DNA of 64,000 nt from an uncultured Pseudomonadota bacterium. Lineage in GTDB: Bacteria; UBA10199; JADFYH01. Location of the stretch: contig CAZQOW010000001.1 of NCBI GenBank assembly GCA_964595045.1, positions 9,183-73,182 on the forward strand, in the 5' to 3' direction. The translations under genes were made by a program, and so were the position numbers. How positions within the stretch are numbered: the stretch's first letter is position 1; each line of letters begins with the position of its first letter. The notes below the pieces were generated by a model that was given only the letters and a program-made list of their open reading frames with translations, was not told where the DNA came from and did not search any database. Below, one piece after another: positions 1-64,000 of the stretch.

Positions 1-472
1 TCCGATCGAGAGTAAAAAAACAACCGGTTACATTTTCTAAAATTCCTCTGACTTTTATTTGCGAATGATGTAACTCTTCTTCAATAAATCTCTCGCTAAT
101 TAAAGTTCTATGAAATTTTTCACTTAATAAAACAAGAATTGAACTGATAAAGCAAAATAGCAAAGTATAAAATAGATCAATTCCTGTCGTAGAAAAATTG
201 AGATAATATTTTGGCTCAATGAATAGAAAATTCGCTGCAAAAGCACTCAATAAAATTGAGAGTACTCCAGGAAAAAAACCTGCATACCAAGCTGTGACAA
301 AAATTACCGGATAAAAAAATGAAAATGGAGCATAAACTTTTTGAAAAAAAAGATCGAAAATCAAGTGAGAAAGAACTCCCAACCCAACCATCATGATCGA
401 AAAGCTAAAACGCCAAAAATAACTTTTATGACGTAAAAACTTCTCTGTTTGTAAGAATTTAAAATGAGTCAT
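1..472 (-). CDS. Sensor histidine kinase, N-terminal fragment (DUF4118-like membrane domain then start of a PAS domain). The 3' part lies beyond the window start.
   Basis: Manual reverse-complement translation from the ATG at 470-472 gives MTHFKFLQTEKFLRHKSYFWRFSFSIMMVGLG...FVTAWYAGFFPGVLSILLSAFAANFLFIEP...ILENVTGCFFTLDR. The hydrophobic KdpD/DUF4118-like segment is followed by a PAS-like start. It is not in the ORF track, possibly because it runs off the window edge. Confidence 0.45.
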   Translation of the reverse strand, partial: MTHFKFLQTEKFLRHKSYFWRFSFSIMMVGLGVLSHLIFDLFFQKVYAPFSFFYPVIFVTAWYAGFFPGVLSILLSAFAANFLFIEPKYYLNFSTTGIDLFYTLLFCFISSILVLLSEKFHRTLISERFIEEELHHSQIKVRGILENVTGCFFTLDR

Positions 473-1064
473 TTTATCCTTTTTTAAAAATTCCCCTTAA
501 ACCTTTTCTCTACTTGAGTAGTATCTAAATGGCAACATACCTACTTTACCTTGTTGATTTTATAAAAGGATATATAAGCTGTTAAAATTACTAGTGATTT
601 AAATAATATTAAAGAAACAGTACAAAAACTTTCATCAACAAAAATGATATTTTTCAAATGATCTGTCGCTTCAAAGTTCTATCCATAGATTTCCAACACT
701 AGCCCTATTCCTATCCCTAAAAACATCAGAATCAGGTGAAGCTTTTTTTCTATAAATTTAAAAAAAAATTGATTTCTCGTTTTCATAAATTCGTTTATTT
801 AGAATGAAATCTAAGTTTTATTTTTTACTATGATTCTATCGTACATCTAAATGAATCTTTATCTTTCTAACAATGGGGGATAATACGGTTTAAAAATAGG
901 GGAATACCGGGGAAAAGAATCTTAAAAAAAGAGAAATTTTTATTAATTTTACTTCATATAAATACAGATAAAGAATTTTATTCCTAATTTTAAAATCTTT
1001 AATTTCACTTAAGCTAAAAACTAATCTTAATTAAAATTTAATATTTTTAGAAACTAAGAAGTTT

Positions 1065-1096
1065 CCCTACTTGCAAATAAGAGCTCCCCTGATAGT
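1065..1096 (+). promoter_or_regulatory. Bipartite C-rich motif CCCTACTT-N10-GCTCCCCTGATAGT about 70 nt upstream of the 1165 gene. Second copy at 1697-1728, related copy at 62540-62566.
   Basis: Direct comparison: cCCTACTTgcaaataagaGCTCCCCTGATAGTttt versus cCCTACTTaaaaatcatttGCTCCCTGATAGTaat. Both sit in AT-rich intergenic DNA at similar distances from a start codon. Confidence 0.45.
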
Positions 1097-1164
1097 TTTT
1101 TTTGAACTGCTCTAATATAGTTTTTTATATTTATAAAAAACTTAAATTAATGAGGGAGAAAAAA

Positions 1165-1557
1165 ATGAAAATTTTTAAATTTTATTTTCAAATAAAACTA
1201 TTTTTTTTGAGCATTTTTATTTTTATAATTTTATTAATTTCTCAAATTTCTCAAAGTCTTGCTCGAACAAGTCATTTTAAAAAAATATTAATAAATCGAT
1301 CACATTTTACAGCAAATGAAATTCCATCGAACACTACTACTAATCCTCCAGGAACTATTCATACTAGCCCGAATCCGCCCCCTCCAAAGATTACGCCGAC
1401 TACGCCTCAGCCATCCGATTCATCTATAGAAGGAGCAATTAAAGATGATCCCTCGTCGTTAAAAAACAACAACCCTCCTGCCACAAAAAGTAAGAAGGTT
1501 GGAACTCCTTCAACAATTCGAACTTGGCCACCCCATAATAATAGTTATCAAAACTAA
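1165..1557 (+). CDS. Secreted Pro/Thr-rich low-complexity protein
   Basis: Preferred start is the internal ATG at 1165, behind GAGGGAG at 1153-1159. N-terminal signal-like stretch MKIFKFYFQIKLFFLSIFIFIILLISQISQSLA, then P/T/S/N-rich sequence (NPPGTIHTSPNPPPPKITPTTPQP). No recognisable enzymatic motif. Confidence 0.4.
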   Translation: MKIFKFYFQIKLFFLSIFIFIILLISQISQSLARTSHFKKILINRSHFTANEIPSNTTTNPPGTIHTSPNPPPPKITPTTPQPSDSSIEGAIKDDPSSLKNNNPPATKSKKVGTPSTIRTWPPHNNSYQN

Positions 1558-1795
1558 ACTTCACTTTGTACAATAGTTCATTAAAAAAATAATAATTAGT
1601 ATTGCTGAACATTGTGAAGAATTTAAAAAATTAATTAATTTCGTTCATTTTATTTTTAGATTTTTTAATCTTTTCTTATCTATTTTTAGGGCCTCCCCCT
1701 ACTTAAAAATCATTTGCTCCCTGATAGTAATTAAAATCTATCTCATTTTAATATTACCAAATCAAAATCATTAACCATTTATTAAGGAGATAGTC

Positions 1796-2104
1796 ATGAA
1801 CAACCAATCAGACAATCAAAAGAACAAAAGCGAAGGAAATAAAAATTTATCTGAGAAAGATAAAAATCAGAATCTTAACCAAGATTCAGATACTCAAATG
1901 AATGAAGAAAATCAGGATCGAAGACAAGAGAGAGATCAGGATTCAGGTACTCAAAAAGATGAAAGATCTGGAGAAGAAATAAAACGAAGAACTTCAACTG
2001 AACTTGAAGAAGAAGATGAAAATGATCCGTCAGTAAAAGAGAAAGTTGAATACAAAGATCCAATCAAACCCCAAACAGAAGCTGAACGTTTCGCAAAAAA
2101 ATAA
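1796..2104 (+). CDS. Small highly charged protein (D/E/K/Q/N-rich), predicted disordered. Stress-protein-like.
   Basis: Strong Shine-Dalgarno (TAAGGAGATAGTC) before ATG. 102 aa with no hydrophobic segment. Composition resembles hydrophilin/LEA-like stress proteins. Confidence 0.4.
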   Translation: MNNQSDNQKNKSEGNKNLSEKDKNQNLNQDSDTQMNEENQDRRQERDQDSGTQKDERSGEEIKRRTSTELEEEDENDPSVKEKVEYKDPIKPQTEAERFAKK

Positions 2105-2141
2105 TTATTTAATCAATTTAAAATTTATAAAGGAGACTAAT

Positions 2142-2408
2142 ATGGAAAACGTAAAATCATTCGGAAAAGAAATTAAAACCGATGCAGAAAATCTCACTAC
2201 GATCGTTCAAAATGCAGTGAGAGATTCTGTCCAGAGTATTAAAGAGAATTTTTCAGAATATTATGAAAAAGGAATCGAAGGGGCAAAAGAATGGGAAAAA
2301 AAAGCAGAAGGAAAAATTAAAGATTATCCTTTGCAATCTCTTTTAATTGCCGCCGGGGTCGGTTTAGTTTTCGGACTATTATGTCACAAAAAGCAAGCAT
2401 GCAATTAA
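2142..2408 (+). CDS. DUF883/ElaB/YqjD-family membrane-anchored stress protein
   Basis: Internal start with AAAGGAGACTAAT Shine-Dalgarno. About 88 aa. Hydrophilic helical N-terminus then a C-terminal anchor YPLQSLLIAAGVGLVFGLL, the typical ElaB/YqjD architecture. Confidence 0.55.
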   Translation: MENVKSFGKEIKTDAENLTTIVQNAVRDSVQSIKENFSEYYEKGIEGAKEWEKKAEGKIKDYPLQSLLIAAGVGLVFGLLCHKKQACN

Positions 2409-2419
2409 AAGGAGGCTTT

Positions 2420-2878
2420 ATGGATGCAATACAATTATTAAAAGAAGATCATGAAAAAGTAAAAAAGCTATTTAAAGAATATGAATCCTTAGGAGAAAAG
2501 GCTCTTTCTAAAAAAAAAGATATCGCTGATAAAATTTTGATGGAACTGGAAATTCATGCTGAAATTGAAGAACAAATTTTTTATCCGCGAGTCAAAGAGG
2601 CAACGGAAGATGAAGACATTAAAAAATTAATCTATGAGTCTTTTGAAGAACACAAAATTGTAAAAACACTTGTTGCCGAATTAAAAGAGTCAGAAGAAAT
2701 CGATGAAGTTTTCGAAGCTAAGATGAAAGTTTTACGAGAAAGTGTTGAGCACCATATTAAAGAAGAGCAAACAGAACTTTTCCCAGGAGCTAAAAAAGCA
2801 ATGAAGGAAGAGTTGAAAGAGTTAGGAAATGAAATGCAAGCACAAAAAGAGGTTTTGAAGGAGGAAAAAGCAGCTTAG
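2420..2878 (+). CDS. Hemerythrin-like (HHE cation-binding) domain protein
   Basis: Start preferred at ATG 2420 behind AAAAGGAGG. Contains LLKEDHEKVKKLFKEY, EIHAEIEEQIFYP and ESVEHHIKEEQTELFP, the H/E-rich motifs typical of hemerythrin-like domains. Confidence 0.55.
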   Translation: MDAIQLLKEDHEKVKKLFKEYESLGEKALSKKKDIADKILMELEIHAEIEEQIFYPRVKEATEDEDIKKLIYESFEEHKIVKTLVAELKESEEIDEVFEAKMKVLRESVEHHIKEEQTELFPGAKKAMKEELKELGNEMQAQKEVLKEEKAA

Positions 2879-2910
2879 TTAACAATAACAATAATTCTAT
2901 AGGAGGTTTT

Positions 2911-3126
2911 ATGTCAAAAAAAGCATCTGAACATCATAATAAAGCTTCTGAGCATTATGATAATGCTTCCAAACATCATAAAGAAGCGGCAAAGCATTAT
3001 GATGCTGGTAACCATGAAAAAGCAGCACATCATGCTCATACTGCACATGGCCATAGCCAGACTGGCAAAAGTCATGCAAACGAAGCTTCGAAGTCTCACA
3101 CAGAAGAACATGGAAGTAAAAAGTAA
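2911..3126 (+). CDS. Histidine-rich repeat protein (ASEHH / AAKHY / AAHHAH repeats). Possible metal-binding stress protein.
   Basis: Behind ATAGGAGGTTTT Shine-Dalgarno. 71 aa, about 25% His in degenerate heptad-like repeats. Followed by a stem-loop terminator. Confidence 0.45.
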   Translation: MSKKASEHHNKASEHYDNASKHHKEAAKHYDAGNHEKAAHHAHTAHGHSQTGKSHANEASKSHTEEHGSKK

Positions 3127-3138
3127 ATCTACTTTATA

Positions 3139-3173
3139 CCCTTTCTATCTTTAAAGGTAGAAAGGGTTTTTTT
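3139..3173 (+). terminator. Rho-independent terminator after the His-rich gene
   Basis: CCCTTTCTA (3139-3147) and TAGAAAGGG (3158-3166) form a perfect 9-bp stem with a 10-nt loop, followed by T7. Confidence 0.55.
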
Positions 3174-3449
3174 ATGTCCTTCACACTCTCACATCTTTCT
3201 TTTTCAGAATTTTTAGGACTGATCCTGACAATTTTCGGAACGCTCTGTTGGGGAATTTGTTTTTATTGGATGAAGCGAATCTCTGATCGACAAGACAAAG
3301 TAATGAATGAGCTTCAAACTCAAGGAAAGCGAATTGAAAAATTATCAAAAGCTGAGCACGATTTAATTAAAGAAGTGCATCCACAAGTTGGGGAAATCAA
3401 AGAGAGCATTGAAGCTGTCGTAAAAATCATAGATGTGAATAATATTTAA
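3174..3449 (+). CDS. Small membrane protein (one or two TM segments plus a charged C-terminal helix)
   Basis: ORF starts immediately after the terminator T-run. N-terminal hydrophobic segment FLGLILTIFGTLCWGICFYW. No recognised family. Confidence 0.3.
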   Translation: MSFTLSHLSFSEFLGLILTIFGTLCWGICFYWMKRISDRQDKVMNELQTQGKRIEKLSKAEHDLIKEVHPQVGEIKESIEAVVKIIDVNNI

Positions 3450-3464
3450 TTAAAAGGAGAAAAT

Positions 3465-3611
3465 ATGCTGCGTACAATTTTAATTGTTCTACTCGTTCTT
3501 ATGCTCGTTGGAATGTTACCGATATGGCCTTACAGTGCCCATTTTGGATATTATCCGAGTGGAGCTGCTGGATTAGTACTCATCGGATTGATTATTCTTG
3601 CTTTGAGATGA
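3465..3611 (+). CDS. DUF3309-like small membrane protein, 48 aa. Below the ORF-track size cutoff.
   Basis: AAAAGGAGAAAAT Shine-Dalgarno then ATG. Manual translation MLRTILIVLLVLMLVGMLPIWPYSAHFGYYPSGAAGLVLIGLIILALR. The PxWPYS...GYYPSG pattern is typical of DUF3309. Confidence 0.5.
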   Translation: MLRTILIVLLVLMLVGMLPIWPYSAHFGYYPSGAAGLVLIGLIILALR

Positions 3612-3647
3612 ACAATCCAAGAAGAAATAAACAAAATCGTAAAGAAA

Positions 3648-4553
3648 TTAATTTTTTAATAATTCTCCTAAAATCGCTTTTTGAATGTGAAGGCGATTTT
3701 CGGCTTGCTGAAAAATATAAGATTGTGGCCCATCCATTATTTCGCTGGTAATCTCTTCACCCCGATGAGCCGGGAGACAGTGAAGGATCATTGCTTTCGG
3801 AGCAGCATGACTTAAAAGTTTTTTATTAATCTGAAATGGTAAAAATTGGCTCTTTTTTTGTGGATCTTCTTTTTGCCCCATCGAAAACCATGTGTCTGTA
3901 TAAACTACATCAGCGTTTTTTACCGCTTTGATCGGATCAGACGAAATTGAAATTTGAGGATAACTGGTGATCTGTGTCAACAATCCACCCGACGGCAAAT
4001 GCCCCTGGGGAGAGGCAATTCTCAATTCAAAACCGAGCAGGATAGACGCTTCAATCCAGGAATTTGCCAGATTATTCCCATCTCCCACATAAGCAATTTT
4101 CAATTTTTTATAATTTTTTTTCACTTCAACAATCGTCAAAAGATCTGCCAAAATTTGAACGGGATGAAAAAGATCAGATAAACCGTTGATCACCGGAACA
4201 GCAGAATTCTTCGCCAACTCTTCCAGATTTTTCTGAAGAAAAGTACGAATCACAATTCCGTGAACATAACGTGAAAGAACTCTGGCGGTATCCTGATAAG
4301 ATTCTCCACGCCCAATCTGGCTTTCTTGTCCGCTGAGATAAATGGAAGTTCCACCCAATTCACTCATTGCGACTTCAAAAGAAACCCGAGTGCGCGTCGA
4401 ACTTTTTTCAAAAATCATCGCAAGTGTTTTTCCTGAAAGTGGTTTCGGATGTTTTTTCTTCCCGCGAAGAAGTTTGTATTGGCGAGCTTTTTTGAGAAGC
4501 TGATCCACTTCTTTTGGTTGAAGATCAAAAAGGGTGAGAAGATGTTTTTTCAT
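3648..4553 (-). CDS. argF: Ornithine carbamoyltransferase
   Basis: STRTR carbamoyl-phosphate motif (FEKSSTRTRVSFE), HCLPAHRGEE ornithine-binding motif, about 300 aa. Overlaps argD by 4 nt. Confidence 0.9.
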   Translation of the reverse strand: MKKHLLTLFDLQPKEVDQLLKKARQYKLLRGKKKHPKPLSGKTLAMIFEKSSTRTRVSFEVAMSELGGTSIYLSGQESQIGRGESYQDTARVLSRYVHGIVIRTFLQKNLEELAKNSAVPVINGLSDLFHPVQILADLLTIVEVKKNYKKLKIAYVGDGNNLANSWIEASILLGFELRIASPQGHLPSGGLLTQITSYPQISISSDPIKAVKNADVVYTDTWFSMGQKEDPQKKSQFLPFQINKKLLSHAAPKAMILHCLPAHRGEEITSEIMDGPQSYIFQQAENRLHIQKAILGELLKN

Positions 4554-5752
4554 CTCAATAAATCCTCCAAAATCTGAATCGCCAAATCAACCTCCTGTTT
4601 GGAAATGATCAATGGAGGAACAAATCGCAAAACCTTCTCTTGAGTACAATTTAGCAACAAACCTTTTTCGAGCCCTTTTAAAACAATCTCTTTGCCGGGT
4701 TGACTTAGCTCAATTCCCAGCATCAACCCTTTTCCGCGAACCTCGATAATTATCGGATGTTTTTTCTTCAACTCTAAAAGTTGATCAAAAAAATACTTTC
4801 CGACTTCTTTGCAATTCTGGAGAACCGTTTCCTGGAGGATTGAAATCACCTCTTTTGCTACCCGCGTCACTAAAGGATTTCCACCGAAGGTTGCCGCGTG
4901 ATCTCCCGGCTCAAAACTTTTCGCCACTTTTTCATTCGCGAGAATCGCACCGATCGGTAAACCTCCCGCCAACCCTTTTGCCAAAGTCAGAATATCGGGC
5001 GCAACACCTGACTGCTCGTATGCGAACAAAGATCCGGTCCGGCCAATTCCTGTTTGAATTTCGTCATAGATCAGAAGAAGATTTTGCTCATTGCACAACT
5101 GTCGAACTTTTTGAAGATAATCAGTCGAAGCGAGACAAACTCCCCCTTCTCCCTGAATCGGCTCAATCAGAACAGCTGCGGTTTTGGAAGAGATCGATTG
5201 TTTGAGTGCTTCAAAATCGTTGAAAGGGACATGTTTAAATCCTTCTACCAGAGGCTCAAACCCTTTTTTCACTTTTTCCTGGCCGGTCGCGCTGATCATC
5301 GCCAGCGTTCGTCCATGAAAAGAGTTTTTCATCGCGATCACTTCATATTTTTCAGGAGAACCGTTTTTTTTGAAATATTTTCGAGTAAGCTTCACGGCTC
5401 CTTCATTTGCCTCTGCGCCGCTATTACAGAAAAAAACTTGGTCAGCGAAGGAATTTTCTACAAGAGTTTCCGCCAACTCAATCTGAGGAAGATTAAAATA
5501 AAGATTGGATATATGGATCAGCTTGGAAGCTTGATCTGCAATCACCTTGGATAATCGAGGATGGGCATGTCCTAGGCAATTCACCGCAATTCCGCCGACC
5601 AGATCGAGATATTTTTTTCCTTCGACATCCCAGACAAAACAACCTTCTCCGTGGGTGAGCACAACAGGAAAACGGGAATAGGTGTTCATGAGAACCTGAT
5701 TCGCTCGATGAATAATGGATTGGTTGTTTAAAGTTTCAGAAGACATTTTCAT
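4550..5752 (-). CDS. argD: Acetylornithine aminotransferase (class III PLP aminotransferase)
   Basis: Class III aminotransferase signature (LIYDEIQTGIGRTG, TLAKGLAGG), 400 aa. Position between argB and argF. Confidence 0.85.
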   Translation of the reverse strand: MKMSSETLNNQSIIHRANQVLMNTYSRFPVVLTHGEGCFVWDVEGKKYLDLVGGIAVNCLGHAHPRLSKVIADQASKLIHISNLYFNLPQIELAETLVENSFADQVFFCNSGAEANEGAVKLTRKYFKKNGSPEKYEVIAMKNSFHGRTLAMISATGQEKVKKGFEPLVEGFKHVPFNDFEALKQSISSKTAAVLIEPIQGEGGVCLASTDYLQKVRQLCNEQNLLLIYDEIQTGIGRTGSLFAYEQSGVAPDILTLAKGLAGGLPIGAILANEKVAKSFEPGDHAATFGGNPLVTRVAKEVISILQETVLQNCKEVGKYFFDQLLELKKKHPIIIEVRGKGLMLGIELSQPGKEIVLKGLEKGLLLNCTQEKVLRFVPPLIISKQEVDLAIQILEDLLR

Positions 5753-5766
5753 TTAATATCAATTCC

Positions 5767-5800
5767 CCCTCTCCTCCGGGGAGAGGGCTGGGGTGAGGGG
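5767..5800. repeat. GC-rich hairpin (8-bp stem CCCTCTCC/GGAGAGGG) overlapping a four-run G-tract (GGGG AGA GGG CT GGGG TGA GGGG) in the 57-nt argB-argD spacer
   Basis: Direct reading. Hairpin at 5767-5787. G4-type motif at 5778-5800 on the plus strand, which is the template for the minus-strand arg genes. Very GC-rich island in AT-rich surroundings. Confidence 0.5.
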
Positions 5801-5809
5801 AAAACAATT

Positions 5810-6688
5810 TTATTGTAAAACTGTTCCGACCCCTTGATCTGTAAATATCTCAAGTAGAACGGCATGCTCGACCCGCCCATCAATAATATGAGCACTTTTA
5901 ACTCCGTTCGCGAGCGCTTTGATACAGCATTCGACCTTCGGAATCATCCCCCCTTTAATCACATCTTCTCGAATGAGTCTTTTTGTTTCGGCAACTCCAA
6001 GATTTGAAATTAATTTTCCCTGTTGATCTTTTACCCCTTCCACATCGGTTAAAAGAACCAGCTTTTCTGCTTGAAGGGCGGAGGCAACCGCTCCCGCAAC
6101 GAGATCGGCATTGATATTCAACGCTTCCCCTTTTTCAGAAATGCCAACCGGAGCAATAATCGGGATAAAATGATCATTCGCTAAAATTTTGAGGAGATTG
6201 GCATTCACTTCAGTGACATTTCCAACACGCCCCAAATCGATAATTTCAGCCACTTTTTGATCAAACGTTACTTTTTCTTTGGGAAGTTTTTTTGCTTTAA
6301 TTAGATCTCCGTCAGCACCAGAAACCCCCACCGCCTTCCCTCCATGGCGGTTCATCAAGCTCACAATCTCTTTGTTTACTTTTCCGACTAACACCATTTC
6401 GACGACATCCATCGTTGCTTGATCGGTGATTCGAATTCCCCTATGAAATTTGGATTCGATTCCCAGCTGTTCAAGCATTTTTCCTATTTGCGGGCCACCA
6501 CCATGAACCACCACCGGATTCAATCCGATATATTTCATCAAAACGATATCTTTCGCAAAGCTCTCTTTCAGAGCTTCATCGACCATCGCATGACCACCAT
6601 ACTTCACGATGATCGTTTTACCGAAAAAACGTTTGATATAAGGGAGTGCTTCCATCAAGGTGGAAGCTTTTTGTAGGGCTTCTTGCAT
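5810..6688 (-). CDS. argB: Acetylglutamate kinase
   Basis: Amino-acid kinase family motifs ([30 protein letters not shown]), 292 aa. Confidence 0.9.
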
Positions 6689-6692
6689 AATA

Positions 6693-6750
6693 GTTATGGG
6701 TTATGGGTTATGGGTTATGGGATTTTTTATTCTTATTCATTACCCATAAC
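6693..6750. repeat. Tandem heptamer GTTATGG x4 (6693-6720) plus an inverted partial copy CCCATAAC (6743-6750)
   Basis: Direct reading. On the argB (minus) mRNA this reads CCAUAAC x4 then UAUU then AUG, so it occupies the position where a Shine-Dalgarno would be. It also lies 3' of the hslU stop. Confidence 0.8.
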
Positions 6751-6768
6751 TCATCACTCATAACGCTC

Positions 6769-8187
6769 TTATAAAATATATCTGCTTAAATCTTGATCTT
6801 TCGCGATATCAGTCAATCTCTCTCTCACATATTTCTGATCAATACAAACCTCTTTTCCCTTCATTTCGGGAGCGCTAAACGAAACATCATCCAAAACTCT
6901 TTCCATGATTGTATGCAAACGTCTTGCTCCAATATTTTCAGTTCTTTCATTCACCGTCGCTGCGAAGGTAGCAATTTCTTCCAATCCATCTTGCCGAAAA
7001 TCGACTTTTACCTCTTCGGTTTTTAACATGGCAACCGACTGTTTCATGAGCGAGTTTTCAGGTTCAATTAAAATTCTCAAAAAATCTCCCTGACTCAAAG
7101 AATCGAGCTCTACTCGAATCGGAAATCTCCCTTGCAATTCAGGAATCAAATCGGACGGCTTTGAAACATGAAAAGCGCCGGCTGCAATAAACAAAATATG
7201 ATCGGTTTTGACCATTCCATATTTCGTATTGACGTTTGAACCTTCAACAATCGGCAAGATATCCCGTTGAACCCCTTCTCTGGAAACATCAGGACCTTGG
7301 GCACTTTCACGGCCGGCGATTTTGTCGATTTCATCTAGAAAGACAATTCCGTTTTGTTCGACCCGCTCTATGGCACATTTAATAACGTAATCCATATCAA
7401 TTAAACGACCCGCTTCTTCTTGAAGTAAAATCTGTTTTGCTTCTAGCACTTTTACTTTTCTTCGCTTTTTTCCTTTGGGCATGAAGCTTTGAAACATATC
7501 GCGAAGATTCATTCCGATCTCATCCATGTTCGCTCCGCTGATTACTTCCACCATCGGCATCGAGGCTTGGGAGTTGATTTCGAGATCAACGATCCTTTCA
7601 TCGAGTTTTCCAGCGCGAAGAAGCGCTCTTAACTTTTCGCGGGTTTCATCGGTCGGTTCTTGTACCGGTTCGATCGGCTCTTCTACAGTGGCCGAAAAGT
7701 CTGCTTTAGAAAATTCGTTATCTTGCAAAACAGTTTCTTGAGATTCAGTCGGTTCAGGAGATTGTCTTCTCGGAAGTAAAAGATCTAAGATCTGTTCTTC
7801 AACCAGCTCTTCGGCTTTTGCGAGAACTTTTTCTTTTTCTTCTTCTCGGACCATGTTCACCGCCAAGTCAGTCAATTCGCGGATAATCGACTCAACATCT
7901 TTTCCGACATAACCCACCTCGGTAAACTTGGACGCTTCGACTTTGACAAACGGCGCCTGTGCAAGCTTTGCCAAGCGACGCGCAATTTCAGTTTTTCCAA
8001 CGCCGGTTGGTCCGATCATAATAATGTTTTTTGGAGCAATTTCATCGCGAAGTTCTTTCGGAACCTGCTGCCTTCTCCATCGATTCCGAAGCGCAATCGC
8101 TACGGCACGTTTAGCTTTTGCTTGTCCGATAATATATTTATCTAACTCAACCACGATTTCTTTGGGGGTAAAATTCATATTAACCAA
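6769..8187 (-). CDS. hslU: ATP-dependent protease ATPase subunit HslU
   Basis: N-terminal [33 protein letters not shown], Walker [16 protein letters not shown], 472 aa with an acidic variable insert (I-domain). Overlaps hslV by 8 nt. Confidence 0.9.
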
Positions 8188-8737
8188 CTTCCTCTACGCT
8201 AATTTGATTATTCGTATAAATACAAATCTCGGAAGCAATTTTCAGAGATTCTGTTGCGATCTCTTTTGCTGAAAGATCGGTAAACTTCATCAAGGCGCGC
8301 CCTGCAGACAGCGCAAACGGGCCACCGGAGCCGATAGCGCTCACTCCGTCATCGGGTTCAATCACATCGCCGTTTCCAGAAAGAGTCAAAATCTTATCTT
8401 TATCAGCCACAATCAGTAACGCTTCAAGTCGCCTTAAAATTCTATCGGTTCTCCAATCTTTTGCGAGCTCGACTGCAGCTCGTGTCAAGTTCGCCTGATA
8501 TTGATCGAGCTTTGCTTCAAACTTTTCAAAAAGGGTAAACGCATCAGCTGTTGAACCGGCAAAACCGGCAATTACTTTATCATTTTTCATTCGTCTTACT
8601 TTTTTGGCGGTATGTTTCATCACCGTATTTTGAAAACTAACTTGACCATCTCCCGCAATCGCAACTTTTCCATTTCGCATAACGGCTATAATAGTCGTTC
8701 CTCTAAACTGTAATAAATTATTTTCCGATTGATTCAT
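8180..8737 (-). CDS. hslV: ATP-dependent protease subunit HslV (ORF has a 13-aa extension before the catalytic Thr-Thr)
   Basis: [21 protein letters not shown]...[17 protein letters not shown] aligns with HslV from its mature N-terminus. Adjacent to hslU. Confidence 0.85.
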
Positions 8738-8788
8738 AGATTCCTCTCTGGTGAGTAGCTCAGAGGATGATTAACTCCAAAGCTTCGC

Positions 8789-9682
8789 TCACGCCTTCGG
8801 ATGGGCTTTATCGTAGATTTCCATTATTTTTTCAAGACTAAGATGTGTATATTTTTGAGTGGTAGAAAGCGAGGCATGCCCCAGAAGTTGCTGGATACTT
8901 CTTAAATCAGCTCCGGCCCCCAGTAAATGGGTTGCATAGGAGTGTCTGAGGCCATGGGGGCTCACTTTGTGGCCATATCCTGCCTGAAGTTGATAACTTT
9001 CAACTAACTTTTGAACAGTTCGAATGGAGAGTCTTTTTCCTCTTTCATTTAAAAATACTGCTTTCTCATCTTTCTTCTCACTACCAGAATCAGCTTTTAA
9101 ATATTCTTGGAGAATATCAAACGCTTTTTCACCGATTGGAATGATTCTTTCTTTATTTCCTTTCCCCCTAACTCTCAGAAAATGATCGGATAGATTGCAA
9201 TCATCGATATTTAATCCGACCAACTCACTGACTCGTAGACCACATCCATATAACAACTCCAAAATCGTCTGATCTCTCAGAGAACTTTTTTTGATCTGCT
9301 TCTGAGGTTGCTCAACCAATCCAAAAGCTTCATCTACTGAGAGAAAGCGAGAAAGTTTTTTAACTCTTTTGGGAGCAGAAATTGTTCGGACAGGATGGTT
9401 GGTTAAAAGTTTTTTTTTCAGACAAAAATTGTAAAAAGATTTGAGAGTAGAAATTTTTCGACTAATCGAGTGAGAACTATTTTTTTTGATTAAATAGGCA
9501 ATAAATGACCGTATGCTTCTTACAGTAATATCTGACCAAAGTGGCTGTTCATTCTGAATTAGTGTAGGAAAACTTTCTTTTAGATAACTATAAAACTCTA
9601 AAAGATCTCGCCGATAATTTTTTATGGTATGAGGTGAGGCAGAACGTTCGTTTTTTAAGTAAGTAAAAAATTGGTTAATCAC
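8789..9682 (-). CDS. xerC: Tyrosine recombinase, XerC/XerD family (chromosome-dimer resolvase, not an island integrase)
   Basis: Catalytic motifs RVSELVGLNIDD, HGLRHSYATHLL, LGHASLSTTQKYTHL, 297 aa. Conserved xerC(codV)-hslV-hslU arrangement. Confidence 0.7.
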   Translation of the reverse strand: MINQFFTYLKNERSASPHTIKNYRRDLLEFYSYLKESFPTLIQNEQPLWSDITVRSIRSFIAYLIKKNSSHSISRKISTLKSFYNFCLKKKLLTNHPVRTISAPKRVKKLSRFLSVDEAFGLVEQPQKQIKKSSLRDQTILELLYGCGLRVSELVGLNIDDCNLSDHFLRVRGKGNKERIIPIGEKAFDILQEYLKADSGSEKKDEKAVFLNERGKRLSIRTVQKLVESYQLQAGYGHKVSPHGLRHSYATHLLGAGADLRSIQQLLGHASLSTTQKYTHLSLEKIMEIYDKAHPKA

Positions 9683-9708
9683 TTATTTACAATTAATCAA
9701 AAAAAAAA

Positions 9709-10956
9709 TTATTTCAACGTTTTCAATGGTAACTTTTTATTTTCACTTAATTTTCGAAAATGTTCGATTGAAAACGTTAAAAAAATGCTAAAAAATAATC
9801 CGCCTATAAAAGCAATAAGTGTATTTTGTCGCACTTTTGGGAAAGAGGGCCCCCTAGGAACTAGGGCTTTATCAATTACTTGAAAAGCTAGATCTTCTTT
9901 TGATTCTTCTATTTTTGCTAACTCATATTGCTGCATAAGAAGAGCATTTGTATTTGTAAGTAATTCTCTTTGAAGAGTTACATACTGTAAGTAAACTTGA
10001 GCCGGAACATTTTCGACAACTCCTTTTTGATTCAATCTCAATAAATGTGCGTCAGATCTTTCTTTTTGTTGCTCCAAGATGCTAAGGTGCTGGCGGAATT
10101 CTTCAAAAGTTTTAGGAAGGATTTCTGATTTCCCGACATCAACATTTATAGTAGACTGTACGCTTGAGATTCTATTATTAGTATAAAACTCACTTAATTT
10201 TTTACTAAACTCTAAGAAGTCTACTTTATTCTTCTGTAACTGAATCTCTATAAACTGACGGTTCCTTTTAGCTGTGGTCAAATTATTCGTAGTAATATAA
10301 TCTTGTAGTCGAACAACAAAATGATTCGCTATGCTCGCAGTTAATTGTGGATCTTTGAAAGTAACTACGATTTTAAGTAGTCCTGTTTTTTTATCTTCAG
10401 CTACTTTTAAAACTTTTGATTGAATAACGCCTACTCCATCTTCGATGCGTGGGATTTGCTCTGCGTTATTATACTTCCAATTATTTTTTGAAACATCCCA
10501 TTGATTCTCAAAAAGAACCGGCATTAAATGTAGATCTTCTATAACCCCCTCAATAAGGGTACGACTGTTTAAAATATTTTTAAATTGCTGAGTTTGTTGA
10601 TCATTTCCCCCAAGTCCTGCCAATTGACTTCCTATAACTGGAATAGAATTAGCTTGAGTTAGTAATGCAGAAAGTCCTCCTCTCCCTGATGAAATTGGAG
10701 TTAAGGCAACCTCTGCCTGGTATAGCTTGGGTGATTTTGAACTAATCCAAAAAGTTATCAGTGTTAATAACAAGGTAAAACAGGCAATTTTCAGTTTATG
10801 GTTATAAAGCATTCTCCCATAATCTAGGAGATTTATTTCATCATCTTCCGCTTTTTTTTGCCAATCATAATAGAAAGATGGAATTGGGAATGGTGGACTA
10901 GAAAAACCTGAATCATCTCCAGGTATGGTTTTGGAATGTTCAGAATCAATTTGCAT
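9709..10956 (-). CDS. Wzz-like polysaccharide co-polymerase (PCP) without a C-terminal BY-kinase domain
   Basis: Wzz-type N-terminus (EINLLDYGRMLYNHKLKIACFTLLLTLITFWIS, TM1), long coiled-coil periplasmic region, C-terminal TM2 (LIAFIGGLFFSIFLTF). Only 415 aa and no Walker motifs. Confidence 0.65.
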   Translation of the reverse strand: MQIDSEHSKTIPGDDSGFSSPPFPIPSFYYDWQKKAEDDEINLLDYGRMLYNHKLKIACFTLLLTLITFWISSKSPKLYQAEVALTPISSGRGGLSALLTQANSIPVIGSQLAGLGGNDQQTQQFKNILNSRTLIEGVIEDLHLMPVLFENQWDVSKNNWKYNNAEQIPRIEDGVGVIQSKVLKVAEDKKTGLLKIVVTFKDPQLTASIANHFVVRLQDYITTNNLTTAKRNRQFIEIQLQKNKVDFLEFSKKLSEFYTNNRISSVQSTINVDVGKSEILPKTFEEFRQHLSILEQQKERSDAHLLRLNQKGVVENVPAQVYLQYVTLQRELLTNTNALLMQQYELAKIEESKEDLAFQVIDKALVPRGPSFPKVRQNTLIAFIGGLFFSIFLTFSIEHFRKLSENKKLPLKTLK

Positions 10957-11104
10957 TTTTCACCTTGAACTCTGAATACTGAACCTTCTGGATACTGTCA
11001 ACCAGCGATTTCTTATTAACTCGCAGTTGAAATATTGACATTCAAATCGATTCTGATATGGGTAACTTCCCTTAAGGATTGAATAGATTCAGTAAAATTT
11101 TCAT

Positions 11105-12223
11105 ATGAAAAAATGTTTTATATTAATTTTAATAATAAGCATGGTAATGTCGCAAACCTATTTCCTCCAAGCTCAAGGTTTCGACCCATCTTCTCTTCTT
11201 AACAATCGAGGTGGGAGTAGAGTTAATGATGTACAAAGAAGCTTTCGTGCATTGCCAAACTCTTCTACTGGAAATAAAGGAGAAGCCACCGACACTTCTT
11301 TTTCTTCTCCATCAAACTCAATAGGGAGAGTTTCTGAAGGATCTATATACTATAACATCCATGTTCTTGGGGAAGTGAATAGACCTGGAACATATAAAGC
11401 CCTACCCTCTGACCGCATCACTGATGGGGTAAGGTACGCTGGTGGAATCTCTGAAAATGGCTCTCAAACAGCGATTCAACTCAGAAGACAAGGTAAGAGA
11501 ACGCAAATACTTGATCTTTTTTCTTATAAATTTAAAGGAATGCTTGATCAAAATCCTTATCTTATTGAAAACGATGTTATTTTCATTCCTCTTAAAGAAG
11601 GAGAGTTTGAAGTAGAAGGACCAGTAAAGCGACCTGGTAAATATGAAATGACCGGCTCTATTAACTTAGAAAATGCTATTAATATGGCAGGTGGATTTGC
11701 AACTGGACGATCTATACAAGCTCCGATTCACATTATTCGTTTCAATGAAAATGAAAAAAAAGAAATTCTTAAAATAGATAATAAAGAAGAATCAATCAAG
11801 AGTTTTGCCATTCAAAAAGGCGATGTAGTAATTGTCCCTCATGTTTTAACTGCTAATAATAAATTTGATTACAACTTAAAGCAACTTCCGGGTGATCATA
11901 TTTTTTACCCAACATTGAATGATCAAATTTACGTTTCTGGCGCCGTATCCTTACCAGGACCTTATCCATTTCAACCTGGTCTTTCGGTGAATAATTATAT
12001 AAGTCAGGCGGGACCAAGCGATAAAGCTAGTTTAAAAAGAGCGAGGATCATTGGATCTGATGGTAAAAGAAGAACTGTAAATGACATTGATCTAGTCAAT
12101 CCCGGAGATACGATTGTAGTTCCTGCTAAAGCAATTACTGTTACTAATGCTATCTCATGGTTTAGTACTTTATCATCACTTGCTCTAACAAGCTTTGTTT
12201 TTTATGATAGATTTGCTAAATAG
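11105..12223 (+). CDS. Wza-like outer-membrane polysaccharide export protein (Poly_export + SLBB domains)
   Basis: Signal peptide, PGTYKALPSDRITDGVRYAGG-type Poly_export motif, repeated SLBB-like segments, 372 aa. Divergent from the Wzz-like gene. Confidence 0.7.
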   Translation: MKKCFILILIISMVMSQTYFLQAQGFDPSSLLNNRGGSRVNDVQRSFRALPNSSTGNKGEATDTSFSSPSNSIGRVSEGSIYYNIHVLGEVNRPGTYKALPSDRITDGVRYAGGISENGSQTAIQLRRQGKRTQILDLFSYKFKGMLDQNPYLIENDVIFIPLKEGEFEVEGPVKRPGKYEMTGSINLENAINMAGGFATGRSIQAPIHIIRFNENEKKEILKIDNKEESIKSFAIQKGDVVIVPHVLTANNKFDYNLKQLPGDHIFYPTLNDQIYVSGAVSLPGPYPFQPGLSVNNYISQAGPSDKASLKRARIIGSDGKRRTVNDIDLVNPGDTIVVPAKAITVTNAISWFSTLSSLALTSFVFYDRFAK

Positions 12224-12376
12224 TTCTGTAGAAATTGTCTTTAATTGTAAATCCCTGCTTAAATTTTTCCCTTTATAAAGTCTCCTATATCTATTTTGTT
12301 TATGCCATAATTAACTAATGGCTATTATCCCTTTTGACATTTTTCATTAGAATAAAAACTGTCTCCCCCCTTCGAT

Positions 12377-13873
12377 ATGAGACGATTATTTCTTGTAGGT
12401 ATTTTTCTGTTTGATATCCTCTTTTTTTCAGGATGCGTTGGCCCCTCTGATTCAAATAACTCTTACATTTCCAAATTAACAAATCCTAAACTCACCCTCA
12501 CCATCACAGGTATTGGCAAAGGGAAGATCCACTCTTCCCAAGGAGAAATCAATTGCTCAAAAGCAGGAGGTGCCTGTAGCACTATCACTCACAAAGGAGA
12601 GAAGCTCACCCTCACAGCTGAGCCGGAAAACGGGTACCTCTTTTTGGGATGGTATGGGGGCATTTGTCACGGAGGTCTCGATTGTGAAGTGACGATGGAT
12701 CAGGCAAAAGAGATCAAAGCTGCATTTGGAATGGTCGCTTATATATCTAATTTAAATCCTTTTCCCAATTCCATGAAAAACTCCAATCGATCTTTATCGG
12801 ATATCGAAGCGAGTCAGATTTTTAATATTTGGATTGCGACCACTGATGGCAAAACCTCTTATCCTCTCACTCAACTGGGCAGAGCTAATAGCCAATTCCC
12901 TCGCTGGTCTCCTGATGGAACCAAACTCCTTTATCAATCTTCTAGAGCGTTGGATGGAAGCGATCAGGATATCGGCCGATCTAACATCTGGGTTGTAAAC
13001 GCCGACGGCTCCAATCATAAACCGCTTACCAGCCTGACTCAGGCTGACAGCTTTCTTCCCCAATGGTCTCCCGATGGAAAACAGATTGTCTACGGATCCT
13101 TTCAGGCTTTGGATGGAACAGATTATAAAAGCGACTTTTCAAATATTTGGATGATGAACTCCGATGGATCAAATCCCAAACCGCTCACAAAACTGACAAA
13201 GGGGGGAAGCTACGAACCTCAGTGGTCCCCCGATGGAAAACAGATCGTCTATGAATCTGCACGCGCGCTCGATGGAAACGACAGTACCAACGAGCATTAT
13301 AATATCTGGATCATGAATGCAGATGGATCAAGCCCCAAGCCTCTCACTCAGTTGACAAAGGCGGATAGTTACCTCCCCCAATGGTCTCCCGATGGGAGCA
13401 AAATAGCCTATCAATCTTTTCAAGCTCTGGATGGAAAGGATCATAAAAATGATTTTTCCAATATTTGGGTGGTCAATTCAGATGGCTCAAACCCGAAACC
13501 TATCACCCAGCTAACGAAGGCTGGAAGCTACTCAGCGCAATGGTCTTCGGATAGCACTCATCTGCTTTATGAATCTTCTCGCGCCTTGGATGGAACCGAC
13601 AATACGAATGAACATTACAATATTTGGATTGCGGATCTAAACGATCCAAACCACAAACCGCTCACCCATTTCACACAGGCCGACAGCTATGTTCCACAAG
13701 GATCTGCGGACGGAAGTCAATTGATCTACGGATCCTCTGCGACTCTCGATGGAGCAGATCAGAACAATAATCACCTTTCCAACATCTGGGTGATGAATCT
13801 GGATCAACTTGAAACAAAACCGCTGACTCAATCAAATAACGCCCATAGTTTTTTGCAGTTTATTGCGGAGTAA
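12377..13873 (+). CDS. Lipoprotein: N-terminal divergent InlB-B-repeat-like domain, then about 8 PD40 (TolB-like) beta-propeller repeats
   Basis: Lipobox LFDILFFSGC. Cys-containing domain (GEINCSKAGGACSTITHKGEKLTLTAEPENGYLFLGWYGGICHGGLDCEVTM) resembling InlB B-repeat. A roughly 47-aa unit (NIW..N.DGSN.KPLT.LT.A.S..PQWSPDG..I.Y.S..ALDG) repeats eight times. Confidence 0.6.
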   Translation: MRRLFLVGIFLFDILFFSGCVGPSDSNNSYISKLTNPKLTLTITGIGKGKIHSSQGEINCSKAGGACSTITHKGEKLTLTAEPENGYLFLGWYGGICHGGLDCEVTMDQAKEIKAAFGMVAYISNLNPFPNSMKNSNRSLSDIEASQIFNIWIATTDGKTSYPLTQLGRANSQFPRWSPDGTKLLYQSSRALDGSDQDIGRSNIWVVNADGSNHKPLTSLTQADSFLPQWSPDGKQIVYGSFQALDGTDYKSDFSNIWMMNSDGSNPKPLTKLTKGGSYEPQWSPDGKQIVYESARALDGNDSTNEHYNIWIMNADGSSPKPLTQLTKADSYLPQWSPDGSKIAYQSFQALDGKDHKNDFSNIWVVNSDGSNPKPITQLTKAGSYSAQWSSDSTHLLYESSRALDGTDNTNEHYNIWIADLNDPNHKPLTHFTQADSYVPQGSADGSQLIYGSSATLDGADQNNNHLSNIWVMNLDQLETKPLTQSNNAHSFLQFIAE

Positions 13874-14022
13874 AAAAAATTCTATTTTTTAATTGGCTGC
13901 TTTTTGGATTTTATCGAGCAATAAAGTATGAAATTAGGACAATAAAAAAATCCTTCTTCTTCTCTAATCTAGAAAAACACTCTCTTTCTCAATTGGCATA
14001 ACCTCTGCATGACCTGCCGGTC

Positions 14023-14646
14023 ATGAGTGATGTAAAAAATATTTTAACCATTATCGTTCTCTTCTCATTTCTTTTACTGAATGGATCATTTGCTCGTACA
14101 GCGGAAAAACCAACTCTGCATCAATTAGAAGTCGCTGCGCTCAAATATGCAAGTCTAGATCCGCAGGAGGTAATAAATTGGAAATCGAGAATCAAGTGGG
14201 CAAAAGCCTTGCCGCAAGTAACCGTCGGTTATGAACAACGGCTCGTCAATCAAATCAACAATACGATTCAAGATTCTATTTCAGTCACCAGCTCAAGCAT
14301 TACGGTCGGCCCTCCTCAATCTCAACTCAATCAAAACAACAATCTCAATCAAGGCTTTGAAGCAAAAGCAACTTGGTCTTTGGATGAACTGGTCTTTAAT
14401 AAAGATTCTCTCTTAATCTCTAAAGAGGCTCGCTACCGCAACCTCATGCGCTCGCAGGTTTTAGAGGAGCTTTACCAGATTTATTTTGAAAGAAAAAAAC
14501 TGCTCTTGAAAGAAGGAGAAAAAAAACGGGAAGAACTTTCATCTATCACTCAGCTCCGTCTTGAGGAGTTGGAGGCAAAACTCGATTCTCTCACCGGAGG
14601 ATATTTTTCCAAAACCACAGAACCCATTCAAGGAGATGAAAAATGA
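14023..14646 (+). CDS. Secreted hypothetical protein (signal peptide, coiled-coil C-terminus). Weak resemblance to the N-terminal helical repeat of outer-membrane efflux proteins.
   Basis: Signal peptide ILTIIVLFSFLLLNGSFA. PTLHQLEVAALKYASLDPQEV resembles a TolC-family first repeat, but the protein is only 207 aa. Overlaps the next gene by 4 nt. Confidence 0.3.
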   Translation: MSDVKNILTIIVLFSFLLLNGSFARTAEKPTLHQLEVAALKYASLDPQEVINWKSRIKWAKALPQVTVGYEQRLVNQINNTIQDSISVTSSSITVGPPQSQLNQNNNLNQGFEAKATWSLDELVFNKDSLLISKEARYRNLMRSQVLEELYQIYFERKKLLLKEGEKKREELSSITQLRLEELEAKLDSLTGGYFSKTTEPIQGDEK

Positions 14647-15716
14647 AAATAAATAGCAGATTACTTTATTATTTTTTGTTCACCTTTCTTTCTCTCATCA
14701 TCGGTTGCCAAAATTTGCCGAACGGAAACTTTCATTCTCTCGTTCAATCTGAGCCTTATCTGCTTGCCATCTCTCCTGCTCCTGGAGATCGATTGGAGAA
14801 GATCGATCAAATCGAGTTGACCTTTTCTCATCCGATTGAAACAAAAACAGTCAACGCAAAATCAATTTTTCTTCTAAAAACAGAAATCAATCCGACTCAA
14901 TATTCAACCGGTGATCTCATTCAAAAAGATTTGGATAAAGGAAAACTAAATCGGGTCGATGGAACTTATACAACTAATTCAAATTTGCAAAAAATTACCT
15001 GGTCATCCTCTGAAATTTTAAAGAGCGGAAGTTATACTTTGGTAATTACTTCTGATTTGTTGGCAATAAGTAAAGCCCCCTTTAACCAAAAACCAGGGGA
15101 TCAAACCATTCCATTTCTTGCCGTTTTCAAATTGCCAATTCCATTACAACCAACTCCAACACCACAACCGAATTCGGATCCACCTCCTCCGGAGAAAATA
15201 AGACCAACCTCACTAGTAATGAATGAAATTCTTTACGACTCAGCAGAAAGTGATACCGATGGAAATGAGTTTGTCGAACTTTACGGAACACCCAATAGCG
15301 ATATTGATGGGTATCAACTGGTCATCGTCAACGGATCGGATGGAAAAATTCTAAAAATCATCACCTTTCCGGAAAACAGCAAAATCCCTGCAGATGGCAT
15401 TTTCCTCATCGCCGACGCCCAAAATGGAAAGCCTTCCCAATCGAATATTCCTGGAGCCGATTTTATCGACAACTTCGACCCTCAAAATGGCCCAGATGCA
15501 ATTCAGCTTTTGGATGATCAGGGAAATTTACTGGATGCTGTTTCTTATGGTGAAGTCAGCGTCACTCTAGCGAGCAATGGGCTCGCAATTTTGCAGGGAA
15601 AACCTGCATTCGATGTGAAAGAAGGACATAGCCTATCGCGGATCAAAGGACAGAATACAAAGGATAACAGCAAAGACTTTATCGATCTCGAAAAACCAAC
15701 CCCAGGAGAATTATAA
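14643..15716 (+). CDS. Lipoprotein with a C-terminal lamin-tail domain (LTD)
   Basis: Lipobox LSLIIGC. C-terminal LVMNEILYDSAESDTDGNEFVELYGTPNSDIDGYQLVIVNGSDGKI...IFLIADA...DAIQLLDDQGNLLDAVSYG matches the LTD pattern (NE.lyd......EFVEL.N......L.GY.L). Confidence 0.55.
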   Translation: MKINSRLLYYFLFTFLSLIIGCQNLPNGNFHSLVQSEPYLLAISPAPGDRLEKIDQIELTFSHPIETKTVNAKSIFLLKTEINPTQYSTGDLIQKDLDKGKLNRVDGTYTTNSNLQKITWSSSEILKSGSYTLVITSDLLAISKAPFNQKPGDQTIPFLAVFKLPIPLQPTPTPQPNSDPPPPEKIRPTSLVMNEILYDSAESDTDGNEFVELYGTPNSDIDGYQLVIVNGSDGKILKIITFPENSKIPADGIFLIADAQNGKPSQSNIPGADFIDNFDPQNGPDAIQLLDDQGNLLDAVSYGEVSVTLASNGLAILQGKPAFDVKEGHSLSRIKGQNTKDNSKDFIDLEKPTPGEL

Positions 15717-16754
15717 ATGTCATTTACAACAAAGAAGTTAATTCTTTTTTTTGCCTTCCTTTTTTCGGGCTGCGCTGCACTCAAACAGAACCCTTTTCCA
15801 AAGGATTGGCAACAGACTCCCACTCCTCCTGAATTAAATTCTTCAAATGAAAACAGTGGGAGTCTTAAAATTACTCTTCTCGATATTGGTCAAGGGGACG
15901 CCACATTGATCACTACCCCCAAAGGAAAAAATATTCTGATCGATGCGGGAAATATTGGAAAGGGAACCGATATCATCCTCCCCTACCTTCAATCCCATCG
16001 AATCAACTCTCTTGATATGATCATTGCCACTCATTATGATGCGGACCATATCGGTGGAATAAGCGAAGTGATTGCAGGAGCGGATGGCCAGTTGGAAACA
16101 GCCGATGATTTAATGCCGTCACAAGGGATTTACGATCGGGGTGGAACTCCGCTCGATTCTTCTCCCCTTTACACAGACTATTTAAAGGCGGTTGAAAAAA
16201 ATAGATTTTCTATTTTACCGGGAGACCTGATCGGTCTTGATCCGGAAGTCATCATTCGTTGTGTGGCAGTCAATGGATCAGTTTGGAATGGCCCAACGCT
16301 CGATCTCTTTCAGGTCGGCATTCATGAAACCGAAAATAGTGCCGCAATCTCTCTGCTGATCGAATATAAGAACTTTCGTTATCTTACTTCGGCTGATCTA
16401 ACGGGCGGAGGAAGTCCTGGAGGATTTAAAACATTGGATATAGAAACTCCCTTGGCAGAACAGATTGGAGAAATTACCGCTATCCATGTCAATCATCATG
16501 GAAGTAGTACAAGTTCCAATCAAAGCTTTGTCAACAGTCTAAAACCCAAAGTTGCCCTGATTAGTGTAGGAAATGGAAATAGTTATCATCACCCTGACCA
16601 GCAAATTCTCGAACGTTGGCAAAAATCGGGAGCAAAAATTTGGCTGACTGAAAAAGGGGCGGGAGGATTTGTCACCAAGGAAAAAATTGCCAATGGTGCA
16701 GTTGAACTGATTACAGATGGAAATTTAATTATAATTAATGGGGAAAAAATTTAA
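15717..16754 (+). CDS. Lipoprotein, metallo-beta-lactamase fold hydrolase of the ComEC/Rec2 C-terminal-domain type
   Basis: Lipobox LFSGC. LKITLLDIGQGDATLITTP.GKNILIDAGN and IATHYDADHIGG match the ComEC-type MBL motifs. Directly abuts the LTD gene. Confidence 0.6.
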   Translation: MSFTTKKLILFFAFLFSGCAALKQNPFPKDWQQTPTPPELNSSNENSGSLKITLLDIGQGDATLITTPKGKNILIDAGNIGKGTDIILPYLQSHRINSLDMIIATHYDADHIGGISEVIAGADGQLETADDLMPSQGIYDRGGTPLDSSPLYTDYLKAVEKNRFSILPGDLIGLDPEVIIRCVAVNGSVWNGPTLDLFQVGIHETENSAAISLLIEYKNFRYLTSADLTGGGSPGGFKTLDIETPLAEQIGEITAIHVNHHGSSTSSNQSFVNSLKPKVALISVGNGNSYHHPDQQILERWQKSGAKIWLTEKGAGGFVTKEKIANGAVELITDGNLIIINGEKI

Positions 16755-17065
16755 TAACTTCTAAATATTTTGACTATTATTTCATTTTTTAAAATTCAAA
16801 ATACCAACTATCCTATACTTTTTATCGATATAATCTCTCCAGATCTTTTTCCCTTAAACCTACGAAAATCAACCGATAGCTCATATTTTTTTAGTTGATA
16901 AAATTTTCTTTAGCGAATACAGCAAACAGCTAAGAAATATATCTGTTTGCCTAATTTTTATTCGTGGAACTGTTTAAAGAATTGTTCAAAAACCCTTTTT
17001 GCGCCTACAAGGGTGATTTTGAATATAACTTATTGGAATTACACAAGAATCTCATTTGATTCAAT

Positions 17066-17077
17066 GGCGGTAGCCTG
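17066..17077 (+). promoter_or_regulatory. ops-like element GGCGGTAGCCTG (11/12 match to the E. coli RfaH recruitment site GGCGGTAGCGTG), 40 nt upstream of the NusG-paralog start codon
   Basis: Direct reading of 17061-17080 (tcaatGGCGGTAGCCTGctt). Candidate -35/-10 (TTGCGC ... TATAAC) about 45-65 nt further upstream would place the element in the 5' UTR. Confidence 0.5.
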
Positions 17078-17117
17078 CTTAAAGTATCACTTTTCATGCT
17101 GAGGAAATAATAACAAA

Positions 17118-17597
17118 ATGAATGCTTGGTACGTCATTCGAACGAAACTAAAAAAAGAAAAAGAAGTTATAAACCAGCTCAACAGAGCTCATTATGAACT
17201 CTTCTTTCCCCAAATGAATGCAGTTCCATCTCCTAAACCTCTTTTTCCTTGCTATCTCTTCATCCGAACAGATTTTACCGATCCAAATCATCACCGAATG
17301 GTCCGATACACTCGCGGAGTAAACAGAATTTTGGGAACTGGAACAGATCCTGCCCCTGTTTCGGATATCGTCATTGAAACTTTAAAAATGAAAACGGAAA
17401 ACGGTTTACTGCGGGAACAAGAACTTCTTTTTAAAGAAGGGGACGAGGTAAAGGTGAAAAAGGGAATCTTAAAAGATCTGCAGGGAATGATAGAAAAAAA
17501 TCTTCCGGCTGCAGGTCGGGTAAAAGTATTGTTTAAATGGTTGAACGTAAATATGCGAGCAACCTTGAAATACACTGATTTAGAAAGACATGGTTAA
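17118..17597 (+). CDS. NusG/RfaH-family specialised transcription antiterminator (NGN + KOW domains)
   Basis: NGN start WYVIRTKLKKEKEVINQL, KOW-like FKEGDEVKVKKGILKDLQGMIEK, 159 aa. First gene of a co-directional gene run of about 42 kb, preceded by a 360-nt leader. Confidence 0.7.
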   Translation: MNAWYVIRTKLKKEKEVINQLNRAHYELFFPQMNAVPSPKPLFPCYLFIRTDFTDPNHHRMVRYTRGVNRILGTGTDPAPVSDIVIETLKMKTENGLLREQELLFKEGDEVKVKKGILKDLQGMIEKNLPAAGRVKVLFKWLNVNMRATLKYTDLERHG

Positions 17598-17642
17598 TTT
17601 CTGTTTAAGAAAAGTTTTACATTTTTTGGTCTTATCTGCGTT

Positions 17643-19310
17643 TTGAGCTTATTTTACAATTCGTTCGCTTACACTCAAGCATCCATCAATATATCGACCT
17701 TAGATCCTGTTTATCGAGACATTGATCGGCTAACTTCCCAAGGGTTGGTGGACAAAATCATTGTGGGGCAACGTCCCTATTCACGAAAAGAAATTGCAAG
17801 AATTGTTTCTGAAGCGATAAAACATCTCCCGAACCTAGAAGAGAAACTCAATAACCCCAAACTTTCTGAAACAGAAAAGCAGGCGATTCAAGCCAGAATA
17901 GACTATTTAAAACCGACTCTTAACCGTTTAAAACAGGACTTTCATGAGGAGTTAGTTTTCTTAAAAACCGTAGAAGGGGAAAACAATTGGTACTCTCTTC
18001 ATCCACTAGAAAAAGTAACCGTCGATCTGACAGGATCCAATAGTAAATCAAGACAGGTGATTCCGAACAATGGTGCTGGAAGCATCAATGCCACCATCAA
18101 TCCGCTTCTTCAATATCAACAAGGAAGAGAATTAATTGAAGGAGTGAACCCTTCTCTCGAAACCACTCATTGGGCGAGACTCACAAACCATTTTGCTCTT
18201 TATCTGCAACCCCGTTTTCAACTAGCTTTTGCAACCGGCAACAATGAATCAAATGATAATAATATTTTCCTTCTCTATCTTTACGGCAAAGTTTATTTTA
18301 AAAATTTTGAATTAGAAGTAGGTCGAGACAATCTAGTTTGGGGACAGGGAAAAGATGCGGGACTCGTCTTATCCAATAACCCCCGCGGTCTCGACATGAT
18401 AAAGATTTCCAATGATAGCCCTTTTTTTCTCCCTTCCATCTTAAAATATCTCGGGGCGATCAAAATGTCTTATTTCTTTTCTAATTTGGGTCCTGAGCAA
18501 AATTATCCCTATCCTTATCTTTTAGGATATAAGTTTAGCATTCAACCATTTTCGTTCTTCGAACTCGGGTATGAAATGTTAGTGGAGTCAGGAGGAAGAG
18601 GTGCACCTTACAACTCTTTTAAAAATAGCTTATTAGAAGGAATCCCTTTCGGTGCTTTATATAATGGAGCCAATTCCGATATTGCTTCCAATAAAATGGG
18701 AGGACTCGATTTTCGATTTCGAATTCCGCCTGCTCGAAATTTGGAGATTTACGGTGAGTTTATATTAGATGACAGCCCTACTATTAATCGAACAAAAGAT
18801 TTTTTTCTTTTAGACTCAGGATTTATGGGTGGAATTTATTTAGGACGATTGGTGAATACTGGAAAAGCAGATTTGAGATTAGAATATCATCATACAGGAC
18901 CCATCTTTTATCGAAACTCCCAATACACAACTGGTTTAACTTTAAATGGATTTATCTTAGGAGATAACTTAGGTCCTGATGCACAGGGGTTTTATTTAAA
19001 CTCCAACGTAGATATTAATTCACAAAATCAACTGACATTTAATGAAGCTGTGGAACTCAGAAGCGGTGATATTTGGGCTGGTGCTGTGAGCCCTCAATTT
19101 GTAGTGATTCAAAATAATCCAAGTGAAAATCGCTATCGCACAACAGTCGAATGGTTATACCGCATGAATAAAAATCCATTTCTTATAAAAACAAAGGTTG
19201 GATACGAATTTGTTCAAAATTTCAATTTTGTAAGCAGTCAAAGTCGAAATAATTTTTTAGGAGAAATTTCCTTTCAATTCAACATTGACCATTTAATCCA
19301 CTTACAATAA
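17643..19310 (+). CDS. Wzi-like capsule-anchoring outer-membrane beta-barrel protein
   Basis: N-terminal LDPVYRDIDRLTSQGLVDKIIVGQRPYSRKEIARIV matches the Wzi D..L.DRG.I...PLS..EIAR.L motif. About 555 aa, aromatic-rich with alternating beta-strand pattern. TTG start, N-terminus uncertain. Confidence 0.55.
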   Translation: MSLFYNSFAYTQASINISTLDPVYRDIDRLTSQGLVDKIIVGQRPYSRKEIARIVSEAIKHLPNLEEKLNNPKLSETEKQAIQARIDYLKPTLNRLKQDFHEELVFLKTVEGENNWYSLHPLEKVTVDLTGSNSKSRQVIPNNGAGSINATINPLLQYQQGRELIEGVNPSLETTHWARLTNHFALYLQPRFQLAFATGNNESNDNNIFLLYLYGKVYFKNFELEVGRDNLVWGQGKDAGLVLSNNPRGLDMIKISNDSPFFLPSILKYLGAIKMSYFFSNLGPEQNYPYPYLLGYKFSIQPFSFFELGYEMLVESGGRGAPYNSFKNSLLEGIPFGALYNGANSDIASNKMGGLDFRFRIPPARNLEIYGEFILDDSPTINRTKDFFLLDSGFMGGIYLGRLVNTGKADLRLEYHHTGPIFYRNSQYTTGLTLNGFILGDNLGPDAQGFYLNSNVDINSQNQLTFNEAVELRSGDIWAGAVSPQFVVIQNNPSENRYRTTVEWLYRMNKNPFLIKTKVGYEFVQNFNFVSSQSRNNFLGEISFQFNIDHLIHLQ

Positions 19311-19356
19311 GCATATAATAAAACGGTAATCTTTATAAAATTCAAAAATATAATTT

Positions 19357-20658
19357 ATGGAAAATTTTCATCTAAAAATAGCAGATAAATCGGTTCGAGC
19401 AGCAGTGATTGGCTTAGGTTATGTAGGTCTCCCTCTTGCGGTTGAAATTGCTAAAAACGGTTTTAACATTTGGGGATTCGATATTTCAGAAGCTAAAATT
19501 AATACATTAGTACAGGGACAAACATATATAAAGGATATTGACGAACCAAGTTTCTATAATTTAGTTAAAAGCGGAAAATTTAAGGCCACTACCGATTTTT
19601 CGCATCTAAAAGATTGCGATCTTATTTCTATTTGCGTTCCAACTCCTCTCGGAAAAGGAAAAGATCCAGACGTTTCATATATCCTACAAGCTGTAAACGA
19701 AATAAAAAAATACCTTCGCCCTGGACAAACGATCATATTAGAGTCTACCACGTACCCTGGCACTACCAACGAATTGGTTTTAACTCTTCTCGAGGAAACT
19801 GGTCTAAAAGTTGGAAAAGATTTTTATTTGGCTTTTTCTCCTGAGAGAATTGATCCAGGAAACAAAAAGTTTGGAATTAAGAATACCCCTAAAATTATTG
19901 GAGGAGCCACTCATAACTGTACAGAAATAGCCTGCAGTTTTTATAAAACCTTTATCGATAAAGTTATCCCTGTAAGCTCTACTCAAGTTGCAGAGATGGT
20001 AAAACTTCTTGAGAACACCTTTCGAGCAGTCAACATAGGACTCGCTAACGAAATAGCCATTATCTGTAACCGCTTAGGAATTAACACTTGGGAGGTTATT
20101 GAAGCTGCTGCAACTAAGCCTTTTGGATTTATGCCTTTTTACCCGGGCCCAGGTCTTGGGGGACATTGCATTCCGGTTGATCCTCATTATCTAGTCTGGA
20201 AATTAAGATCCATGGATTATAACCCCAAATTTATTCAATTGGCGGATGAAATTAATTCTTCTATGCCCCGAGTTGTTGTTGAAAAAATTACATCTGCTTT
20301 AAACTCTAGAAAAAAATCGGTCATGAGTTCTAAAGTTATGATCTTAGGGGTTGCTTATAAAAGCAACATTGATGATTATCGTGAGTCTCCTGCACTTGAC
20401 GTTATTAAACTCCTTAAAGAAAAAGGAGCCGAGGTATCCTATTACGATCCATATATCCCATCAATAAAGTTTGATGGATTTTTTTTAGAATCTGTTTCAC
20501 AAATAGTAAATTTAAATATTTATGATTGTGTAGCTATTCTTACGCATCATGATCAATTTTTAGTGAAAAAAATATTGGAAGAATGCAATCTTTTAGTAGA
20601 TGCACGAAATGCTACAAAAGACATTCTTGGTTTTTCAGAAAAAATTTTTAGGATTTAA
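19357..20658 (+). CDS. Nucleotide-sugar 6-dehydrogenase (UDP-glucose/GDP-mannose dehydrogenase family; UDP-GlcNAc/ManNAc dehydrogenase-like)
   Basis: N-terminal Rossmann VIGLGYVGLPLA. Catalytic GGHCIPVDP with Cys, 433 aa. Confidence 0.85.
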   Translation: MENFHLKIADKSVRAAVIGLGYVGLPLAVEIAKNGFNIWGFDISEAKINTLVQGQTYIKDIDEPSFYNLVKSGKFKATTDFSHLKDCDLISICVPTPLGKGKDPDVSYILQAVNEIKKYLRPGQTIILESTTYPGTTNELVLTLLEETGLKVGKDFYLAFSPERIDPGNKKFGIKNTPKIIGGATHNCTEIACSFYKTFIDKVIPVSSTQVAEMVKLLENTFRAVNIGLANEIAIICNRLGINTWEVIEAAATKPFGFMPFYPGPGLGGHCIPVDPHYLVWKLRSMDYNPKFIQLADEINSSMPRVVVEKITSALNSRKKSVMSSKVMILGVAYKSNIDDYRESPALDVIKLLKEKGAEVSYYDPYIPSIKFDGFFLESVSQIVNLNIYDCVAILTHHDQFLVKKILEECNLLVDARNATKDILGFSEKIFRI

Positions 20659-20793
20659 TCTGTAATTAACCAAATAAATTTTTTCTACCTACCATTAAGA
20701 TATGACAGAAGAATGGTTTAACTAACTATCGTCTTTCATCAAAGCTCAAAAGCTCAACTACTATTAAAATCAATAAACGTTATATTTTCTATT

Positions 20794-21717
20794 ATGAGAA
20801 TTTTGTTTACTGGAGGTTCAAGTTTTTTGGCATTAAATTGGGCTTGTTGTATGAGAGAACAACACGAGATTATACTTTCTACTCATAAAAAAACTATCTT
20901 ATTAAAAGGTGTCAGAACAGTACCTGGAAATTTTGGTTCTTTTGATACCATTCGAGAAAATCTACAAAAAATTCAGCCGGATCTCATTATAAACACTGCC
21001 GCTATTACTAATGTAGATGAATGCGAGCATTATCCAGGAGCAGCTTATGAATTAAATGCTGAATTCACACACCGAATAGCAAAAGCTGCTTTTTTAGAAA
21101 AAATTTCTTTTATTCATATTTCAACTGATCAGCTTTTTGATGGTTCACAATCCTTTATAAAAGAAAATGAAATCCCCTCTCCTTTGAACGTATATGGTAA
21201 AACCAAAGCACTTGCTGAGCTTTATGTATTGCAAGCCGCGCCTACAGCTTTGATTTTGAGAACAAATTTTTTTGCCTGGGGACATAAATTTCGTAATTCT
21301 TTAACTGATTGGATTTTACAAAGTATGAGATCTGATCAAGAGATCAAAATGTTTAAAGATGTTTTTTTCACTCCTATATTGGCTGATAATTTGATTAAAA
21401 CTGCTCATATTCTTCTAGAAGCTAGAGAGAAAGGGATTTTTCATATCGTAGGAGATGAACGAATTTCAAAATATGATTTTGCAATTCGTATTGCAAAAAT
21501 TTTTGGTTTTTCTGAAGGACTTATAATTCCGATTCATCTCGCAGATAAAAAGTTGGCTGCAAGACGCCCTTTTGATATGTCTTTAAATAATCATAAAACC
21601 TGTTCAGCTACTGGTAAATGTCTTGGAGATATTGATATGCAAATCAACGAACTTAAGCTTCAACAAGAGAAAGGTAGAGCCGAAGAGTTAAGAACGGCTG
21701 TGGTAAACAACGTATGA
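20794..21717 (+). CDS. RmlD-like NAD(P)H-dependent sugar reductase (dTDP-4-dehydrorhamnose reductase family)
   Basis: RmlD substrate-binding-domain pattern (ILFTGGSSFLA, NTAAITNVDECE, YGKTKALAE), 307 aa. Glycine motif somewhat degenerate. Confidence 0.55.
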   Translation: MRILFTGGSSFLALNWACCMREQHEIILSTHKKTILLKGVRTVPGNFGSFDTIRENLQKIQPDLIINTAAITNVDECEHYPGAAYELNAEFTHRIAKAAFLEKISFIHISTDQLFDGSQSFIKENEIPSPLNVYGKTKALAELYVLQAAPTALILRTNFFAWGHKFRNSLTDWILQSMRSDQEIKMFKDVFFTPILADNLIKTAHILLEAREKGIFHIVGDERISKYDFAIRIAKIFGFSEGLIIPIHLADKKLAARRPFDMSLNNHKTCSATGKCLGDIDMQINELKLQQEKGRAEELRTAVVNNV

Positions 21718-22706
21718 TTTTAGATGGAAAATCAATCCTGGTAACTGGAGCTACTGGTTCATTTGGAAAACGTTTCATAAAAACTGTTTTAGAAAACCAC
21801 AAACCTAAAAGAATAGTTGCTTTCAGCCGTGATGAGCTCAAACAGTTTGAACTGCAACAGCATTTAAGCTCCCCTATTCTACATTATATGTTAGGTGATG
21901 TTCGCGACAAAGAAAGACTTTATCGTGCAACAGATGGAATAGACTGTGTTGTCCATGCCGCTGCCATGAAACAGGTCCCTTCCTCTGAACATAATCCAAT
22001 GGAAGCAATTAAAACTAATATTATTGGTGCAGAAAATATTATCAATGTTTGTATTGATCAGGGAATTGAACGTGTCATAGCTATGAGCACTGATAAAGCA
22101 GCTAATCCAGTAAATCTTTATGGCGCAACAAAACTATGCTCGGACAAGCTTTTTATAGCAGCAAACGATCTCTCTCGAAAACATCGCACCCATTTTTCAG
22201 TGGTACGCTATGGGAACGTTGTTGGTTCCCGAGGCAGTGTCATCCCTTTTTTCATGAAATGCCGACAAAGTGGCACTTTGCCGATTACAGATGTCCGTAT
22301 GACTCGCTTCTGGATTACTCTTAGTCAAGGAGTACAGTTTGTCATTCGCTCTTTAGAACGAATGAGAGGGGGAGAGCTATTCGTACCAAAAATACCATCC
22401 ATGAATATTATGGATGTCGCTAAAGTCGTAGCCCCAGAGTGTCAGACAGAAATTATAGGAATACGACCTGGAGAAAAGCTTCATGAAATTATGATTACGC
22501 GAGATGATTCAATTCATACTCTTGAATTTGACGACTTTTTTGTTGTTCAACCCTCTGCGGAGTGGTGGAATAAAAAAAATTATAAAGAGGAGTCGGGTGG
22601 CAAACCAGTCCCTGAAGATTTCCAATTTAGCAGTGATCTGAATAATCAATGGATGACAGTTGCAGAGTTAACAGATCTTTTAAAAAGAGAACCAATTGAA
22701 TTATGA
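21714..22706 (+). CDS. pseB: UDP-GlcNAc 4,6-dehydratase/5-epimerase (PseB/FlaA1-type short CapD)
   Basis: KSILVTGATGSFGKRFIKTVL, FSRDELKQ, HAAAMKQVPSSEHNPMEAIKTNIIGAENI, STDKAANPVNLYGATK. Near-collinear with PseB. Followed by a DegT aminotransferase. Confidence 0.8.
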   Translation: MILDGKSILVTGATGSFGKRFIKTVLENHKPKRIVAFSRDELKQFELQQHLSSPILHYMLGDVRDKERLYRATDGIDCVVHAAAMKQVPSSEHNPMEAIKTNIIGAENIINVCIDQGIERVIAMSTDKAANPVNLYGATKLCSDKLFIAANDLSRKHRTHFSVVRYGNVVGSRGSVIPFFMKCRQSGTLPITDVRMTRFWITLSQGVQFVIRSLERMRGGELFVPKIPSMNIMDVAKVVAPECQTEIIGIRPGEKLHEIMITRDDSIHTLEFDDFFVVQPSAEWWNKKNYKEESGGKPVPEDFQFSSDLNNQWMTVAELTDLLKREPIEL

Positions 22707-23941
22707 TTCCCTACGGTCAACACTTTATTGATGAAGAAGATATTCAGGCGGTTGTTGAGCTTTTGCGTACCGGATATCTTACACAAGGTCCAAAAATTAT
22801 TGAGTTTGAAAAAACAGTCGCCCAATATGTAGGGGCCAAATTTGCTGTCGCCACTTCTAGTGGAACAACGGCTCTACATCTTGCTTGTATTGCTGCTGGA
22901 ATTGAACCTGGAGATAATTTAATCACTTCTCCTAATACTTTTGTGGCTAGCTCTAATTGTGCCATTTACGTAGGTGCCATTCCTCACTTTGCTGATATTC
23001 ATCCGGAAACTTTAAATATCGATTCATTCAAACTTAAAGAAAAACTTAATGAACTGGGTCGTGTGAAGGCTATCATACCTGTTCACTTTGCAGGTTTTCC
23101 TTGTGAGATGCCCGTAATCAAAAAAATAGCCGATGATTTGGGCGCCAATATTATCGAAGATGGTGCACACGCTTTTGGCGCATCTTATCCAGATGGGGGG
23201 AAAGTGGGAAATTGTGCCCATTCTCTTATGACGGTTTTCTCTTTTCATCCGGTAAAAATGATTACTTCAGGAGAAGGAGGAATCATTACAACCAATGATG
23301 AGGATTGCTATCGAAACCTTCTACGATTTCGAAGTCACGGCATCAATAAAGGGAATGACCCTTTTATAGATCTTAAGCTAGCATTCGACGAAGGCAAAGT
23401 AAACCCTTGGTATTACGAAATGCAATATTTAGGTTTTAATTACCGTATTACTGATATTCAATGTGCTCTAGCTATTTCTCAAATGAAAAAGCTGGATCAG
23501 TTTGTGATGAAACGTCGTGAAATTGCCATTCGTTACGATGAAGCATTTGCCGATCTTCCTTACTTAATGAAAACGCAAGTGGAAGGAAGAGACTTAAGCA
23601 GTCATCATCTTTATGTAGTCCGTATTCAATTTGAAGAGCTTGGTATTTCTCGGCGTGAATTAATGGCAAAACTAGCCAGTTTGGGAGTTGGGAGCCACGT
23701 TCATTACATTCCGGTACCAATGCAACCTTACTATCGAGAACATTACCAAATTCCGGAAAGAGATTACCGCGAGGCTAATCAATACTATCAAGAAGCTCTC
23801 ACACTACCAATTTTTCCCTCTATGAAAGAGGAAGAGATCAGTAACGTCATCAACTCTGTTAAATCTATTTGTCTGCATGAATATAAAAAATCTCTCAATA
23901 CTGATCGTCGGCTGCGGCTCGATCGGCAAGCGACACGCTAA
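22703..23941 (+). CDS. pseC: DegT/DnrJ/EryC1-family aminotransferase (PseC-like, UDP-4-keto-6-deoxy sugar 4-aminotransferase). 3' end probably about 70 nt shorter than the ORF.
   Basis: SSGTTALHLA, FSFHPVKMITSGEGG (Lys-PLP region), 412-aa ORF. The last ~22 aa overlap the next gene and look like read-through. Confidence 0.75.
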   Translation: MIPYGQHFIDEEDIQAVVELLRTGYLTQGPKIIEFEKTVAQYVGAKFAVATSSGTTALHLACIAAGIEPGDNLITSPNTFVASSNCAIYVGAIPHFADIHPETLNIDSFKLKEKLNELGRVKAIIPVHFAGFPCEMPVIKKIADDLGANIIEDGAHAFGASYPDGGKVGNCAHSLMTVFSFHPVKMITSGEGGIITTNDEDCYRNLLRFRSHGINKGNDPFIDLKLAFDEGKVNPWYYEMQYLGFNYRITDIQCALAISQMKKLDQFVMKRREIAIRYDEAFADLPYLMKTQVEGRDLSSHHLYVVRIQFEELGISRRELMAKLASLGVGSHVHYIPVPMQPYYREHYQIPERDYREANQYYQEALTLPIFPSMKEEEISNVINSVKSICLHEYKKSLNTDRRLRLDRQATR

Positions 23942-24881
23942 AAACCTTCTTCAATGCGGAGTCTACAAAATTTGTGGTGTCGACCCTAACGTTCAACGAC
24001 GGGAGGAAATGTGTTCAATCACAAACACTCAAAGTTTTGCTTCCATGGAAGAAGCTTTGATTAACGATTCTTTTGATGCCGCTTTTATCACATCGCCCAC
24101 TTCTTCGCATATTACAGATGCCTTATATGCTGCCAACTTTAACTGTCATCTCTTTATTGAAAAACCTTTATCGCACAGTCTTGAGCAGCTAAATGAGCTG
24201 ATCGAAATTGTTCGGAGTAGAAGAATTAAGGGACATCTTGGAAGCAATTGGAAGTTTCATCCTTCTTTCAAACGGATAAAAAAAATTCTCGAAAATAACG
24301 AAATTGGAAAACTGCTGTCGGTTCGTTGCCAAGCAGGTCAATATCTTCCCGATTGGCATCCTTGGGAAGATTATCGCAAAGGATACTCAGCCAATAAAAA
24401 AATGGGGGGGGGAATCCTTCTAGATTGTCATGAGTTTGATTATTTAACCTGGTTTGTGGGTGAACCTGAAAAAATTGCCTGTTTTACCGATAAAACAAGT
24501 TCTTTAGAAATTGACACAGAAGATGTCGCTGAAGTGATTCTGAAATTCAAAAACGGTTCTATCGGTGAAATTCATGTAGATTATATTCAACGTGCATACC
24601 AAAGAAATTATGAATTCTTTGGTGAAGAAGGCTCTCTGTTTTGGAATTTCAATTCAAAAAAAGTTCGCCTCTATTTAGCTCGTGATAAGTCTTGGCAAGA
24701 ATGGCAAGAACCGGAAGGTTATGATTTAAATCAAATGTATCTTGATCAAACCTCTCACTTTTTAAATGTATTAGCGGATGAAGAAAAGCCTATTACTCCA
24801 CTGGATCGTGGACGTGATGTACTTTCATGGATCTTAGCGGCAAAACAAGCTTCGGAAAACAACACAGTAATAAGGATATAA
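23877..24881 (+). CDS. Gfo/Idh/MocA-family NAD(P)-dependent oxidoreductase. Contains a G9 homopolymer at 24406-24414.
   Basis: N-terminal LSILIVGCGSIGKRHAKNL Rossmann, EKPL motif (LFIEKPLSHS), 334 aa. Confidence 0.75.
   Translation: MNIKNLSILIVGCGSIGKRHAKNLLQCGVYKICGVDPNVQRREEMCSITNTQSFASMEEALINDSFDAAFITSPTSSHITDALYAANFNCHLFIEKPLSHSLEQLNELIEIVRSRRIKGHLGSNWKFHPSFKRIKKILENNEIGKLLSVRCQAGQYLPDWHPWEDYRKGYSANKKMGGGILLDCHEFDYLTWFVGEPEKIACFTDKTSSLEIDTEDVAEVILKFKNGSIGEIHVDYIQRAYQRNYEFFGEEGSLFWNFNSKKVRLYLARDKSWQEWQEPEGYDLNQMYLDQTSHFLNVLADEEKPITPLDRGRDVLSWILAAKQASENNTVIRI
24406..24414 (+). repeat. G9 homopolymeric tract inside the Gfo/Idh/MocA oxidoreductase CDS (candidate slipped-strand phase-variation site)
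   Basis: aaaaaaATGGGGGGGGGaatcc encodes K-K-M-G-G-G-I in frame. It is the only G-run of 8 or more noticed in the window. Confidence 0.6.
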
Positions 24882-24882
24882 T

Positions 24883-25890
24883 ATGAACTCACTGAAGATC
24901 ATTGCTGAAGTAGCGCAAGGCTATGAAGGAAAACCCGAGCTCGCTGAAATGCTTGTCAAAGGAGCGGCAGCAGCAGGGGCAGACGCAGTCAAGTTCCAGC
25001 TTATTTATGCAGATGAATTGGCAACCCCTGATTATAAACACTTTCAACTTTTTCAATCTCTAGAAATGCAAGATGCTGTTTGGTTGAAAATTGCCTCTCT
25101 CGCTCAAGAAAAAAACATATCTCTCTTTTTGGATGTCTACGGTGCAAAGAGTTTAAAGCTTGCAGAACATATGCAAGTGTCTGGTGTCAAAATCCATAGC
25201 ACTGACATGCAAAATCTCGATCTACTTAAATCGATATCTAAATCAAAAATTCCCCTTATTTTTCTATCGATCAGCGGTTGTCTTCGAGAAGAAGTTCATC
25301 AAGCGATCGAGATCATGGGAGAAAAAAACATTGTTCTTCTCCATGGCTTTCAAAGCTATCCGACACCGATTGAAGCAAATCAAATCAAACGATTATCAAC
25401 GCTCATGACTCAGTTTGGAAACCGAAAAAATATTGGCTACGGGTTCGCAGATCATGTGCCTGTCGAAGATGAACTTCGCTTTACCCTCGCGGCTGTAGCG
25501 ATTGGTTTCGGAGTGAGCTACTTAGAAAAGCATTTGACACTTTCCAAAGTAATGAAACTAGAAGATCACGAGTCCGCCCTCTCTCCGGATGAGTTTTTAC
25601 GCTTTGTTCGCTTCATGAGGCAGTGCCACCAAGCTGTAGGCGAAACTGATCCTCTCAAGGGTGAATTTACAACGAATACTTCAGAACTAGACTACCGACG
25701 AATGACTCATAAACATGTCGTCACCGCACGAAAATTAGAATCCGGGACCCTCTTAACACCGGAGCTTTTGACCTTAAAAAGAACTGCCGCAGCCAATCCA
25801 CTCTATGATATTAAAAGCATCTATGGAAAACGCCTCACTAAAAGTCTGGAGCAGGGGGTAGCCGTTACCATTGAAGTATTGGAGACCTAA
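24883..25890 (+). CDS. NeuB-family nonulosonic-acid synthase paralog (SpsE-like; AQGYEG variant of the AGxNHNG loop) with C-terminal SAF domain
   Basis: IIAEVAQGYEGKPELAEMLVKGAAAAGADAVKFQ aligns with the NeuB N-terminus. C-terminal SAF-like HVVTARKLESGTLLTPELL, 335 aa. Confidence 0.65.
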   Translation: MNSLKIIAEVAQGYEGKPELAEMLVKGAAAAGADAVKFQLIYADELATPDYKHFQLFQSLEMQDAVWLKIASLAQEKNISLFLDVYGAKSLKLAEHMQVSGVKIHSTDMQNLDLLKSISKSKIPLIFLSISGCLREEVHQAIEIMGEKNIVLLHGFQSYPTPIEANQIKRLSTLMTQFGNRKNIGYGFADHVPVEDELRFTLAAVAIGFGVSYLEKHLTLSKVMKLEDHESALSPDEFLRFVRFMRQCHQAVGETDPLKGEFTTNTSELDYRRMTHKHVVTARKLESGTLLTPELLTLKRTAAANPLYDIKSIYGKRLTKSLEQGVAVTIEVLET

Positions 25891-25892
25891 TC

Positions 25893-26639
25893 ATGAAACG
25901 TCGACTTGTCGCCTCTCTTGCCTGCCGTAATAATGGATCACGTCTTTATGGCAAGCCACTTCAAAGAATTTTAGAGAATGTTACTATTCTTGACCAAATC
26001 ATCACTGCACTTAAAACATTTCCAGTCATCGATGAAATTGTTCTTGGTGTTTCTGAGGGGATCGACAATGCAGTTTTCGTCGATATTGCTCATGCACACA
26101 ACATTTCGTATATTTATGGAGACCCTACAGATGTTCTCATGAGGCTCATTCAATGTGGAAGATCCGGTAAGGCAACTGATGTTTTTAGAATCACCACCGA
26201 ATGCCCTTGGTTTGCTTATGATTTGTTAAATATAGTTTGGGAAAAACATATCAAACAAAGCAATGATATTACTGTTTGCGATCGCTTGCCAGAAGGGCTT
26301 CACTTTGAAATTTATACTCTAGATGCATTGGAAAAATCCCATCAAAGAGGAACTTCGAAAGACCGTTCGGAGTTCTGCTCTAATTATCCTCGAATGAATC
26401 CAAAAGAATTCAAAATCGATGTAATATTGCCACCCGAAAAATTTCAACGGATGGATCTCCGCGTCACTGTTGATTATCCTGAAGATTTAATCCTCTGCCG
26501 TGAAATTGCAAAAGCCCATCTTGATTACATGCCGCTCATCTCGGTTGAACAGATTATTAGCTTTCTCGATTCAAGACCCGACTTGAAAGATCTCACAAAA
26601 TCTTTTGTCGTGCCCAAACCTCTCTGGGATGTTTTATAA
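25893..26639 (+). CDS. Cytidylyltransferase, SpsF/PseF-like (CTP_transf_3 family), candidate CMP-NulO synthetase
   Basis: ASLACRNNGSRLYGKPLQ matches the (A)RxxSxRLxGK motif, 248 aa. Immediately downstream of a NeuB-like gene. Confidence 0.6.
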   Translation: MKRRLVASLACRNNGSRLYGKPLQRILENVTILDQIITALKTFPVIDEIVLGVSEGIDNAVFVDIAHAHNISYIYGDPTDVLMRLIQCGRSGKATDVFRITTECPWFAYDLLNIVWEKHIKQSNDITVCDRLPEGLHFEIYTLDALEKSHQRGTSKDRSEFCSNYPRMNPKEFKIDVILPPEKFQRMDLRVTVDYPEDLILCREIAKAHLDYMPLISVEQIISFLDSRPDLKDLTKSFVVPKPLWDVL

Positions 26640-26656
26640 TAGAAAAAATCCAATCG

Positions 26657-27709
26657 ATGAACTATTGGGCGCAAAAAAAAGTTTTTAATTTCCCTTTGCC
26701 TGATCGGCTGGATTTAACCTTGCTGCTCAGAGGAATCCTGGCAATTATGGTTGTCTGGTGGCATACGAATGGTTATCGTATCACTAATACTCCGATTGCC
26801 TTCCTAAATATTGCAGGACGAATCTGCGTTTGGGTCTTTTTCATTTTGTCTGGATATACTATTGGTTATGCTTTTGAGAAAAAACGATATCAATTTAATA
26901 CAAAAGAAATTTTCTATTTCTACAAAAATCGACTGGTCCGAATCTATCCCCTTTTGCTTTTCATTACTGTTTTATCATTTTTCATAAATACCCATTTTAG
27001 CCAAGATCCTATCCCGTGGACTAGTTCCCTATTTATGAAAGAATTTTTGATGCTTCAATGGAATCATACCTATTAACTCGTCGGTGTCTTTTGGGCCTTG
27101 GGAGTCAAAATCCAGTTCTATCTCATCGCACCGCTGTTAGCTTTTATCCTCCAAAAAACGGGAAAGTCATTCTCCATGATTGCCCTTACATTTGCTTTCT
27201 TTTTATTCATACCCACTCTGGCAAAGTTTATTTCTCACTATTCGTGGGTCAATCGATCACTGACAGGAAATTTATCTCATTTTTATGCCGGATTTATTTT
27301 AGATTATTTAATAGACAAAATCGCTCCCTCAAAACTTGATACAATATCACCCATCCTTATTATGCCTCGCCTCTCTTATTATTTTATATTCCACTTTATG
27401 GATGTATCAAAAAAACCAGGTTTGTTTTGGGCTTCAGGACCTCTGTCAGTCGATTTAGCAGGAGTCGGACTTTTAACAGCACACGTTTTATGGGATAGAG
27501 AAAAAATTTCTTTAAGTGGGCTAGCATTCATTCTTTCAACCTTAGAGGTATTTTCCTATGGAATCTATGCCTGGCACGGACTTTTGGTGCAATACTCAGA
27601 TTACTGTGAATCTCATTTTTTCGTTACTCTTTTAGCAACAATCATTCTCTCTATTCTTTCTTATTTTTTGATCGAAAAACCGCTATTGTGTTATCGTCGT
27701 TCCACTTAA
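26657..27709 (+). pseudogene. Acyltransferase-3 (OafA-like O-acyltransferase) gene interrupted by a single in-frame TAA at 27074-27076
   Basis: ORFs 26657-27076 and 27098-27709 are in the same frame (both start positions are 2 mod 3). Across the stop the sequence reads ...QWNHTY*LVGVFWALGVKIQFYLIAPLL, i.e. the conserved acyltransferase-3 W.L..E.QFYL motif. The joined product would be 351 aa and multi-TM. Confidence 0.6.
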
Positions 27710-27715
27710 AAAGTT

Positions 27716-29002
27716 ATGATCCACTATACTTCTTCTGAAAAATTACTTGAGCAAGCTCTAAAAACCATTCCGCTCGGTTCTCAAACTTTTAGTAAAAGCA
27801 AAACTCAATTTCCACTGGGTGTCTCCCCATTTTTCTTGAAAAAAGGACGAGGGTCCCATGTATGGGACGTTGATAGAAATGAGTACATCGATTTTATTAA
27901 CGGGCTGGCATCGATTACTCTCGGCTATTTAGATCCTGATGTGACTTCTGCAGTACAAGAGCAATTGCAAGAGGGAGTTATTTTTAGCCTTCCTCATCCC
28001 ATTGAAATTAAGGTTGCGGAAAAAATTTCTGAGATGATTCCTTGTGCTGAGATGGTTCGTTTTGCCAAAAACGGTTCCGATGCGACCGCAGGAGCAGTTC
28101 GGCTCGCCCGAGCTTACACAAACCGCGATCATATTGCTGTTTGCGGCTACCATGGTTGGCAAGATTGGTATATAGGATCAACCACCCGAAACCGTGGAGT
28201 TCCAAAAGCAACCAGGAAGCTGACGCATACTTTCATTTATAACGACATCGAATCTCTTCATCAGTTATTTTCGAATTACCCCGACTTGATCGCCGCTGTT
28301 ATTCTCGAACCGATGAATGTGACAGATCCATTGCCAGGCTTCTTAGAAGAGGTAAAAACACTCACCCATCGCCATGGTACCCTGTTAATCTTTGATGAAA
28401 CGATCACCGGTTTTCGCTTTGCAAATGGAGGGGCACAAGAGCTCTTTAACGTCGTTCCAGATCTGGCGACTTTTGGCAAAGGCTTGGCAAATGGTTATCC
28501 TCTTTCTGCCATCGCTGGACGTGCTGAAATCATGAAACTGATGGAAGAAATCTTTTTTTCATTCACTTTCGGGGGAGAAACATTATCACTCGCAGCGGCC
28601 CTCGCTGTGATGAAGAAATTACAGCAACAACCGGTCATTAAGCATCTTTGGCAGCAAGGAGAAAAACTCATTCATGGGCTTCGGGAAATCATCCAAAAAA
28701 ACAGACTCGAAGAATTTTTAAGCGTTTCCGGAAAACCGTGTTGGTCATTTCTACTCATCAAAGATACCCCAAAATGCAGCTCATCTGAAATCAAGACTCT
28801 TTTGCTGCAAGAAGTTTTCGCCCGAGGGATTCTGACAGTCGGCACGCACAACATGAGTTATGCTCACTCAAATTCAGATATTAGACGGCTAATGGTTGTC
28901 TACGAAGAAGTGATACCGATTCTAAAAAAAGCAATCGATGGTTTCCCTCTTTCAGATCTTTTACGATGCCATCCTCTCGAGCCACTTTTTAAAGTACGAT
29001 GA
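27716..29002 (+). CDS. Class III PLP aminotransferase, glutamate-1-semialdehyde aminomutase-like
   Basis: FAKNGSDATAGAVRLARAYT, LIFDETITGFRF, TFGKGLANGYP, 428 aa. Confidence 0.75.
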   Translation: MIHYTSSEKLLEQALKTIPLGSQTFSKSKTQFPLGVSPFFLKKGRGSHVWDVDRNEYIDFINGLASITLGYLDPDVTSAVQEQLQEGVIFSLPHPIEIKVAEKISEMIPCAEMVRFAKNGSDATAGAVRLARAYTNRDHIAVCGYHGWQDWYIGSTTRNRGVPKATRKLTHTFIYNDIESLHQLFSNYPDLIAAVILEPMNVTDPLPGFLEEVKTLTHRHGTLLIFDETITGFRFANGGAQELFNVVPDLATFGKGLANGYPLSAIAGRAEIMKLMEEIFFSFTFGGETLSLAAALAVMKKLQQQPVIKHLWQQGEKLIHGLREIIQKNRLEEFLSVSGKPCWSFLLIKDTPKCSSSEIKTLLLQEVFARGILTVGTHNMSYAHSNSDIRRLMVVYEEVIPILKKAIDGFPLSDLLRCHPLEPLFKVR

Positions 29003-29478
29003 CAAAACTTACTTTAAGACTCGCCTCAGGCGATGATGCAAAACTCTTGTGGGAATGGGCGAATGATCCAGAGACGCGCAAATTCTCCTTTTCGAGCGCG
29101 CCAATTGCTTGGCAAACTCATCAAACATGGCTCGCATCGAAATTGAGCAACCCATCTTATTTTTTTCGAATCGCTCTTGATGCCTCTGAAGTACCGATCG
29201 GATATATTCGTTGTGAAAAAAAAGAAAATAGAGGTCTAATTTCAGTCAGTGTCAGCCCACTCATGCGGAGAGAAGGATATGGCAGCAGAATCATTCAATT
29301 GGCAACTCAAGTGATCTTTAAAGAAATGAATGTCGAAATGATTCATGCTTATATTAAAAAAGAGAACCAAGCTTCTCAAAAGACTTTCGAAAAAGCCGGC
29401 TTCCAATACGAAGGGATTGTCGTTCTGGAACAGCATCAAGCTCTTCAATTTACATATCAAAGGAATCAGACCTTATGA
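28999..29478 (+). CDS. pseH: GNAT N-acetyltransferase (PseH-like)
   Basis: 159 aa GNAT fold (RREGYGSRII..., KENQASQKTFEKAGF). Sits between an aminotransferase and pseI. Confidence 0.55.
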   Translation: MTKLTLRLASGDDAKLLWEWANDPETRKFSFSSAPIAWQTHQTWLASKLSNPSYFFRIALDASEVPIGYIRCEKKENRGLISVSVSPLMRREGYGSRIIQLATQVIFKEMNVEMIHAYIKKENQASQKTFEKAGFQYEGIVVLEQHQALQFTYQRNQTL

Positions 29479-30524
29479 ATGAAATCACTATTGGTAAAAA
29501 AAAGATTGGGCCTGCTCATCCGGTCTATATCATTGCAGAAATCTCGGCAAATCATCATCAAAATTTCGATCAGGCGGTAGAGTTAATCAAAGCCTCTAAA
29601 GAAGCGGGGGTCGATGCTGTCAAATTACAAACCTATACCGCCGAAACGATCACACTCGATTCAAATAAAAAGCATTTTCAGATTAAAGGGAAAACCCTTT
29701 GGGATGGGCAGCGACTTTATGATCTATATAAAGATGCATATACTCCCTGGGAATGGCAACCGCGTTTAAAAGTAATTGCAGAACAGATCGGTCTCGATCT
29801 TTTTTCTTCTGCTTTCGATTCAACCGCGGTCGATTTTTTAGAAGGAATGAATATTCCGGCGCACAAGATAAGCTCATTTGAGATTGTTGATCTTCCACTC
29901 ATTGAAAAAATGGCAAAAACCAAAAAACCGCTTATCATTTCAACAGGAATGGCAACTTTAGAAGAAATTTCTGAAGCAGTGAGCACCGCTCGTTCTGCCG
30001 GGGCTGATCAAATCGCTCTTCTCAAATGTACCAGCGCGTATCCCGCTCCACCCGACTCGATGAGGCTCCGAACAATTCCGCATTTGTCAGAAACCTTTCA
30101 AATTCCAATAGGCCTTTCCGACCATACGCTGGGAGTCATTGTTCCAGTCGCCGCAGTCGCGATGGGGGCGTGTATTATTGAAAAACATATCACTTTATCC
30201 ACAAATATTTCGGGTCCTGACAGTGCCTTCTCACTCGAACCGGATGAATTCAAACAAATGGTGGAAAGTGTGCGAATAACCGAACAAGCTTTGGGAAAAG
30301 TTCATTATGGAAGAAGTGAACAAGAGGAAAAAAACCATCTTTTTCGGCGATCACTCTTTATCGTGAAAGATGTGAAGTTGGGTGAAACTCTTACAGAAGA
30401 GAATATTCGCTCTATTCGACCGGGGCATGGCCTTTCTCCAAAGCATTTTAAAGAAATCATCGGACGAAAGGCGACTCAAGATATTCCCGCCGGAACCCCT
30501 CTCGACTGGAGCCTTGTTCAATGA
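29475..30524 (+). CDS. pseI: Pseudaminic acid synthase (NeuB family with C-terminal SAF domain)
   Basis: YIIAEISANHHQNFDQAVELIKASKEAGVDAVKLQTY, the PseI-type N-terminal signature. SAF domain present (LFIVKDVKLGETLTEENIRSIRPG), 349 aa. Followed by a PseG-like gene. Confidence 0.8.
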   Translation: MNEITIGKKKIGPAHPVYIIAEISANHHQNFDQAVELIKASKEAGVDAVKLQTYTAETITLDSNKKHFQIKGKTLWDGQRLYDLYKDAYTPWEWQPRLKVIAEQIGLDLFSSAFDSTAVDFLEGMNIPAHKISSFEIVDLPLIEKMAKTKKPLIISTGMATLEEISEAVSTARSAGADQIALLKCTSAYPAPPDSMRLRTIPHLSETFQIPIGLSDHTLGVIVPVAAVAMGACIIEKHITLSTNISGPDSAFSLEPDEFKQMVESVRITEQALGKVHYGRSEQEEKNHLFRRSLFIVKDVKLGETLTEENIRSIRPGHGLSPKHFKEIIGRKATQDIPAGTPLDWSLVQ

Positions 30525-31624
30525 ACATTACTATCCGTGTTGATGCATCTTCTCTCATGGGCTCAGGACACGTGATGCGTTGTATTGCACTGGGGGATAC
30601 TTTCGCCGAGAACGGATCAGAAGTATCTTTTATCTGCCGCGAGCTTGAAGGGCATCTTTGCGACTTCATGGAAAACCGAGGATTAAAGGTCTATCGTCTA
30701 CCCCCTCCAAAAAAAACATTATCGAAAGAGATCGGTTCTATACGTCATAAAGACTGGTTAGGAGTCCCTTTGGAAGAAGACTGCATGCAAACCGAGGAGA
30801 TTTTAAGAACGATTCCAACACCCGATTGGTTAATTCTCGATCATTATGCGCTCGATGTTAAATGGGAAAACTTTGTACGGCGGTATGTTAGAAAAATTCT
30901 GGTGATCGATGATCTCGCTGATAGAGCACATGACTGCGACATCCTTCTCGACCAAAACGTCTCTGAGTCACATGCGAATATCTACCAACAGCTCACTCCA
31001 AAGAATTGCGAAATCATACTCGGTCCTCGCTACTCTCTTCTACGTTCAGAATTTCGTAAAAAGCGTTCAACGATGCGCCAACGAGATGGAAAAATAAAAA
31101 GAATTCTTATCTCATTCGGAATGATTGATCAAACGAATGAAACTTTTAAAACGCTCAAAGTAATCGAATCTCTTCAAGAAAAAAACTTCAGTTGTGACGT
31201 TGTTGTCGGTCAACAAAATTGGCACAAAAACGAGATCGAGAATTTTTGCAAACAGTTGCCACACACCCGTTTTCACTTTCAAGTTGACTATCTCTCTGAA
31301 TTAATTGCTGCTGCGGATCTAGCGATTGGAGCATCCGGATCTACCCATTGGGAACGTTGTTGTCTCGGCTTACCTTCTCTTCTTATTTCCGTCGCTTTCA
31401 ATCAGGAATCAATTGGTAAAACATCTCAAGAAAATGGGACTGGTATTTATCTCGGCACTTCCGAAGAAGTAACCTCTGAAAGAATCGCAAATGAGATAAA
31501 AAACCTTTTTACTGATTCAAAGCGAATGCTTGACTTATCTCGTAATGCCAAAGCGATCGTAGACGGTGAAGGAGCTTTACGTGTTTATGATAGAATGTTA
31601 AAAAAAATAACTACAAAATTATAA
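30521..31624 (+). CDS. pseG: PseG-like UDP-sugar hydrolase (GT-B, UDP-2,4-diacetamido-2,4,6-trideoxy-L-altropyranose hydrolase family)
   Basis: N-terminal ITIRVDASSLMGSGHVMRCIALGDTF, the PseG S..GxGH.mR motif, 367 aa. Confidence 0.7.
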   Translation: MNITIRVDASSLMGSGHVMRCIALGDTFAENGSEVSFICRELEGHLCDFMENRGLKVYRLPPPKKTLSKEIGSIRHKDWLGVPLEEDCMQTEEILRTIPTPDWLILDHYALDVKWENFVRRYVRKILVIDDLADRAHDCDILLDQNVSESHANIYQQLTPKNCEIILGPRYSLLRSEFRKKRSTMRQRDGKIKRILISFGMIDQTNETFKTLKVIESLQEKNFSCDVVVGQQNWHKNEIENFCKQLPHTRFHFQVDYLSELIAAADLAIGASGSTHWERCCLGLPSLLISVAFNQESIGKTSQENGTGIYLGTSEEVTSERIANEIKNLFTDSKRMLDLSRNAKAIVDGEGALRVYDRMLKKITTKL

Positions 31625-31635
31625 CGTATAAAAAA

Positions 31636-32193
31636 ATGATAACAAATGATCACTTAATATTCAGAGGCGGCCATCTTCGTGTTTTAAGAGAAGAAGATGT
31701 TCATCAAAGATACGTAGATGGGCTCAATAACTCCCTCGTTAATCGCTATCTTGGTAACGTAAAAAAAACGACGCAAACTCTAGAAACTGTCTCTCAATTT
31801 GTTAAACAAAACCTACAAGATCCACATGGTATCTTGTTTGGAGTTTGGCCAGACAACTCAAAGAACCACTGTGGCACCGTTCGATTACATAGTATTGATG
31901 ATTATCATTTAACAGCGAATATTGGGATTTGTATTTTCGAAACTGACTTTTGGGGACAGGGCATCGGAACCAAATCTATTCAGATCATTACGCAATGGGG
32001 AATAGACACTTTAAAACTTCGCTGGATTGAATCAGGAATTTATATCGACAATAAAGCATCGCAAAAAGCATTCTTAGCTGCCAACTACAAATGGATATGT
32101 GATTTAGAAGGGAAGCATCTCTTCGATGGCTTACCAACTATTACTCGTATTTATGCAGCCCGCAATAATTATTGTGAAAAAAAAACATCCTAA
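31636..32193 (+). CDS. GNAT-family N-acetyltransferase (RimL/PseH-like), second copy
   Basis: 185 aa. LRVLREEDVHQRYVDGLNN then GQGIGTKSIQIITQWGID, an acetyl-CoA binding pattern. Confidence 0.55.
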   Translation: MITNDHLIFRGGHLRVLREEDVHQRYVDGLNNSLVNRYLGNVKKTTQTLETVSQFVKQNLQDPHGILFGVWPDNSKNHCGTVRLHSIDDYHLTANIGICIFETDFWGQGIGTKSIQIITQWGIDTLKLRWIESGIYIDNKASQKAFLAANYKWICDLEGKHLFDGLPTITRIYAARNNYCEKKTS

Positions 32194-34069
32194 AGCTCTT
32201 ATCGTATTACGACTACATCCTTTAAATTTCCCTTTGATTTTAATTGGAAGTTTTTTTTTCAATATTGTCTATTGGAAATCAGAAAAAATTCCAGAATCGT
32301 GGCTTAAGAGATTCGAAGTCATAGATCCTGAAGATTACTTTACATACGAAGAATGGATAGAGGTCACTGCTCAAGCCCAGAAGAGTTGGAAAATAAAGAT
32401 TGAACCATGGAACGACAAAACCTCTTTTTTATGGAAACAAATTAATATTACGGTTGATTTCAGTAATACATGGCTACAATGGCTTGGAATATACTTTGAA
32501 GAGTACTTTTTTTTTCTCCATTTATCTAAACGTTGGATCGAGAAAGCTATTAGCATTAAAGCAGTCAAATTCGCTGATTTGATGATATTTGACTTAGCCT
32601 CCGACTTAAAATACATAGTTTCAGCTTCTTCCCTCAGCATCATAAAAATTTTCTACTATCTCGATTTGGCATGGCAATGGTCTCTTGCTTTAATATTTTG
32701 CTTTCGCCAACTTGGAAGGCTTATTCAAAGGAGAGACAAATCTGTAAATACTAGAGAAACATACCGTTACCTATGGACTGGAATCAGCCCACAAGAAGCA
32801 GCTAGCGAACCGAACCAACTCGATTTTGCATTTCTTGTTGAAAGAGGAATAATAAACTCTAAAGATTGTCTTTTCATCCTAGCCAAACAACCATCAAATA
32901 CGACTATCAGTTATCTTAGTAAAAGAAATATCCATTGGACCACCACTCAAGACATTGGGAAATGGCTTAACATTCGAGAACGAGTTCTAGCACTTCTTGG
33001 ACTTTTCAAAACTCTATTGCATGGATGTTTTTTGAGAAAGAAACAGATTCATACCCCCCTTATCTTGCAGTTTTGCTTTAATACCCAATCATGGATTTTT
33101 TTCATAAAAAAAATCAAACCGGAAATCTATTTTTCTACTGTGAGTGAATCCTGGCCTGAACGTCCTGAGGTGTCTGTTATAAACGCTTTAGGTGTCAATA
33201 CAGTGAACTGGTTTTATTCGGCAAATATATTTTCGTATTCTCAGACAAATCCTGCCTTTGAAGATCTCGGTATCTTGAGAAGTATTTCTGTCGCACGAGA
33301 AATATGGGTTTGGAACGAAACAGTCGCTCAGTGGTTTAATTTAAGAAATATTCAACCAAAACCTGATCAACCAAAAATCAAAGTCACAGGACCCATAATG
33401 TGCGGAAATTCCCAATGGCTAAAAAAAACCCCAGCTGATGTTCGAAGCTCTTATGGAATTAAATCAGAAAAAACGACAAAATTTATTGCCGTATTTGATG
33501 TGCCTACCATTACTAGAGCATACCGGATTAAAATAGGTCATGGCCCATCTCTTTACCCCTTAAAGATGCTCGAACAATTTTTTGATGATCTCTGTAACCT
33601 CTTAGATGCTTTCGAAAATGTAAACTTGATTATAAAACCTAAAAGATCATTAGAAGATCCCCAAAGAGACTATTCAAAAGGAATGTGGCGCCTCATAAAT
33701 CCGACGGGACATTATCAAGAAAGAAAAAAAATCACTCTTCTCCCACATAATATTGATCCGTATTTACCGATCGCCATGTCAGACTTCTGTGTAGGTCTCC
33801 CCTTTACCTCTCCAGTTCTTGTCGGTCTAAGCAGTGGCAGAGATGGTCTTTTTCATGACCCACTTTCTTGTGTAAATTATTTTTATCCTAAGGAAATAAC
33901 CCCCTTGATTACTCATGGAAAAAAAGAGTTTTTAGAACGAATCGATCAATGGATGAAGGGGAACAAAATCAAAATACGCAACCAATCAGTTGCAGAAGCT
34001 TACTGTGGCTCTTCGGTTGATCCTGCAATACAATTTGCAACTCTTGCCTTATCAAACCCCAGTAATTAA
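32126..34069 (+). CDS. Uncharacterized large protein with GT-B-like C-terminal half. Candidate CMP-NulO/Kdo-type transferase. Start uncertain.
   Basis: C-terminal NLIIKPKRS...KITLLPHNIDPYLPIAMSDFCVGLPFTSPVLVGLSSGRDGLF looks like a GT-B nucleotide-sugar-binding domain. The 5' end overlaps the GNAT gene by 68 nt in another frame, so the true start is likely downstream. Confidence 0.4.
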   Translation: MAYQLLLVFMQPAIIIVKKKHPKALIVLRLHPLNFPLILIGSFFFNIVYWKSEKIPESWLKRFEVIDPEDYFTYEEWIEVTAQAQKSWKIKIEPWNDKTSFLWKQINITVDFSNTWLQWLGIYFEEYFFFLHLSKRWIEKAISIKAVKFADLMIFDLASDLKYIVSASSLSIIKIFYYLDLAWQWSLALIFCFRQLGRLIQRRDKSVNTRETYRYLWTGISPQEAASEPNQLDFAFLVERGIINSKDCLFILAKQPSNTTISYLSKRNIHWTTTQDIGKWLNIRERVLALLGLFKTLLHGCFLRKKQIHTPLILQFCFNTQSWIFFIKKIKPEIYFSTVSESWPERPEVSVINALGVNTVNWFYSANIFSYSQTNPAFEDLGILRSISVAREIWVWNETVAQWFNLRNIQPKPDQPKIKVTGPIMCGNSQWLKKTPADVRSSYGIKSEKTTKFIAVFDVPTITRAYRIKIGHGPSLYPLKMLEQFFDDLCNLLDAFENVNLIIKPKRSLEDPQRDYSKGMWRLINPTGHYQERKKITLLPHNIDPYLPIAMSDFCVGLPFTSPVLVGLSSGRDGLFHDPLSCVNYFYPKEITPLITHGKKEFLERIDQWMKGNKIKIRNQSVAEAYCGSSVDPAIQFATLALSNPSN

Positions 34070-34074
34070 ATTGA

Positions 34075-35829
34075 TTGGAAAAAAATGTGTCTACCTTTAA
34101 AATTAAATCCTCTCTAGCTAAATTTAAAAAATGGCTGTCCATCAAACATCTTAAAAAAACTTATCTCTTTTTAGGGTCTCGTGTCATTTACTATCTGAGT
34201 GGAAGCGGAATTGCTGGACTACTCCTTTTTTTAACTGAAGCAGCATTTGCACTCGGGTTACAACTTTTTCTTCTAGCTCTCGGAATTGCATCTCCTCAAA
34301 CTGTCAAGCTTCCAAACTGGCTAACTGGATTGGGATTTTATCAGGTGATTGGACTTGTCTTTTCGATCGGTGTATTTCGAGCGTTACTACTCTGGTTTCA
34401 AACTTATCTGCAAATGGCCTCTATGGAGGAGCTTAAATATCTTATTCGAACTCGAATATTATCTTGGGCTTTTCATGCTAAGTCAGTAAGTGCTACCCAG
34501 GTAACCTCGATCTTTAATGAGAGATGTAATATAGCAGCAGGTGCTATAGGAAATTTTCAAGGTTTAATTGTAAAAGTAATCGCCGGGATCTGCATCCTCA
34601 TCAATCTGTTCATTCTTTCCCCTTTCACAACCATAGTCACTAGTATCGCTTTTCTCTGTTTAGGACTAATTGCCACTCAGATGAGCCGTAAAATTACGAA
34701 TGCTGGCTCTAATCTTAAAAAGGAATGGGATAGAACAAATCGAGGACTTCTTAATAGTATTAAAAATTTACTGCTCATGCAAATCTATGGAACACAATCC
34801 ATGGAAGAAGCGAAAGCGCAGAAAAGTCTAAGAACCTATCGTGATCATATTATGAATCATTTTTATAAAGCTGGTTTCAATTCTGCTATTCCACAGATTG
34901 GAGGAATTGCAATGATCTGCGCCATTGCCCTTACTTACAGATCCCACTACGGAATTGCCCCGGCTGCTTTGGTTTCTTATCTTTATCTTTTTTTGCGACT
35001 AGCTCAAAATTTTTCAGAAAGTGTTCACAATGGCTCAAACCTACTGTTTTATTGGCCTCAATTTATTGAGATTGGACAATGGTGGAATCAAACTCTTTCA
35101 TCGGATGAGCATGACCCATTACCAGTCGTACAAAAATATGATTTTCAAATTAAAAATATTTCTCAACCTTTAGGTTGGATGATCAAAAATGTTCAATATA
35201 GCTACCCCGCTACAAACCACTCTGCTATTAAGCAATTTAATCTACATTTAGCCCCAGGTAAAACTCTTGTGATTACTGGTCCTTCTGGCTCAGGGAAAAG
35301 CACTATTTTGGGATTAATGCTCGGAATTCTTTCTCCTCAAATAGGAGAAGTAAATATTTTATTTGGAGAAACTTCGTATCCCATAGAGAGTGTAAAACCA
35401 ATCCTTCTAAAAAATATTGGCTATGTAGGAGCTGAAAGCTTTCTTTTGGAAGGAACAATTTATGATAATATTATTTATGGATTGAGTACTATCCCTACCG
35501 AAGCTGAAATTCATGAGGCACTCAAACTATCTGAATGTGATTTTATTTACAACTTTCCCAAACAGCTCAATCATAAAATCACAGAACAAGGTCATGGGTT
35601 ATCTGCGGGGCAAAAGCAACGACTTTCTCTAGCAAGAGCATTTCTTAGAAAACCAAAAATTCTATTTCTAGATGAAGCGACTGCAAATCTAGATTCAAAA
35701 ACTGAAATGAAGTTGGTGACCACTCTAGGTCTTTCAAAAGGTAAAATGACAATTATTGCTGCTACGCATCGAAGTGCAATGCTTACCATCGCTGATGTTC
35801 AATTAAAGTTAGATAAGAGTGATGAATAG
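34075..35829 (+). CDS. ABC exporter, fused permease + ATPase (MsbA/PglK-type half-transporter). Candidate lipid-linked oligosaccharide flippase.
   Basis: Six predicted TM helices. Walker A GPSGSGKST, ABC signature LSAGQKQRLSLARAF, Walker B ILFLDEATANLD, 584 aa. Confidence 0.85.
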   Translation: MEKNVSTFKIKSSLAKFKKWLSIKHLKKTYLFLGSRVIYYLSGSGIAGLLLFLTEAAFALGLQLFLLALGIASPQTVKLPNWLTGLGFYQVIGLVFSIGVFRALLLWFQTYLQMASMEELKYLIRTRILSWAFHAKSVSATQVTSIFNERCNIAAGAIGNFQGLIVKVIAGICILINLFILSPFTTIVTSIAFLCLGLIATQMSRKITNAGSNLKKEWDRTNRGLLNSIKNLLLMQIYGTQSMEEAKAQKSLRTYRDHIMNHFYKAGFNSAIPQIGGIAMICAIALTYRSHYGIAPAALVSYLYLFLRLAQNFSESVHNGSNLLFYWPQFIEIGQWWNQTLSSDEHDPLPVVQKYDFQIKNISQPLGWMIKNVQYSYPATNHSAIKQFNLHLAPGKTLVITGPSGSGKSTILGLMLGILSPQIGEVNILFGETSYPIESVKPILLKNIGYVGAESFLLEGTIYDNIIYGLSTIPTEAEIHEALKLSECDFIYNFPKQLNHKITEQGHGLSAGQKQRLSLARAFLRKPKILFLDEATANLDSKTEMKLVTTLGLSKGKMTIIAATHRSAMLTIADVQLKLDKSDE

Positions 35830-35993
35830 AAAAATAGTAGCCAATCATTAACCGAAGTTTTAAGTTAACTTTGTATCTGGAACGTCTTGAGACTATCCTA
35901 TGATATTTCCGAAATCAGCTTAAGGCTATTGAGAAAAAAACGATGTTCAATTCAACTTTCCGCTATTACAGAAAACACATATTTGGATAAACA

Positions 35994-36818
35994 ATGCCCA
36001 ACAAAATAAAAAAAACCTATATTATCGCCGACATTTCTTCTAATCACATGGGTAATATGGCAATAGCCCAAGCAATGATTGATGTAGCTGCCAATATTGG
36101 TATTGACTGCGTCAAGTTTCAATCTTGGAAGGCAGGCTCACTCCGTAAAGATTTTCCAGATTACAATGCCACCTACAACCGCCACAAAAAAACCGAGCTT
36201 TCCGAAGATGACCATTTACTGTTGATAGAACATTGTAAAAAAAATAGCATCGACTTCCTCACTACCTGCTTTGATCTAAATCGTATTGATTTTTTAGCTT
36301 CTCTTGGAATCGACACAATCAAAGTTGCCAGTCCTGATTGTGGAAGTATTCGGCTTCTTGAATCTTTAATGAAACATTTTAAAAAACTGATTATTTCTAC
36401 GGGCATGACGCAGGATACAGATGTTCAAAAAGCAATTGAAGTGACACGAGGTCATGATGTTGTTTTTCTTCATTGTGTATCGCTCTATCCTACCCCCCCT
36501 GAAAAAGTAAATATGAAGCGATTAGACTGGCTTAAATCAATGGGGGTTCGTGTCGGTTACAGTGATCACACCATGGGAGTGGATGCTGGGAAGCTTGCCA
36601 TATCTCGCGGAGCAGAGATTTTGGAAAAACATTATACTCTCTCCCGTGACTTGCCTGGTAAAGATCAAGCAATGTCTATGATGCCAGAAGAGTTGGCAGA
36701 GCTCTGCCGTTTTGCGAAAGTGGTTGAGCGGATGGATGGGGTATCGCAACCAGAACTCTCTGAAGATGAAAAAAAACTTCGGGCAATTTATGTTGGAAAA
36801 TGGGGAAATAACCGATGA
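35994..36818 (+). CDS. Short NeuB-family nonulosonic-acid synthase (TIM-barrel only, no SAF domain)
   Basis: YIIADISSNHMGNMAIAQAMIDVAANIGIDCVKFQ and GYSDHTMG, 274 aa. Ends before where a SAF domain would begin. Overlaps neuC. Confidence 0.7.
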   Translation: MPNKIKKTYIIADISSNHMGNMAIAQAMIDVAANIGIDCVKFQSWKAGSLRKDFPDYNATYNRHKKTELSEDDHLLLIEHCKKNSIDFLTTCFDLNRIDFLASLGIDTIKVASPDCGSIRLLESLMKHFKKLIISTGMTQDTDVQKAIEVTRGHDVVFLHCVSLYPTPPEKVNMKRLDWLKSMGVRVGYSDHTMGVDAGKLAISRGAEILEKHYTLSRDLPGKDQAMSMMPEELAELCRFAKVVERMDGVSQPELSEDEKKLRAIYVGKWGNNR

Positions 36819-37975
36819 GTGATAAAAAAAGAAAAATTTGCATTGTGGTTGCCAGTCGTGCCAACTATGGAAGAATTAAATCTGTCTTAAAGGCTATTCA
36901 AAAACACCCCTCTCTTGAACTTCAGTTGATCGTCGGCGCCTCTGCCCTTTTACATCGATTTGGAAGTGTTATTGATATTATTCGAAAAGACGGCTTCGAA
37001 CCTAATGCAACTCTCTATTCTATTGTCGAAGGAGAAAATCCAACAACGATGGCTAAATCAACTGGGATGGGCATTATAGATCTAGCAACACAATTCGAAA
37101 ATTTAAAACCTGACGTTGTGCTAACAGTGGCTGATCGATTTGAAACCATGTCGACCGCCATTGCCGCTTCCTATATGAATATTGCTCTCGCGCACACACA
37201 AGGTGGAGAAGTCACAGGCTCACTCGATGAAAGTGTAAGACATGCAATCACTAAACTTGCCCATATTCACTTTCCTGCAACTCCTATCGCTGAGCAAAGA
37301 CTTTTAAAAATGGGAGAGGAACCTGAAAGAATTCGAATGACAGGTTGCCCCTCTTTAGATCCTATTTGTGATATCGATCTTAAACTTCCCGAAGATATTT
37401 TTCGTCGATATGGAGGGGTCGGGGCCGACATCAAAACCAACTCAGAGTACATCGTGGTTCTTCAACATCCAGTGACAACTGAATATGGATCCGGATTAGC
37501 ACAAATTAACGAAACACTGAAGGCTGTCTCTCAACTCAAAAAACCAACGATATGGCTCTGGCCAAATGTTGACGCAGGATCTGACGATATCTCCAAGGGG
37601 CTTCGAACTTTTCGTGAACGGGAAAAACCAGACTATATCCATTTTTTCCGTAACTTCTCAGTTGAGGATTATGCTCGTTTAATCTCTAACTGCATCTGTC
37701 TCATCGGAAACTCTTCCAGTGGGATACGAGAAGGAGCATTACTCGGTACGCCCGTAGTAAATATAGGATCACGCCAGCAAGGTCGAGAACGTGCCCAAAA
37801 TGTATTGGACGCCGATTATAAAGCCGAAGAGATTCTCAACAAGACAAAAATTCAAATTGATCATGGAAAGTATAAATCTAATCCGCTTTATGGAGATGGT
37901 CATGCAGGTATAAGAATTGCGGATAATTTGGCAACAATGTCACTTCACAATCTCCAGAAACGTCTAACCTATTAA
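36815..37975 (+). CDS. neuC: UDP-N-acetylglucosamine 2-epimerase (hydrolysing), NeuC/LegG type
   Basis: ICIVVASRANYGRIKSVLKAI, DRFETMSTAIAASYMNIALAHTQGGEVTGSLDESVRHAITKLAHIHF, 386 aa. Confidence 0.8.
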   Translation: MSDKKRKICIVVASRANYGRIKSVLKAIQKHPSLELQLIVGASALLHRFGSVIDIIRKDGFEPNATLYSIVEGENPTTMAKSTGMGIIDLATQFENLKPDVVLTVADRFETMSTAIAASYMNIALAHTQGGEVTGSLDESVRHAITKLAHIHFPATPIAEQRLLKMGEEPERIRMTGCPSLDPICDIDLKLPEDIFRRYGGVGADIKTNSEYIVVLQHPVTTEYGSGLAQINETLKAVSQLKKPTIWLWPNVDAGSDDISKGLRTFREREKPDYIHFFRNFSVEDYARLISNCICLIGNSSSGIREGALLGTPVVNIGSRQQGRERAQNVLDADYKAEEILNKTKIQIDHGKYKSNPLYGDGHAGIRIADNLATMSLHNLQKRLTY

Positions 37976-38009
37976 TACATCCCAAATCTTGTAAGTAAAA
38001 CGATTCAAT

Positions 38010-39407
38010 ATGAAACCACTCCTGTTCATGATTCTTCATAATGATTATATGGCACGTGACTTTGTGGAGAGTGGCGTTTTAGTTCAGTTAAAACAAGAGT
38101 TCGAATTATATTTTGCCATTACTGATAAAAATTTTACCTTGGATCTCTCTCCGTATGGGAAAGTTATTGGAAAATATACAAATCCATCCTGGAGAGAAAG
38201 AATTTGGGAAATTGCCTTTGGCTTAAAACATCTCGCCGACCTCGATCCGATTATTCATACACAAAAAAATCGATTAGACGTGTTTCAAAGAGGTCGCGGA
38301 CCTCGACTAAAAAAACTAGTATTTCTAATTCATCGGATGGGACTTTCGAATTTTTTCAGTAAGATCTTTCAAAAAATTTTTCTTTGGAGTTCCAATAATT
38401 TTATCAACTTTCCTCGACTCCCCTCTGTGGCACTTTTACCTACAGGAATCAATGATCCTTTTTGGTCAGATGCTTTAACTATATGTAAACGAAATAAAAT
38501 CCCTTCACTTACCTTAACTGTCAATTGGGATAATATTGCACATAAAATCTTTCTAGTTCAACCAGATCTTCTAGGGGTCTGGGGGGAACAAGGCTATCTT
38601 TTTGCACGGCTTCTTCAAAAAATTCCTGTCGACAAAATTGTCAATGTCGGGACACCCCGTTTCGAAGCTTATCGAACCGTAAAAGCTTCGCGGATAGAAG
38701 CCCGAAAACAGGTAGACTTTCCGGAAGAAAAACGGATCCTACTTTTCGCCGGGGCTGGGGTGGCATTTGACGAAGTTTCACTGATTGAAGAGTTTGAAAA
38801 GGGATGCAGAGATGGAACACTCCCATCCGATCTCTATTTAGTTTACAAACCACATCCAAAAAGACACAAAAGAGTCGCTGAACCTCCTTTGAAACCTGAG
38901 ACATACAAATATGTTCAAGTATTGCAAAACTCCGGTTATACACCACTTCAACAATACCCAATTTTGCTCTCAGCGGTAGATGGATTGATCACCCCCTTTT
39001 CCACTATGCTATTGGAAGGGGCATTAATGGGTTTACCCGCTATTGGACTTGCTTATGACGATCCTAATCATGGGGATTTCTCTTGGTCAAACGCAAGAAT
39101 GAATAATCACCTTCATCCAATGCTTGATGAAAGATGGATGATTCAATGCTTCGAGCGTAAAGAATTTATCCCCAGCATACTCAAACTTTTACCGATGATT
39201 CGTAATCCCAAAGTAACAACCTCTGCTTATCAGACATCTCAGTTTATTCTGTTCAACGATCATCAAACATATGCGGACCGAATTACTCAAATTTTGAAAC
39301 AAGTCTCATCTCAACCTTATTCAAAAAAAATCTCGGATGAATTAGAAAAACAGATGGTGGAAAAAGGACAGAGCTATGTTAGCGAGCCGAATGTGCCAAC
39401 TTTGTAA
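38010..39407 (+). CDS. Uncharacterized GT-B-like protein. Candidate NulO/capsule transferase.
   Basis: YLVYKPHPKRH...LITPFSTMLLEGALMGLPAIGLAY is a GT-B C-terminal-domain pattern. No classical GT motif. 465 aa. Confidence 0.4.
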   Translation: MKPLLFMILHNDYMARDFVESGVLVQLKQEFELYFAITDKNFTLDLSPYGKVIGKYTNPSWRERIWEIAFGLKHLADLDPIIHTQKNRLDVFQRGRGPRLKKLVFLIHRMGLSNFFSKIFQKIFLWSSNNFINFPRLPSVALLPTGINDPFWSDALTICKRNKIPSLTLTVNWDNIAHKIFLVQPDLLGVWGEQGYLFARLLQKIPVDKIVNVGTPRFEAYRTVKASRIEARKQVDFPEEKRILLFAGAGVAFDEVSLIEEFEKGCRDGTLPSDLYLVYKPHPKRHKRVAEPPLKPETYKYVQVLQNSGYTPLQQYPILLSAVDGLITPFSTMLLEGALMGLPAIGLAYDDPNHGDFSWSNARMNNHLHPMLDERWMIQCFERKEFIPSILKLLPMIRNPKVTTSAYQTSQFILFNDHQTYADRITQILKQVSSQPYSKKISDELEKQMVEKGQSYVSEPNVPTL

Positions 39408-40269
39408 TTTTGATCAATCTTATATTGTTTATGAAGGATCTATTCGTTCAGGACTTCCTGGAACCACAACAAACGGTTATAAAATTTTAGAATGTCATCA
39501 TTGTAAAATCCAATATTTAGATCCACAGCCTGAAAATCCACTTCAAAAATACGAAGATGGTTCTTATCGGAAAGATTATGATGGAGCAGAAAATTTATCT
39601 TCCTATCGACAAAAACATGACAAAGATCAGTCACTGAAAATCTCTCTCATTGGAACTGAAAAACTGCGTGACATTGCTATAGCTGACGTTGGGTGTGGTG
39701 CAGGGGCCTTTCTTGATTTAGTAAAGGGAATGGCTTTACGCACTATAGCAGTCGAGCCAATGCTTTCTTATCACGACTATTTATCAAAAAACTTTACTGC
39801 GTGCTATCGCAGCACCTCCGAATTTTCCAAAAATGAACTCAACACGGTGGATATCATCACGACTTTTGCGGTCATCGAACATGTTCAGAATCCGTTAGTT
39901 TTTTTGAAAGAGCTTCGAGTGGCATTAAAACCTGGAGGTTATCTTTGTTTAACTACGCCTAATCGTCGAGAGATTTTAATGACCACCAATGAAGTTTCTT
40001 TTAAGCCACATTTTTATCGTACCGCTCATCTCTGGTACTTTGACCGCGAATCATTAATTAATCTTGCTGAGCAAGCTGGATTTAAAGTAAAAAGTTTTCA
40101 TACATTTCACACTTATAATTTTTCCAATTATGTTGTTTGGCTGCGAGATAGAAAAGTATCAGGAAAAGACTCTATTTTTAAAGAATTCACTTCAGAAATT
40201 GATGACGCTTGGCGTTCTTTTCTTGAAAGAAATGAATTGGCAGATCAAATCTACATGGAGCTTATATGA
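39376..40269 (+). CDS. Class I SAM-dependent methyltransferase with N-terminal Cys-rich (zinc-ribbon-like) segment
   Basis: CQLCNFDQ...ECHHCKIQY then motif I ADVGCGAGAFLDL, 297 aa. The 5' end overlaps the preceding gene, so the start may be at internal Met. Confidence 0.6.
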   Translation: MLASRMCQLCNFDQSYIVYEGSIRSGLPGTTTNGYKILECHHCKIQYLDPQPENPLQKYEDGSYRKDYDGAENLSSYRQKHDKDQSLKISLIGTEKLRDIAIADVGCGAGAFLDLVKGMALRTIAVEPMLSYHDYLSKNFTACYRSTSEFSKNELNTVDIITTFAVIEHVQNPLVFLKELRVALKPGGYLCLTTPNRREILMTTNEVSFKPHFYRTAHLWYFDRESLINLAEQAGFKVKSFHTFHTYNFSNYVVWLRDRKVSGKDSIFKEFTSEIDDAWRSFLERNELADQIYMELI

Positions 40270-41039
40270 AAGAAATTGAATCTCACTATGAATTTCTTCA
40301 TGAAAAAATTTTCCAAACAAAAACAAAATGGCCACAATTTAAGCGAATGCTCGAGGACGTTCGTGACTTGTCGATTCAACTTCCTCAAAGTTCGAATGTC
40401 ATAATTCTAGAGAGAGCTTATGTCTACGGCGGAAACAGTCTTTTTGCTCCATTATTTCATCAGCATCAAGTGACATCGGTCGATTGTGAAATACCAACAA
40501 CTACGGAACGTAGAGGATATCAAAAATCATGGACTGAAGATCCGCGATGTATTCAAATACCTGCTCAAACAAAAGCTTCAATCACAAAAACTGGACTACC
40601 CCATGCCAGTGCTGACTTGTTGCTTGTCCCTAATGTAGTTCATCACGAACCGGATCAAGAGGGAATGTTCGAAGAAATCGCCCGTCTTCTTCGGCCAGGA
40701 GGAACAGGATATATTTTCGAAGCACTTATAAGAGAATTGCATCAGATTCCTGATGACTACATAAGATATACTCCTTGGGGATTTCAAAAGATACTAGCTC
40801 GTCATGGTCTTGAAATGACTGAATGGAAACCAACAGGTGGTCCCTTTGAGGCAATTTCTTATTGCTGGATACAGGCATTGCAGTTCATTCCTGAAAGTGA
40901 GCGTGGTGAAAAAGAAAAGTGGTTTTTTACTGAGCATCTTCCAGAACTTTTAGAAATGGATAAACGATATACAACAAATATCTCCCGACCACACACTACA
41001 TTTCCAGTTGCCTACTCTATTTATTTTAGAAAGTCTTAA
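40266..41039 (+). CDS. SAM-dependent methyltransferase-like protein
   Basis: LLVPNVVHHEPDQEGMFEEIARLLRPGGTGYIFE resembles the post-motif-I/II region of Methyltransf_11/23 enzymes. 257 aa. Confidence 0.5.
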   Translation: MKEIESHYEFLHEKIFQTKTKWPQFKRMLEDVRDLSIQLPQSSNVIILERAYVYGGNSLFAPLFHQHQVTSVDCEIPTTTERRGYQKSWTEDPRCIQIPAQTKASITKTGLPHASADLLLVPNVVHHEPDQEGMFEEIARLLRPGGTGYIFEALIRELHQIPDDYIRYTPWGFQKILARHGLEMTEWKPTGGPFEAISYCWIQALQFIPESERGEKEKWFFTEHLPELLEMDKRYTTNISRPHTTFPVAYSIYFRKS

Positions 41040-41042
41040 CAA

Positions 41043-41756
41043 ATGTTTTCTCACCTCCCTCCAGCTCTCAAACCGGTATTGGCGTTCATTCCTGCAAGAG
41101 CTGGTAGCAAAGGAGTTCCTAATAAAAATCTTAGAACACTCGATGGAAAAAGCTTAATGCAACTCGCCATAGAATGTGCAAAATCATCCTCTATTTTTGA
41201 CCGTATTGTCGTTTCATCCGATGGAGAAGAAATTCTAAAAGAAGCCACCCGATATGGTGCCGAAACGATTCAACGTCCCCCAGAACTTGCAATTGATAGT
41301 GCCAATATTCTGGATTCAATCACTCATACTCTTCAGTTTTTATTTTCTCAAGGATATCAACCAGCTTCTATTGCACTTTTAGAACCCAGCTCTCCATTTC
41401 GTACACCGGCACTTGTTCAACAGGTAGTTTCCTTATTAAGTGAGCATGAAGCTGCTTTTACAGTAACTGAAGTAGATTTAAAATTTCACCCTGCAAAACA
41501 ATTTATTCTAAATGATCAAAGAATAGCCCTTCCCTCCTGTTCAAATCTGGCTTCTCCAGTGAATCGTCAAGAATTAGACCCAACGTTCATTAGAAATGGT
41601 GGAGTATATGCTTTTCGAACAGAAATGTTTCTTCGAGAAAAATCAGTCTTAGGAAAAAGGCCCCGGGCTTTTATAACAAAGGAAGTTTTGATAAATATCG
41701 ATACGATGGCAGATTATAAACTTGCTCAAAAGCTGATACAAAAAATAAATAAATAA
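41043..41756 (+). CDS. neuA: Acylneuraminate cytidylyltransferase (CMP-NulO synthetase, NeuA/LegF-like)
   Basis: LAFIPARAGSKGVPNKNLRTLDGKSLMQLAIECAKSS...RIVVSSDGEEI aligns with the NeuA N-terminus. 237 aa. Confidence 0.8.
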   Translation: MFSHLPPALKPVLAFIPARAGSKGVPNKNLRTLDGKSLMQLAIECAKSSSIFDRIVVSSDGEEILKEATRYGAETIQRPPELAIDSANILDSITHTLQFLFSQGYQPASIALLEPSSPFRTPALVQQVVSLLSEHEAAFTVTEVDLKFHPAKQFILNDQRIALPSCSNLASPVNRQELDPTFIRNGGVYAFRTEMFLREKSVLGKRPRAFITKEVLINIDTMADYKLAQKLIQKINK

Positions 41757-41760
41757 AACT

Positions 41761-42678
41761 ATGCACAAATTAGCCTTTGTAATTCCAACCAAAGACCGCC
41801 CAAACGACATGCGAGTGATGCTTACAAGTCTTTCTCGTCAGACACTTCTCCCTAATCAGATTATTGTCGTCGATGGAAGTAATCCAGACATTCAATCTGT
41901 CATTAATGAGTTTCCACAATTACATATCGATTATGTCCGTGTTTATCCCCCTTCTCTTGCAAAACAACGCAATGAAGGAATGAAAAAAATAAAGCCTGAA
42001 ATTACGCTTGCTGGATATTTAGATGACGACGTAGAACTTCAACCAAACGCCGTTGCATCGATGATGAACTATTGGGAAAAAAGTGCTCCTGATCTAGGTG
42101 GGACCTGTTTCAATATCGTCAACACCGATCCTGCTCGATGGACAAAAGTTAAGAGTGTTTTTGGCATTGATGGTTCAATTCCAGGAAAAGTTTTTCCCTC
42201 AGGATGCGTCTCTATTCTTGGATATCAATCCGAGGATATAGAAACAGACTGGCTTTGCGGAGGTGCAACCATATGGCGACGAGAAATTATAGAAAATTAT
42301 CCCTATGACGAATGGTTTAAAGGAACCGGGTTCCTTGAAGATGTCGACTATAGCTTTAATGTACGTGAGAAGTATCGCTTGGCTTTGGTAGCTTCAGCGA
42401 AGCTGAGTCACTATAGCCCGCCGATCCGATCCGATCGACATTTTTTGCTTGGGAAGTGGCAAATTGTCAACCGTATGTATTTTGTTAGAAAGTATCGAAT
42501 GAGAGGCCTATCCATTTCCAAAGCGTGGATTGCAAATTTTGGAATGTTGTATTTGAGACTTATTCAGGCTCTTCTTAAGAGGGATCGAAACAGCTGGAAT
42601 CAATTTAGAGGTCATGCAGCTGGTATATGGTCTGAGATTCGCGGTAAAAACGAGCAAATCGGCGGATTCTTGAAATAA
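41761..42678 (+). CDS. Family 2 glycosyltransferase
   Basis: FVIPTKDRPNDMRVMLTSLSRQT...IIVVDGSNPD, DDD motif (YLDDDVEL), 305 aa. Confidence 0.75.
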   Translation: MHKLAFVIPTKDRPNDMRVMLTSLSRQTLLPNQIIVVDGSNPDIQSVINEFPQLHIDYVRVYPPSLAKQRNEGMKKIKPEITLAGYLDDDVELQPNAVASMMNYWEKSAPDLGGTCFNIVNTDPARWTKVKSVFGIDGSIPGKVFPSGCVSILGYQSEDIETDWLCGGATIWRREIIENYPYDEWFKGTGFLEDVDYSFNVREKYRLALVASAKLSHYSPPIRSDRHFLLGKWQIVNRMYFVRKYRMRGLSISKAWIANFGMLYLRLIQALLKRDRNSWNQFRGHAAGIWSEIRGKNEQIGGFLK

Positions 42679-42775
42679 ACATTGATAGAGTTGATAAATT
42701 TTTATTCGCCTATTGGAAAATTTAAATAGCAATGGGAGCAAAACAAATAAAAACAGAGATCGGAGTTTGTAATAA

Positions 42776-43621
42776 ATGAGTATCGTATCCATTTTGAAAT
42801 CAACTCTTAAACCAATAATCCCATCCTTCATATTTCAAAGAACTCATATCATACGTAAAAAAATCCAGAAACTTCGTTTCTCTTTTTTTGAAAAAACTGT
42901 AGACTGTGATGTTTTAGGAAATACAATTAAAATAGGGGTTTCCTCGGATATCGAAAAATACCGCACTGAAACTTATTCCACCAAAGAGCCTGAAACACTG
43001 AACTGGTTAAAAAAGAATCTTCAGGAGGGGGATGTTTTTTACGATATCGGAGCAAATATTGGGCTTTATTCATTATATGCAGCGAAACTTCATCCGCATA
43101 TTAAAATATTCGCTTTCGAACCAGAATCCCAAAACTTTGCAAGACTCTGCAAAAATTTGATTCTCAATCATGCAACTCAAGTAATTCCTTGTAGTTTTCC
43201 TTTAACTGATAGAGAAATATTCGATTACTTTTTTATCAGTGAATTGAAGGCAGGATGTGCCTTTCATGAGTTCGGATCGCCTAATCAATACCGTTGGTCT
43301 AAAGAAACAGAACCGTTCAAACAGGGAGCTTTAGGAGTTTCTTTAGATTGGCTGGTCAACGTTCTTAAAGTTCCGGCCCCCACATTGTTAAAGATTGATG
43401 TGGATGGAATTGAAGAAAAAATATTGGCGGGAGGATCTTCACTAATCACACAAAGGAGCATTCGCTCCATTCTTATAGAAGTGACAGATAACAACGGGGA
43501 AAAAGATCGGGTAATCAACTTATTTAAAAAGGCACAATATCAACTTACAGAAGAAGGCGAAGAGCTGACCACTTCCAATGGATCCAGAAGCCGCAATCTC
43601 ATATTTGATCGAATCTCTTAA
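42776..43621 (+). CDS. FkbM-family methyltransferase
   Basis: FYDIGANIGLYSLYAA motif, FAFEP, IDVDGIEEKIL. 281 aa. Confidence 0.7.
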   Translation: MSIVSILKSTLKPIIPSFIFQRTHIIRKKIQKLRFSFFEKTVDCDVLGNTIKIGVSSDIEKYRTETYSTKEPETLNWLKKNLQEGDVFYDIGANIGLYSLYAAKLHPHIKIFAFEPESQNFARLCKNLILNHATQVIPCSFPLTDREIFDYFFISELKAGCAFHEFGSPNQYRWSKETEPFKQGALGVSLDWLVNVLKVPAPTLLKIDVDGIEEKILAGGSSLITQRSIRSILIEVTDNNGEKDRVINLFKKAQYQLTEEGEELTTSNGSRSRNLIFDRIS

Positions 43622-43637
43622 ATGATTTTAAGATTAA

Positions 43638-45197
43638 ATGAATCTCAGGAAAAACTCAAAAAAAGATTTCATATTTTCATATGCCAAGACCATTGCTTCT
43701 GCCGGCTCCCAGAACCTTTCACTGAACTGGTGGCCAACTTGGCTTTCTTCAAAAAACAGGTACCTCTCTTCAGCTACACGCTATTTTGAAGAAATTTTTC
43801 TTAATGAAAAAACTTTTCATGAACCTCCCAAGAAATTTCGTTACGGACTTGCCCTTATTTCTGCAATTGCTCGCTCGATCAAATGTAGTATAAAACTACT
43901 TTTTCAAATAGGCTTAATGCGTATTAAATATGCATCTCTTACCAAGAGAATAAAAAAAGAATTCAAGGGTAAAGAAGTTTATCTCATCAAGACGTTTGCT
44001 TATAAACATAGTTTTAAGGATAAGTCATTTAGAGATGTTTACTTTGAAACTTTACCACAGCATTTAAAAAAAAGAGGGATTGCGACTCTCACTATTTTTG
44101 ATCCTATTGATTGTTTTAAAGAGACATTCCGTTATGGCTTCGCAAATCTACTAAAAGAAAAAGCCTTACCTTTCTATCTCTTCTGTAACTTCTTTGACCT
44201 TTTAAAGGCTTGGAAATACTTGATTAGAGGTGCTCTTTGCGCCCAATTTCAAAATGTTCTTTTTGGTTCCCAGGATGTATCTTGTGAAATTAAACGCTTC
44301 CATCAAATCGATATGTTGGGAGCAAACTCTCTTTACAGCTTCGTGATTTATTTGGCCTTCTGTAGAATTTCAAAAACTTTCAATTTGAGTCACTTTCTCT
44401 TTACTTTTGAAAATAACCCTTGGGAGCGTTTATGCCAAATCGCCGTAAAAAAGCAAAACCCAAAAACCAAAACTATAGGATATCAACACTCAGTATTAGC
44501 CGAGTCTTCAATGAATATGTTTGCAGGAGAAGGTGAGCTTTCTTACGCTCCTTATCCGGATCGTGTACTGACAGTCGGTTGGGAGACAGCACAAATTATC
44601 AAACAATATAGTGCTGCGCCGCCCCCTTCTCCAGAGCCTGCATGCGCTCTAAGATTTCAATATCTCGAAAAAATGCAGACTCGTTCTGGGCCTGTAACAA
44701 AAACTCTACTCGTCGCTCTAGATGGTGCTCGCGAAGCCTCTCAGGTAATTCATTACATTTTTCAAAACTTATCGGCTTTAAAAGATTGGGAAATAATTAT
44801 TAGAATGCATCCATCTTTATCGATAAGTAAATTAAAAGGGATAAATCTTGATTTTTCTTATTCTAATATTGAACTTTCTAAAAATAGAAAGCTTTACGAA
44901 GATCTAAGTAGAAGTGGAGTTGTTTTCTATCAAGGCAGCTCTGTTGCTCTCGAGGCATTAATGCTTGGTCTTCCGATCATTCATTTTGATACTAATAGAA
45001 TTCTATCCGATGATCCCCTTTTTGCTTGTCCTCACTTAAAATGGATAACCCAACATTCTTCGGCACTTAATAATGTTTTAGAGAATATATTGACTATCCC
45101 CCTTATTTCTCTTAATGAGTCACGTCTGAGAGCTCAAGAATATTTACGTAAATATTTTTATCCGGTCACTATTCAATCAATGAATCTCTTTATTTGA
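43638..45197 (+). CDS. Uncharacterized GT-B-like protein. Candidate NulO/capsule transferase or polymerase.
   Basis: EIIIRMHPS...VVFYQGSSVALEALMLGLPIIHFD is a GT-B C-terminal pattern. 519 aa, no classical motif recognised. Confidence 0.4.
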   Translation: MNLRKNSKKDFIFSYAKTIASAGSQNLSLNWWPTWLSSKNRYLSSATRYFEEIFLNEKTFHEPPKKFRYGLALISAIARSIKCSIKLLFQIGLMRIKYASLTKRIKKEFKGKEVYLIKTFAYKHSFKDKSFRDVYFETLPQHLKKRGIATLTIFDPIDCFKETFRYGFANLLKEKALPFYLFCNFFDLLKAWKYLIRGALCAQFQNVLFGSQDVSCEIKRFHQIDMLGANSLYSFVIYLAFCRISKTFNLSHFLFTFENNPWERLCQIAVKKQNPKTKTIGYQHSVLAESSMNMFAGEGELSYAPYPDRVLTVGWETAQIIKQYSAAPPPSPEPACALRFQYLEKMQTRSGPVTKTLLVALDGAREASQVIHYIFQNLSALKDWEIIIRMHPSLSISKLKGINLDFSYSNIELSKNRKLYEDLSRSGVVFYQGSSVALEALMLGLPIIHFDTNRILSDDPLFACPHLKWITQHSSALNNVLENILTIPLISLNESRLRAQEYLRKYFYPVTIQSMNLFI

Positions 45198-45271
45198 ACT
45201 TTATAAAAGATTGTTTCTCAAAGCATGAAAGACTAATAAAACATTTAAAATAAACAATAGAGGTATGTATT

Positions 45272-45991
45272 ATGATAGCCGCTTTACTTATTGGTCGTAA
45301 AGGAAGTGTCGGATTTCCTGGAAAAAATAGTTATCCCATTAATGGAAAACCTCTGGCATCTTATCCCATGCATGCTGCCAAATCATCCTCTCTTGTAGAT
45401 CATATTTTCATCTCCACTGACTGCGAAAAGCTCATCGATTTGGCCAAGGAAAACGACCTTAAAATTATTAATCGCCCTGATTATCTCGCCACCAGACAGG
45501 CTCTGGGGGAAGATGTCTTTGTTCATGGTTATAAAGAAATCAAGCAACAAATGGGAAACTTAGAGTTTATGGTTCTCCTTCATTGTAACTCTGCAACTGT
45601 TACAGGAAAAATGATAGATGAAGGAATTCAAACGTTGCGCAAAAACCCTTCCTTCGATTCGGCTGTCTCTGTTTCACGTTATAATATGTGGAGCCCATTA
45701 CGTGCCCGAAAAATTGGATCTGATGGACTTTTACATCCCTTCATCCCACTTGAAACTTTTGGTGATCCAAAAACCCTTAATTGTGATCGGGACTCTCAAG
45801 GAGATGTCTATTTTGCTGATATGGGAGTTTCGATTGTACGCTCGTACTGTTTAGAGCATATTGAAGAGGGATTACTTCCTCAGAAATGGATGGGGCAAAA
45901 AATATATCCATTGATCCAAGAGGCAGGATGCGATGTAGATTATGAGTTTCAAATTCCTCAAACCGAATATTGGATTAAGAAAAACTTATAG
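45272..45991 (+). CDS. Acylneuraminate/CMP-Kdo-type cytidylyltransferase (third CMP-sugar synthetase in the locus)
   Basis: MIAALLIGRKGSVGFPGKNSYPINGKPLASYPMHAAKSS...HIFISTD. 239 aa. Confidence 0.75.
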   Translation: MIAALLIGRKGSVGFPGKNSYPINGKPLASYPMHAAKSSSLVDHIFISTDCEKLIDLAKENDLKIINRPDYLATRQALGEDVFVHGYKEIKQQMGNLEFMVLLHCNSATVTGKMIDEGIQTLRKNPSFDSAVSVSRYNMWSPLRARKIGSDGLLHPFIPLETFGDPKTLNCDRDSQGDVYFADMGVSIVRSYCLEHIEEGLLPQKWMGQKIYPLIQEAGCDVDYEFQIPQTEYWIKKNL

Positions 45992-46033
45992 TGAGTGATT
46001 CAACCGTAAGTTTTTTTAGAAATATATTTTCAT

Positions 46034-47176
46034 TTGATCATGAAAAACAGACAAGAATACATTAAACACCATAGCTTTAAAGAATTCCATTCAAATGTAG
46101 ATACAAAACAGGAGACTCAGCGTGAAAGGGTCATTAGAATTTTGCACGGAGCAAAACAGTCTCAGCATGAAAAAATATTCCAATCCATTCTTTCCGATCT
46201 AGAAAACTATTCGAACAGTGAGATCGACTTTAAAATTACTCTTCATATTGCGGATGAGCTCTCTAAGATAGAAGATATAGATGTTTCACGCTATCTTTAC
46301 CATCGATATCGATACGATATATATCCAAAAAAGAAAATATTGGACCAATTCCCCCCTTATTTGCAGATTGAACCAACCTCAATATGTAATTACCGATGTG
46401 TTTTTTGTTATCAAACAGATGCTGAATTCACAAATAAGAAAAATGGTTTTATGGGGTTTATGTCGTTTGAACTATTTAAGATAATCATCGATCAGATTGA
46501 AGATAAAATCGATTTTTTATCACTCGCATCCAGAGGTGAACCACTTTTGTGTCGTGATATTGATCAAATGCTCGAGTACTGCCAAGGAAAATTTTTAGGG
46601 CTTAAGCTGAACACAAATGCGTCCATGCTAAATGAAAAACATTCTCATGCAATTTTATCTGGTGGGGTAAATACTGTAGTCTTCTCTGCCGATGCAGCAA
46701 ATGAGAATTTGTATAGTCAATTGCGTGTCAATGGAAGTTTAAAAAAAATTTTAGCAAACATTCAAATGTTTCAAAAAATTAAGGAAACACATTATCCCAA
46801 TTCGAAAATTATCACCCGTGTTTCAGGGGTGCGATACTCCGATAGTCAAGATATGGACTCAATGATTAACCTTTGGAGTAGTCTAGTGGATCAGATTTCG
46901 TTTGTGGCCTATAACCCTTGGGAAAACATCTATGCCTCTGAACCTAATGAAATAAAAAAAGCCTGTAGTGATCTTTGGCGCCGAATGTTTATTTGGTTCG
47001 ATGGCACTGTTAACCCATGCGATACCGATTATAAATCAAGCCTTAAAATTGGGAACATCAAAGAAAATCGAATTGAAGATCTTTGGAGTTCAATTGATTA
47101 TCAATTCCTTCGTGAACAACATATCAAATCTAAACGTAGCTGCGTTAATCCTTGTAACCGTTGTACGGTCATATAA
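46034..47176 (+). CDS. Radical SAM enzyme with C-terminal SPASM/twitch-like Cys cluster
   Basis: CxxxCxxC as IEPTSICNYRCVFCYQ. C-terminal CSDLWRRMFIWFDGTVNPCDTDY...SCVNPCNRC. 380 aa with an N-terminal extension of about 110 aa. Confidence 0.75.
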   Translation: MIMKNRQEYIKHHSFKEFHSNVDTKQETQRERVIRILHGAKQSQHEKIFQSILSDLENYSNSEIDFKITLHIADELSKIEDIDVSRYLYHRYRYDIYPKKKILDQFPPYLQIEPTSICNYRCVFCYQTDAEFTNKKNGFMGFMSFELFKIIIDQIEDKIDFLSLASRGEPLLCRDIDQMLEYCQGKFLGLKLNTNASMLNEKHSHAILSGGVNTVVFSADAANENLYSQLRVNGSLKKILANIQMFQKIKETHYPNSKIITRVSGVRYSDSQDMDSMINLWSSLVDQISFVAYNPWENIYASEPNEIKKACSDLWRRMFIWFDGTVNPCDTDYKSSLKIGNIKENRIEDLWSSIDYQFLREQHIKSKRSCVNPCNRCTVI

Positions 47177-47887
47177 ATGAAAAAGAAAAAAATTCTTATC
47201 ACCGGAGCAGGAACCGGAATAGGCTTAGCCATCACCTGTAAATTCTTGGAACAAGGATGGGAAGTTGTTGCTCATTATAATCTTTCCGGAGATCAATTAA
47301 TAAAGCTTAAAAAACAAAATTTTCCTCTTAGACTTCTTAAAGCTAACTTTGCCAAAACCTCTGAAATCAAAAATTTTATTAAAGTTGTGTCAAAAGAATC
47401 GTTTAATATTCTCATCAATAATGCAGCCATATATGATCTTTCTTTGAGCGCTAAAAATCGGATTTCTTCGATTGAAGATGTTTTAAGAGTCAACATGATA
47501 GCCCCCGCATTAATTGCCGAGGCTCTTTTCCAAAAAATGAAACTTCAAAAACGAGGGCACATTATTAATATTAGTTCGATCGGTGCCAAATATGGTAGCG
47601 ACAGTGAAAACAAATTTTATAGCATGAGTAAACGCGGACTAGAGTCTTTAACCAATACGCTCGCTCGAGAAGGAGCGTCCTTTAATATAGCTGTTAATAC
47701 AATACGACCAGGAGTTATTCAAACGAATTTCCATATTAAAAATAAACGAGTTTCAAAACAGCGACTTCATAAAATTCCTATGAAGCGTCTTGGTAAGCCA
47801 GAAGAGATTGCGGATTTTATATTTTATTTGTGTGATCAACAAACTTTTCTAACTAATCAAACGATTGCGATCGCAGGAGGAGAATAA
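47177..47887 (+). CDS. Short-chain dehydrogenase/reductase (SDR)
   Basis: ILITGAGTGIGLAI (TGxxxGxG), NNAA, catalytic YSMSK. 236 aa. ATG overlaps the radical SAM stop. Confidence 0.75.
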   Translation: MKKKKILITGAGTGIGLAITCKFLEQGWEVVAHYNLSGDQLIKLKKQNFPLRLLKANFAKTSEIKNFIKVVSKESFNILINNAAIYDLSLSAKNRISSIEDVLRVNMIAPALIAEALFQKMKLQKRGHIINISSIGAKYGSDSENKFYSMSKRGLESLTNTLAREGASFNIAVNTIRPGVIQTNFHIKNKRVSKQRLHKIPMKRLGKPEEIADFIFYLCDQQTFLTNQTIAIAGGE

Positions 47888-47890
47888 ATC

Positions 47891-48820
47891 ATGCACGACA
47901 TCCTAATTTCTGCTACCCCTTTTGCCGAGTTCAGCACTTATCCTATTCAAAGACTTTCTGAACATGGCTTTAGAGCTACTATAAGTCCCTATGGATCTTA
48001 CGCAACCGAAGAGCAAAGCATCTCTTTATTAAAAGAAACCATCGGTATTATTGCAGGATTAGAACCTCTTACCAGAAAAGTATTAGAATCTTCTCCAACA
48101 CTTCGAGTCATCTCTCGAGTCGGCATAGGATTAGATAATATTGATTTGCAAGCTGCTGAACAATTAAATATTAAAGTTTTAAATACTCCGGATGCACCCA
48201 CTGATGCAGTTGCCGAGTTAACACTTGCACATCTCCTTGCACTGCTTCGCCAAACTCCTAAAAACAATTTGGAAATGAAAAATGGAGAATGGATTCAAAA
48301 TCCTGGTACCCTTTTAAAAAATAAAACGGTTGGTGTTATAGGTCTTGGAAGAATCGGAAAAAGATTCATTGAATTGCTTAAAGCATTCAAAGTAAAAATT
48401 TTAGGATTTGACCTCACCCCCCCATGGCCTTTCATTGAGGAATATGGTGTTAATCATTGCAATAATATTGAAGAAATTATTCAGGATGCAGACATCATTT
48501 CACTCCATATTCCGCATACCAAAGGGATCGGTTATACAATTGGAAAAAAAGAAATCGCCAAAATGAAAAAAAATGCGACTCTAATCAATTGTTCCAGAGG
48601 AGGCTTGGTCGATGAAAACGCTTTGTTACAAGCATTACAGGAAAAACGAATCAGCGCGGCTGCAATCGACTGCTTTGAAGAAGAACCCTATCGAGGTTCT
48701 CTGAAACAACTTGATAATATTATTCTTACTCCTCATATAGGGTCTTATACTAGAGAAACACGGGTCCAGATGGAATCCGAAGCAGTTGAAAATTTGATTA
48801 ATTATCTAAAACAGATATGA
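47891..48820 (+). CDS. D-isomer-specific 2-hydroxyacid dehydrogenase (phosphoglycerate/glycerate dehydrogenase-like)
   Basis: KTVGVIGLGRIGKRF, HIPHTKGIGYTIGKKEIAKMKKNATLINCSRGGLVDENAL. 309 aa. Confidence 0.8.
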   Translation: MHDILISATPFAEFSTYPIQRLSEHGFRATISPYGSYATEEQSISLLKETIGIIAGLEPLTRKVLESSPTLRVISRVGIGLDNIDLQAAEQLNIKVLNTPDAPTDAVAELTLAHLLALLRQTPKNNLEMKNGEWIQNPGTLLKNKTVGVIGLGRIGKRFIELLKAFKVKILGFDLTPPWPFIEEYGVNHCNNIEEIIQDADIISLHIPHTKGIGYTIGKKEIAKMKKNATLINCSRGGLVDENALLQALQEKRISAAAIDCFEEEPYRGSLKQLDNIILTPHIGSYTRETRVQMESEAVENLINYLKQI

Positions 48821-49491
48821 ATTTGAAATATAAAATACTTTCATATCCTTTAGAACAAGAAACGCCTCTTTATGGGGATACTCCCAAAATTCAGTTTGTC
48901 CCACTAAAGAGCATCGCTAAAGGAGACAGTTCAAATACAACTTTTGTCTCATTTTGTACACATTCCGGAACCCATATCGATGTTCCACTTCACTTTTCCT
49001 CTCAAGGATTTTCCATCACTGACTTTACAATTGAAGATTTTATTTTTCACTCCCCATTTTTGCTAACGTGCCCTAAAGAACCGGGTACTTTGGTGGAAAT
49101 TAATGATATTTTAAAATACGAAGAGATGTTAATAAAATGCGATATACTTTTAATTCGCACGTTATTTTCTCGCTTTCGCGGAAAAGAAATTTATCGAACT
49201 CAGAACCCTGGAATATCCTCTCTGTTAGCAAAATTTATTGTCGATCGATTTAAAAATATTCGTGCAATCGGTATTGACTCAATTTCTATTAGTTCTTATC
49301 AACACCGACCTATGGGAAGGGAAACGCATCAAATTTTTCTAGAGAGAGATTCTAATTACCCACCGATGATCATTATTGAAGATTTATACTTAGAAAATCT
49401 AAATCAACTGGAAAAACTATTTGTTATCCCATTATTTTTAAAAGGATTAGATGGTTCACCCGTCACTGTATTTGCCCAGATTAAACTATGA
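48817..49491 (+). CDS. Cyclase-family protein (kynurenine formamidase-like metal hydrolase)
   Basis: HSGTHIDVPLHF matches the cyclase HxGTHxDxPxH motif. 224 aa. Confidence 0.6.
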   Translation: MNLKYKILSYPLEQETPLYGDTPKIQFVPLKSIAKGDSSNTTFVSFCTHSGTHIDVPLHFSSQGFSITDFTIEDFIFHSPFLLTCPKEPGTLVEINDILKYEEMLIKCDILLIRTLFSRFRGKEIYRTQNPGISSLLAKFIVDRFKNIRAIGIDSISISSYQHRPMGRETHQIFLERDSNYPPMIIIEDLYLENLNQLEKLFVIPLFLKGLDGSPVTVFAQIKL

Positions 49492-50324
49492 ACCTCAGTC
49501 AATTAACCAAAGATGTAATTCTCGTCTGCCAGCGTGCTGGAGAATATCTTTTAAAAACTATCAACGATGTTAAGCCTGAGTTGAAAGGCTCGAACGATTT
49601 TGTGACCCAAGTAGATGTAGGTTCGGAAAAAATACTACTCAAAGGACTTGCTACTCTTTGCCCTCAAGCGAACTTCTTGAGTGAAGAAGCTGGAGAACAA
49701 AAGAATAATTTGAATGAAAGCTTGTTATGGGTAGTTGATCCTTTAGATGGTACTGTAAACTATGCTTTTGGTATTCCTTTTTTTGCAATATCAGTGGCTC
49801 TTATAAAAGAACAAAAACCTATTTTAGCGGTGGTCTATGCTCCAGCCCTTAACGAATTGTTTGTTGGGGAAATTGACAGAGGATCATATCTTAATAATAA
49901 GAGATTATCCTTAGATGAAAACAAAAACCAATTGTTAAAAATGATAGCAACAAGTGCCGGAATGACAGAAAGCGATTTTACTGGTAAAACATCCTATTAT
50001 CACCAAAACCTTCTTCCTCATTATAATCGTTTGCGACTCCTCGGTTCGCAAGCACTCCATTTGTGTTATGTGGCAGCCGGCAGATTAGAGGTTGCATTAA
50101 CTAACCAAGCAAAATTATGGGATGATGCTGCAGGATCTCTCATTCTGCAGGAGGCGAGTGGGATTTATAGTGATTTTTCCGGAAAAGAAATTTTTCCTCT
50201 CAAGAGAAATTCTCCTGTTTACGAAGGAAAATCATACGAAAGTATTGGTTCTTCAAGTCAAAAAGCTCTTGATAAAATTGTAAAACTCCTCAATGTTAAT
50301 CAAGAGGAAAGAGGTATTATATGA
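49488..50324 (+). CDS. Inositol-monophosphatase-family sugar-phosphate phosphatase
   Basis: WVVDPLDGTVNYAFGIPFFAISVAL (IMPase motif), LGSQALHLCYVAAGR. 278 aa. Confidence 0.75.
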   Translation: MNLSQLTKDVILVCQRAGEYLLKTINDVKPELKGSNDFVTQVDVGSEKILLKGLATLCPQANFLSEEAGEQKNNLNESLLWVVDPLDGTVNYAFGIPFFAISVALIKEQKPILAVVYAPALNELFVGEIDRGSYLNNKRLSLDENKNQLLKMIATSAGMTESDFTGKTSYYHQNLLPHYNRLRLLGSQALHLCYVAAGRLEVALTNQAKLWDDAAGSLILQEASGIYSDFSGKEIFPLKRNSPVYEGKSYESIGSSSQKALDKIVKLLNVNQEERGII

Positions 50325-51262
50325 GCGAAAAATTAGTTTGCGTTTTCGGCGGAAGTGGTTTTCTTGGAAGTCATGTCGCTGATACGCTAACCGAAGCAGG
50401 ATATAAAGTTAGAATTTTTGATTCTCAACCCTCCCCATTTATCCAAAAAAACAGCCAAGAAATGGTCATAGGAGATATTATGGATTTTGAGGCTGTCAGG
50501 AAAGCAAGTGAAGGGTGTAATATTATTTATAATTTTGCAGGTCTATCTGACATTGATCAAGCAAATGATAGACCTCTCGATACGGTTCACCTTAATGTAT
50601 TAGGTAATATTAATATCTTAGAAGCGGCTCGACAAGTAAATGCAACAAGATTTATTTTTGCTAGCAGCATTTATGTATTATCTGAGAAGGGATCTTTCTA
50701 TAGAGCCAGTAAACAATCAGCAGAAAGATTCGTAGAGGCTTATCATGAAAGGTATGGTCTCGAGTATACAATTTTACGTTATGGTTCTCTTTACGGAAGA
50801 AGAGCAGATGAACGTAATGGAATTTATCGCATGGTCAAGCAGGCGCTAGAAAATCGTTGTATCATTTACAATGGCGATCCTGACTCAAGTAGAGAGTACA
50901 TTCATGCTAAAGACGCGGCTCAATTAAGCGTTCAAATTCTTAATCCTACTTATGCAAACCGTCATATTATTTTAACAGGGCATGAGCGTTTTAAGGTAAA
51001 AGACCTGATGAAATTAATTGCGGAAATGATACCCGGTGGAGCGGAGATTCATTTTGGAGAAAAGATGATGAAAAGTCATTATGTAATGACTCCCTATGCG
51101 TTTAATCCAAAAATTGGCCACAAACTTCTTGCGGATGATTATATTGATCTTGGACAGGGAATATTAGATTGTCTTACAGAGATTTACGAAAATAACTATA
51201 AAAATGAACAGGTTAAAGATAATAAACTAGTCTCATTTGCCCAACTCGTTTATGAAGAATAA
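50321..51262 (+). CDS. NAD-dependent epimerase/dehydratase-family protein
   Basis: LVCVFGGSGFLGSHVADTL Rossmann, YxxxK (YRASKQSAE). 313 aa. Confidence 0.7.
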   Translation: MSEKLVCVFGGSGFLGSHVADTLTEAGYKVRIFDSQPSPFIQKNSQEMVIGDIMDFEAVRKASEGCNIIYNFAGLSDIDQANDRPLDTVHLNVLGNINILEAARQVNATRFIFASSIYVLSEKGSFYRASKQSAERFVEAYHERYGLEYTILRYGSLYGRRADERNGIYRMVKQALENRCIIYNGDPDSSREYIHAKDAAQLSVQILNPTYANRHIILTGHERFKVKDLMKLIAEMIPGGAEIHFGEKMMKSHYVMTPYAFNPKIGHKLLADDYIDLGQGILDCLTEIYENNYKNEQVKDNKLVSFAQLVYEE

Positions 51263-51312
51263 ATATCTGATTCTCACAATAACTATGCAAAATCGAATTC
51301 GATAAAGAAGTA

Positions 51313-52509
51313 ATGTATTATTACTCCCTTCTACTATTCGGCATTTCCTCCTTTTTTATTACCATGACTCTCTTTGGTATTCGTGCGCCTTTTAGTATAT
51401 ATGTTCCATTTATTTGTCTCCTTGATTTCCCTTTTTTTCTAAAAATTATAGAACGTTTACGGCTTCATCTAACTCATGTTTCTTATGTAGCGTTGTTTTT
51501 TTCTTACGTTCTATTCAATGCATTATTTCATTCATTAAGTATTGCTATTATTTCCCTTATCATTATTACTCTTCTTAAACTTCTTATCCTCATTTATCTC
51601 TTTTTTTACTTCACAGATAGAATCAGAAAATTCGGGCTTCACTTTTTCTATGCAGGACTTTTTGTCCATTTTTTATACGTCTGTTATCAACAGATATCGT
51701 ATGCTTTTTTTGGTGCTTCACTCCCTTTCTCCACCCCATTAGATCTTCCTTTTGTCATTCATGATGGAGGATTTACTGTTGCTGACTCTAACTTTGGAGG
51801 CACCGAAAGCTTTATCATCTCAACTATATTTCGGGTACGAGTTTCTGGTTTCACTCAAGAACCTAGCTATCTGATTGCTGTCTCTTTTCCGCTCCTTCTT
51901 ACCCGCATTTCTAAATTTTTTAAATATATTTTGATTTTTTTCATCGTCGAAGCTCTTGCAAAAAACGCTCTTCTCATCATCGGACTTTTCAGCAGTTACT
52001 TTATCCTTTCACGCTTCTTAAAGGATCTCCACGCTTTTCTTATTACACTTTTAGGAACAATCGCAATCCTTTCACTTACTTCTTATTGGACAATTTCCCT
52101 GGGTGCGACCTATCTGAGCAGGTTTAGTCCTTTTTATCACTACATTTACCAAGCTAATTTCATGGAAAAAATATTTGGAGTTGGAATGTATAACTATGCC
52201 ATGACTTATGGCACTGGTTTAGTTAATGAAATGACCCCTCCCATGGGGGCTTTTGGAGGTATTCTGATAGAATTAGGCCTCATTGGTTTTTTATTTTATA
52301 TGGTTGCAATTGTTTATATTTTTAATTCTGCCCAAAATAAATATCTTTTTATCTGTATTATTGGCTTACTCTTTAGTTGGGGTTATTTCACAGCTTGGCC
52401 AATCTGGCCTTTTGCATTGGCGATGGATCGCGCTTTACCATTCAGTCCAAAGATCCCGAAACGAATTAAAAATAATGTTGTTTATTCAAGTCTTGCTCAA
52501 CGAGCTTAA
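51313..52509 (+). CDS. Wzy-like polysaccharide polymerase / O-antigen-ligase-family membrane protein
   Basis: 398 aa, about 10-11 hydrophobic helices, large loop near the C-terminal third. Location among GT genes. No soluble-enzyme motif. Confidence 0.5.
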   Translation: MYYYSLLLFGISSFFITMTLFGIRAPFSIYVPFICLLDFPFFLKIIERLRLHLTHVSYVALFFSYVLFNALFHSLSIAIISLIIITLLKLLILIYLFFYFTDRIRKFGLHFFYAGLFVHFLYVCYQQISYAFFGASLPFSTPLDLPFVIHDGGFTVADSNFGGTESFIISTIFRVRVSGFTQEPSYLIAVSFPLLLTRISKFFKYILIFFIVEALAKNALLIIGLFSSYFILSRFLKDLHAFLITLLGTIAILSLTSYWTISLGATYLSRFSPFYHYIYQANFMEKIFGVGMYNYAMTYGTGLVNEMTPPMGAFGGILIELGLIGFLFYMVAIVYIFNSAQNKYLFICIIGLLFSWGYFTAWPIWPFALAMDRALPFSPKIPKRIKNNVVYSSLAQRA

Positions 52510-52515
52510 CCCCAT

Positions 52516-53313
52516 ATGGAATATGCTCCTATTACAGTGATCATTCCTTGCTATTGCTGCAAACAAACGATTGAAAAAACATTAGAATCGGTCGTTCACC
52601 AAACTTATCGTCCAAAAGAACTATTTTTAATCGACGATGCTAGTCCAGATGGAACGATACAAATACTCTATCAACTACAAAATAAGTACGGTTCAGACTG
52701 GATTCAGGTTTTTCAATTACCATTTAATCAAGGCCCTTCTACTGCACGAAATTATGGATGGAAAAGATCAAGCCAACCCTACATTGCTTTCCTAGACGCA
52801 GATGATATTTGGCATCCTCAAAAAATTGAAATTCAATATAAATGGATGATAGAGCATCCTCAATATGTCATCACAGGGCATCGATATCGATATTTGAGAA
52901 ACAATCTGCCATTCTTTCAGATTAGATCAATCCCGAAAAAAAAAAACCTTAGTAAAACTAAAATGCTTTTTTCAAATTATTTGAGCACTCCATCGGTAAT
53001 GCTGAAACGTGAACTTTTAGAAAGATTTGATCCAAAAAAGCGATATGCTGAAGATTATCTTTTATGGCTTACCCTCCTCTGTCGTGGCTATCTGGCAGCA
53101 TACATAGACCTCCCACTTGTGTATCTTTTGAAACACGCTTATGGAAGCGGCGGCTTAAGTAAAAACCTCTGGAAGATGGAAAAAGGGGAATTGGAAGTTT
53201 ATTGGCAACTCCACAAAGATCGTTATCTTTCAATCTTCCCTCTTTTTATTTTGCTCGGTTTTTCACTTATAAAATACTTACGGCGAGTAATACTATCTTT
53301 TTTTCGAACGTAG
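52516..53313 (+). CDS. Family 2 glycosyltransferase. Contains an A11 tract at 52936-52946.
   Basis: ITVIIPCYCCKQTIEKTLESVVHQTY, LIDDASPDGT, DADD motif. 265 aa. Confidence 0.75.
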   Translation: MEYAPITVIIPCYCCKQTIEKTLESVVHQTYRPKELFLIDDASPDGTIQILYQLQNKYGSDWIQVFQLPFNQGPSTARNYGWKRSSQPYIAFLDADDIWHPQKIEIQYKWMIEHPQYVITGHRYRYLRNNLPFFQIRSIPKKKNLSKTKMLFSNYLSTPSVMLKRELLERFDPKKRYAEDYLLWLTLLCRGYLAAYIDLPLVYLLKHAYGSGGLSKNLWKMEKGELEVYWQLHKDRYLSIFPLFILLGFSLIKYLRRVILSFFRT

Positions 53314-53399
53314 CATCTTAATTTTGACCACTCTGGTGACGATTTTATCAAGAAGAATTGCTTTTTGACAAATCACACTACCAGAGATAGATATTCCAA

Positions 53400-54380
53400 A
53401 TGAATAAAGTATTAGTAACAGGAGCAGACGGCTTCATAGGAAGTCACTTGGTTGAAGAACTTGTTCAAAATGGATACTCTGTAAAAGCTTTTGTTCAATA
53501 TAATTTCCGAAACCAATGGGGTTGGCTAGAAAATCTTTCCGCCCAACATCTTGCTTGTATAGAAATTTTTTCGGCCGATCTCCGAGATCCATTCGCAGTA
53601 CAAAGAGCTGTACGTGGATGCTCACGTATTTTTCATCTTGGTGCATTAATTGCCATACCGTATTCTTATATGGCACCCCAAGATTATATACAAACAAACG
53701 TTTTAGGAACTCTAAATATTCTGCAGGCTTCTTTAGAAGAAAAAGTAGATCAAGTTATCCACACCTCTACCAGTGAAACTTATGGTACAGCCATCTATGC
53801 TCCTATTAATGAAACTCACCCTCTTCAAGGACAATCGCCTTATTCTGCTAGTAAAATAGGGGCTGATAAACTTGCGGAAAGTTATTTTTTATCTTTTGGT
53901 CTACCAGTTACTACCATCCGACCTTTTAATACTTATGGTCCAAGACAGTCTGCTAGAGCGATTATTCCTACCATAATAACCCAGATCTTCTCTGACCAAA
54001 AAACCATTAAATTAGGAGCTCTTGATCCTGTTCGAGATATGAACTTTGTTACTGATACAGTAAATGGTTTTATGAAAGCAGCTAAAACTAGCGACTCAAT
54101 TGGTGAAACAATCAATATTGGTTCTGGAAAAGGAGTAACTATTGGTGAAATCGCTGAAATGATTTTAAAAATTACAAACTCTGAGAAGTCTATTGAAAAA
54201 GATAATATTCGATTACGTCCTCAGAAAAGTGAGGTCATGAAATTGATTTGCGATAACTCTAAAGCAAAAAAATTACTTGATTGGGAACCGACTATTAGTC
54301 TGGAAAATGGCCTTAAAAGCACAGTCAATTGGTTTAAAGACCATCTTTCCTTTTATAAGTCGAATATTTACAATTTATAG
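53400..54380 (+). CDS. NAD-dependent nucleotide-sugar epimerase/dehydratase
   Basis: VLVTGADGFIGSHLVEEL, STSETYG, YSASKIGADKLAES (catalytic YxxxK). 326 aa. Confidence 0.75.
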   Translation: MNKVLVTGADGFIGSHLVEELVQNGYSVKAFVQYNFRNQWGWLENLSAQHLACIEIFSADLRDPFAVQRAVRGCSRIFHLGALIAIPYSYMAPQDYIQTNVLGTLNILQASLEEKVDQVIHTSTSETYGTAIYAPINETHPLQGQSPYSASKIGADKLAESYFLSFGLPVTTIRPFNTYGPRQSARAIIPTIITQIFSDQKTIKLGALDPVRDMNFVTDTVNGFMKAAKTSDSIGETINIGSGKGVTIGEIAEMILKITNSEKSIEKDNIRLRPQKSEVMKLICDNSKAKKLLDWEPTISLENGLKSTVNWFKDHLSFYKSNIYNL

Positions 54381-54389
54381 GATAAAAAT

Positions 54390-55088
54390 ATGCATGCAGT
54401 CTTATTGGCTGGTGGAGTAGGGACCAGACTTAAACCATACACAACTATTATACCAAAACCGTTGATGCCGGTTGGGGGAATGCCTATTATGGAAATTATT
54501 CTCCGCCAACTCGCCCGAGATAATTTTAAAGAGGTAACTATTACCTTAGGGTATCTAGGAAAACTTATAGAAAGTTACTTTGGAAATGGAAGTCAACTGG
54601 GAATTCGAATTACTTATTCTTATGAAACTACTCCTCTAGGAACCATGGGGCCTTTAAAACTTATTCGTGAATTGCCTGAAAACTTTCTTGTTATGAACGG
54701 CGATATTCTTACAGACTTATCTTTTATAAATTTTTATAAAAACCATCTAGAAACTAGAAAAATTTTTTCTGTATCTACTTATTACCGTAAAATTTCAACC
54801 GAGTTAGGAATTTTAGATATTGATAACGAAGGAAATCTTATAGGTTTTCGTGAAAAACCTAAGCTTGGATTTCATGTCAGTATGGGAATTTATATGGCCA
54901 ATAAGCAAATATTAGATCACATACCTGACAATTGTCCTTTTGGATTTGATCAATTAATGAGACGTTTTATTGAGTTGAAAAATTTCCCTTATATTTATCA
55001 TCATGAAGGTTACTGGCTCGATATCGGACGCACAGAAGATTATAATCTTGCTCAAGAAGATTTTGATAAGATTCAACAATTACTTTAA
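54390..55088 (+). CDS. Sugar-1-phosphate nucleotidyltransferase (HddC/ManC-like short NTP_transferase)
   Basis: MHAVLLAGGVGTRLKPYTTIIPKPLMPVGG is the G-x-G-T-R-L pyrophosphorylase signature. 232 aa. Confidence 0.75.
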   Translation: MHAVLLAGGVGTRLKPYTTIIPKPLMPVGGMPIMEIILRQLARDNFKEVTITLGYLGKLIESYFGNGSQLGIRITYSYETTPLGTMGPLKLIRELPENFLVMNGDILTDLSFINFYKNHLETRKIFSVSTYYRKISTELGILDIDNEGNLIGFREKPKLGFHVSMGIYMANKQILDHIPDNCPFGFDQLMRRFIELKNFPYIYHHEGYWLDIGRTEDYNLAQEDFDKIQQLL

Positions 55089-55169
55089 ATCGAAATAGAC
55101 ATAGTGGTGATAGTTCTGATAAAACCATCAAACATAAAAATATAGATCCAACACCTCGTCCCTTAACGA

Positions 55170-56390
55170 ATGTTTAAGTTAGACATTTCAGGAAATTATG
55201 CTGTGACCTCTTCAAGACGATTGAAAATTTTTCATATAATCTCTCGACTCAATGTTGGAGGAGCAGCAATATATGGAATTTTTTTGGCTTCCTATTTAAA
55301 AAAGAGAGGTCACGAAGTTACTTTAATCAATGGTAAATCTGGTGTGTCTGAAGGAGATATGACCGAGCTTGTGGATAAAGACCTAGTTAATTTTGAACAA
55401 ATCTACATTTCCGATTTAGGACGTGAAATCCACCCTCTTAAAGATATTAAAACTCTTTTTAAACTTATCAAAATTTTTTGGAATGAAAAACCAGATGTTG
55501 TGCACACACATGCCTCAAAAGCAGGTTTTCTTGGACGTATAGCAGCACTATTCGTAAAAACACCTCTAATAATCCATTCATTTCACGGTACTATTTTTGA
55601 TGGTTATTTTAATCGTTGGAAGTCAAGTTTTTTTATCTTTATTGAAAAGCTTCTTGGAAAATATTCAGATTGCCTCTTTACTGACACAGCTTCTAATCGA
55701 GAAGAAATTATCCGGCTTAAGATAGCAGCGCCTAGAAAAATAAAAGTTGTACCAATAGGCATTGATTTAGATCCGTTCAAAGATATAACCTCTTTTAAAG
55801 GAATTCTTCGAAATAAATTACATCTAAACGAAAAAACTAAAATCATCGGAACTGTAGCCAGACTTGTCCCAATTAAAGGTATTTCTTATTTTTTAGATGC
55901 GGCCTCTCAAATTCTACTTAAATATCAAAATGTGCATTTTGTTATTGTGGGAGATGGAGAGTTAAGATCATCTTTAGAAAAAAAAGTAGAAGAGCTAGGA
56001 ATAACTAAAAATATTACTTTTCTTGGTTTTTGGCGAGACTTAAGAGAAATATATGCCGATCTTGATCTGGTTATACTTTCTTCATTGAATGAAGGGTCCC
56101 CCATTACTATTTTAGAAGCCATGGCTTCTGGGAAACCAGTCATCGCAAGTTCTGTGGGCGGTGTCCCAGATCTTATTCGGCATAATGAAAATGGTCTTTT
56201 GGTTCCATCAAAAAATGGAGATAAAATTGCGGAGTTTGCACTAAACTTACTTACAAATGCAGCAGAATGTGAACGCCTATCTAGTAAAGCGAAACAAGAA
56301 GTTTTCGAAAAATTTACAATATTGAAAAGCGTTGAAAATACAGAAGGTTGGTATTTAAATCTAATGAACTCATCTGCTGAATTGCTATAG
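55170..56390 (+). CDS. GT4-family (GT-B) glycosyltransferase
   Basis: EGSPITILEAMASGKPVIASSVGGVPDLI is the E-x7-E motif. 406 aa. Confidence 0.8.
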   Translation: MFKLDISGNYAVTSSRRLKIFHIISRLNVGGAAIYGIFLASYLKKRGHEVTLINGKSGVSEGDMTELVDKDLVNFEQIYISDLGREIHPLKDIKTLFKLIKIFWNEKPDVVHTHASKAGFLGRIAALFVKTPLIIHSFHGTIFDGYFNRWKSSFFIFIEKLLGKYSDCLFTDTASNREEIIRLKIAAPRKIKVVPIGIDLDPFKDITSFKGILRNKLHLNEKTKIIGTVARLVPIKGISYFLDAASQILLKYQNVHFVIVGDGELRSSLEKKVEELGITKNITFLGFWRDLREIYADLDLVILSSLNEGSPITILEAMASGKPVIASSVGGVPDLIRHNENGLLVPSKNGDKIAEFALNLLTNAAECERLSSKAKQEVFEKFTILKSVENTEGWYLNLMNSSAELL

Positions 56391-56412
56391 TTAAGAAAGG
56401 GGTAACAAAAGA

Positions 56413-57387
56413 TTGAAAGTATTAATTACAGGTGGAGCAGGATTTATAGGAAGCCATTTAGCTGAAGAATATTTAAACAAAGGAGACGAAGTATACGTTA
56501 TAGATGATCTATCTACTGGCTCCCGAGACAATATAATAGCCATACAAAATAAATTACCTTCTAAAATGGGTAGTCTTTTTGTTACTTACGATTCTGTTTT
56601 AAATCGAGAGGTCATGTTAGAGCTGATTGGTATTTGTGATGTCGTAGTTCATTTAGCCGCAGCGGTTGGAGTGAAATATATTTTAGACAATCCTCTTAGC
56701 TCAATTATTACCAACATTCAAGGGACCGATTTAGTATTGAATCTTTGTGCTAAATTTAAAAAAAAAGTTTTAATTGCTTCCACTTCTGAGGTTTATGGAA
56801 AACATGATCATGCCCCCCTGGTGGAGACTGACGATTGTGTATACGGCCCTTCAGTCAAATCTCGCTGGAGTTATGCAGCTGCCAAACTAATGGATGAATT
56901 TACAGCCTTAGCTTATCACCGCACTAAAAACTTGCCTGTATTGATTGTACGTTTTTTTAATACCGTCGGCCCTCGCCAAACAGGTCGATATGGGATGGTA
57001 ATTCCCCGCTTCATTGAACAAGCCATGAAAGATGAAGATATTACTGTTTATGGGGATGGGAAACAAACTCGAACGTTTACTCATGTCTGTGAAGTTGTAA
57101 ATTGTTTAATTCGATTGATAGATGAACCTAAAGCAATTGGTGAAGTAATTAATATTGGAGGAATCGAAGAAATTTCAATACTGAATCTGGCGACACGAAT
57201 TCTTGAGATTACCGGCTCTAAATCATTAATAAAAACTGTTCCTTATGAAGAAGCTTACCCCAAAGATTTCGATGACATGCAAAGAAGAGTCCCCTCTACA
57301 GAAAAGCTGCAAAAAATCATAGGAATTGCGCCAAAGATGACCATGAATGATATATTAAAAGACATTATTAAGAGTTTTAAAACCTGA
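56413..57387 (+). CDS. UDP-glucuronate decarboxylase / UDP-sugar 4-epimerase-like SDR (UXS/ArnA C-terminal type)
   Basis: KVLITGGAGFIGSHLAEEYLNKGDEVYVIDDLSTGSRDNI is close to the UXS N-terminus. YAAAKLMDE (YxxxK). 324 aa. Confidence 0.7.
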   Translation: MKVLITGGAGFIGSHLAEEYLNKGDEVYVIDDLSTGSRDNIIAIQNKLPSKMGSLFVTYDSVLNREVMLELIGICDVVVHLAAAVGVKYILDNPLSSIITNIQGTDLVLNLCAKFKKKVLIASTSEVYGKHDHAPLVETDDCVYGPSVKSRWSYAAAKLMDEFTALAYHRTKNLPVLIVRFFNTVGPRQTGRYGMVIPRFIEQAMKDEDITVYGDGKQTRTFTHVCEVVNCLIRLIDEPKAIGEVINIGGIEEISILNLATRILEITGSKSLIKTVPYEEAYPKDFDDMQRRVPSTEKLQKIIGIAPKMTMNDILKDIIKSFKT

Positions 57388-57411
57388 TCAATTTATTCTT
57401 GAAAGTAGTTA

Positions 57412-59304
57412 ATGATTAGATTTTTTTTCTTTGGTTTTGTTGCCTTTAATTTAAGCCTTTTAGCTGTATGGTTTACACGTAATCTCTCTCGCAAACAGGG
57501 ATGGGTGGCTTCCCCGCGTGCCGATCGATGGCATAGTACCCCAACTGCTTTATATGGAGGGGTTGGAATCTTCTTTTCCTTTTCCATTACTAATCTCTTT
57601 ATTTATTTTTTTTATAAACCAATTATCCACTATTCGTTTTTTTTAGTATTATTTCTTGGGGGGAGTGGAAGTTTTTTATTGGGCTTTATTGATGATCTCT
57701 ATCATCTTAAACCTGTTTCAAAACTTGTTGGAGAAATCGCCTTATCAACCCTATTCATTATTATGGGAGGTACTTTTGAAATCTCCTCCAGTAACACAAT
57801 CAATATTTTACTCACTTACTTTTGGTTTATCGGTATCATCAATGCGATTAATTTTCTCGATAATATGGATGGATTGGCCTCGGGAGTGAGCATTATCTCT
57901 TCGTTGTCACTTTTAAGTTTAATGGTAATTAATGGAAGTAAATTAGCCACTGATCCTATGTTATTGATTATTTTTATTTTTATAATGTCAATACTAGGGT
58001 TTTTAGTTTTCAACTTTTCTCCAGCTTCAATTTTTATGGGAGATATGGGTAGCCTTTTTTTAGGTTACACACTAGCGGCTCTTACTATACCTCATTCCTT
58101 TAATCATTATGGAGATCAAGCCAACTACTCTTCACTACTTAGCCTCTTCCTTCCTGTTGTAATATTAGGAATTCCCATCTTTGATACTACCCTTGTAACG
58201 GTCTCTCGAATATTCTCAGGAAGAGGAGTTACCCGTGGAGGATGTGATCATAGTTCTCACAGACTGGTAGGGCTCGGATTTTCTGAAAAATTGTCTGTTT
58301 TAATTTTATATATACTCACTTCAATTGGGGGACTTACTGCAATACTGATGACGTTATTTCATGAAACTTCTCTACTCCTTTTTGGAATATATATTGTTTT
58401 CTTAATTATCATTGGTATTTACTTAGGGAAGAAAAAAATCACTTCTTATAATGAAGCTCCCAAAAATAACAAACGTTGGACCCCTCTAGTAGGACAAATT
58501 ATGTATAAAAAAGGTATGATTGAAGTAGCATTAGATATCATACTAATTTCTCTATGTTATTTTTCGTCATTTTTATTAATAACTCCCACGACTACCTTAA
58601 AAACTACTCCCAACAGTTATGCAGTTACTCTTCCGATTGTTATCGTCTCTACTATTATTGTTTTTCAATTTTCTCATGTTTATAGAGGTGTTTGGCATTT
58701 ATTAGCCATTGAAGATATTTACATATTTTTAAAAGCTATCTCTGTTTCTTTTTTCATGCTCCTTTTAATTAATCTGTTTATTTTTCATTCTTCAGTTCCT
58801 TGGGAAGTTTATATCACCTTTTCTTTACTTCTATTTTTTTCCGTCGTTGGAAGCCGTCTTTCCTTTCGATTTTTTGATACTTTTGTCAGCACTCATGGCT
58901 TATCAAAACGTCCAAAAAAAATATTACTATATGGAGCAGGCGCTGGCGGCAAACTGTTGGTTAGCGAAATCAAAAAAAATGAAAAATTTAGCTCGTGGAA
59001 ACCGATCGGTTTTTTAGATGACGACTTAAGTAAGCAAGGACGAACTGTATCAGGAGTTAAAATTTTGGGAGATTTATTATGGCTATCGAAAGGAAAATAT
59101 AATCCTAAAAATATTAATTTTTCAGAAATTTGGATTACTTTTAAGAAAATACCTGCTGGTAGAATTGAAGAATTAAGAAAAATTCTAAATAGCGATCTCC
59201 CAATTAAAAAGATTTCTTTGGATATTATTGCAATTGAAACAACCTCTTTCCAAAACACTGAGGAACTTGAGGACTACGAACCATCAGAAGGATGGGCTGG
59301 TTAA
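57412..59304 (+). CDS. WecA/WbpL-type polyprenyl-phosphate HexNAc-1-phosphate transferase (Glycos_transf_4) fused to a C-terminal Rossmann-like domain resembling the CoA_binding_3 module of WbaP/PglF-type proteins
   Basis: NAINFLDNMDGLASG and FMGDMGSLFLGY (MraY/WecA motifs) within about 11 TM helices. C-terminal KILLYGAGAGGKLLVSEIKKNEKFSSWKPIGFLDDD...GVKILG with no Bac_transf domain after it. 630 aa. Confidence 0.65.
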   Translation: MIRFFFFGFVAFNLSLLAVWFTRNLSRKQGWVASPRADRWHSTPTALYGGVGIFFSFSITNLFIYFFYKPIIHYSFFLVLFLGGSGSFLLGFIDDLYHLKPVSKLVGEIALSTLFIIMGGTFEISSSNTINILLTYFWFIGIINAINFLDNMDGLASGVSIISSLSLLSLMVINGSKLATDPMLLIIFIFIMSILGFLVFNFSPASIFMGDMGSLFLGYTLAALTIPHSFNHYGDQANYSSLLSLFLPVVILGIPIFDTTLVTVSRIFSGRGVTRGGCDHSSHRLVGLGFSEKLSVLILYILTSIGGLTAILMTLFHETSLLLFGIYIVFLIIIGIYLGKKKITSYNEAPKNNKRWTPLVGQIMYKKGMIEVALDIILISLCYFSSFLLITPTTTLKTTPNSYAVTLPIVIVSTIIVFQFSHVYRGVWHLLAIEDIYIFLKAISVSFFMLLLINLFIFHSSVPWEVYITFSLLLFFSVVGSRLSFRFFDTFVSTHGLSKRPKKILLYGAGAGGKLLVSEIKKNEKFSSWKPIGFLDDDLSKQGRTVSGVKILGDLLWLSKGKYNPKNINFSEIWITFKKIPAGRIEELRKILNSDLPIKKISLDIIAIETTSFQNTEELEDYEPSEGWAG

Positions 59305-59393
59305 ATAGTCTTCTCAGTAATTTTGGTCCGCACTAACTCACATTATGTTTGCTGCAAACTGCCAGTCTTTTTTTAGCACTGCAATAAATTAAA

Positions 59394-59420
59394 AGACCCG
59401 CTAGTAAAAATAGCGGGTCT
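59394..59420. terminator. Bidirectional stem-loop terminator between convergent genes
   Basis: AGACCCGCTA gtaaaaa TAGCGGGTCT, a perfect 10-bp stem. A/T runs on both sides, with a T-run on the minus strand after the LamG gene. Confidence 0.55.
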
Positions 59421-59453
59421 AAAAAGATTTTCCCTACTCTCCAGATACTTGCA

Positions 59454-62276
59454 CTACAAATTACAATACCTAGGTAGAGGGGTAATTCCAACAAGGGCTT
59501 GATCTGCGCAGTTCTTATTAGTGATTGACTGCTCTGAAAGATCCGCTGAATAAATAATAGTTTCATCAATTAAACCTTCAAAAAAACCATTAAACGCGGC
59601 TCCTTTGTCACAGTAAGCACCAATACAAACATCCACGGAATTGTTAGATATTACACCACTCTGTGGTGTTGATGACTCCATGACTTTATCAACATATAAT
59701 TTTTGCAGCTTTCCATCATACACGCCAACAATATGATGCCACTTTCCATCATTTATCAATGTATTGGATTCTGACTCAGCTACCACCAATGTTTTAGTCG
59801 AAAAACCAACTACAAGACCAGGGCCATTAACTCTAACTCTCATCCAATAGGAAGAATCAACCATTCCAAGCTTTGATAAAATAGATTTATTTGTTGAAAT
59901 TGCAGTAGTCTTCACCCAAGCTTCAATAGTTAATTTATTCATACCATCGAGGGTGGAACTATCTGGCATTAGCGAATAACCGCTTATTCCATCAAATTGG
60001 AACAACCTTCCTAAAATGCCAGTCATAGGTGGTAACCAAGAGATTCCTCCATGCAACATTCCATGATTTCCATTACCCGAGTAGTCGCAAACCCCATTTC
60101 CTGGCATTCCTCCAGGTGCAGTGGGCTTACCTAAACCAGCTGGACAAAGAATATTTGGGTCCGAATCGAATCTCCACCACCCAACAATACTATCATCTGT
60201 ATTAAACCTACTGGGTTCAGTGCAAATTGAAACAGCTCCCTGAGCATCTTTCGAACAAATTCTCCACGCATACGATTTATTTGGTTGCAAATAAAGAGCT
60301 GTAGTCCCCATATTCGGAGCGAATGCAGCGTTACCATCGGTGGAGTTTTGGATAACGAATTTCGAATCTTTCACATCACTTCTATAAAGTGCAGCTTGAG
60401 GAAATACTTTTGGGTCACTCGAAACCTCCGAGAAGTAAACTTCGTAAGCTATTTTATCCCCATCAGGATCGTTCGCAGGATTCCAATGTAGATATAGTCT
60501 TGTCGGAGCCCATGTTACCCCATTTGCAGGTGACGCGGCTAATTCAGGGGTGAGTGGACTGTTATTTTTAGCCGAAGAAAGAAACTTATAGGCTTGAACT
60601 GTTTCGACTCCATTCGCAGTCCCTGCCCAAGTAACAACGAAATTCGAAAAATCGCTGGCAAGCTCTGCAAGACGACTGTTTTGAGCCGTCGTCGAAATGC
60701 TCACAGGTCCTTTGAGCACATTCAACATTCCATCCAAAAGAACCGCTGAGAAATTATTTTGATTAATAAACGAAAGAGCAATGGTGTCTGAAGCACCGGC
60801 AGCCGAATTTCCGGAAATTCCAAAACCACTTGATAAACGTGGTTCGACTTTTCCTTCATTTCCTCCCAATGCTAAATTTACTGAGGCTAATTCTATCAAA
60901 TCAAGACCAATCGATTTCAAAGAGATATTATGCTGGTCATCGTAGGCAAGAACCACATGATCAAGATAAGAAATAATATCAGGATTTTCCAGAAAACCTC
61001 CGTCTCCACCTTTCACAACATATTCAGTAAAGGTGGGATTTTTAACTAGTCCATCATTTGATGTATTCAACGAAATTCTCTGTGCCCCAATATCTCCGCG
61101 ACTTGGAGATGCAGCTCTGGCAAATTCATAGGCGATCACAAAATCACTTGAACCGGTCCCTTTATTCATACTGTTATATGCAATGCGTGGTTTTTGAGCT
61201 CTAAAAACGTTGGGGAGAGCAAAGCAAGCACCGGTATCAGACGCTTTGAGTGCCGCTGTAGGATCACTATAAACTGGAAATGACGATTTGTTTAACGCGC
61301 GATTGGTTGGAGAAAACTCCGGTTGAATATAGCGGGCATATACAGAAGTAGAATCTCGTCGAGCGGGATCATCACAACCGATAAAACCTTTATTGGTTTG
61401 CCACGTCACCAAAAAACCATTGGAACTCGAAGGAGCAACATCTGGCTTACCAGACTGTTCCCATGCCTGAATTTCACTATCATTCGTAGCAGGATGAGCT
61501 GGATTGTTTGAAACAATCCAGATACCTGAAATCAAAATCCCCTCTTCCCAAACAAAATCAGTTCCTGTCCCACCACTCCCTTTATCATCTGGATGAGCTG
61601 CCGGGGTTAAATCATTGGCGTTTAACATCTTTACGATGATATTGCTGAATTTTCTTCCTTCAGAATTACTAGATCCATCTGAGTTTTTTGCAAAATCTGC
61701 AATTCCTTTTAATTCCCAAACCACTAAAAAACGCCCTTTTCCATCCGAACCTTTATTGTAAGCAACAGCAGGATTGGAAGCGTTAGGACAATTTTTTGGA
61801 GTCGTAATTGCCGAATTATCTGAATCGAAAGTTTCATAAAAGCAACCGCGCTTGGTACGTGGTGTGCTAATAAGCACGGGATAGTTAAGAGAATTACCCG
61901 CTTTATCTCTAAATTGACCTAGAATATTAGAAGATCCATCATCATTTTTCTTTTCCCACACAACCAAATATCTTTGATTGTCGGGATCATAAGCAATATC
62001 AGGATGAGTCGACTGAACTTTCACATTTTCAAGATTTGATGTTTTCGAATTGATAACAAACGGACTTCTTCGCACTCCTATGGCAGAACCGCTCTCCGAA
62101 AGGGAATTGGTTTGACGATTAAAAAATTTTGATGGATAAAGTGCCGAATTTATTTTTCTAAAAAAATCATTCAGAGAAAAATAAAGATTAGGTTGAGCCT
62201 GGCTAGTGTTCGATATTATCACCAAAAGAACTAAGAGGCTGAACCCCTTCACAAAAAAAGTTTTAAAAAACCTCAT
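59454..62276 (-). CDS. Large secreted protein with FN3-like segment and C-terminal LamG (concanavalin-A-like lectin) domain
   Basis: Signal peptide FSLLVLLVIISNTSQAQ. FN3-like GVTWAPTRLYLHWNPANDPDGDKIAYEVYFS. C-terminal LamG-like ...LTIEAWVKTT...DGKWHHIVGVYDG.KLQKLYVDKV. 940 aa. Confidence 0.6.
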   Translation of the reverse strand: MRFFKTFFVKGFSLLVLLVIISNTSQAQPNLYFSLNDFFRKINSALYPSKFFNRQTNSLSESGSAIGVRRSPFVINSKTSNLENVKVQSTHPDIAYDPDNQRYLVVWEKKNDDGSSNILGQFRDKAGNSLNYPVLISTPRTKRGCFYETFDSDNSAITTPKNCPNASNPAVAYNKGSDGKGRFLVVWELKGIADFAKNSDGSSNSEGRKFSNIIVKMLNANDLTPAAHPDDKGSGGTGTDFVWEEGILISGIWIVSNNPAHPATNDSEIQAWEQSGKPDVAPSSSNGFLVTWQTNKGFIGCDDPARRDSTSVYARYIQPEFSPTNRALNKSSFPVYSDPTAALKASDTGACFALPNVFRAQKPRIAYNSMNKGTGSSDFVIAYEFARAASPSRGDIGAQRISLNTSNDGLVKNPTFTEYVVKGGDGGFLENPDIISYLDHVVLAYDDQHNISLKSIGLDLIELASVNLALGGNEGKVEPRLSSGFGISGNSAAGASDTIALSFINQNNFSAVLLDGMLNVLKGPVSISTTAQNSRLAELASDFSNFVVTWAGTANGVETVQAYKFLSSAKNNSPLTPELAASPANGVTWAPTRLYLHWNPANDPDGDKIAYEVYFSEVSSDPKVFPQAALYRSDVKDSKFVIQNSTDGNAAFAPNMGTTALYLQPNKSYAWRICSKDAQGAVSICTEPSRFNTDDSIVGWWRFDSDPNILCPAGLGKPTAPGGMPGNGVCDYSGNGNHGMLHGGISWLPPMTGILGRLFQFDGISGYSLMPDSSTLDGMNKLTIEAWVKTTAISTNKSILSKLGMVDSSYWMRVRVNGPGLVVGFSTKTLVVAESESNTLINDGKWHHIVGVYDGKLQKLYVDKVMESSTPQSGVISNNSVDVCIGAYCDKGAAFNGFFEGLIDETIIYSADLSEQSITNKNCADQALVGITPLPRYCNL

Positions 62277-62865
62277 AACACCCTCCTTATAGGAATAACT
62301 TTCATTAAAAATTCCCTCTCAAAAAACCCCGTTATAGTCGTCCTCGAAATCTATTAGAGATAGTTGCTAATTTTTTTAATTTTTATTTAAATATTAATAA
62401 TTGATTAGAAGATTTTTCATTTCTAAAAAAAATTAATGAGGATTATCAGCTTCTTAATTCCTTTTCATGATTTTCGATTATCAAATCGTCTCAAACTGTT
62501 TTTAGGCTCCCCCTGGTGGCTCAGATCATTAACTATATTGCAAAACTCTCCCCCCTCCTGTGATAGAAAATAAAACCTTTAGAAAGCAATTGAAGCACCC
62601 AATTATTCGAACACGAATGGCTCTACCGAGTTGGAAAAAAACAGCCTTCTTGTACCTTGAAACCGACACTCTAAGAAATGGTACACGAGGTGAAACGGGT
62701 TGAACTAAACATTGGACTTCATGACATTTTCATCAGCCCGGAAAATTAGTAACGGAATCGATCCAAGAGGCGAGGGATCTGCCTTGGGAGACTGATGAAA
62801 AAATATTTTTTTTAGAACTATTTCTGGAAAACCGCGTTGGTTCTCCAAATAAAGGAGAATTATTC

Positions 62866-63258
62866 ATGCAAAGAACAATCATTTTTTCTACACTTATCGG
62901 ATTAGGGCTTATCTTTCTCACCTCTTGCGGGGGAGCACTCAACGCGCCAGCCCCTGATATTACCGGTATTTACACTCTAACTACCACCCAATGTGCCGGA
63001 TCCCTTTCCAATCAAATCAAAATTGAGCAAGATGGGTACAATTTTTCTGCGACTTCTACCCCCATAAATTCCATGAAACCTTGGAGTGGAACCGTAGGAT
63101 CCAGCGGTGCGCTTTTTATTTCAATTCCTACGACCGGAAGCAATCGAATCGTCTGCGATGGCACTCATCATGACAATTTGATTGATTTAGATTGTGATCT
63201 CAATGGAGGAAACGCTCCTGAGATTCCCTGTAAAGTTCAATACCAGAAGAATAATTAA
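62866..63258 (+). CDS. Small lipoprotein
   Basis: AGGAGAATTATTC Shine-Dalgarno. Lipobox LIFLTSC. 130 aa. Terminator downstream. Confidence 0.45.
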   Translation: MQRTIIFSTLIGLGLIFLTSCGGALNAPAPDITGIYTLTTTQCAGSLSNQIKIEQDGYNFSATSTPINSMKPWSGTVGSSGALFISIPTTGSNRIVCDGTHHDNLIDLDCDLNGGNAPEIPCKVQYQKNN

Positions 63259-63280
63259 AAACTTCGTTTACCCCCCTACG

Positions 63281-63323
63281 AGTGGTGAAGAGCAGTTTAA
63301 AAACTTCACCACTTCTCTTTTTC
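63281..63323 (+). terminator. Rho-independent terminator
   Basis: AGTGGTGAAG (63281-63290) and CTTCACCACT (63304-63313) form a 10-bp stem, followed by TCTCTTTTTC. Confidence 0.55.
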
Positions 63324-63499
63324 AAAAGATATCTTTCACCAGGACAAGCTCTGTTCAATTTTAGGTTTTAAAAATAAGGAAAGTTAAAAACTCTCAAATC
63401 AATTCTTTCTCATGAGATCTCTTGCCATAGAATGGGAAGATGGGATATGAACTTTCAGCTTTATTTGTTGAATAGACAAGCCTTTAAAGAAAGCAAACT

Positions 63500-63838
63500 A
63501 TGAAAAAAACTATTTTTTTAATGTTATTCCTACTCAGTGTCACTGCTTGCACTGGACGTCTCCCGTCAACAAACACCGCCCAATCGATTATTAAAAAACA
63601 TCTGAACAAATATGCGAAAAAATATCCAAACACTATTTTATCAGGACACCATGTCGCCAAAGTCGACATCGTCAATCTAGAAGAAATGCAAAAATATTTT
63701 GCAACAGCTGAAGCAGTCGTTGGATTAGACGACGGCACCCAATTCAAAATGCAGATGAACTTTCTTTACAAACGCCCGTTAGGCTGGCGTCAGCAAGGGT
63801 GGGAGATTTTAGATGCAGCTCCTGCTGTTTCCCCATAA
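63500..63838 (+). CDS. Small lipoprotein
   Basis: Lipobox LLSVTAC. 112 aa. Confidence 0.45.
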   Translation: MKKTIFLMLFLLSVTACTGRLPSTNTAQSIIKKHLNKYAKKYPNTILSGHHVAKVDIVNLEEMQKYFATAEAVVGLDDGTQFKMQMNFLYKRPLGWRQQGWEILDAAPAVSP

Positions 63839-64000
63839 AAGTGTGAATCGATAATTTTTCTCCATTCCATTTCAGATCGATTTCTCCGTCTATATCTGTT
63901 CTAAAAAGTTCACTTCTCATTATTTTATAACGATGAACTACTTCGGAATGAGGAAACTTAAACCAGTTTTTCCTCCCTATCCCCATCAATCCAACTTGGG

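Follow-up and report, generated by a model that had tools for sequence, protein, structure and literature searches.

The run of nine guanines (G9) described here is most plausibly an incidental, slippage-prone homopolymer that results from codon choice at an obligatory Gly-Gly-Gly motif, a reading to which a probability of roughly 60% is assigned. The run lies in a Gfo/Idh/MocA-family oxidoreductase gene within a 64,000-nt stretch of DNA from an uncultured bacterium (hereafter the window; GC content 37.7%), where it is the only G or C run of at least eight bases. A preliminary description of this DNA proposed the tract as a candidate phase-variation switch. The structural part of that proposal holds, in that the tract is in frame, sits in a Pse locus, has a length in the range at which slippage occurs in Campylobacter, and is converted to an early stop by a change of one G. 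The functional part was not supported by the tests that were run, which point to a glycine motif that is encoded by mixed codons in relatives, tract-bearing homologues that are scattered, avoidance of such runs in the gene family, the lack of significant enrichment over 64 kb, and a mid-gene position.

On the + strand of the window, G9 occupies positions 24404..24412 and is composed of the last base of an ATG codon (M176), two GGG codons (G177 and G178), and the first two bases of a GGA codon (G179). The surrounding codons AAA AAA ATG GGG GGG GGA ATC encode K K M G G G I (residues 174–180), so the in-frame KKMGGGI context that had been described is borne out by the open reading frame (ORF). 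The run itself had also been recognized correctly, at coordinates (24406–24414) that need to be moved 2 nt to the left. Directly 5′ of the tract lies an A7 run (24396..24402, + strand) made up of the two lysine codons and the A of the ATG, and together they form a low-complexity A7-T-G9 stretch. Two shorter C7 runs were found exactly where they had been reported, at 36493–36499 in a NeuB gene lacking the SAF domain and at 48417–48423 in a 2-hydroxyacid dehydrogenase gene; a C6 run placed at 33048–33053 actually spans 33054–33059.

The gene that carries the tract (23877..24881, + strand) encodes a 334-aa protein that was assigned to the Gfo/Idh/MocA-family NAD(P) oxidoreductases by Pfam matches, motifs, and homologue alignment. 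It matches the families GFO_IDH_MocA, GFO_IDH_MocA_C, and GFO_IDH_MocA_C3 with scores above the gathering cut-offs (PF01408, 61.2 bits versus 24; PF22725, 83.0 versus 27; PF02894, 60.9 versus 22.9), and it combines an N-terminal Rossmann NAD(P)-binding domain with a C-terminal alpha/beta domain, as is characteristic of the family. A Rossmann GxGxxG motif is found at residues 12–17, an EKP motif at 95–97, and the segment GGGILLDCH at 177–185, and the homologues of known structure with PDB codes 3ezy and 3cea align over residues 5–329. A search of NCBIfam returned no equivalog-level match for the protein (IolG, 130 bits against a cut-off of 355). The gene begins within pseC, with a 65-nt overlap at the 3′ end of the latter (23877–23941), a region in which PseC extends as a 22-aa tail past its profile. 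Public gene calls begin later, at Met57 in the Logan call (278 aa) and, judging from its length of 290 aa, apparently at Met45 in the NCBI call, and either start would remove the Rossmann GxGxxG motif. Because homologues align to the protein from residues 2–8 onward, the true start is, by this criterion, Met1.

The oxidoreductase gene is embedded in a polysaccharide locus of the kind that specifies surface structures, between pseB and pseC on one side and pseH, pseI, and pseG on the other. In the same operon and 5′ of it lie pseB (21714–22706, + strand; PseB, 520.6 bits against a cut-off of 407.75) and pseC (22703–23941, + strand; PseC, 485.9 bits against 423.5). A pseH-like gene, pseI, and pseG (28999..31624, + strand) lie downstream and would complete the Pse pathway; PseI (491.4 bits, cut-off 340.25) and PseG (306.5 bits, cut-off 153.55) score above their NCBIfam equivalog cut-offs, as do PseB and PseC, whereas the PseH-like GNAT protein, with 59.7 bits, falls below its curated cut-off of 93.1. 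For PseF, the remaining protein of the pathway, two CTP_transf_3 genes at 41043 and 45272 are putative candidates. The locus as a whole is long and co-directional, is headed by wzz, a gene for an SLBB-domain (Wza-like) exporter, a nusG paralogue, and wzi, and also encodes glycosyltransferases and an ABC transporter. Three NeuB-family synthases are encoded in it, at 24883, 29475, and 35994.

Between pseC and the pseH-like gene, the oxidoreductase gene is followed on the + strand by genes for a divergent NeuB-family synthase (24883–25890), a 248-aa SpsF-like protein (25893–26639) that has no Pfam hit and weakly matches the N-terminal part of the 'spiro-SPASM' model TIGR04321, an Acyl_transf_3 protein (26657–27709), and an aminotransferase resembling GSA aminomutase (27716–29002). 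The oxidoreductase, the SpsF-like protein, and the GSA-aminomutase-like aminotransferase recur as a cassette next to pse genes in many phyla (loci L001–L162). Within 3-kb flanks, a homologue of the 248-aa protein is present near 85 of 160 homologous loci and the aminotransferase near 62 of 160, often beside pseB, pseC, pseG, or pseI. This recurrence, together with the position of the gene within a pse operon, makes the earlier label 'NulO-pathway oxidoreductase' reasonable. The product of the cassette appears to be uncharacterized, and a search of the literature on the three-gene combination yielded nothing useful.

The Acyl_transf_3 gene, which encodes an O-acyltransferase, is split by a single in-frame TAA (27074–27076) into two same-frame ORFs of 139 and 203 aa. 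Pfam profile positions 6–112 and 132–319 flank this stop, which is also present in an independently computed contig described below. The gene, which is two genes 3′ of the oxidoreductase, may be either a nonsense pseudogene or an allele, in its OFF state, for an enzyme that decorates the glycan. Such a broken neighbor would be expected if the inserted cassette (oxidoreductase, NeuB-like synthase, acyltransferase, and aminotransferase) were under relaxed selection and losing function, in which case a slippery run would be tolerated in a gene that is soon to become a pseudogene. We regard this early-decay explanation as improbable, because the reading frame of the oxidoreductase is uninterrupted from end to end and retains every motif of the family, the remaining cassette genes are intact, and the cassette is widely conserved beside pse genes in relatives.

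Several other features of the locus were observed. The NusG-domain paralogue just before wzi at the head of the locus (159 aa; 17118–17597) resembles, as we take it, operon-specific antiterminators of the RfaH/UpxY type, and if it is one, it would presumably damp the polar effect of a frameshift in the oxidoreductase gene. Scans for internal promoters and terminators in the region of the tract gave only chance-level signals. The longest homopolymer of the window is an A11 run at 52936–52946 (CCG AAA AAA AAA AAC, encoding P K K K N), which lies mid-gene in a GT2 glycosyltransferase (52516–53313) and passes the usual poly-A/T cut-off (at least 10) for putative phase variation. Three 9-base homopolymers (A9 at 32177, T9 at 32251, and T9 at 32507) fall within the first 20% of a 647-aa ORF (32126–34069) that had been assigned to the precomputed Pfam family PFTS_polysacc, the A9 being inside a 68-nt overlap with the preceding GNAT gene. 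A radical-SAM/SPASM enzyme is encoded at 46034–47176 among genes for SDR, 2-hydroxyacid dehydrogenase, cyclase, inositol-monophosphatase-like, and CTP_transf_3 proteins, a setting that suggests a pathway for an unusual glycan substituent.

The consequences of slippage were assessed by changing the tract length in silico. With G9, the full 334-aa protein is encoded, whereas G8 yields 181 aa (ending ..MGGESF*) and G10 yields 185 aa (ending ..MGGGNPSRLS*). After a −1 slip, translation would run into a TAG at 24421–24423 (+ strand), and after a +1 slip into a TGA at 24431–24433 (+ strand), both of them before or at His185. Both products lose the LLDCH segment, with the predicted catalytic residues Asp183 and His185, as well as the entire C-terminal domain. 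Among G lengths from 6 to 12, the frame is kept only by G9 and by lengths that differ from it by a multiple of 3. The claim that nine Gs leave the gene ON and that eight or ten truncate it is thereby confirmed, and since the truncations at 181 and 185 aa precede the predicted catalytic Asp/His, ON/OFF switching by slippage of G9 is mechanically possible. The tract would also be retained by formal screens for simple sequence repeats (SSRs), being a poly-G/C run of at least 7–8 inside an ORF in which a one-unit change leads to a premature stop. At least seven G/C is the accepted screening cut-off for putative phase-variable tracts (PMC6321876), and in Campylobacter jejuni, switching is frequent at tracts of G8–G9, nine being the most common poly-G length among phase-variable genes (PMC3401435).

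Other copies of the gene were sought to establish whether its length is reproducible. A Logan contig (SRR23447887) is 100% identical to the window over 15.8 kb and likewise carries G9; its source is probably the sample that also yielded the window. A 290-aa NCBI-derived protein that falls into the same 90% cluster as the window oxidoreductase probably represents the window's own contig. Beyond the organism's own copy, scans of genome and metagenome contigs and a search of protein collections with the full-length sequence returned no orthologue with more than 55% identity. A query with the N-terminal 123 aa found no truncated (OFF) copy of this exact gene, with no match above 54% identity over most of the query and one fragment of 48% coverage that matched at 73% identity. 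A probable congener is represented by a contig (L082) whose HslU is 96% identical and whose shared flank has 86–90% nucleotide identity; the contig is syntenic on the arg-hslUV-wzz-wzi flank and stops short of the oxidoreductase. Another HslU (P0121) is 98% identical, and the nearest taxon-labelled relatives of HslU are Deltaproteobacteria-type MAGs, with at most 72% identity.

These data bear on whether the run could be a sequencing or assembly artefact, with a true length that differs from nine or a run introduced by poly-G artefacts in the reads. Several sequencing platforms are prone to errors in homopolymers, and an error-ridden long-read contig (L164) has a spurious-looking deletion in the same motif. 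With G9, however, the 155 residues downstream of the tract align to homologues through to the C-terminus, and the encoded triple glycine is the invariant motif of the family. Because frame, motif, and downstream homology all require G9 and the two assemblies, which were computed independently, agree on it, an artefact is very unlikely and was rejected as an explanation.

Whether the tract exceeds chance expectation was assessed with two types of shuffling. In dinucleotide-preserving shuffles of the window, a G9 or C9 run was present in 11 of 100 trials; when synonymous codons were shuffled in the 54 ORFs, 3.3% of trials gave a G run of at least nine, and 6% gave a run of that length in either G or C. 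In view of these frequencies, the description of the run as exceptional was overstated, and G9 is only marginally beyond chance expectation in the window. Three G/C runs of at least seven were observed in the 64 kb against 1.29 expected from the codon shuffle (P = 0.14), and no such run occurs in 20 kb of the probable congener contig. GGG accounts for 15% of glycine codons in the window. The oxidoreductase has 20 glycine codons, only two of which are GGG, and both are adjacent in the tract, a coincidence of 1 pair in 190 that was noticed post hoc. Long A/T runs in the coding sequence of the window are depleted (7 observed, 12.2 expected), and long homopolymers seem to be selected against in this organism, as in most others.

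The behavior of the motif across the family was examined in 160 homologues from genome and metagenome collections, all of them at most 55% identical to the window protein and so more distant than sister strains. Of these 160, 158 have the triple glycine, which about 98% encode with mixed codons, and 149 of the 160 have no more than five consecutive Gs at this site. This is essentially the pattern that the preliminary description had named as evidence against a switch, namely conservation of the site as Gly-Gly-Gly with synonymous interruptions; a switch of recent origin would still be logically compatible with such a pattern. Runs of at least eight at the motif occur in two of the 160 relatives, both with intact genes (L026 with G10 and L106 with G8), in addition to a frameshifted homologue (L165) discussed below. 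Two GGG-GGG pairs at motif positions 1 and 2 were observed among the 158, where the product of the per-position GGG frequencies predicts ~2.2. Because the tract-bearing proteins (those of the window, L026, L106, and L165) share only 37–47% mutual identity and each has closer relatives (55–67%) that are tract-less, the tracts arose independently and sporadically. Retention of a tract with variable length was not seen across the homology group of relatives at most 55% identical.

Within-gene synonymous shuffling of the 158 intact homologues gave an expectation of 11.7 G/C runs of at least eight and 23.3 of at least seven, compared with 6 and 14 observed, respectively. On account of this deficit, such tracts are selected against, not for, in the family. 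Taken together, the run counts and the motif frequencies indicate a family signal of avoidance with occasional escapes at the rate set by codon usage, and the G9 of the window is one such escape from homopolymer avoidance.

Frameshifted homologues of more distant origin were recovered with the N-terminal 123-aa fragment, a search that returned short proteins of about 150–215 aa and that is therefore biased toward truncations near residue 180. In one of them (L165; ENA ERZ21862645, ctg33470l, a 29.9-kb contig with 42% GC), the motif reads CTG GGG GGG GGG C.., with a G10 tract at 4507–4516. There, G9 would be ON (328 aa), and G10 splits the gene into 181 + 155 aa while the rest of the operon is intact. 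The tract shares the NNG-GGG-GGG-GGN design of the window with one G added. In a second locus (L166; ENA ERZ1699357), an A9 run at 2961–2969, the counterpart of the A7 run of the window, lies in the lysine codons just 5′ of the motif; A8 would be ON, and A9 is out of frame and splits the gene within an operon that is otherwise intact. As assembled, these two loci show the KK-x-GGG segment to be apparently frameshift-prone, and they do not demonstrate reversible switching. Either frameshift may reflect biology or sequencing error, and the assembler-like contig name 'ctg33470l' suggests that the one in L165 may be a long-read homopolymer error. Another candidate for a natural frameshift (P0244, on contig L164) was rejected because every gene on the contig is fragmented, a sign of an error-ridden long-read assembly.

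Based on these data, a simple model would suggest that the tract is a by-product of protein sequence and codon usage. The enzyme would need a turn of three glycines directly ahead of the predicted catalytic Asp/His, and in this lineage the first two glycines would happen to use GGG, which after an ATG would fuse into nine Gs. The resulting run would be a hot spot for replication slippage, like any G9, at a rate assumed from established knowledge of poly-G tracts, and slippage would generate null alleles (181 or 185 aa) at a higher frequency than is usual for coding sequence. We infer that G9 is present without adaptive tuning as a contingency switch. The position of the tract at 52% of the ORF, mid-gene and in the catalytic core, is consistent with this model: repeats are enriched near N-termini in genomes tuned for phase variation, and SSRs are generally suppressed in the middle of proteins (PMC3315296). 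Other observations run counter to an incidental origin. The gene has no GGG codons other than, as noted post hoc, the adjacent pair in the tract; it belongs to a surface-glycan locus, a setting in which contingency loci are classically found; nine is the modal length of phase-variable poly-G in Campylobacter (PMC3401435; PMC6321876); and L165 has the same tract design with one extra G and its gene split in two. It is also somewhat unexpected that G9 has survived purifying selection, given the depletion of A/T runs in the window and the avoidance of G/C runs in the family.

Alternatively, G9 may be a genuine contingency locus that is retained because stochastic slippage between G9 and either G8 or G10 reversibly toggles the oxidoreductase, a possibility that we consider real but doubtful. 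With similar reservation, such toggling might affect a modification or a second nonulosonic sugar of the capsule or O-antigen and thereby diversify the surface against phages or grazers. Tract type, length, in-ORF location, and immediate stops in both shifted frames all conform to the formal definition of an SSR switch, and the location within a Pse/NulO polysaccharide locus, the confinement of both GGG codons to the tract, and the homologue L165 at an OFF length, with G10 where G9 would be ON, fit with it as well. Furthermore, the same locus contains the A11 run in the GT2 glycosyltransferase and the nonsense-inactivated O-acyltransferase, which suggests on/off variation of glycan decorations in the population. 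Against a contingency locus, G/C tracts do not significantly exceed expectation over the 64 kb, the gene family is depleted in G/C runs, no relative conserves the tract and those bearing one are scattered, and the run sits mid-gene on an invariant motif. In addition, the L165 frameshift may be a long-read error, and the two assemblies are identical, probably because they come from one sample.

At present, the case is chiefly of methodological value. Codon usage alone leads one to expect a long G run at the conserved Gly-Gly-Gly in about 1–2% of homologues, and a tract of this kind should be termed a phase-variation switch only when length variation is seen at the level of reads or between strains. 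A more far-reaching scenario, which we consider unlikely, is that an uncultured, apparently free-living bacterium toggles a Pse-related surface-glycan modification by poly-G slippage at the invariant triple glycine of a Gfo/Idh/MocA oxidoreductase and that the NNG-GGG-GGG-GGN arrangement has been recruited independently elsewhere, with L165 caught in the OFF state. If true, homopolymer-driven phase variation of surface glycans would occur beyond the host-adapted pathogens that served to define it, Campylobacter-style contingency loci would be found in environmental bacteria as well, where selection would likely come from phages, and the tracts would provide a cheap marker for phage-driven glycan switching in metagenomes. 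The mechanism is well known under either reading.

The enzyme and its tract can be compared with three known systems. With Gfo/Idh/MocA oxidoreductases of the inositol 2-dehydrogenase-like kind, among them the best PDB matches 3ezy and 3cea, the window protein shares an N-terminal Rossmann domain, the EKP motif, and the segment (S/G)GG-x-x-x-D...H, in which G9 is located here. The defining mark of this subfamily is that its genes are associated in genomes with those for the 248-aa SpsF-like protein and the GSA-aminotransferase-like protein and with pse genes.

The poly-G/C contingency genes for flagellar glycosylation, capsule, and LOS in C. jejuni have in common with the window an intragenic G tract with a modal length of nine. 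They include Cj1295, a homopolymeric-tract gene that modifies a pseudaminic-acid glycan (PMC3068675; PMC3401435; PMC6321876), and the window tract resembles these genes further in lying in a locus for pseudaminic/nonulosonic-acid glycans and in the immediate truncation that follows a one-G change. In contrast, the C. jejuni tracts are numerous and over-represented, vary between isolates, and were shown to switch, whereas the window contains a single tract in 64 kb, located on an invariant catalytic-core motif in an uncultured bacterium.

A third precedent is the poly-A tract in inlA of Listeria monocytogenes, an incidental homopolymer that acts as a frameshift hot spot (PMC2831843). G9 differs from hot spots of this type in being much rarer than A/T runs are in AT-rich genomes, and its surface-glycan context makes an adaptive reading conceivable. 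What it shares with them is a homopolymer created by codon choice, inactivation of the gene by a single indel, and selection that generally acts against such runs.

Follow-up and report, generated by a model that had tools for sequence, protein, structure and literature searches.

O-acyl changes alter antibody and phage recognition, as seen for lag1 of Legionella, oac of Shigella and oafA/B of Salmonella. Lag1 8-O-acetylates the nonulosonic sugar legionaminic acid, and lag1 mutants are devoid of that acetyl group. Acyltransferase-3 (AT3) proteins have been described as having ten transmembrane helices (TMH), with TMH3 and TMH4 flanking a re-entrant loop (PMC9833829). The motifs R/K-X10-H, FFxxSG and RxxR have proved essential to both OafA and Oac (PMC7448272), and Trp138 and Glu143 of OafB are among the residues important for function (PMC9833829). 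A published fold unification places AT3 and HGSNAT in one superfamily (PMC12423673). AT3 O-acetyltransferase genes are known to be mutated or frameshifted in particular strains, as in lag1 mutants and in oafA of Haemophilus influenzae Rd (PMC9558356). The latter gene is frameshifted in this reference strain and is intact and phase-variable in others (PMC9558356).

Here, we analyzed a 64,000-nt stretch of DNA (the window) in which an AT3 gene, located within a pseudaminic acid (Pse) cassette, is interrupted by one in-frame TAA codon. The reading that we favor, with a probability of about 0.86, is that this is a genuine single-base nonsense pseudogene of an AT3-only O-acyltransferase and that glycan O-acylation has presumably been lost with it. 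The features of the gene and of the surrounding cassette are collected in Table 1.

Table 1. Features of the interrupted AT3 gene and of the surrounding Pse cassette (positions in the window)
Feature	Position	Strand	Remarks
PseB	21714-22706	+	NCBIfam 520.6 bits vs cut-off 407.75
PseC	22703-23941	+	NCBIfam 485.9 bits vs cut-off 423.5
GFO/IDH/MocA oxidoreductase	23877-24881	+	Pfam tag on identical Logan locus
NeuB-like synthase	24883-25890	+	below both equivalog cut-offs
Cytidylyltransferase-like protein	25893-26639	+	weak spiro-SPASM match only; no Pfam tag
5' AT3 fragment	26657-27076	+	139 codons + premature TAA; helices 1-3 and short re-entrant helix (predicted)
Premature in-frame TAA, codon 140	27074-27076	+	loop between re-entrant helix and helix 4
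3' AT3 remnant	27077-27709	+	210 codons + natural TAA (27707-27709); predicted helices 4-10
AAA codon, K151	27107-27109	+	Glu in 98/107 homologues, Lys in none
GAG codon, E297	27545-27547	+	Gly in 106/107 homologues; L-G-x-x-S-Y-G-I-Y-A-W-H block
Glutamate-1-semialdehyde-aminomutase-like aminotransferase	27716-29002	+	starts 7 nt after AT3 stop
PseH-like GNAT	28999-29478	+	59.7 bits, below cut-off of 93.1
PseI	29475-30524	+	NCBIfam 491.4 bits vs cut-off 340.25
PseG	30521-31624	+	NCBIfam 306.5 bits vs cut-off 153.55

A first-pass annotation had described two open reading frames (ORFs) in one frame, split by TAA and seven sense codons, as an acyltransferase-3 gene, and both the sequence and its translation bear out this arrangement. 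The first ORF starts with the ATG at 26657 and is closed by the premature TAA. The seven sense codons (27077-27097) separate this TAA from the second listed ORF, which runs in the same frame from a TTG at 27098 to the natural stop. Translation across the premature stop reads ...LMLQWNHTY-stop-LVGVFWALGVKIQFYLIAPLL... The 210 codons located 3' of the premature TAA contain no further stop, for which we roughly estimate a chance of 1e-6 in random sequence of like composition, and no indel, frameshift or second stop was observed over the 350 codons. When compared to the PF01757 profile (cut-off, 31 bits), the N-terminal half matched profile positions 6 to 112 with 58.1 bits and the C-terminal half matched positions 132 to 319 with 42.4 bits, each exceeding the cut-off on its own. 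The joined sequence matched end to end as a single stretch (positions 6 to 319 of 326; 102.6 bits), in agreement with the family assignment made earlier. Since the halves cover consecutive stretches of the profile, the two ORFs are successive parts of one domain and one gene and not a chance juxtaposition. The joined product has 350 aa; the 351 aa given in the first-pass annotation included the terminal stop, but the normal length and the roughly ten transmembrane segments attributed to the product were correct. Similarly, a conserved block does straddle the stop, as had been claimed, if the wider block QWNHxYxLxGVFW is considered, but the motif W-x-L-x-x-E-x-Q-F-Y (W146 to Y155) lies wholly downstream. 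The alternative "E/K" that had been proposed within this motif is not a family variant, as the homologues carry E (98 of 107) and never K.

The position of the lesion in the fold was examined in a confident AlphaFold2 model of the joined sequence, built on 13 homologues (pLDDT 81.8; pTM 0.84). We observed ten long helices and a short helix (residues 123 to 130), which reproduces the published ten-helix architecture, including the re-entrant loop that joins helices 3 and 4. Helices H20-37, H54-74, H82-115 and H123-130 belong to the N-terminal part, and helices H142-168 to H321-349 belong to the C-terminal part. The stop at codon 140 falls in the loop at 131 to 141, directly before helix 4. The best fold matches in the PDB were HGSNAT and GWT1 (probability, 0.84 to 0.98; query-normalized TM-score, 0.38 to 0.47), at only 12 to 16% identity and E-values of 0.1 to 0.5, and no AT3 chain was detectable in the PDB by sequence search. 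These matches fit the published unification of the AT3 and HGSNAT folds (PMC12423673). All of the motifs described for the N-terminal helices are present, namely, R-X10-H in helix 1, which holds the catalytic His (R25 and H36, kept in 103/104 and 105/106 homologues, respectively), FFxxSG in helix 2 (F61, F62, I, L, S65 and G66) and RxxR in helix 3 (R92, L, V and R95). Of the conserved Trp...Glu pair at the start of helix 4, W146 is kept and the Glu is replaced by K151; judging by the W-x4-E spacing, this residue would be the equivalent of Glu143 in OafB. Moreover, a functional AT3 needs an uninterrupted frame, and this frame is broken at codon 140.

We then compared the two sides of the stop at 32 alignment positions that were conserved to at least 80% in 107 full-length homologues. 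Upstream of the stop, all 18 conserved positions are retained, including R25/H36, F61 to G66 and R92/R95. Of the 14 that lie downstream, 12 are unchanged, and the exceptions, E151K and G297E, both alter the charge. This distribution of deviant sites (2/14 downstream versus 0/18 upstream) does not by itself reach statistical significance. The two substitutions fit with relaxed constraint or with a loss of function that was already under way. A bulk decay signal after the stop was not detected, since the C-half/N-half ratio of identity to homologues (0.798) was the same as the norm of the family (0.805 ± 0.056). The open downstream frame and the ordinary level of divergence thus suggest that the stop is young on the timescale that distant comparisons resolve. 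A run of eight A residues at 26673-26680 (codons 6 to 8) is in frame at present and might be a slippage site; it is unrelated to the TAA. It is the only such tract in the gene, and the simple-sequence repeat that would be expected at the lesion in a phase-variable AT3 gene is not found.

Intact relatives of the gene are distant. A word-indexed search of 5.8 billion proteins returned a best identity of 38%, and the best match in GTDB species genomes had 36%. When 1.84 billion cluster representatives were searched exhaustively with HMMER, no intact orthologue above 50% identity emerged; the two halves from the window itself (100%) were followed by a match with 44% and by others with at most 42%. 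Neither a degenerate DNA pattern spanning the stop nor a back-translated peptide scan gave a match in JGI metagenomes. Since the searched collections held no orthologue above 50% identity, the ancestral codon and the timing of the change are inferred and not observed. Across 23 related gene copies aligned by tblastn, the column of the stop always held a sense codon, of variable identity, and never a stop. Codons for Glu (GAA), Gln, Ser, Leu, Lys and Tyr, all of which occur in this column, are one substitution away from TAA. A comparison with related strains had been proposed previously as a check for a sense codon; the sense codon is found in all 23 copies, all of them distant relatives, and no close relative was found. 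The converse observation, the same stop in relatives as a sign of a true two-protein arrangement, was made in 0 of 23 copies.

The nearest intact homologue, P0020 (358 aa; Logan assembly of SRR22388044, locus L049), shares 44% identity with the AT3 of the window over 345 residues (302 bits). It carries GAG (Glu) in the column of the stop, with identical flanks (HTY_LVG), so that the corresponding stretches read HTY-E-LVG and FWALG-IE-IQFY. P0020 has no interruption, unlike the gene in the window, and carries E151 and G297. It also differs in its surroundings, as it adjoins a WecA-like gene without a Pse cassette around it, whereas the AT3 of the window lies inside such a cassette. Positions 1 to 1479 of this locus align with 49488-51262 of the window (inositol-monophosphatase-family gene, 69% amino acid identity; epimerase gene, 60%), with the order kept and divergence thereafter. 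The contig may come from a related organism whose glycan locus differs from that of the window and has the AT3 gene beside a WecA-like gene. Among the 24 copies compared, 3 are disrupted, each at a different site. In a Bdellovibrionaceae MAG (L007), we observed an in-frame stop at 8247-8249, near the equivalent of residue 90, which might be an error of the MAG assembly. In the isolate genome of Polynucleobacter bastaniensis AP-Basta-1000A-D1 (L018), a frameshift follows VWIFF and leaves ORFs at 8034-8210 and 8296-9039. Since these lesions differ in place and type, they point to recurrent loss of a dispensable accessory gene and not to a conserved split or recoding site.

The location of the gene within a pseudaminic acid module, as proposed in the first-pass annotation, was confirmed by PseB, PseC, PseI and PseG equivalogs above their NCBIfam cut-offs. 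The plus-strand genes at 21714-26639 belong to the same operon as the AT3 gene. No PseF equivalog match was listed; cytidylyltransferase-like candidates are found at 41043-41756 and 45272-45991 (both matching Pfam CTP_transf_3) and at 25893-26639. In addition to these three cytidylyltransferase-like genes, the locus encodes a UDP-GlcNAc 2-epimerase (36815-37975) and three NeuB-family synthases, namely, PseI, the sub-cut-off protein at 24883-25890 and a protein of 274 aa with a NeuB domain only (35994-36818). This gene content suggests more than one nonulosonic acid pathway or an unusual Pse derivative.

A wider look at the operon showed an ops-like element, GGCGGTAGCCTG, at 17066-17077 (+), which fits GGCGGTAGNNTG and lies 41 nt upstream of a gene for an RfaH/NusG paralogue. 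This RfaH-like gene (17118-17597, +) matched TIGR01955 with 88.8 bits, below the cut-off of 144.5. With up to two mismatches, the window contains 4 ops-like matches versus 0.74 expected. The element and the RfaH-like gene head a one-strand polysaccharide operon of about 42 kb, which also encodes a radical-SAM/SPASM protein (46034-47176) and, at 32126-34069 and 34075-35829, a polysaccharide biosynthesis protein with a PFTS motif, whose score falls just short of the cut-off, and a fused ABC exporter. This content could point to an unusually modified glycan that depends on an ABC transporter. The left flank (3648-9682, -) carries the housekeeping genes argF, argD, argB, hslU, hslV and xerC and has a GC content of about 42%, versus about 36 to 38% in much of the glycan locus. 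An identical ArgF was found in the unrelated run SRR13287419.

The AT3 subfamily was found in synteny with PseB, PseC, NeuB-like, CTP-transferase-like, GSA-aminotransferase-like, PseG and PseI genes in at least nine loci from different phyla, and further partial cases lie on short contigs. The cassette is spread over Proteobacteria, Bacteroidota, Acidobacteriota and Planctomycetota, and hosts with an intact AT3 gene include a gutless-worm gamma-symbiont, Methylotenera, Methylobacter, Zoogloeaceae, Rhodocyclaceae, Isosphaeraceae, Acidobacteriota and Bacteroidota. AT3 is a regular and normally intact part of this extended cassette. The cassette was seen in loci L003, L006, L011, L013, L015, L016, L017, L018, L020, L027 and L029 and, beyond PseB/C/G/I, it always includes an RmlD-like reductase, AT3, a second NeuB-like protein, a cytidylyltransferase-like protein and a GSA-aminomutase-like aminotransferase. 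The regular occurrence of AT3 inside the Pse cassette supports the notion that a Pse-containing glycan would be its substrate.

TAA ends 32 of the 55 long ORFs in the window and is the commonest true terminator there. An altered genetic code was rejected on this ground. The window contains no detectable tRNA gene, and hence no suppressor tRNA, and it gave no rRNA or Rfam match. RNA structure in the 100 nt from the stop was no better than in shuffled sequences (z = 0.02), and scans for promoters and terminators around the AT3 gene likewise gave nothing above shuffles. The first possible downstream starts, TTG 27098 and ATG 27176, are not preceded by a convincing Shine-Dalgarno sequence, which makes a useful C-terminal fragment unlikely. 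The TTG falls within the conserved W-x-L motif, and the ATG comes after most of helix 4; the gene caller used on the Logan contig began the 3' remnant at the equivalent of ATG 27176, giving 177 aa.

If codon 140 was changed to TAA by a single-base substitution, translation would end after 139 residues, leaving helices 1 to 3 and the re-entrant loop with R-X10-H, FFxxSG and RxxR. Since the acyl-CoA pore is built from 10 helices, of which such a fragment would lack 7, transmembrane acyl transfer would not take place, and the 210 codons at the 3' end would be an untranslated or barely translated remnant. The Pse-containing surface glycan of the locus would consequently be made without O-acyl decoration. 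The approximately 630 nt left without translation might, in principle, have a polar effect on the pse genes that follow; one may speculate that antitermination of the ops-like/RfaH-like type limits this effect.

Of the options left by the first-pass annotation, a nonsense mutation is the one favored by the reproducible TAA and by the sense codons of the relatives. The second option, a sequencing or assembly error at 27074-27076 in a gene that is intact, appears extremely improbable. TAA is one base away from several sense codons, and the window possibly comes from a metagenome-derived or draft assembly. However, a 1.2-kb contig in the Logan assembly of SRR23447884 and 13.6 kb of a 41-kb contig of SRR23447887 (Logan) are both 100% identical to the window, TAA included. 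Since the TAA is identical in these two run-level assemblies, an assembler artefact is excluded; the two runs and the deposited assembly possibly go back to one study, or even to the same DNA, so that a systematic library artefact is excluded less firmly than an assembler artefact. Sequencing error is unlikely, as the lesion is a substitution in nonrepetitive sequence, outside any homopolymer or repeat, and substitution errors are rare in a consensus. Moreover, repair of the stop would still leave the gene with K at a position that is never K and with E at a position that is Gly in nearly all homologues. These same two residues could instead mean that the gene was already dead or neofunctionalized via E151K and/or G297E and that the TAA came second. 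This variant is compatible with the nonsense pseudogene, and we consider it possible though doubtful. The substitutions are radical: the residues that they replace are kept in 98/107 and 106/107 homologues, respectively, and the first of these corresponds to OafB Glu143, which was reported to be important. On the other hand, the 350 codons contain no additional lesion, and the C/N divergence ratio is normal.

Functional recoding by low-level readthrough of TAA, or a functional split into an N-terminal fragment and a C-terminal fragment re-initiated at TTG 27098 or ATG 27176, is very unlikely. The stop is followed by C, which makes for relatively weak termination in Escherichia coli, the frame is fully open beyond it and the N-terminal fragment keeps all three N-terminal catalytic motifs; with a start-capable TTG 21 nt after the stop, termination-reinitiation would be physically possible. 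Yet none of the 23 related copies is stopped or split at this position, and the two other lesions lie elsewhere and are of other kinds. TAA is the main real terminator here, and neither a structured RNA downstream nor a suppressor tRNA in the window was found. A start at the TTG, which has no Shine-Dalgarno sequence, or at the ATG would cost the protein some or all of helix 4, together with the invariant W146, and E151K and G297E affect near-invariant residues. The recoding option of the first-pass annotation is thus disfavored, as is its sequencing-error option. In its broader form, in which N- and C-terminal fragments make up a two-piece AT3 or readthrough of TAA tunes O-acylation of the Pse glycan, the idea is highly improbable. 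A weaker version of this idea is likelier, namely, that AT3, as an accessory gene in a pan-phylum Pse cassette, is repeatedly targeted by on/off selection, in view of the three disrupted copies with their different sites.

The single-base nonsense pseudogene that we favor is an ordinary pseudogenized AT3 of a well-known family, and nothing in it challenges current understanding. If this reading is true, the strain or population would produce its Pse-containing surface glycan with one O-acyl decoration missing. Annotations should join the two ORFs into a single entry flagged as a pseudogene and not call two hypothetical or "acyltransferase" proteins. In addition, the AT3 subfamily is a near-constant companion of the extended Pse cassette (PseB, RmlD-like, PseC, NeuB-like, cytidylyltransferase-like, GSA-aminomutase-like, PseG and PseI), which provides a testable hint to its substrate.

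Among known systems, human HGSNAT and fungal GWT1 of the TmAT superfamily have solved structures and resemble the model of the AT3 of the window in fold. Oac from Shigella flexneri and the AT3 domains of OafA/OafB from Salmonella, all of them O-antigen acetyltransferases, share with it PF01757, the R/K-X10-H, FFxxSG and RxxR motifs and the predicted 10-helix fold with its re-entrant loop. The AT3 of the window has no fused SGNH domain, like Oac and unlike OafA/B, and it differs from OafB by the Lys in place of the Glu143 equivalent and by the stop that interrupts the gene. The oafA gene of H. influenzae Rd is likewise of the surface-glycan O-acetyltransferase type and disrupted in one sequenced strain; its lesion is a frameshift in a phase-variable gene, whereas the lesion described here is a base substitution without a repeat and is not readily reversible. 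The closest functional analogy is probably lag1 of L. pneumophila. Lag1 is also an AT3-only protein of about 350 aa, a likeness in architecture, and it acts on legionaminic acid of the O-antigen, whereas the sugar of the locus described here is pseudaminic acid.

Follow-up and report, generated by a model that had tools for sequence, protein, structure and literature searches.

The window, that is, the whole stretch of 64,000 nucleotides analysed here, comes from an uncultured Pseudomonadota bacterium and houses a surface-sugar gene cluster of about 42 kb. Three proteins of this cluster, A, B and C, are without annotation, and the question that the locus raises is whether they transfer the nonulosonic acids (NulO) made by their neighbours, as had been proposed from the sequence alone. 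The three ORFs were confirmed as described in that sequence-only reading. Like the other features given below with a coordinate range, they are on the + strand, with A at 32126-34069 (647 aa), B at 38010-39407 (465 aa) and C at 43638-45197 (519 aa). The database copies of A and B begin 9 and 6 codons further in and have 638 and 459 aa, so that the probable start is 32153 for A and 38028 for B. In our reading, to which we give a probability of about one half, A, B and C belong, as very remote relatives of one another, to the TagF/TagB-like branch of GT-B proteins, and they transfer CMP-activated (non)ulosonic acids. A, a PFTS-motif GT-B protein, is a candidate CMP-pseudaminic-acid transferase. 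B, a TagF/TagB-like GT-B protein, is a candidate transferase for a NulO derived from NeuB3 and NeuC, and C, a GT-B protein whose large, uncharacterised family is related to TIGR04326, is a candidate CMP-ulosonic-acid transferase.

Families, fold and conserved motifs

A Pfam profile search of A, B and C gave no significant family. The sole match was that of B to Glyphos_transf (PF04464), with 13 bits against a gathering threshold of 22.1 (E 0.049); A and C had no match to this family, and several homologues of B bear weak precomputed matches to it. The domains Glycos_transf_2 and Glycos_transf_1 gave no match at E ≤ 1 in any of the three proteins, so the absence of classical GT2/GT4 motifs, already noted from the sequence, holds. 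Despite the lack of a GT4 domain match, A and C have the GT-B fold, which is also that of GT4. Transmembrane helices were found in none of the three. The matches to named families all fall under the curated cutoffs, except for the precomputed PF27878 match of A.

The suggestion that these proteins may be an undescribed family did not stand. By its sequence, A belongs to PFTS_polysacc (TIGR04417/PF27878), the uncharacterised 'polysaccharide biosynthesis PFTS motif protein', with which it shares the invariant PFTS. It scores 94.4 bits (E 8e-27) on TIGR04417, for which the NCBIfam cutoff is 100, and PF27878 is annotated on a database protein, P0022, that is identical to A. At its N-terminus, A extends about 120 aa beyond the 522-position model. 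C, judged from sequence comparison, is a distant, sub-threshold relative of TIGR04326 (LIC13510 family) and TIGR04396, 'surface carbohydrate biosynthesis proteins' whose size and genomic setting resemble those of C. The matches of C and its relatives, in the C-terminal half, have E values of 1e-8 to 1e-19; on TIGR04326, C scores 43 bits and its relatives 34-67 bits. As 43-67 bits compare with a cutoff of 250, the group of C lies outside TIGR04326, as a sister family. This family holds at least 2,400 clusters at 50% identity.

Alignment of the three proteins to each other, which had been proposed as a check, was blank by BLASTP. Profile comparison joined B and C (E 2e-5 to 3e-5, probability 73-78%) and, weakly, A and B (E 0.0035-0.0096, probability 4-9%), yet the motifs of the latter pair are colinear. 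No match was obtained between the profiles of A and C.

The basic or HP strings pointed out earlier are present in A, B and C and are conserved well beyond chance in their homologues. The motif is invariant within each family, in the form YKPHP[KR]R in B, RxHP in C and KPKR, which has no His, in A. The HP motif of B, Y279-K-P-H282-P-K-R285 (38844..38864), is part of the string YKPHPKRH, and Y-K-P-H-P is found in 20/20 homologues. That of C, R389-M-H391-P392 (44802..44813), lies in the string IIRMHPS, which begins at I387; R-x-H-P is found in 28/29 homologues and aligns with KPHP of B (hhalign, E 2e-5 to 3e-5). In A, the corresponding place is taken by a basic loop, K504-P-K506-R507-S508 (33635..33649), in the string IIKPKRS that begins at I502. 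This loop follows a β-strand, which spans residues 499-504 in the model. K504 and K506 are invariant in 25/25 homologues, R507 is nearly invariant, and KPKR aligns to KPHPKR of B in the profile alignment.

A second motif is located further along the chain. In A it is P559-F-T-S562 (33800..33811), the family-defining PFTS at the N-terminus of a helix, which also served as a search pattern. Of 25 A-family sequences, all have P559, T561, S562 and P563, and at least 90% have F560. The profile alignment places PFTS opposite P329-F-S-T332 of B (38994..39005), which with the following E336 makes a putative phosphate- and ribose-binding loop and helix; P329, S331, T332 and E336 are invariant. The counterpart in C is G433-S-S435 (44934..44942), which hhalign aligns, together with the nearly invariant E439, to PFST...E of B. 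The three proteins had been described as sharing a GLP motif, as one family would. This motif is present in B (G341-LPAI) and in C (G444-LPII), but the string of A, V-G557-LPFTSP, is the PFTS motif, which aligns with P329-FST and is not homologous to GLPAI of B. The spacing between the motifs, given earlier as 60-90 aa, measures 52-60 aa.

Two N-domain motifs could carry a catalytic base. In C, G281-Y-Q-H284 (44478..44489) comes where a strand ends (residues 278-283 of the model) and contains the candidate base; in 29 sequences, G281 and H284 never vary and Q283 hardly does. In B, N172-W-D174-N175 (38523..38534), invariant in 20 sequences, is proposed, from the order of the motifs and not from superposition, to be the counterpart of the W-H catalytic base of TagF and TarL, with Asp replacing His.

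Gene neighbourhood in the window and in other loci

The proteins had been described as each directly following a NulO module, which is correct for A and B; C is preceded by a GT2 gene and a FkbM methyltransferase gene. PseB and PseC are encoded at 21714..23941 and score 520 bits on TIGR03589 and 486 bits on TIGR03588, above cutoff. Segment 24883..26639 encodes a divergent NeuB-like synthase, NeuB1 (NeuB family, E 5e-40), and a divergent cytidylyltransferase (25893-26639) that has 39% identity to a PF02348-bearing gene of a metagenomic locus, L001. PseI, PseG and a GNAT acetyltransferase (29475..32193) are encoded directly upstream of A; PseI (TIGR03586, 491 bits) and PseG (TIGR03590, 306 bits) are both above cutoff. 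Directly downstream of A is a fused, MsbA/PglK-like ABC exporter (34075..35829), composed of ABC_membrane and ABC_tran, with a PglK-type match. The segment directly upstream of B (35994..37975) encodes NeuB3, a short NeuB-like synthase without SAF domain (NeuB, E 9e-63), and the hydrolysing 2-epimerase NeuC (TIGR03568, 396 bits, above cutoff). Downstream of B are two methyltransferases and the cytidylyltransferase CMP1, which is PseF-like at a sub-threshold score (39376..41756). Downstream of C, segment 45272..51262 encodes the cytidylyltransferase CMP2, a radical SAM/SPASM protein, an SDR, a 2-hydroxyacid dehydrogenase, a cyclase, an IMPase-like protein and an epimerase. Counted over the whole window, there are three synthases of NeuB type, three cytidylyltransferases of CTP_transf_3 type (25893, 41043 and 45272) and the three proteins A, B and C. 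This count would agree with one transferase for each CMP-sugar; the earlier expectation had been one for each distinct NulO.

The same arrangements recur in unrelated metagenomic loci. A-type genes directly follow pseI/pseG in loci L001, L007 and L008, and a cytidylyltransferase gene in L009. The block neuB-neuC-B with two methyltransferase genes and a CTP_transf_3 gene is kept in L002 and L011, and CTP_transf_3 comes directly after B in L012 and L013. C-type genes, counted in 38 loci whose flank is 8 kb or longer, associate with CTP_transf_3 (27/38, 71%, often without neuB) more than with NeuB, a homologue of which is found in only 12/38. Their nearest neighbours are SIS, HpcH aldolase, DAHP_synth_1 and radical SAM genes, among which radical SAM, SIS and HpcH, like CTP_transf_3, are common. 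The scarcity of NeuB and the nature of these neighbours count against our main reading. All three families, A, B and C, occur together in L002, L011 and L013; among the 38 C-type loci, 18 show this co-occurrence. Sets of CMP2, hydroxyacid dehydrogenase and epimerase homologous to those of the window occur in L002 and L007, and an ABC exporter like that at 34075..35829 in L011, L012 and L013. This conserved synteny with NulO and cytidylyltransferase genes supports the use of CMP-sugars by A, B and C.

The structural matches of C are those of a generic GT-B protein, the top one being the hydrolysing epimerase NeuC, which counts against our main reading. We regard it as very unlikely that A, B and C have the GT-B fold without being transferases, whether as NeuC/PseG-type hydrolases or epimerases within NulO pathways or as non-catalytic scaffolds. 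A bona fide PseG and a bona fide NeuC, both above equivalog cutoffs, are already in the locus, and A, B and C give no Epimerase_2 or PseG-family sequence signal. Moreover, their size (465-647 aa) and their extra N-terminal helices or domain resemble those of membrane-associated TagF-like transferases.

Comparison with transferases of known function

Precedents for proteins of this kind can be found in two organisms. In Tannerella, knockout of BFO_1060/Tanf_01245, a TagB-domain protein, removes Pse or Leg from the O-glycan (PMC5420450). Tanf_01245 and TFUB4_00887 of Tannerella forsythia (NF046086), transferases of Pse and Leg derivatives, are GT-B/TagB-like, have about 440 aa and contain an HP motif (PMC5420450) and, like the proteins described here, are encoded directly beside CMP-NulO biosynthesis genes. 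B scores 18.5 bits (E 9e-4) on NF046086 (BFO_1060_trans), which has a cutoff of 200 bits, and weak matches to it recur for B and among members of both the B and the C family (E 1e-7 to 3e-3, 17-31 bits). Compared through this family profile, 17-31 bits against 200 place B and the relatives of C outside the BFO_1060 family. In Bacillus subtilis, the analogous SpsB, a TagB-domain protein with HP/DEG motifs, is encoded next to CMP-Leg genes, but Leg transfer does not require it (PMC7439481). We count these as one positive and one negative precedent for transferase function.

SpsB is also a precedent against guilt by association, and it bears on the possibility that A, B and C are ordinary GT-B glycosyltransferases acting on UDP-, GDP- or dTDP-sugars and too divergent for the GT1/GT4 models. 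NulO would then be added by another enzyme, such as a GT2 protein or an unrecognised one. The locus does make nucleotide sugars other than NulO, as it encodes a UDP-Glc dehydrogenase, an RmlD-like protein and an NTP-transferase. However, the tight adjacency to neuB/pseI and cytidylyltransferase genes recurs in distant taxa, both the HP motif and the weak similarity to BFO_1060 speak against it, and the locus has no other candidate for three CMP-sugar transfers. We consider this possibility unlikely.

The bacterial GT-B sialyltransferases (GT38, GT52, GT80) and WaaA (GT30) share with our reading of A, B and C the GT-B fold and CMP-ulosonic acid donors. The HP motif of the sialyltransferases (Freiberger motifs) is also found in B (20/20) and C (28/29), while A has KPKR. 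These families gave no sequence match to A, B or C and were not among the top structural matches. A [DE][DE]G string, corresponding to the D/E-D/E-G sialyltransferase motif, and a conserved DXD motif were found in none of the three. The missing D/E-D/E-G motif, and the missing HP His of A, speak against our main reading. KpsS1 (GT118), KpsC/KpsS (GT107) and WbbB (GT99) are retaining Pse or Kdo transferases of capsule and O-antigen that use CMP-Pse or CMP-Kdo (PMC12887879). The likeness to KpsC/KpsS seen earlier found no support, as neither a Capsule_synth domain (PF05159) nor a KpsC/WbbB-like structure was found for A, B or C.

The closest solved relatives appear to be TagF and TarL, but these are CDP-polyol phosphotransferases, not glycosyltransferases. 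The family profile of B matches TagF (3l7i, E 7e-4, over the nucleotide-binding domain) and TarL (8va1, E 9e-3). The G-x-P-R, [H] and Ser/Thr-loop motifs are shared with TagF, TarL and TagB (PF04464; 3l7i, 8va1), in which CMP is the leaving group. The HP motif of B aligns to the region of TagF H584 ('LRMH'), and its PFST loop aligns to 'DYSS' of TagF. TagF and TarL have two essential His (H444/H584 in TagF, H300/H433 in TarL), one in the W-H base, which in TarL is W299-H300 (PMC10901376), and a second at the phosphate. One or more of A, B and C, C foremost, could be TagF-type phosphotransferases that use a CDP-activated donor. The product would be an alcohol-phosphate or acid-phosphate linked through a teichoic-acid-like phosphodiester, instead of a glycosidic NulO. 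TagF, TarL and Bcs3 are best or high-ranking structural and sequence matches, and the invariant H284 and H391 of C resemble the two essential His in spacing and order. In addition, the cytidylyltransferase, 2-hydroxyacid dehydrogenase, IMPase-like phosphatase and SDR encoded after C form no canonical NulO pathway. However, judged by the order of the motifs, the W-H base is missing in A (W362-F) and B (W173-D); B keeps the second His (H282), whereas in A neither position holds a conserved His. The threshold of Glyphos_transf is not reached. The locus, moreover, has neither the CDP-glycerol/CDP-ribitol genes (TagD/TarD, TarI/TarJ) nor a polyol-phosphate dehydrogenase. Among the ORFs from 19357 to 59304, no TagD (PF01467) or IspD-type gene was found, and all cytidylyltransferases are of CTP_transf_3, a family known for CMP-ulosonic acid synthesis. 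Phosphotransferase activity is quite improbable, and glycosyl transfer, as opposed to the phosphoryl transfer of TagF and TarL, is the predicted chemistry of A, B and C.

Proposed mechanism

A, B and C would be soluble or peripheral cytoplasmic enzymes, each taking a CMP-activated (non)ulosonic acid from the neighbouring synthase and cytidylyltransferase genes. A may use CMP-pseudaminic acid from the PseB/C/I/G module. B may use a Leg/Neu-type sugar, probably methylated, that NeuB3 and NeuC make and CMP1 activates, and C a product activated by CMP2 or by the enzyme at 25893, perhaps a non-NeuB ulosonic acid. CMP would be bound by the C-terminal Rossmann domain. The loop after the second Rossmann strand (HP in B and C, K-P-K-R in A) may contact or protonate the leaving phosphate, which would be bound by the loop where a helix starts (PFST, GSS or PFTS). 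The acceptor hydroxyl would be activated by a residue with which an N-domain strand ends, the candidates being D174 in B and H284 in C. The acceptor is presumed to be a lipid-linked oligosaccharide that a WecA-like enzyme (57412) would prime and GT2 and GT4 enzymes would elongate. Once the sugar is attached, the glycan would be flipped or polymerised (ABC exporter at 34075, Wzy-like protein at 51313) and exported through the products of Wza-, Wzc- and Wzi-like genes.

A, B and C fall in protein families that are already catalogued, and what is described here is a reasonable functional prediction and no new kind of system. Most likely, these three proteins attach sialic-acid-like sugars to a cell-surface glycan.

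Gene cluster encoding A, B and C

The proteins A, B and C are encoded on the plus strand by ORFs at 32126-34069 (647 aa), 38010-39407 (465 aa) and 43638-45197 (519 aa), respectively, and the ORF call returned all three with the coordinates and lengths of the sequence-only reading. In the database copies, the starts of A and B lie 9 and 6 codons downstream. The three genes are embedded in a single-strand gene run of ~42 kb (about 17118-59304), whose first genes are Wzi and one of NusG-like (UpxY/RfaH) type and whose last encodes a 630-aa WecA-like priming transferase that carries an extra C-terminal sugar-transferase-like region. A Wza-like gene (11105) and, on the minus strand, a Wzz-like gene (9709) are located upstream of this run. 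Outside it, the G+C content of positions 1-2000 is 28%, markedly below the rest of the window (33-43%), and a 940-aa protein encoded on the minus strand at 59454-62276 has only a weak C-terminal TafC-family fimbrial match (E 1.6e-6; 27.5 bits, where the cutoff is 410).

PseB, PseC, PseI, PseG and NeuC of the cluster each exceed the NCBIfam equivalog cutoff. Besides PseI there are two NeuB-like synthases, NeuB1 (24883) and NeuB3 (35994), and the cluster also encodes a LegB-like dehydratase and a sugar-1-phosphate nucleotidyltransferase. Cytidylyltransferases of the CTP_transf_3 type are three in number, at 41043 (CMP1), 45272 (CMP2) and 25893. The last, a 248-aa ORF (25893-26639) directly after the divergent NeuB1, is without a Pfam match and shares 39% identity with a PF02348 (CTP_transf_3) gene of L001, a locus holding an A-type homologue; it is probably a third, divergent member of the group. 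Its weak NCBIfam match to 'spiro-SPASM' was set aside: the match probably stems from a common cytidylyltransferase-like domain and is no taxonomic marker. An Acyl_transf_3 O-acyltransferase gene (26657-27709) is interrupted at 27074-27076 by a TAA in frame, which leaves two ORFs of 139 and 203 aa in the same frame; the stop codon is due either to a sequencing error or to a nonsense mutation, in which case the gene is a pseudogene.

The recognisable glycosyltransferases of the cluster comprise two GT2 enzymes, one GT4 enzyme and the WecA-like enzyme. Directly after A comes the gene of a fused ABC exporter, and a 398-aa membrane protein (51313-52509), which has about 9-10 hydrophobic or transmembrane segments and no family match, is a candidate polymerase or ligase of the Wzy type. 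No convincing transmembrane helices were found in A, B and C. The gene for C is followed by genes for a cytidylyltransferase, a radical SAM/SPASM protein, an SDR, a 2-hydroxyacid dehydrogenase, a cyclase, an IMPase and an epimerase.

Families, motifs and fold

To our knowledge, few transferases are known that attach pseudaminic (Pse), legionaminic (Leg) and similar acids to capsules, O-antigens or S-layer glycans. Maf and FlmG are nonulosonic acid (NulO) transferases for flagellins, and classical sialyltransferase families are also known. KpsS1 (GT118) is a further known NulO transferase (PMC12887879). In Tannerella forsythia, deletion of BFO_1060/Tanf_01245 or TFUB4_00887 leads to loss of the terminal Pse or Leg derivative of the S-layer O-glycan, and the encoded proteins, whose genes lie directly beside CMP-NulO genes, are described as having a TagB/GT-B domain and both HP and D/E-D/E-G motifs (PMC5420450). 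Because these genetically implicated enzymes are among the known NulO transferases, the idea that a TagB/TagF-like GT-B protein beside NulO genes transfers NulO is already in the literature and is not new here.

A Pfam search with A, B and C returned no significant family, so that the reported lack of classical GT2/GT4 signatures stands. The match of A to TIGR04417 (PFTS_polysacc) reaches E 7.7e-27 and 94.4 bits against an NCBIfam cutoff of 100, and Pfam PF27878 (PFTS_polysacc) is carried by its identical database protein and by all 27 homologues; these matches indicate that A is a PFTS_polysacc protein. For C, the matches to TIGR04326 ('LIC13510 family surface carbohydrate biosynthesis protein') and TIGR04396 stay far under the respective cutoffs. 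Its family is large, as an exhaustive profile search retrieved 2,404 clusters (50% identity) at E<1e-30 and, at E<1e-3, 8,280. B, together with B- and C-family members, gives repeated weak matches to NF046086, 'BFO_1060 family glycosyltransferase' (E 1e-7 to 3e-3). The families, which the sequence-only reading took as possibly undescribed, are thus already catalogued, and the profile models that exist for those of A and C are without assigned function. Membership of an experimentally supported family is reached by none of the three proteins. Literature searches on TIGR04326, TIGR04417 and TIGR04396, which also covered the PFTS motif and LIC13510, found no paper, nor did a search linking nonulosonic acid with TagF.

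The first, basic or HP motif proposed for the three proteins is present and invariant within each family. It is Y-K-P-H-P-[KR]-R in 20/20 homologues of B and R-x-H-P in 28 of the 29 homologues of C, and in A it is K504-P-K506-R507, without a His. The second motif, a GLP said to be common to all three, is confirmed for B (MGLPAI) and C (LGLPII). The GLP of A opens G-L-P-F-T-S-P, and in the profile alignment its PFTS stands opposite the P-F-S-T of B, ~10 residues upstream of the GLPAI of B. The two motifs are separated by 52-60 residues and not by the 60-90 first estimated. The D/E-D/E-G motif is missing from A, B and C, and A also lacks the HP His; both points speak against the NulO-transferase interpretation.

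Pairwise BLASTP detected no similarity among the three proteins. The profile-profile comparison of B and C gives E 2e-5 to 3e-5 with a probability of 73-78% across most of the GT-B core; that of A and B gives E 0.0035-0.0096 at low probability, with colinear motifs TVNW, VW[NG]E, G-x-P, KP[KH][RP] and PF[TS][ST]; that of A and C gives no match. Single phmmer searches against the PDB found no match for A, B or C, and the family profiles of A and C retrieved nothing useful there. Over residues 206-354, the B family profile matches TagF (E 7e-4) and TarL (E 9e-3), with G-x-P-R, KPHP and PFST of B opposite GYPR, LRMH (H584 region) and DYSS of TagF, and several B homologues have weak PF04464 matches. 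A KpsC/KpsS/Capsule_synth identity, a likeness raised in the sequence-only reading, was rejected, as neither Pfam nor structural matches were found.

The AlphaFold2 models of A (pLDDT 87.5, pTM 0.87) and C (pLDDT 92.5, pTM 0.91) are confident. The structural matches of C form a flat GT-B list, with which Foldseek agrees, and which includes NeuC (15.3), PimA (14.6), TarL (13.5), TagF (12.5) and the CMP-Kdo-binding domain of WaaA (12.4). Since these matches are generic, an ordinary GT-B enzyme using an NDP-sugar is an alternative, if an unlikely one. NeuC-like hydrolases or epimerases share the fold and rank high in the list; however, the locus already has a genuine PseG and NeuC, and A, B and C carry no sequence signal of those families; this is the least probable alternative. 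The nearest solved relatives are phosphotransferases, and C retains two invariant His, so that a TagF-type phosphodiester-forming activity is also possible, above all for C. Yet CDP-polyol genes are absent from the locus, every cytidylyltransferase in it is of the CMP-ulosonic type, and we regard such an activity as quite improbable.

Gene neighbourhoods of homologues

A search of genome contigs with the A profile gave five loci, and the nearest loci are those of Oligoflexia and Bacteriovoracaceae MAGs. In L001, the order is GNAT, PFTS gene, flippase; further upstream, this locus has cytidylyltransferases, a PseG-like gene and two NeuB genes. The A-type gene follows PseG and PseI in L007, PseB/C, PseG and PseI in L008, and a cytidylyltransferase in L009. 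The block of short NeuB, NeuC and B is identical in L002, from an Oligoflexia MAG, where NeuC is 76% and NeuB3 70% identical; in L011 the same block is followed, as in the window, by the same two methyltransferases and a CTP_transf_3 gene. In L012 and L013, which are more distant, CTP_transf_3 comes directly after the B-type gene. The A, B and C families occur together in L002, L011 and L013. The set of CMP2, 2-hydroxyacid dehydrogenase and epimerase (45272-51262 in the window) is conserved in L002 and L007, and the gene after it in L002 encodes a C-like protein of 617 aa.

The C-type loci L003, L004 and L005 all have CTP_transf_3 genes nearby. The C family was also sampled in 80 metagenome loci (L014-L093), 38 of which have at least 8 kb of flank and were used for counts. 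Tallied around C-type genes alone, a CTP_transf_3-type gene is present in 27/38 of these (71%), a NeuB homologue in 12/38 and a 2-hydroxyacid dehydrogenase in 13/38. A PFTS-type (A-like) gene is found in 18/38, often immediately upstream of the C-type gene (for example L026 7778-9730, L028 7890-9833, L054 7849-9789 and L022 5882-7858), which suggests that the two types form a recurrent functional pair.

Among the 134 immediate neighbours of C-type genes (within 3.5 kb, L014-L093), the leading Pfam families are radical SAM/SPASM, methyltransferases, SIS, GFO oxidoreductases, GT2 and SDR, followed by HpcH aldolase, CTP_transf_3, transaldolase and DAHP_synth_1 (KdsA-like). This set, which accords with the genes after C in the window, resembles a NeuB-independent route to a CMP-activated ulosonic acid; the tally suggests that C-type proteins accompany CMP-activated ulosonic acids in general, including non-NeuB ones. 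Large Pfam-less ORFs (360-700 aa) also adjoin C- or B-type genes in L004 (6294-8387), L005 (7924-9999 and 2601-4331), L011 (11986-13071) and L012 (5504-7129). BLASTP of these ORFs against A, B and C showed no similarity, and they may be additional unrecognised enzymes of those loci. Bacillus subtilis SpsB, a TagB-domain protein that lies beside CMP-Leg genes and is dispensable for Leg transfer, cautions directly against assigning a function from neighbouring genes (PMC7439481).

Proposed ulosonic acid transfer

The NulO-transferase interpretation of the sequence-only reading is partly supported. We propose, at a probability of about 0.5, that A, B and C are cytoplasmic, membrane-peripheral CMP-(non)ulosonic acid transferases that act on a lipid-linked repeat unit. 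A would pair with the Pse module, B with the module of NeuB3, NeuC, methyltransferases and CMP1, and C with a sugar activated by CMP2 or by the 25893 enzyme. CMP would be bound by the C-terminal Rossmann domain. The strand that ends in K-P-H-P in B, R-x-H-P in C and K-P-K-R in A leads into a loop that would contact or protonate the phosphate, the role held by H584 of TagF, H433 of TarL and the HP His of sialyltransferases, and the PFST, GSS or PFTS loop, which precedes a Glu in B and C, would bind phosphate and ribose. The catalytic base of TagF and TarL is a W-H dyad (TarL W299-H300; PMC10901376). From motif order, we infer that its positions correspond to N-W173-D174-N in B (invariant), W362-F/S-Y364 in A and Q283-H284 in C. 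If Asp is the base in B, this protein would in that respect be like inverting GT-B sialyltransferases.

What is new is the presence of three such proteins in one locus with three synthases and three cytidylyltransferases, the recurrent partnership of PFTS-type with C-type genes and, as judged from the alignments, the replacement of His residues in A and B. The transferase annotation is a well-supported hypothesis and not a discovery. More tentatively, and at less than even odds for the whole, the PFTS_polysacc (A), TIGR04326-related (C) and B families may be the long-missing CMP-nonulosonic/ulosonic acid transferases of non-flagellar glycans in many phyla. They would derive from a TagF-like scaffold in which the W-H base was replaced and, in PFTS proteins, the phosphate-contacting His gave way to a Lys/Arg cluster. 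The frequent pairs of PFTS-type and C-type genes would build glycans with two different ulosonic acids, one of them made by a non-NeuB route (SIS, aldolase, radical SAM). If true, this would give a function to thousands of proteins named 'hypothetical' or 'surface carbohydrate biosynthesis', would allow new CAZy families to be defined, and would provide enzymes for the chemo-enzymatic synthesis of NulO glycans.

What the first reader, a model, noticed from the sequence alone, without database searches (positions are those of the whole stretch)
46034..50324. Radical-SAM/SPASM + SDR + D-2-hydroxyacid dehydrogenase + cyclase + IMPase-like phosphatase cassette embedded in the glycan locus
Five translationally coupled genes form a small metabolic module with no obvious role in standard nucleotide-sugar pathways: radical SAM with SPASM-like C-terminal Cys cluster and a 110-aa N-terminal extension; SDR; phosphoglycerate/glycerate-dehydrogenase-like enzyme; HxGTHxDxPxH cyclase/amidohydrolase; IMPase-family phosphatase. 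Overlaps are 1-4 nt. Hypotheses from established chemistry: (a) synthesis of a non-carbohydrate substituent such as a D-glyceroyl, lactyl or hydroxy-acyl group from a phosphorylated three-carbon acid (dehydrogenase + phosphatase), which are known N-acyl decorations of Pse/Leg sugars; (b) radical-SAM-catalysed C-methylation, epimerisation or dehydration of a sugar or of that substituent. This module is a candidate for the novel chemistry in the locus.
Basis: inference. Interest (0 to 1): 0.6.

Follow-up and report, generated by a model that had tools for sequence, protein, structure and literature searches.

The report
Radical-SAM pathway for an activated acid sugar
The five genes are real, but they are the middle of a larger, widely conserved module that most likely builds, modifies with a radical enzyme, and activates an unusual acidic surface sugar, a pathway nobody appears to have described.

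Summary
The five ORFs and their domain assignments are confirmed. The cassette boundaries and the proposed logic need revision.

- a NeuA-like cytidylyltransferase (CytT) directly upstream (77/80 loci, 59% identity);
- the extended SDR directly downstream (64/80), joined to the IMPase gene by a 4-nt overlap.

The cyclase and IMPase are almost unique to this lineage.

The radical SAM belongs to an unnamed, strongly conserved family. It has a single four-Cys auxiliary-cluster motif (Twitch, not full SPASM), and its closest solved relative is BtrN, a sugar-alcohol dehydrogenase that makes a ketone.

In related loci the gene next to it is either a ketoreductase-type SDR (24) or a HisC-like aminotransferase (17). 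It is never both, and the two types are intermixed across the tree. In loci where the same CytT lacks a radical SAM, a Gfo/Idh/MocA sugar dehydrogenase tends to appear instead.

Best reading: CytT, radical SAM and SDR make a modified CMP-activated 2-keto-acid sugar through a keto intermediate. The 2-HADH, cyclase-type hydrolase, IMPase and extended SDR supply the precursor from a phosphorylated sugar acid. The identity of the sugar is not established.

The parts
42776..43621 (+). FkbM-family methyltransferase, a frequent but optional companion of the module
   Evidence: TIGR01444 2.6e-20. Homologs lie within 6 kb of the radical SAM in 17 of 41 complete loci.
43638..45197 (+). 519-aa protein with no Pfam family; candidate dedicated transferase for the module's sugar
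   Evidence: Weak TIGR04326 'surface carbohydrate biosynthesis protein' match, 43 bits. An iterative profile search places it in a divergent superfamily of ~590-aa proteins that includes a DUF6716 'putative glycosyltransferase' cluster. A member is within 8 kb of the radical SAM in 33 of 36 complete loci. Transferase activity is inferred, not shown.
45272..45991 (+). NeuA-like cytidylyltransferase (CytT), probably a CMP-ulosonic acid synthetase; the radical SAM's near-universal partner
   Evidence: PF02348 7e-13. The family profile hits CMP-Neu5Ac synthetases at 2e-22 and KdsB only at 3e-4. Present in 77 of 80 radical-SAM loci at 59% median identity and directly upstream in 59 cases. It is additional to the PseF-like CytT at 41043-41756.
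46040..47176 (+). Twitch-type radical SAM enzyme with a family-specific ~106-aa helical N-terminal extension; proposed ketone-forming oxidase or dehydratase (ORF call begins at TTG 46034)
   Evidence: CX3CX2C at C118/C122/C125 and four invariant C-terminal Cys with 18/45/3 spacing. Best PDB sequence match is BtrN, 7e-18, over both the core and the Twitch domain. AF2 model pLDDT 86.6. Foldseek TM normalised to target is 0.70-0.75 for BtrN. All NCBIfam models score far below cut-off.
47177..47887 (+). Classical FabG-like SDR; proposed reductase of the keto intermediate
   Evidence: adh_short 3e-35. It is the commonest gene immediately downstream of the radical SAM (26 loci). It alternates with a HisC-like aminotransferase and never co-occurs with it.
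47891..48820 (+). D-isomer 2-hydroxyacid dehydrogenase of the short PGDH/glyoxylate-reductase type; proposed to create or interconvert the 2-keto acid function on a phosphorylated sugar acid
   Evidence: 2-Hacid_dh_C 2e-51. PGDH equivalog scores 257 bits against a cut-off of 454. Best PDB match is 1wwk, 1e-53; a 2-ketogluconate reductase scores 129 bits. Present in 19 of 41 complete loci. Fused to a CytT domain in 4 loci.
48817..49491 (+). Cyclase-family (kynurenine-formamidase-like) metal hydrolase; role unresolved, possibly a lactonase substitute or a deacylase
   Evidence: PF04199 2e-20. PDB kynurenine formamidase 3e-10. Found in only 5 independent loci. In the window, L083 and L019 it sits between the 2-HADH and the phosphatase, and it never occurs with a Pgl-family gene, though the numbers are too small for significance.
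49488..50324 (+). IMPase-family phosphatase; proposed non-orthologous replacement of the HAD phosphatase found in other loci
   Evidence: PF00459 2e-53. Found only in the window and its closest relative L083. The window has no HAD homolog. Like the HAD gene (18/31), it lies directly beside the module's extended SDR (2/2).
50321..51262 (+). Extended SDR (GalE-like fold, YRASK catalytic motif, no dehydratase D/E pair); core member of the module, step unresolved
   Evidence: Epimerase PF01370 6e-43. Homologs in 64 of 80 loci at 49% median identity; 52 pass the stricter orthology cut of 38% identity or more. ATGA overlap with the IMPase gene. The 6-phosphogluconolactonase-family gene is adjacent to it in 7 of 7 cases. 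Only its Rossmann half aligns with the best-matching solved nucleotide-sugar enzymes.

Best explanation
Genes 45272-51262, probably together with 43638-45197, form one module. It makes a modified CMP-activated 2-keto-acid (ulosonic) sugar that is separate from the pseudaminic and Neu/Leg-type sugars encoded upstream.

**Late steps (better supported)**
1. The NeuA-like cytidylyltransferase activates the acid sugar with CTP.
2. The BtrN-like Twitch radical SAM abstracts a hydrogen from a secondary alcohol carbon of the sugar and converts it to a ketone. This could be plain two-electron oxidation, as in BtrN, or dehydration of a vicinal diol, as in AprD4.
3. The FabG-like SDR reduces the ketone. 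The net result is epimerisation or deoxygenation.

Sister loci carry a HisC-like aminotransferase in the SDR's slot, which would give an amino sugar. Other sister loci carry a Gfo/Idh/MocA NAD(P) dehydrogenase instead of the radical SAM.

**Early steps (weaker)**
The 2-HADH, cyclase-family hydrolase, IMPase and extended SDR are the local version of a recurring sub-module: 2-HADH, 6-phosphogluconolactonase, HAD phosphatase and extended SDR. This sub-module prepares the acid sugar from a phosphorylated sugar acid. The 2-HADH is thought to generate the 2-keto function and the phosphatase to remove the phosphate.

**Shown versus inferred**
- Shown: gene content, conservation, synteny, fold, cysteine pattern, alternation statistics, fusions.
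- Inferred: every catalytic step, the order of activation and oxidation, and the identity of the sugar.
For: **The radical SAM**
- It is a distinct family at 54-74% identity over its full length across phyla, and it carries no curated name.
- It occurs in 216 of the 185,579 species genomes scanned.
- It has the Twitch four-Cys pattern aligned on BtrN C187/C232/C235. BtrN is a Twitch radical-SAM dehydrogenase that makes a ketone and has a Cys4 auxiliary cluster (PMC10337720).
- The fold search agrees.

**Partners**
- CytT is in 77/80 loci and the extended SDR in 64/80.
- The CytT family profile is NeuA-like.

**SDR versus aminotransferase**
- 24 versus 17 loci, 0 with both and 0 with neither, in 41 complete loci.
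- 24/17/0, with 2 having neither, under a strict positional test.
- The two types are intermixed in the radical-SAM tree, including within Leptospira and Pelagibacteraceae.
- A keto-sugar-epimerase-like TIM barrel often lies between the radical SAM and the SDR.

**Reciprocal test, anchored on the CytT**
- Orthologous CytTs pair with this radical SAM, with a second Twitch radical SAM that has the same seven Cys, or with Gfo/Idh/MocA dehydrogenases.
- Such a dehydrogenase is present in 0/37 window-type radical-SAM loci and in 5/9 loci without a radical SAM. Combined Fisher p = 6e-4.

**Precursor sub-module**
- Pgl is beside the extended SDR in 7/7 cases, HAD in 18/31 and IMPase in 2/2.
- A seven-gene block Pgl-2HADH-extSDR-HAD-CytT-rSAM-AT, all on one strand, is found in L029 and L032 (Pgl identity of c55).
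- L043 carries the whole set with no NeuB-type synthase nearby.
- CytT-2HADH fusions occur in four loci.
- An Ldh_2 2-hydroxyacid dehydrogenase sits next to the CytT in other loci.

**Transferase and closest relative**
- A candidate dedicated transferase is present in 33/36 loci.
- The closest relative, L083, has the identical seven-gene block.
Against: - No enzyme was assayed and no glycan structure is known for any carrier.
- The radical SAM is only 16-18% identical to BtrN, so the reaction type is transferred across a large distance.
- The extended SDR, not the radical SAM, could be the ketone maker.
- 10 of 36 complete loci, mostly Pelagibacteraceae, have no 2-HADH, phosphatase or lactonase nearby. 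The precursor sub-module is therefore dispensable or encoded elsewhere.
- The dehydrogenase-replacement statistic mixes two collections and includes related loci (L105, L110, L111, L133).
- In CytT-anchored loci the rSAM/GFO exclusivity alone is not significant (p = 0.16).
- The window has NeuB/NeuC genes 8-9 kb upstream, so the substrate could be a nonulosonic acid rather than a newly made sugar acid.
- The role of the cyclase-family protein is a guess.
Confidence: 0.55

Rival explanations
1. Same core chemistry, different substrate. The module tailors a NeuB-derived nonulosonic acid, for example the product of NeuB/NeuC at 35994-37975. The CytT is that sugar's CMP synthetase, and the radical SAM plus SDR epimerise or deoxygenate it. 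The 2-HADH and phosphatase serve a side reaction, such as dephosphorylation of a 9-phosphate intermediate.
For: - The CytT family is NeuA-like rather than KdsB-like.
- The window has three NeuB-family genes but only two recognisable CytTs.
- 10 of 38 large loci carry a NeuB-type gene.
- Tailoring at the CMP-nonulosonate level is documented (10.64898/2026.04.20.719630).
Against: - 28 of 38 large loci have no NeuB-type gene within 10 kb, and those that do usually carry a second, PseF-like CytT.
- L043 looks complete without any NeuB.
- The Pgl adjacency, the CytT-2HADH fusions and the Ldh_2 substitutes are left unexplained.
Confidence: 0.25
2. The extended SDR makes the keto intermediate, as 4,6-dehydratases and C4 oxidases do in classical nucleotide-sugar pathways, and the SDR or aminotransferase acts on that. 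The radical SAM does something else on the sugar, such as stand-alone epimerisation (as in HygY or NeoN), rearrangement or decarboxylation.
For: - The extended SDR is nearly as universal as the radical SAM (37/41).
- Twitch and SPASM sugar enzymes with other chemistries appear among the structural matches: DesII and BlsE.
- The HygY and NeoN epimerases are cited from my own knowledge.
Against: - The SDR or aminotransferase is positionally tied to the radical SAM. It is the immediate downstream gene in 45 cases, plus 11 through the TIM barrel. It is adjacent to the extended SDR in only 1/44 and 6/31 cases.
- The extended SDR instead clusters with the phosphatase and lactonase and lacks the dehydratase D/E pair (sequence).
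- Gfo/Idh/MocA dehydrogenases appear where the radical SAM is missing even though the extended SDR is still there.
Confidence: 0.12
3. The 2-HADH and phosphatase convert a phosphorylated three-carbon acid into glycerate, lactate or hydroxypyruvate, which is used as an N-acyl decoration of the Pse/Leg sugars. The radical SAM modifies that substituent.
For: - The 2-HADH is closest to short phosphoglycerate dehydrogenases and glyoxylate reductases.
- A phosphatase is adjacent.
- Glyceroyl-type decorations of Pse are known (mentioned).
Against: - No acyl-activating enzyme, acyl carrier or N-acyltransferase is conserved with the module.
- The 2-HADH and phosphatase are present in only about half of the loci, whereas CytT-rSAM-(SDR|AT) is constant.
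- The hypothesis does not explain the dedicated CytT, the lactonase genes, the keto-sugar epimerase-like TIM barrel, or the dedicated large transferase.
Confidence: 0.06
4. The radical SAM is a peptide or protein maturase (anSME or RiPP type) or a viperin-like nucleotide-modifying defence enzyme that happens to lie in a glycan locus.
For: - The Pfam SPASM domain matches.
- SuiB is the top Foldseek hit by E-value.
- There are weak pVip hits.
Against: - Every maturase and viperin model scores 30-86 bits against cut-offs of 170-650.
- The pVip hits cover only the generic core.
- Only one auxiliary-cluster motif is present.
- The N-terminal extension is a four-helix unit with no RRE-like fold and no structural match.
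- There is no room for a precursor gene: 48 nt lie between the CytT and the radical SAM.
- The neighbours are sugar enzymes in all 80 loci.
Confidence: 0.02

Closest known systems
BtrN (butirosin pathway), Twitch-domain radical SAM dehydrogenase
   Same: - Canonical CX3CX2C motif plus a single Cys4 auxiliary-cluster motif with identical 18/45/3 spacing.
- Best sequence match in the PDB (7e-18) and the most completely covered structural match.
- BtrN oxidises a secondary alcohol of a carbohydrate-like substrate to a ketone (PMC10337720). That ketone is then transaminated (the transamination step is from my own knowledge), the same logic as the aminotransferase-type sister loci.
   Different: - Only 16-18% identity.
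- This family carries an extra ~106-aa helical N-terminal extension found in no other architecture.
- It sits in surface-glycan loci next to a cytidylyltransferase, not in an aminoglycoside cluster.
- The presumed substrate is an acid sugar or its CMP ester, not a cyclitol.
- Activity is untested.
AprD4/AprD3 (apramycin): radical SAM diol dehydratase plus NADPH reductase giving a deoxy sugar (own knowledge for the chemistry)
   Same: A radical SAM followed by a ketoreductase acting on a sugar. This would explain a deoxy-ulosonic acid product.
   Different: AprD4 is a weak structural match (Foldseek E = 1.6e-3). It has a different N-terminal domain and no Twitch Cys4 motif. The similarity is one of pathway logic only.
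WlbA/WbpB with WlbC/WbpE: NAD-dependent 3-dehydrogenase plus aminotransferase acting on a nucleotide-activated sugar acid (own knowledge for the names of 3q2k and 3q2i)
   Same: An oxidise-then-transaminate sequence on an activated acid sugar. A close homolog of these dehydrogenases (4e-77 to 3q2k) occupies rSAM-less versions of the same CytT module.
   Different: In the window the oxidant is a radical SAM enzyme, the aminotransferase slot holds an SDR, and the nucleotide carrier would be CMP rather than UDP.
NeuA / PseF / LegF / KdsB CMP-ulosonic acid synthetases
   Same: CTP_transf_3 fold, a conserved N-terminal CTP-binding half and a C-terminal DVD motif.
   Different: It scores below every equivalog cut-off (PseF 68 against 205, KdsB 17-32). 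The sugar-binding half diverges. It forms its own tight family at ~60% identity across phyla.
KdnB/KdnA route to 8-amino-Kdo, and KguD 2-ketogluconate-6-phosphate reductase (both from own knowledge)
   Same: These are precedents for oxidation and transamination of an ulosonic acid, and for a 2-HADH-family enzyme that interconverts 6-phosphogluconate and its 2-keto form.
   Different: No homology was tested here. The enzymes involved belong to different families, or only the superfamily is shared.

Membership tests
Radical SAM superfamily | CX3CX2C motif binding the SAM-cleaving [4Fe-4S] cluster, within a partial TIM-barrel core | tested here: met
   C118, C122 and C125 are invariant in 26 of 26 sequences. 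PF04055 scores 53 bits against a cut-off of 29.5. The predicted fold matches radical SAM structures.
SPASM subclass (two auxiliary clusters) | A seven- or eight-cysteine C-terminal motif ligating two auxiliary [4Fe-4S] clusters | tested here: not met
   Only four C-terminal Cys are invariant: C311, C329, C374 and C377. The same four are conserved in the type-2 paralog in 15 of 15 sequences. The Pfam SPASM model still matches because Twitch is a truncated SPASM.
Twitch subclass | A single auxiliary cluster ligated by four Cys in a shortened SPASM-like domain | tested here: met
   The four Cys have 18/45/3 spacing and align with BtrN C187/C232/C235. BtrN's auxiliary cluster is Cys4-ligated (PMC10337720). 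Actual cluster content cannot be tested with these tools.
BtrN-type radical SAM dehydrogenases | Two-electron oxidation of a secondary alcohol to a ketone, with the auxiliary cluster acting as electron acceptor | not testable with these tools
   Supported only indirectly, by the SDR/aminotransferase alternation and the replacement by Gfo/Idh/MocA dehydrogenases.
anSME and RiPP maturases | A family-specific HMM score above cut-off, a peptide or protein substrate gene nearby, and often an RRE domain | tested here: not met
   The best maturase models score 30-86 bits against cut-offs of 340-650. No RRE-like fold is present. The intergenic gap is 48 nt and the neighbours are all sugar enzymes.
Prokaryotic viperins | A viperin-specific HMM above cut-off, no auxiliary cluster, and an association with nucleotide kinases | tested here: not met
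   NF038283 scores 45 bits against a cut-off of 180. PADLOC pVip scores 44-48 bits on the core only. A Twitch domain is present.
CMP-ulosonic acid synthetases (CTP_transf_3) | The PF02348 fold with a CTP-binding P-loop-like motif and an acidic metal site | tested here: met
   PF02348 scores 49 bits against a cut-off of 22.6. The family profile hits NeuA structures at 2e-22. D221 and D223 are invariant. Substrate identity was not tested, and the PseF and KdsB equivalog cut-offs are not met.
SerA-type phosphoglycerate dehydrogenase | A score above the TIGR01327 or PRK11790 cut-off | tested here: not met
   257 bits against 454, and 190 against 404. It is a member of the 2-HADH superfamily only.
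Inositol monophosphatase / SuhB / HisN / CysQ equivalogs | A score above the respective equivalog cut-off | tested here: not met
   130 against 332 (SuhB), 119 against 275 (HisN) and 110 against 229 (CysQ). At superfamily level PF00459 is met, 182 bits.
Arylformamidase (KynB) | A score above the TIGR03035 cut-off, in a tryptophan-catabolism context | tested here: not met
   59 bits against 223. Only the Cyclase PF04199 superfamily and its His/Asp metal motif are present.

The most novel reading that the evidence does not exclude
The module encodes a NeuB- and KdsA-independent route to a new class of CMP-activated hex-2-ulosonic acids.

Proposed steps:
1. The 2-HADH oxidises a 6-phosphogluconate-type acid at C2.
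2. The phosphatase removes the phosphate.
3. The NeuA-like enzyme cytidylylates the product.
4. A Twitch radical SAM then deoxygenates or oxidises the CMP-sugar, and an SDR or aminotransferase finishes it.

This would be the first radical SAM enzyme in ulosonic-acid biosynthesis. It could also be the missing biosynthetic logic for deoxy-hexulosonic acids such as the 4-deoxy-2-hexulosonic acid reported in the E. coli K3 capsule, and for surface sugars of SAR11, Leptospira and Nitrospinae.
Probability: 0.2. Interest if true: 0.85.

Novelty: new variant of a known kind. Interest (0 to 1): 0.66.

Why it matters
Acidic keto-sugars such as sialic, pseudaminic and legionaminic acids and Kdo decide how bacterial surfaces are seen by hosts, phages and grazers. 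All known routes to them rely on aldolase-type synthases and NAD- or PLP-dependent tailoring.

This module is found in 216 species, from the ocean's most abundant bacteria (SAR11) to Leptospira, Nitrospinae, Omnitrophota and cyanobacteria. It couples a dedicated CMP-activating enzyme to an uncharacterised radical SAM family.

If the model holds, it would:
- add radical chemistry to this class of sugars;
- predict a family of unknown epimeric, deoxy and amino acid sugars, written in a readable combinatorial gene code (radical SAM or NAD dehydrogenase; reductase or aminotransferase; with or without an epimerase and methyltransferases);
- give enzymologists a soluble-substrate Twitch enzyme with natural NAD-dependent counterparts for comparison.

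Tried and rejected
- **Peptide-maturase or anSME reading.** Rejected on HMM scores, the absence of an RRE fold and the absence of a precursor gene.
- **Viperin or defence reading.** Rejected.
- **Full SPASM.** Rejected in favour of Twitch.
- **Pgl-like gene as Campylobacter PtmF.** Rejected. PtmF is a 326-aa oxidoreductase (PMC4481668).
- **Cyclitol idea (IMPase plus a BtrN-like enzyme).** Considered, then dropped. No inositol-phosphate or deoxy-inosose synthase is present, and the IMPase is lineage-specific.
- **Extended SDR as an Azf-type glucose-6-phosphate dehydrogenase.** Only a 43-bit match to the Rossmann half, so left open.
- **Cyclase as a replacement for Pgl.** Positional hint only, not significant.
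- **Literature searches.** Searches linking radical SAM to nonulosonic or CMP-sugars found nothing relevant.
- **Annotated collections.** Plasmids gave only a 23% paralog; phages and E. coli genomes gave nothing. The E. coli search was DNA-only and therefore insensitive.
- **First reciprocal test.** It wrongly suggested that the CytT usually lacks a radical SAM, because it required a downstream position and at least 35% identity. Re-analysis by clustering corrected this.
- **N-terminal extension.** The fold search gave no match.

Full report
**1. The observation**

The five ORFs are on the + strand at the stated coordinates. Each matches its family far beyond chance:

| Coordinates | Family | E-value |
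|---|---|---|
| 46034-47176 | Radical_SAM + SPASM | 5e-14 / 7e-13 |
| 47177-47887 | adh_short | 3e-35 |
| 47891-48820 | 2-Hacid_dh_C | 2e-51 |
| 48817-49491 | Cyclase PF04199 | 2e-20 |
| 49488-50324 | Inositol_P | 2e-53 |

None of them reaches the curated cut-off of any named NCBIfam equivalog. They are members of superfamilies, not of known enzymes.

The junctions read as follows:
- The radical SAM and the SDR abut.
- 3 nt separate the SDR from the 2-HADH.
- 2-HADH/cyclase, cyclase/IMPase and IMPase/next gene are all ATGA overlaps.

A cytidylyltransferase gene (45272-45991) ends 48 nt before the radical SAM's likely ATG at 46040.

The block lies in a + strand surface-glycan operon of about 42 kb that opens with a NusG/RfaH-like gene and Wzi. 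The operon contains PseB/C/H/I/G, three NeuB-family synthases, NeuC, a PseF-like cytidylyltransferase, a LegB-like dehydratase and an initiating transferase. Ordinary chromosomal genes flank it on the left: argF/D/B, hslUV and xerC.

**2. The radical SAM**

It belongs to an unnamed family. The best 120 database relatives are 54-74% identical, and 118 of them cover at least 93% of the protein, N-terminal extension included. They come from Omnitrophota, Planctomycetes, Nitrospinae, cyanobacteria, Lentisphaerae and others, and carry only generic names.

In an alignment of 26 members, the canonical C118/C122/C125 are invariant. Only four C-terminal cysteines are invariant as well: C311, C329, C374 and C377. 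That is one auxiliary-cluster motif, not the two of a true SPASM domain.

A family profile finds BtrN as the best solved relative (7e-18), matching both the core and the C-terminal domain. BtrN C187/C232/C235 fall on C329/C374/C377. [quoted passage not shown]

An AlphaFold model (pLDDT 86.6) is covered best by BtrN, with TM normalised to target of 0.70-0.75. Other SPASM/Twitch enzymes follow, including the sugar-modifying DesII and BlsE.

The N-terminal 106 residues fold as a four-helix unit without a β-sheet. It has no structural match (best E = 2.2). In 1.84 billion representative proteins it is found only in this family, mostly as gene fragments. It is not a peptide-recognition domain.

**3. 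Neighbourhoods anchored on the radical SAM**

A scan of one genome per species found relatives in 216 species. I analysed 80 of these loci. Conservation around the radical SAM is the reverse of what the cassette suggested:

| Gene | Loci (of 80) | Median identity |
|---|---|---|
| Upstream cytidylyltransferase (CytT) | 77 | 59% |
| Downstream extended SDR | 64 | 49% |
| SDR | 43 | 34% |
| 2-HADH | 37 | 41% |
| Cyclase | 4 | 37% |
| IMPase | 2 | 63% |

The CytT is the gene immediately upstream in 59 cases. Its family profile matches CMP-sialic acid synthetases at 2e-22 and KdsB only at 3e-4.

Other recurrent companions:
- a HAD phosphatase;
- a HisC-like class I/II aminotransferase;
- a xylose-isomerase-type TIM barrel, closest to 5-keto-L-gluconate and ketose 3-epimerases;
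- B12-binding radical SAM proteins;
- several methyltransferases;
- 6-phosphogluconolactonase-family proteins, one cluster of which scores above the curated cut-off.

A divergent superfamily of ~590-aa proteins also recurs. It includes the window's 43638-45197 and a DUF6716 'putative glycosyltransferase' cluster. A member lies within 8 kb in 33 of 36 complete loci.

The closest relative's locus, L083 (74% identity), has the same seven-gene order from the CytT to the extended SDR.

**4. The key pattern**

In the 41 loci with at least 6 kb on both sides, the FabG-like SDR is present in 24 and the HisC-like aminotransferase in 17. None has both and none has neither.

Under a strict positional criterion (three genes before or two genes after the radical SAM), the counts are 24, 17, 0 with both and 2 with neither, out of 43 loci.

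With an 8-kb window over all 75 loci, the counts are 40 SDR, 27 aminotransferase, 1 with both and 7 with neither. All 7 are contigs cut off close to the radical SAM on at least one side.

The two types are interleaved throughout the radical SAM tree, including within Leptospira and within Pelagibacteraceae. The swap therefore happened repeatedly around the same enzyme.

The gene immediately downstream of the radical SAM is the SDR in 26 cases, the aminotransferase in 19 and the TIM barrel in 11. In these radical-SAM-anchored loci the TIM barrel occurs only with the SDR type: 13/40 against 0/27. In the CytT-anchored metagenome loci it also occurs with the aminotransferase.

A reductase, a transaminase and a keto-sugar epimerase competing for one slot is what a ketone intermediate would produce.

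**5. Reciprocal test**

I anchored on the CytT family in an independent metagenome collection. Orthologous CytTs (59-76% identity) turned out to have a wider set of partners:
- the window-type radical SAM;
- a second Twitch radical SAM, 27-31% identical, with a much shorter N-terminal region than the window type, all seven cysteines conserved in 15/15, and often placed upstream of the CytT;
- no radical SAM at all, in which case Gfo/Idh/MocA dehydrogenases are present. One of these has a 4e-77 match to PDB 3q2k/3q2i, which I recall as the nucleotide-sugar 3-dehydrogenase WlbA.

Among 20 such loci with at least 4.5 kb of flank: 9 had a radical SAM only, 5 a dehydrogenase only, 2 both and 4 neither. 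On its own this is not significant (p = 0.16).

None of 37 genome loci with the window-type radical SAM has such a dehydrogenase nearby. The combined contrast is 2/48 against 5/9, p = 6e-4.

Caveats: the two sets come from different collections and several loci are related. Even so, an NAD(P) sugar dehydrogenase standing in for the radical SAM supports an alcohol-to-ketone role. The SDR/aminotransferase alternation persists in these loci.

**6. The other four genes**

The 2-HADH, phosphatase and lactonase are optional. Of 36 complete loci, 26 have at least one of them and 10 have none; those 10 are mostly Pelagibacteraceae. Where present, they form a sub-module with the extended SDR:
- the Pgl-family gene is adjacent to the extended SDR in 7 of 7 cases;
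- the HAD phosphatase is adjacent in 18 of 31;
- the IMPase is adjacent in 2 of 2.

The window has no HAD homolog, so the IMPase most simply replaces it.

In a Nitrospinaceae locus (L032) and a Nitrosomonadaceae locus (L029), the order is Pgl-2HADH-extSDR-HAD-CytT-rSAM-aminotransferase (c55 identified as Pgl-family). In a Bacteriovoracaceae locus (L043), the set CytT, rSAM, SDR, extSDR, Pgl, 2HADH and HAD is followed only by a glycosyltransferase, FnlA/B/C-type genes and an initiating transferase. It has no NeuB-type synthase.

The 2-HADH family (42-44% identical to the window's) is fused to a CytT domain in four independent loci. An unrelated Ldh_2-type 2-hydroxyacid dehydrogenase sits beside the CytT in others.

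NeuB-family genes are within 10 kb in only 10 of 38 large loci, usually together with a second, PseF-like CytT.

Together these suggest that the sub-module prepares the CytT's substrate from a phosphorylated sugar acid, with the 2-HADH making the 2-keto acid function. A 6-phosphogluconate-type precursor giving a hex-2-ulosonic acid fits. It has a chemical precedent in 2-ketogluconate-6-phosphate reductase (own knowledge), and a glycan precedent in the 4-deoxy-2-hexulosonic acid of the E. coli K3 capsule, whose genetic locus was still undetermined in 2023 (PMC10433991). This is inference, not demonstration.

The cyclase-family hydrolase sits between the 2-HADH and the phosphatase in three lineages. 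It never co-occurs with a Pgl gene, but the numbers are too small to tell. Its role is open.

**7. Alternatives**

- **Nonulosonate-tailoring version of the same chemistry.** This remains a serious rival for the substrate (section 6).
- **The extended SDR as the ketone maker.** Disfavoured by gene adjacency.
- **The three-carbon N-acyl hypothesis.** It explains least.
- **Maturase and viperin readings.** Contradicted.

**8. Novelty**

No paper in the searchable library links a radical SAM enzyme with nonulosonic or CMP-activated sugars. A 2026 preprint shows that tailoring at the CMP-sugar level is common and that unexplained CMP-ulosonic acids exist. It does not mention radical SAM enzymes.

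The enzyme type (a Twitch radical SAM acting on a sugar alcohol) is known. The family, its N-terminal domain, its obligate pairing with a CMP-activating enzyme, its interchangeability with NAD dehydrogenases, and the sugar itself are not.

Verdict: a new variant of a known kind, of above-average interest, with the product unknown.

Noticed in passing
window 20794-31624: A complete pseudaminic acid set: PseB 21714, PseC 22703, PseH 28999, PseI 29475 and PseG 30521, with PseB, PseC, PseI and PseG above the curated cut-offs and PseH only a weak match (60 bits against a cut-off of 93). It is interrupted by extra genes: a Gfo/Idh/MocA oxidoreductase (23877), a divergent NeuB-like synthase (24883), a 248-aa ORF with no family (25893), an acyltransferase-3 fragment (27098) and a glutamate-1-semialdehyde-aminomutase-like transaminase (27716, 446 bits, just under its cut-off of 486). 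This suggests a second, non-canonical nonulosonate branch.
   Followed up: partly
window 35994-37975 and 41043-41756: A short NeuB-like synthase (274 aa, lacking the SAF domain) and a NeuC-type hydrolysing 2-epimerase, followed a few genes later by a PseF-like cytidylyltransferase. The locus therefore encodes three NeuB-family synthases but only two recognisable cytidylyltransferases.
   Followed up: partly
L066, L126, L132, L144: Natural fusion proteins of 588-645 aa. They combine an N-terminal cytidylyltransferase domain (29-33% identical to the window's CytT) with a C-terminal 2-HADH (42-44% identical to the window's).
   Followed up: yes
L018:1253-2200, L022, L026, L035, L039, L040; metagenome loci L092-L160: A second Twitch radical SAM family: 22-31% identical to the window's, mostly 307-364 aa (up to 378), with the same seven cysteines and a much shorter N-terminal region than the window type. 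It also pairs with the CytT family, often upstream of it, or lies near NeuB/PseF-like genes.
   Followed up: partly
related loci, e.g. L083:7570-9258, L019:14632-16182, L054:12781-14319: B12-binding radical SAM proteins (HpnJ/PhpK-like, probable C- or P-methyltransferases) accompany the module in about 45% of loci but are absent from the window. They might relate to the unexplained chain-extended (C10) CMP-ulosonic acids reported in Magnetospirillum (10.64898/2026.04.20.719630).
   Followed up: no
window 38010-39407, 25893-26639, 14023-14646, 51313-52509: Sizeable ORFs inside or at the edge of the glycan locus with no Pfam or NCBIfam match. From its translation, 51313-52509 is a multi-pass hydrophobic protein, probably a Wzy-like polymerase or ligase.
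   Followed up: no
window 17118-19310: A NusG/RfaH-like paralog followed by a Wzi capsule-assembly protein marks the start of the glycan operon. This fits an antitermination-controlled capsule or O-antigen locus.
   Followed up: no
window 14643-15716 and 59454-62276 (- strand): Two large probable surface proteins flank the locus. One has a lamin-tail domain plus a Big_5 domain. The other, 940 aa, has a C-terminal LamG/concanavalin-like domain.
   Followed up: no
window 2381-2878: An ORF resembling the PA2171-family ribosome-binding persister protein (123 bits, below the cut-off of 190). It lies in a low-GC stretch: bases 1-2000 are 28% GC against about 38% elsewhere.
   Followed up: no
L084 (Azospirillum sp. 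B510 plasmid pAB510f, 41661-42725): The only annotated plasmid hit is a 23%-identical 'radical SAM/SPASM domain-containing protein'. It lies next to a GT41 glycosyltransferase, rfbC and a TylF-type O-methyltransferase, which is another sugar-context relative.
   Followed up: no
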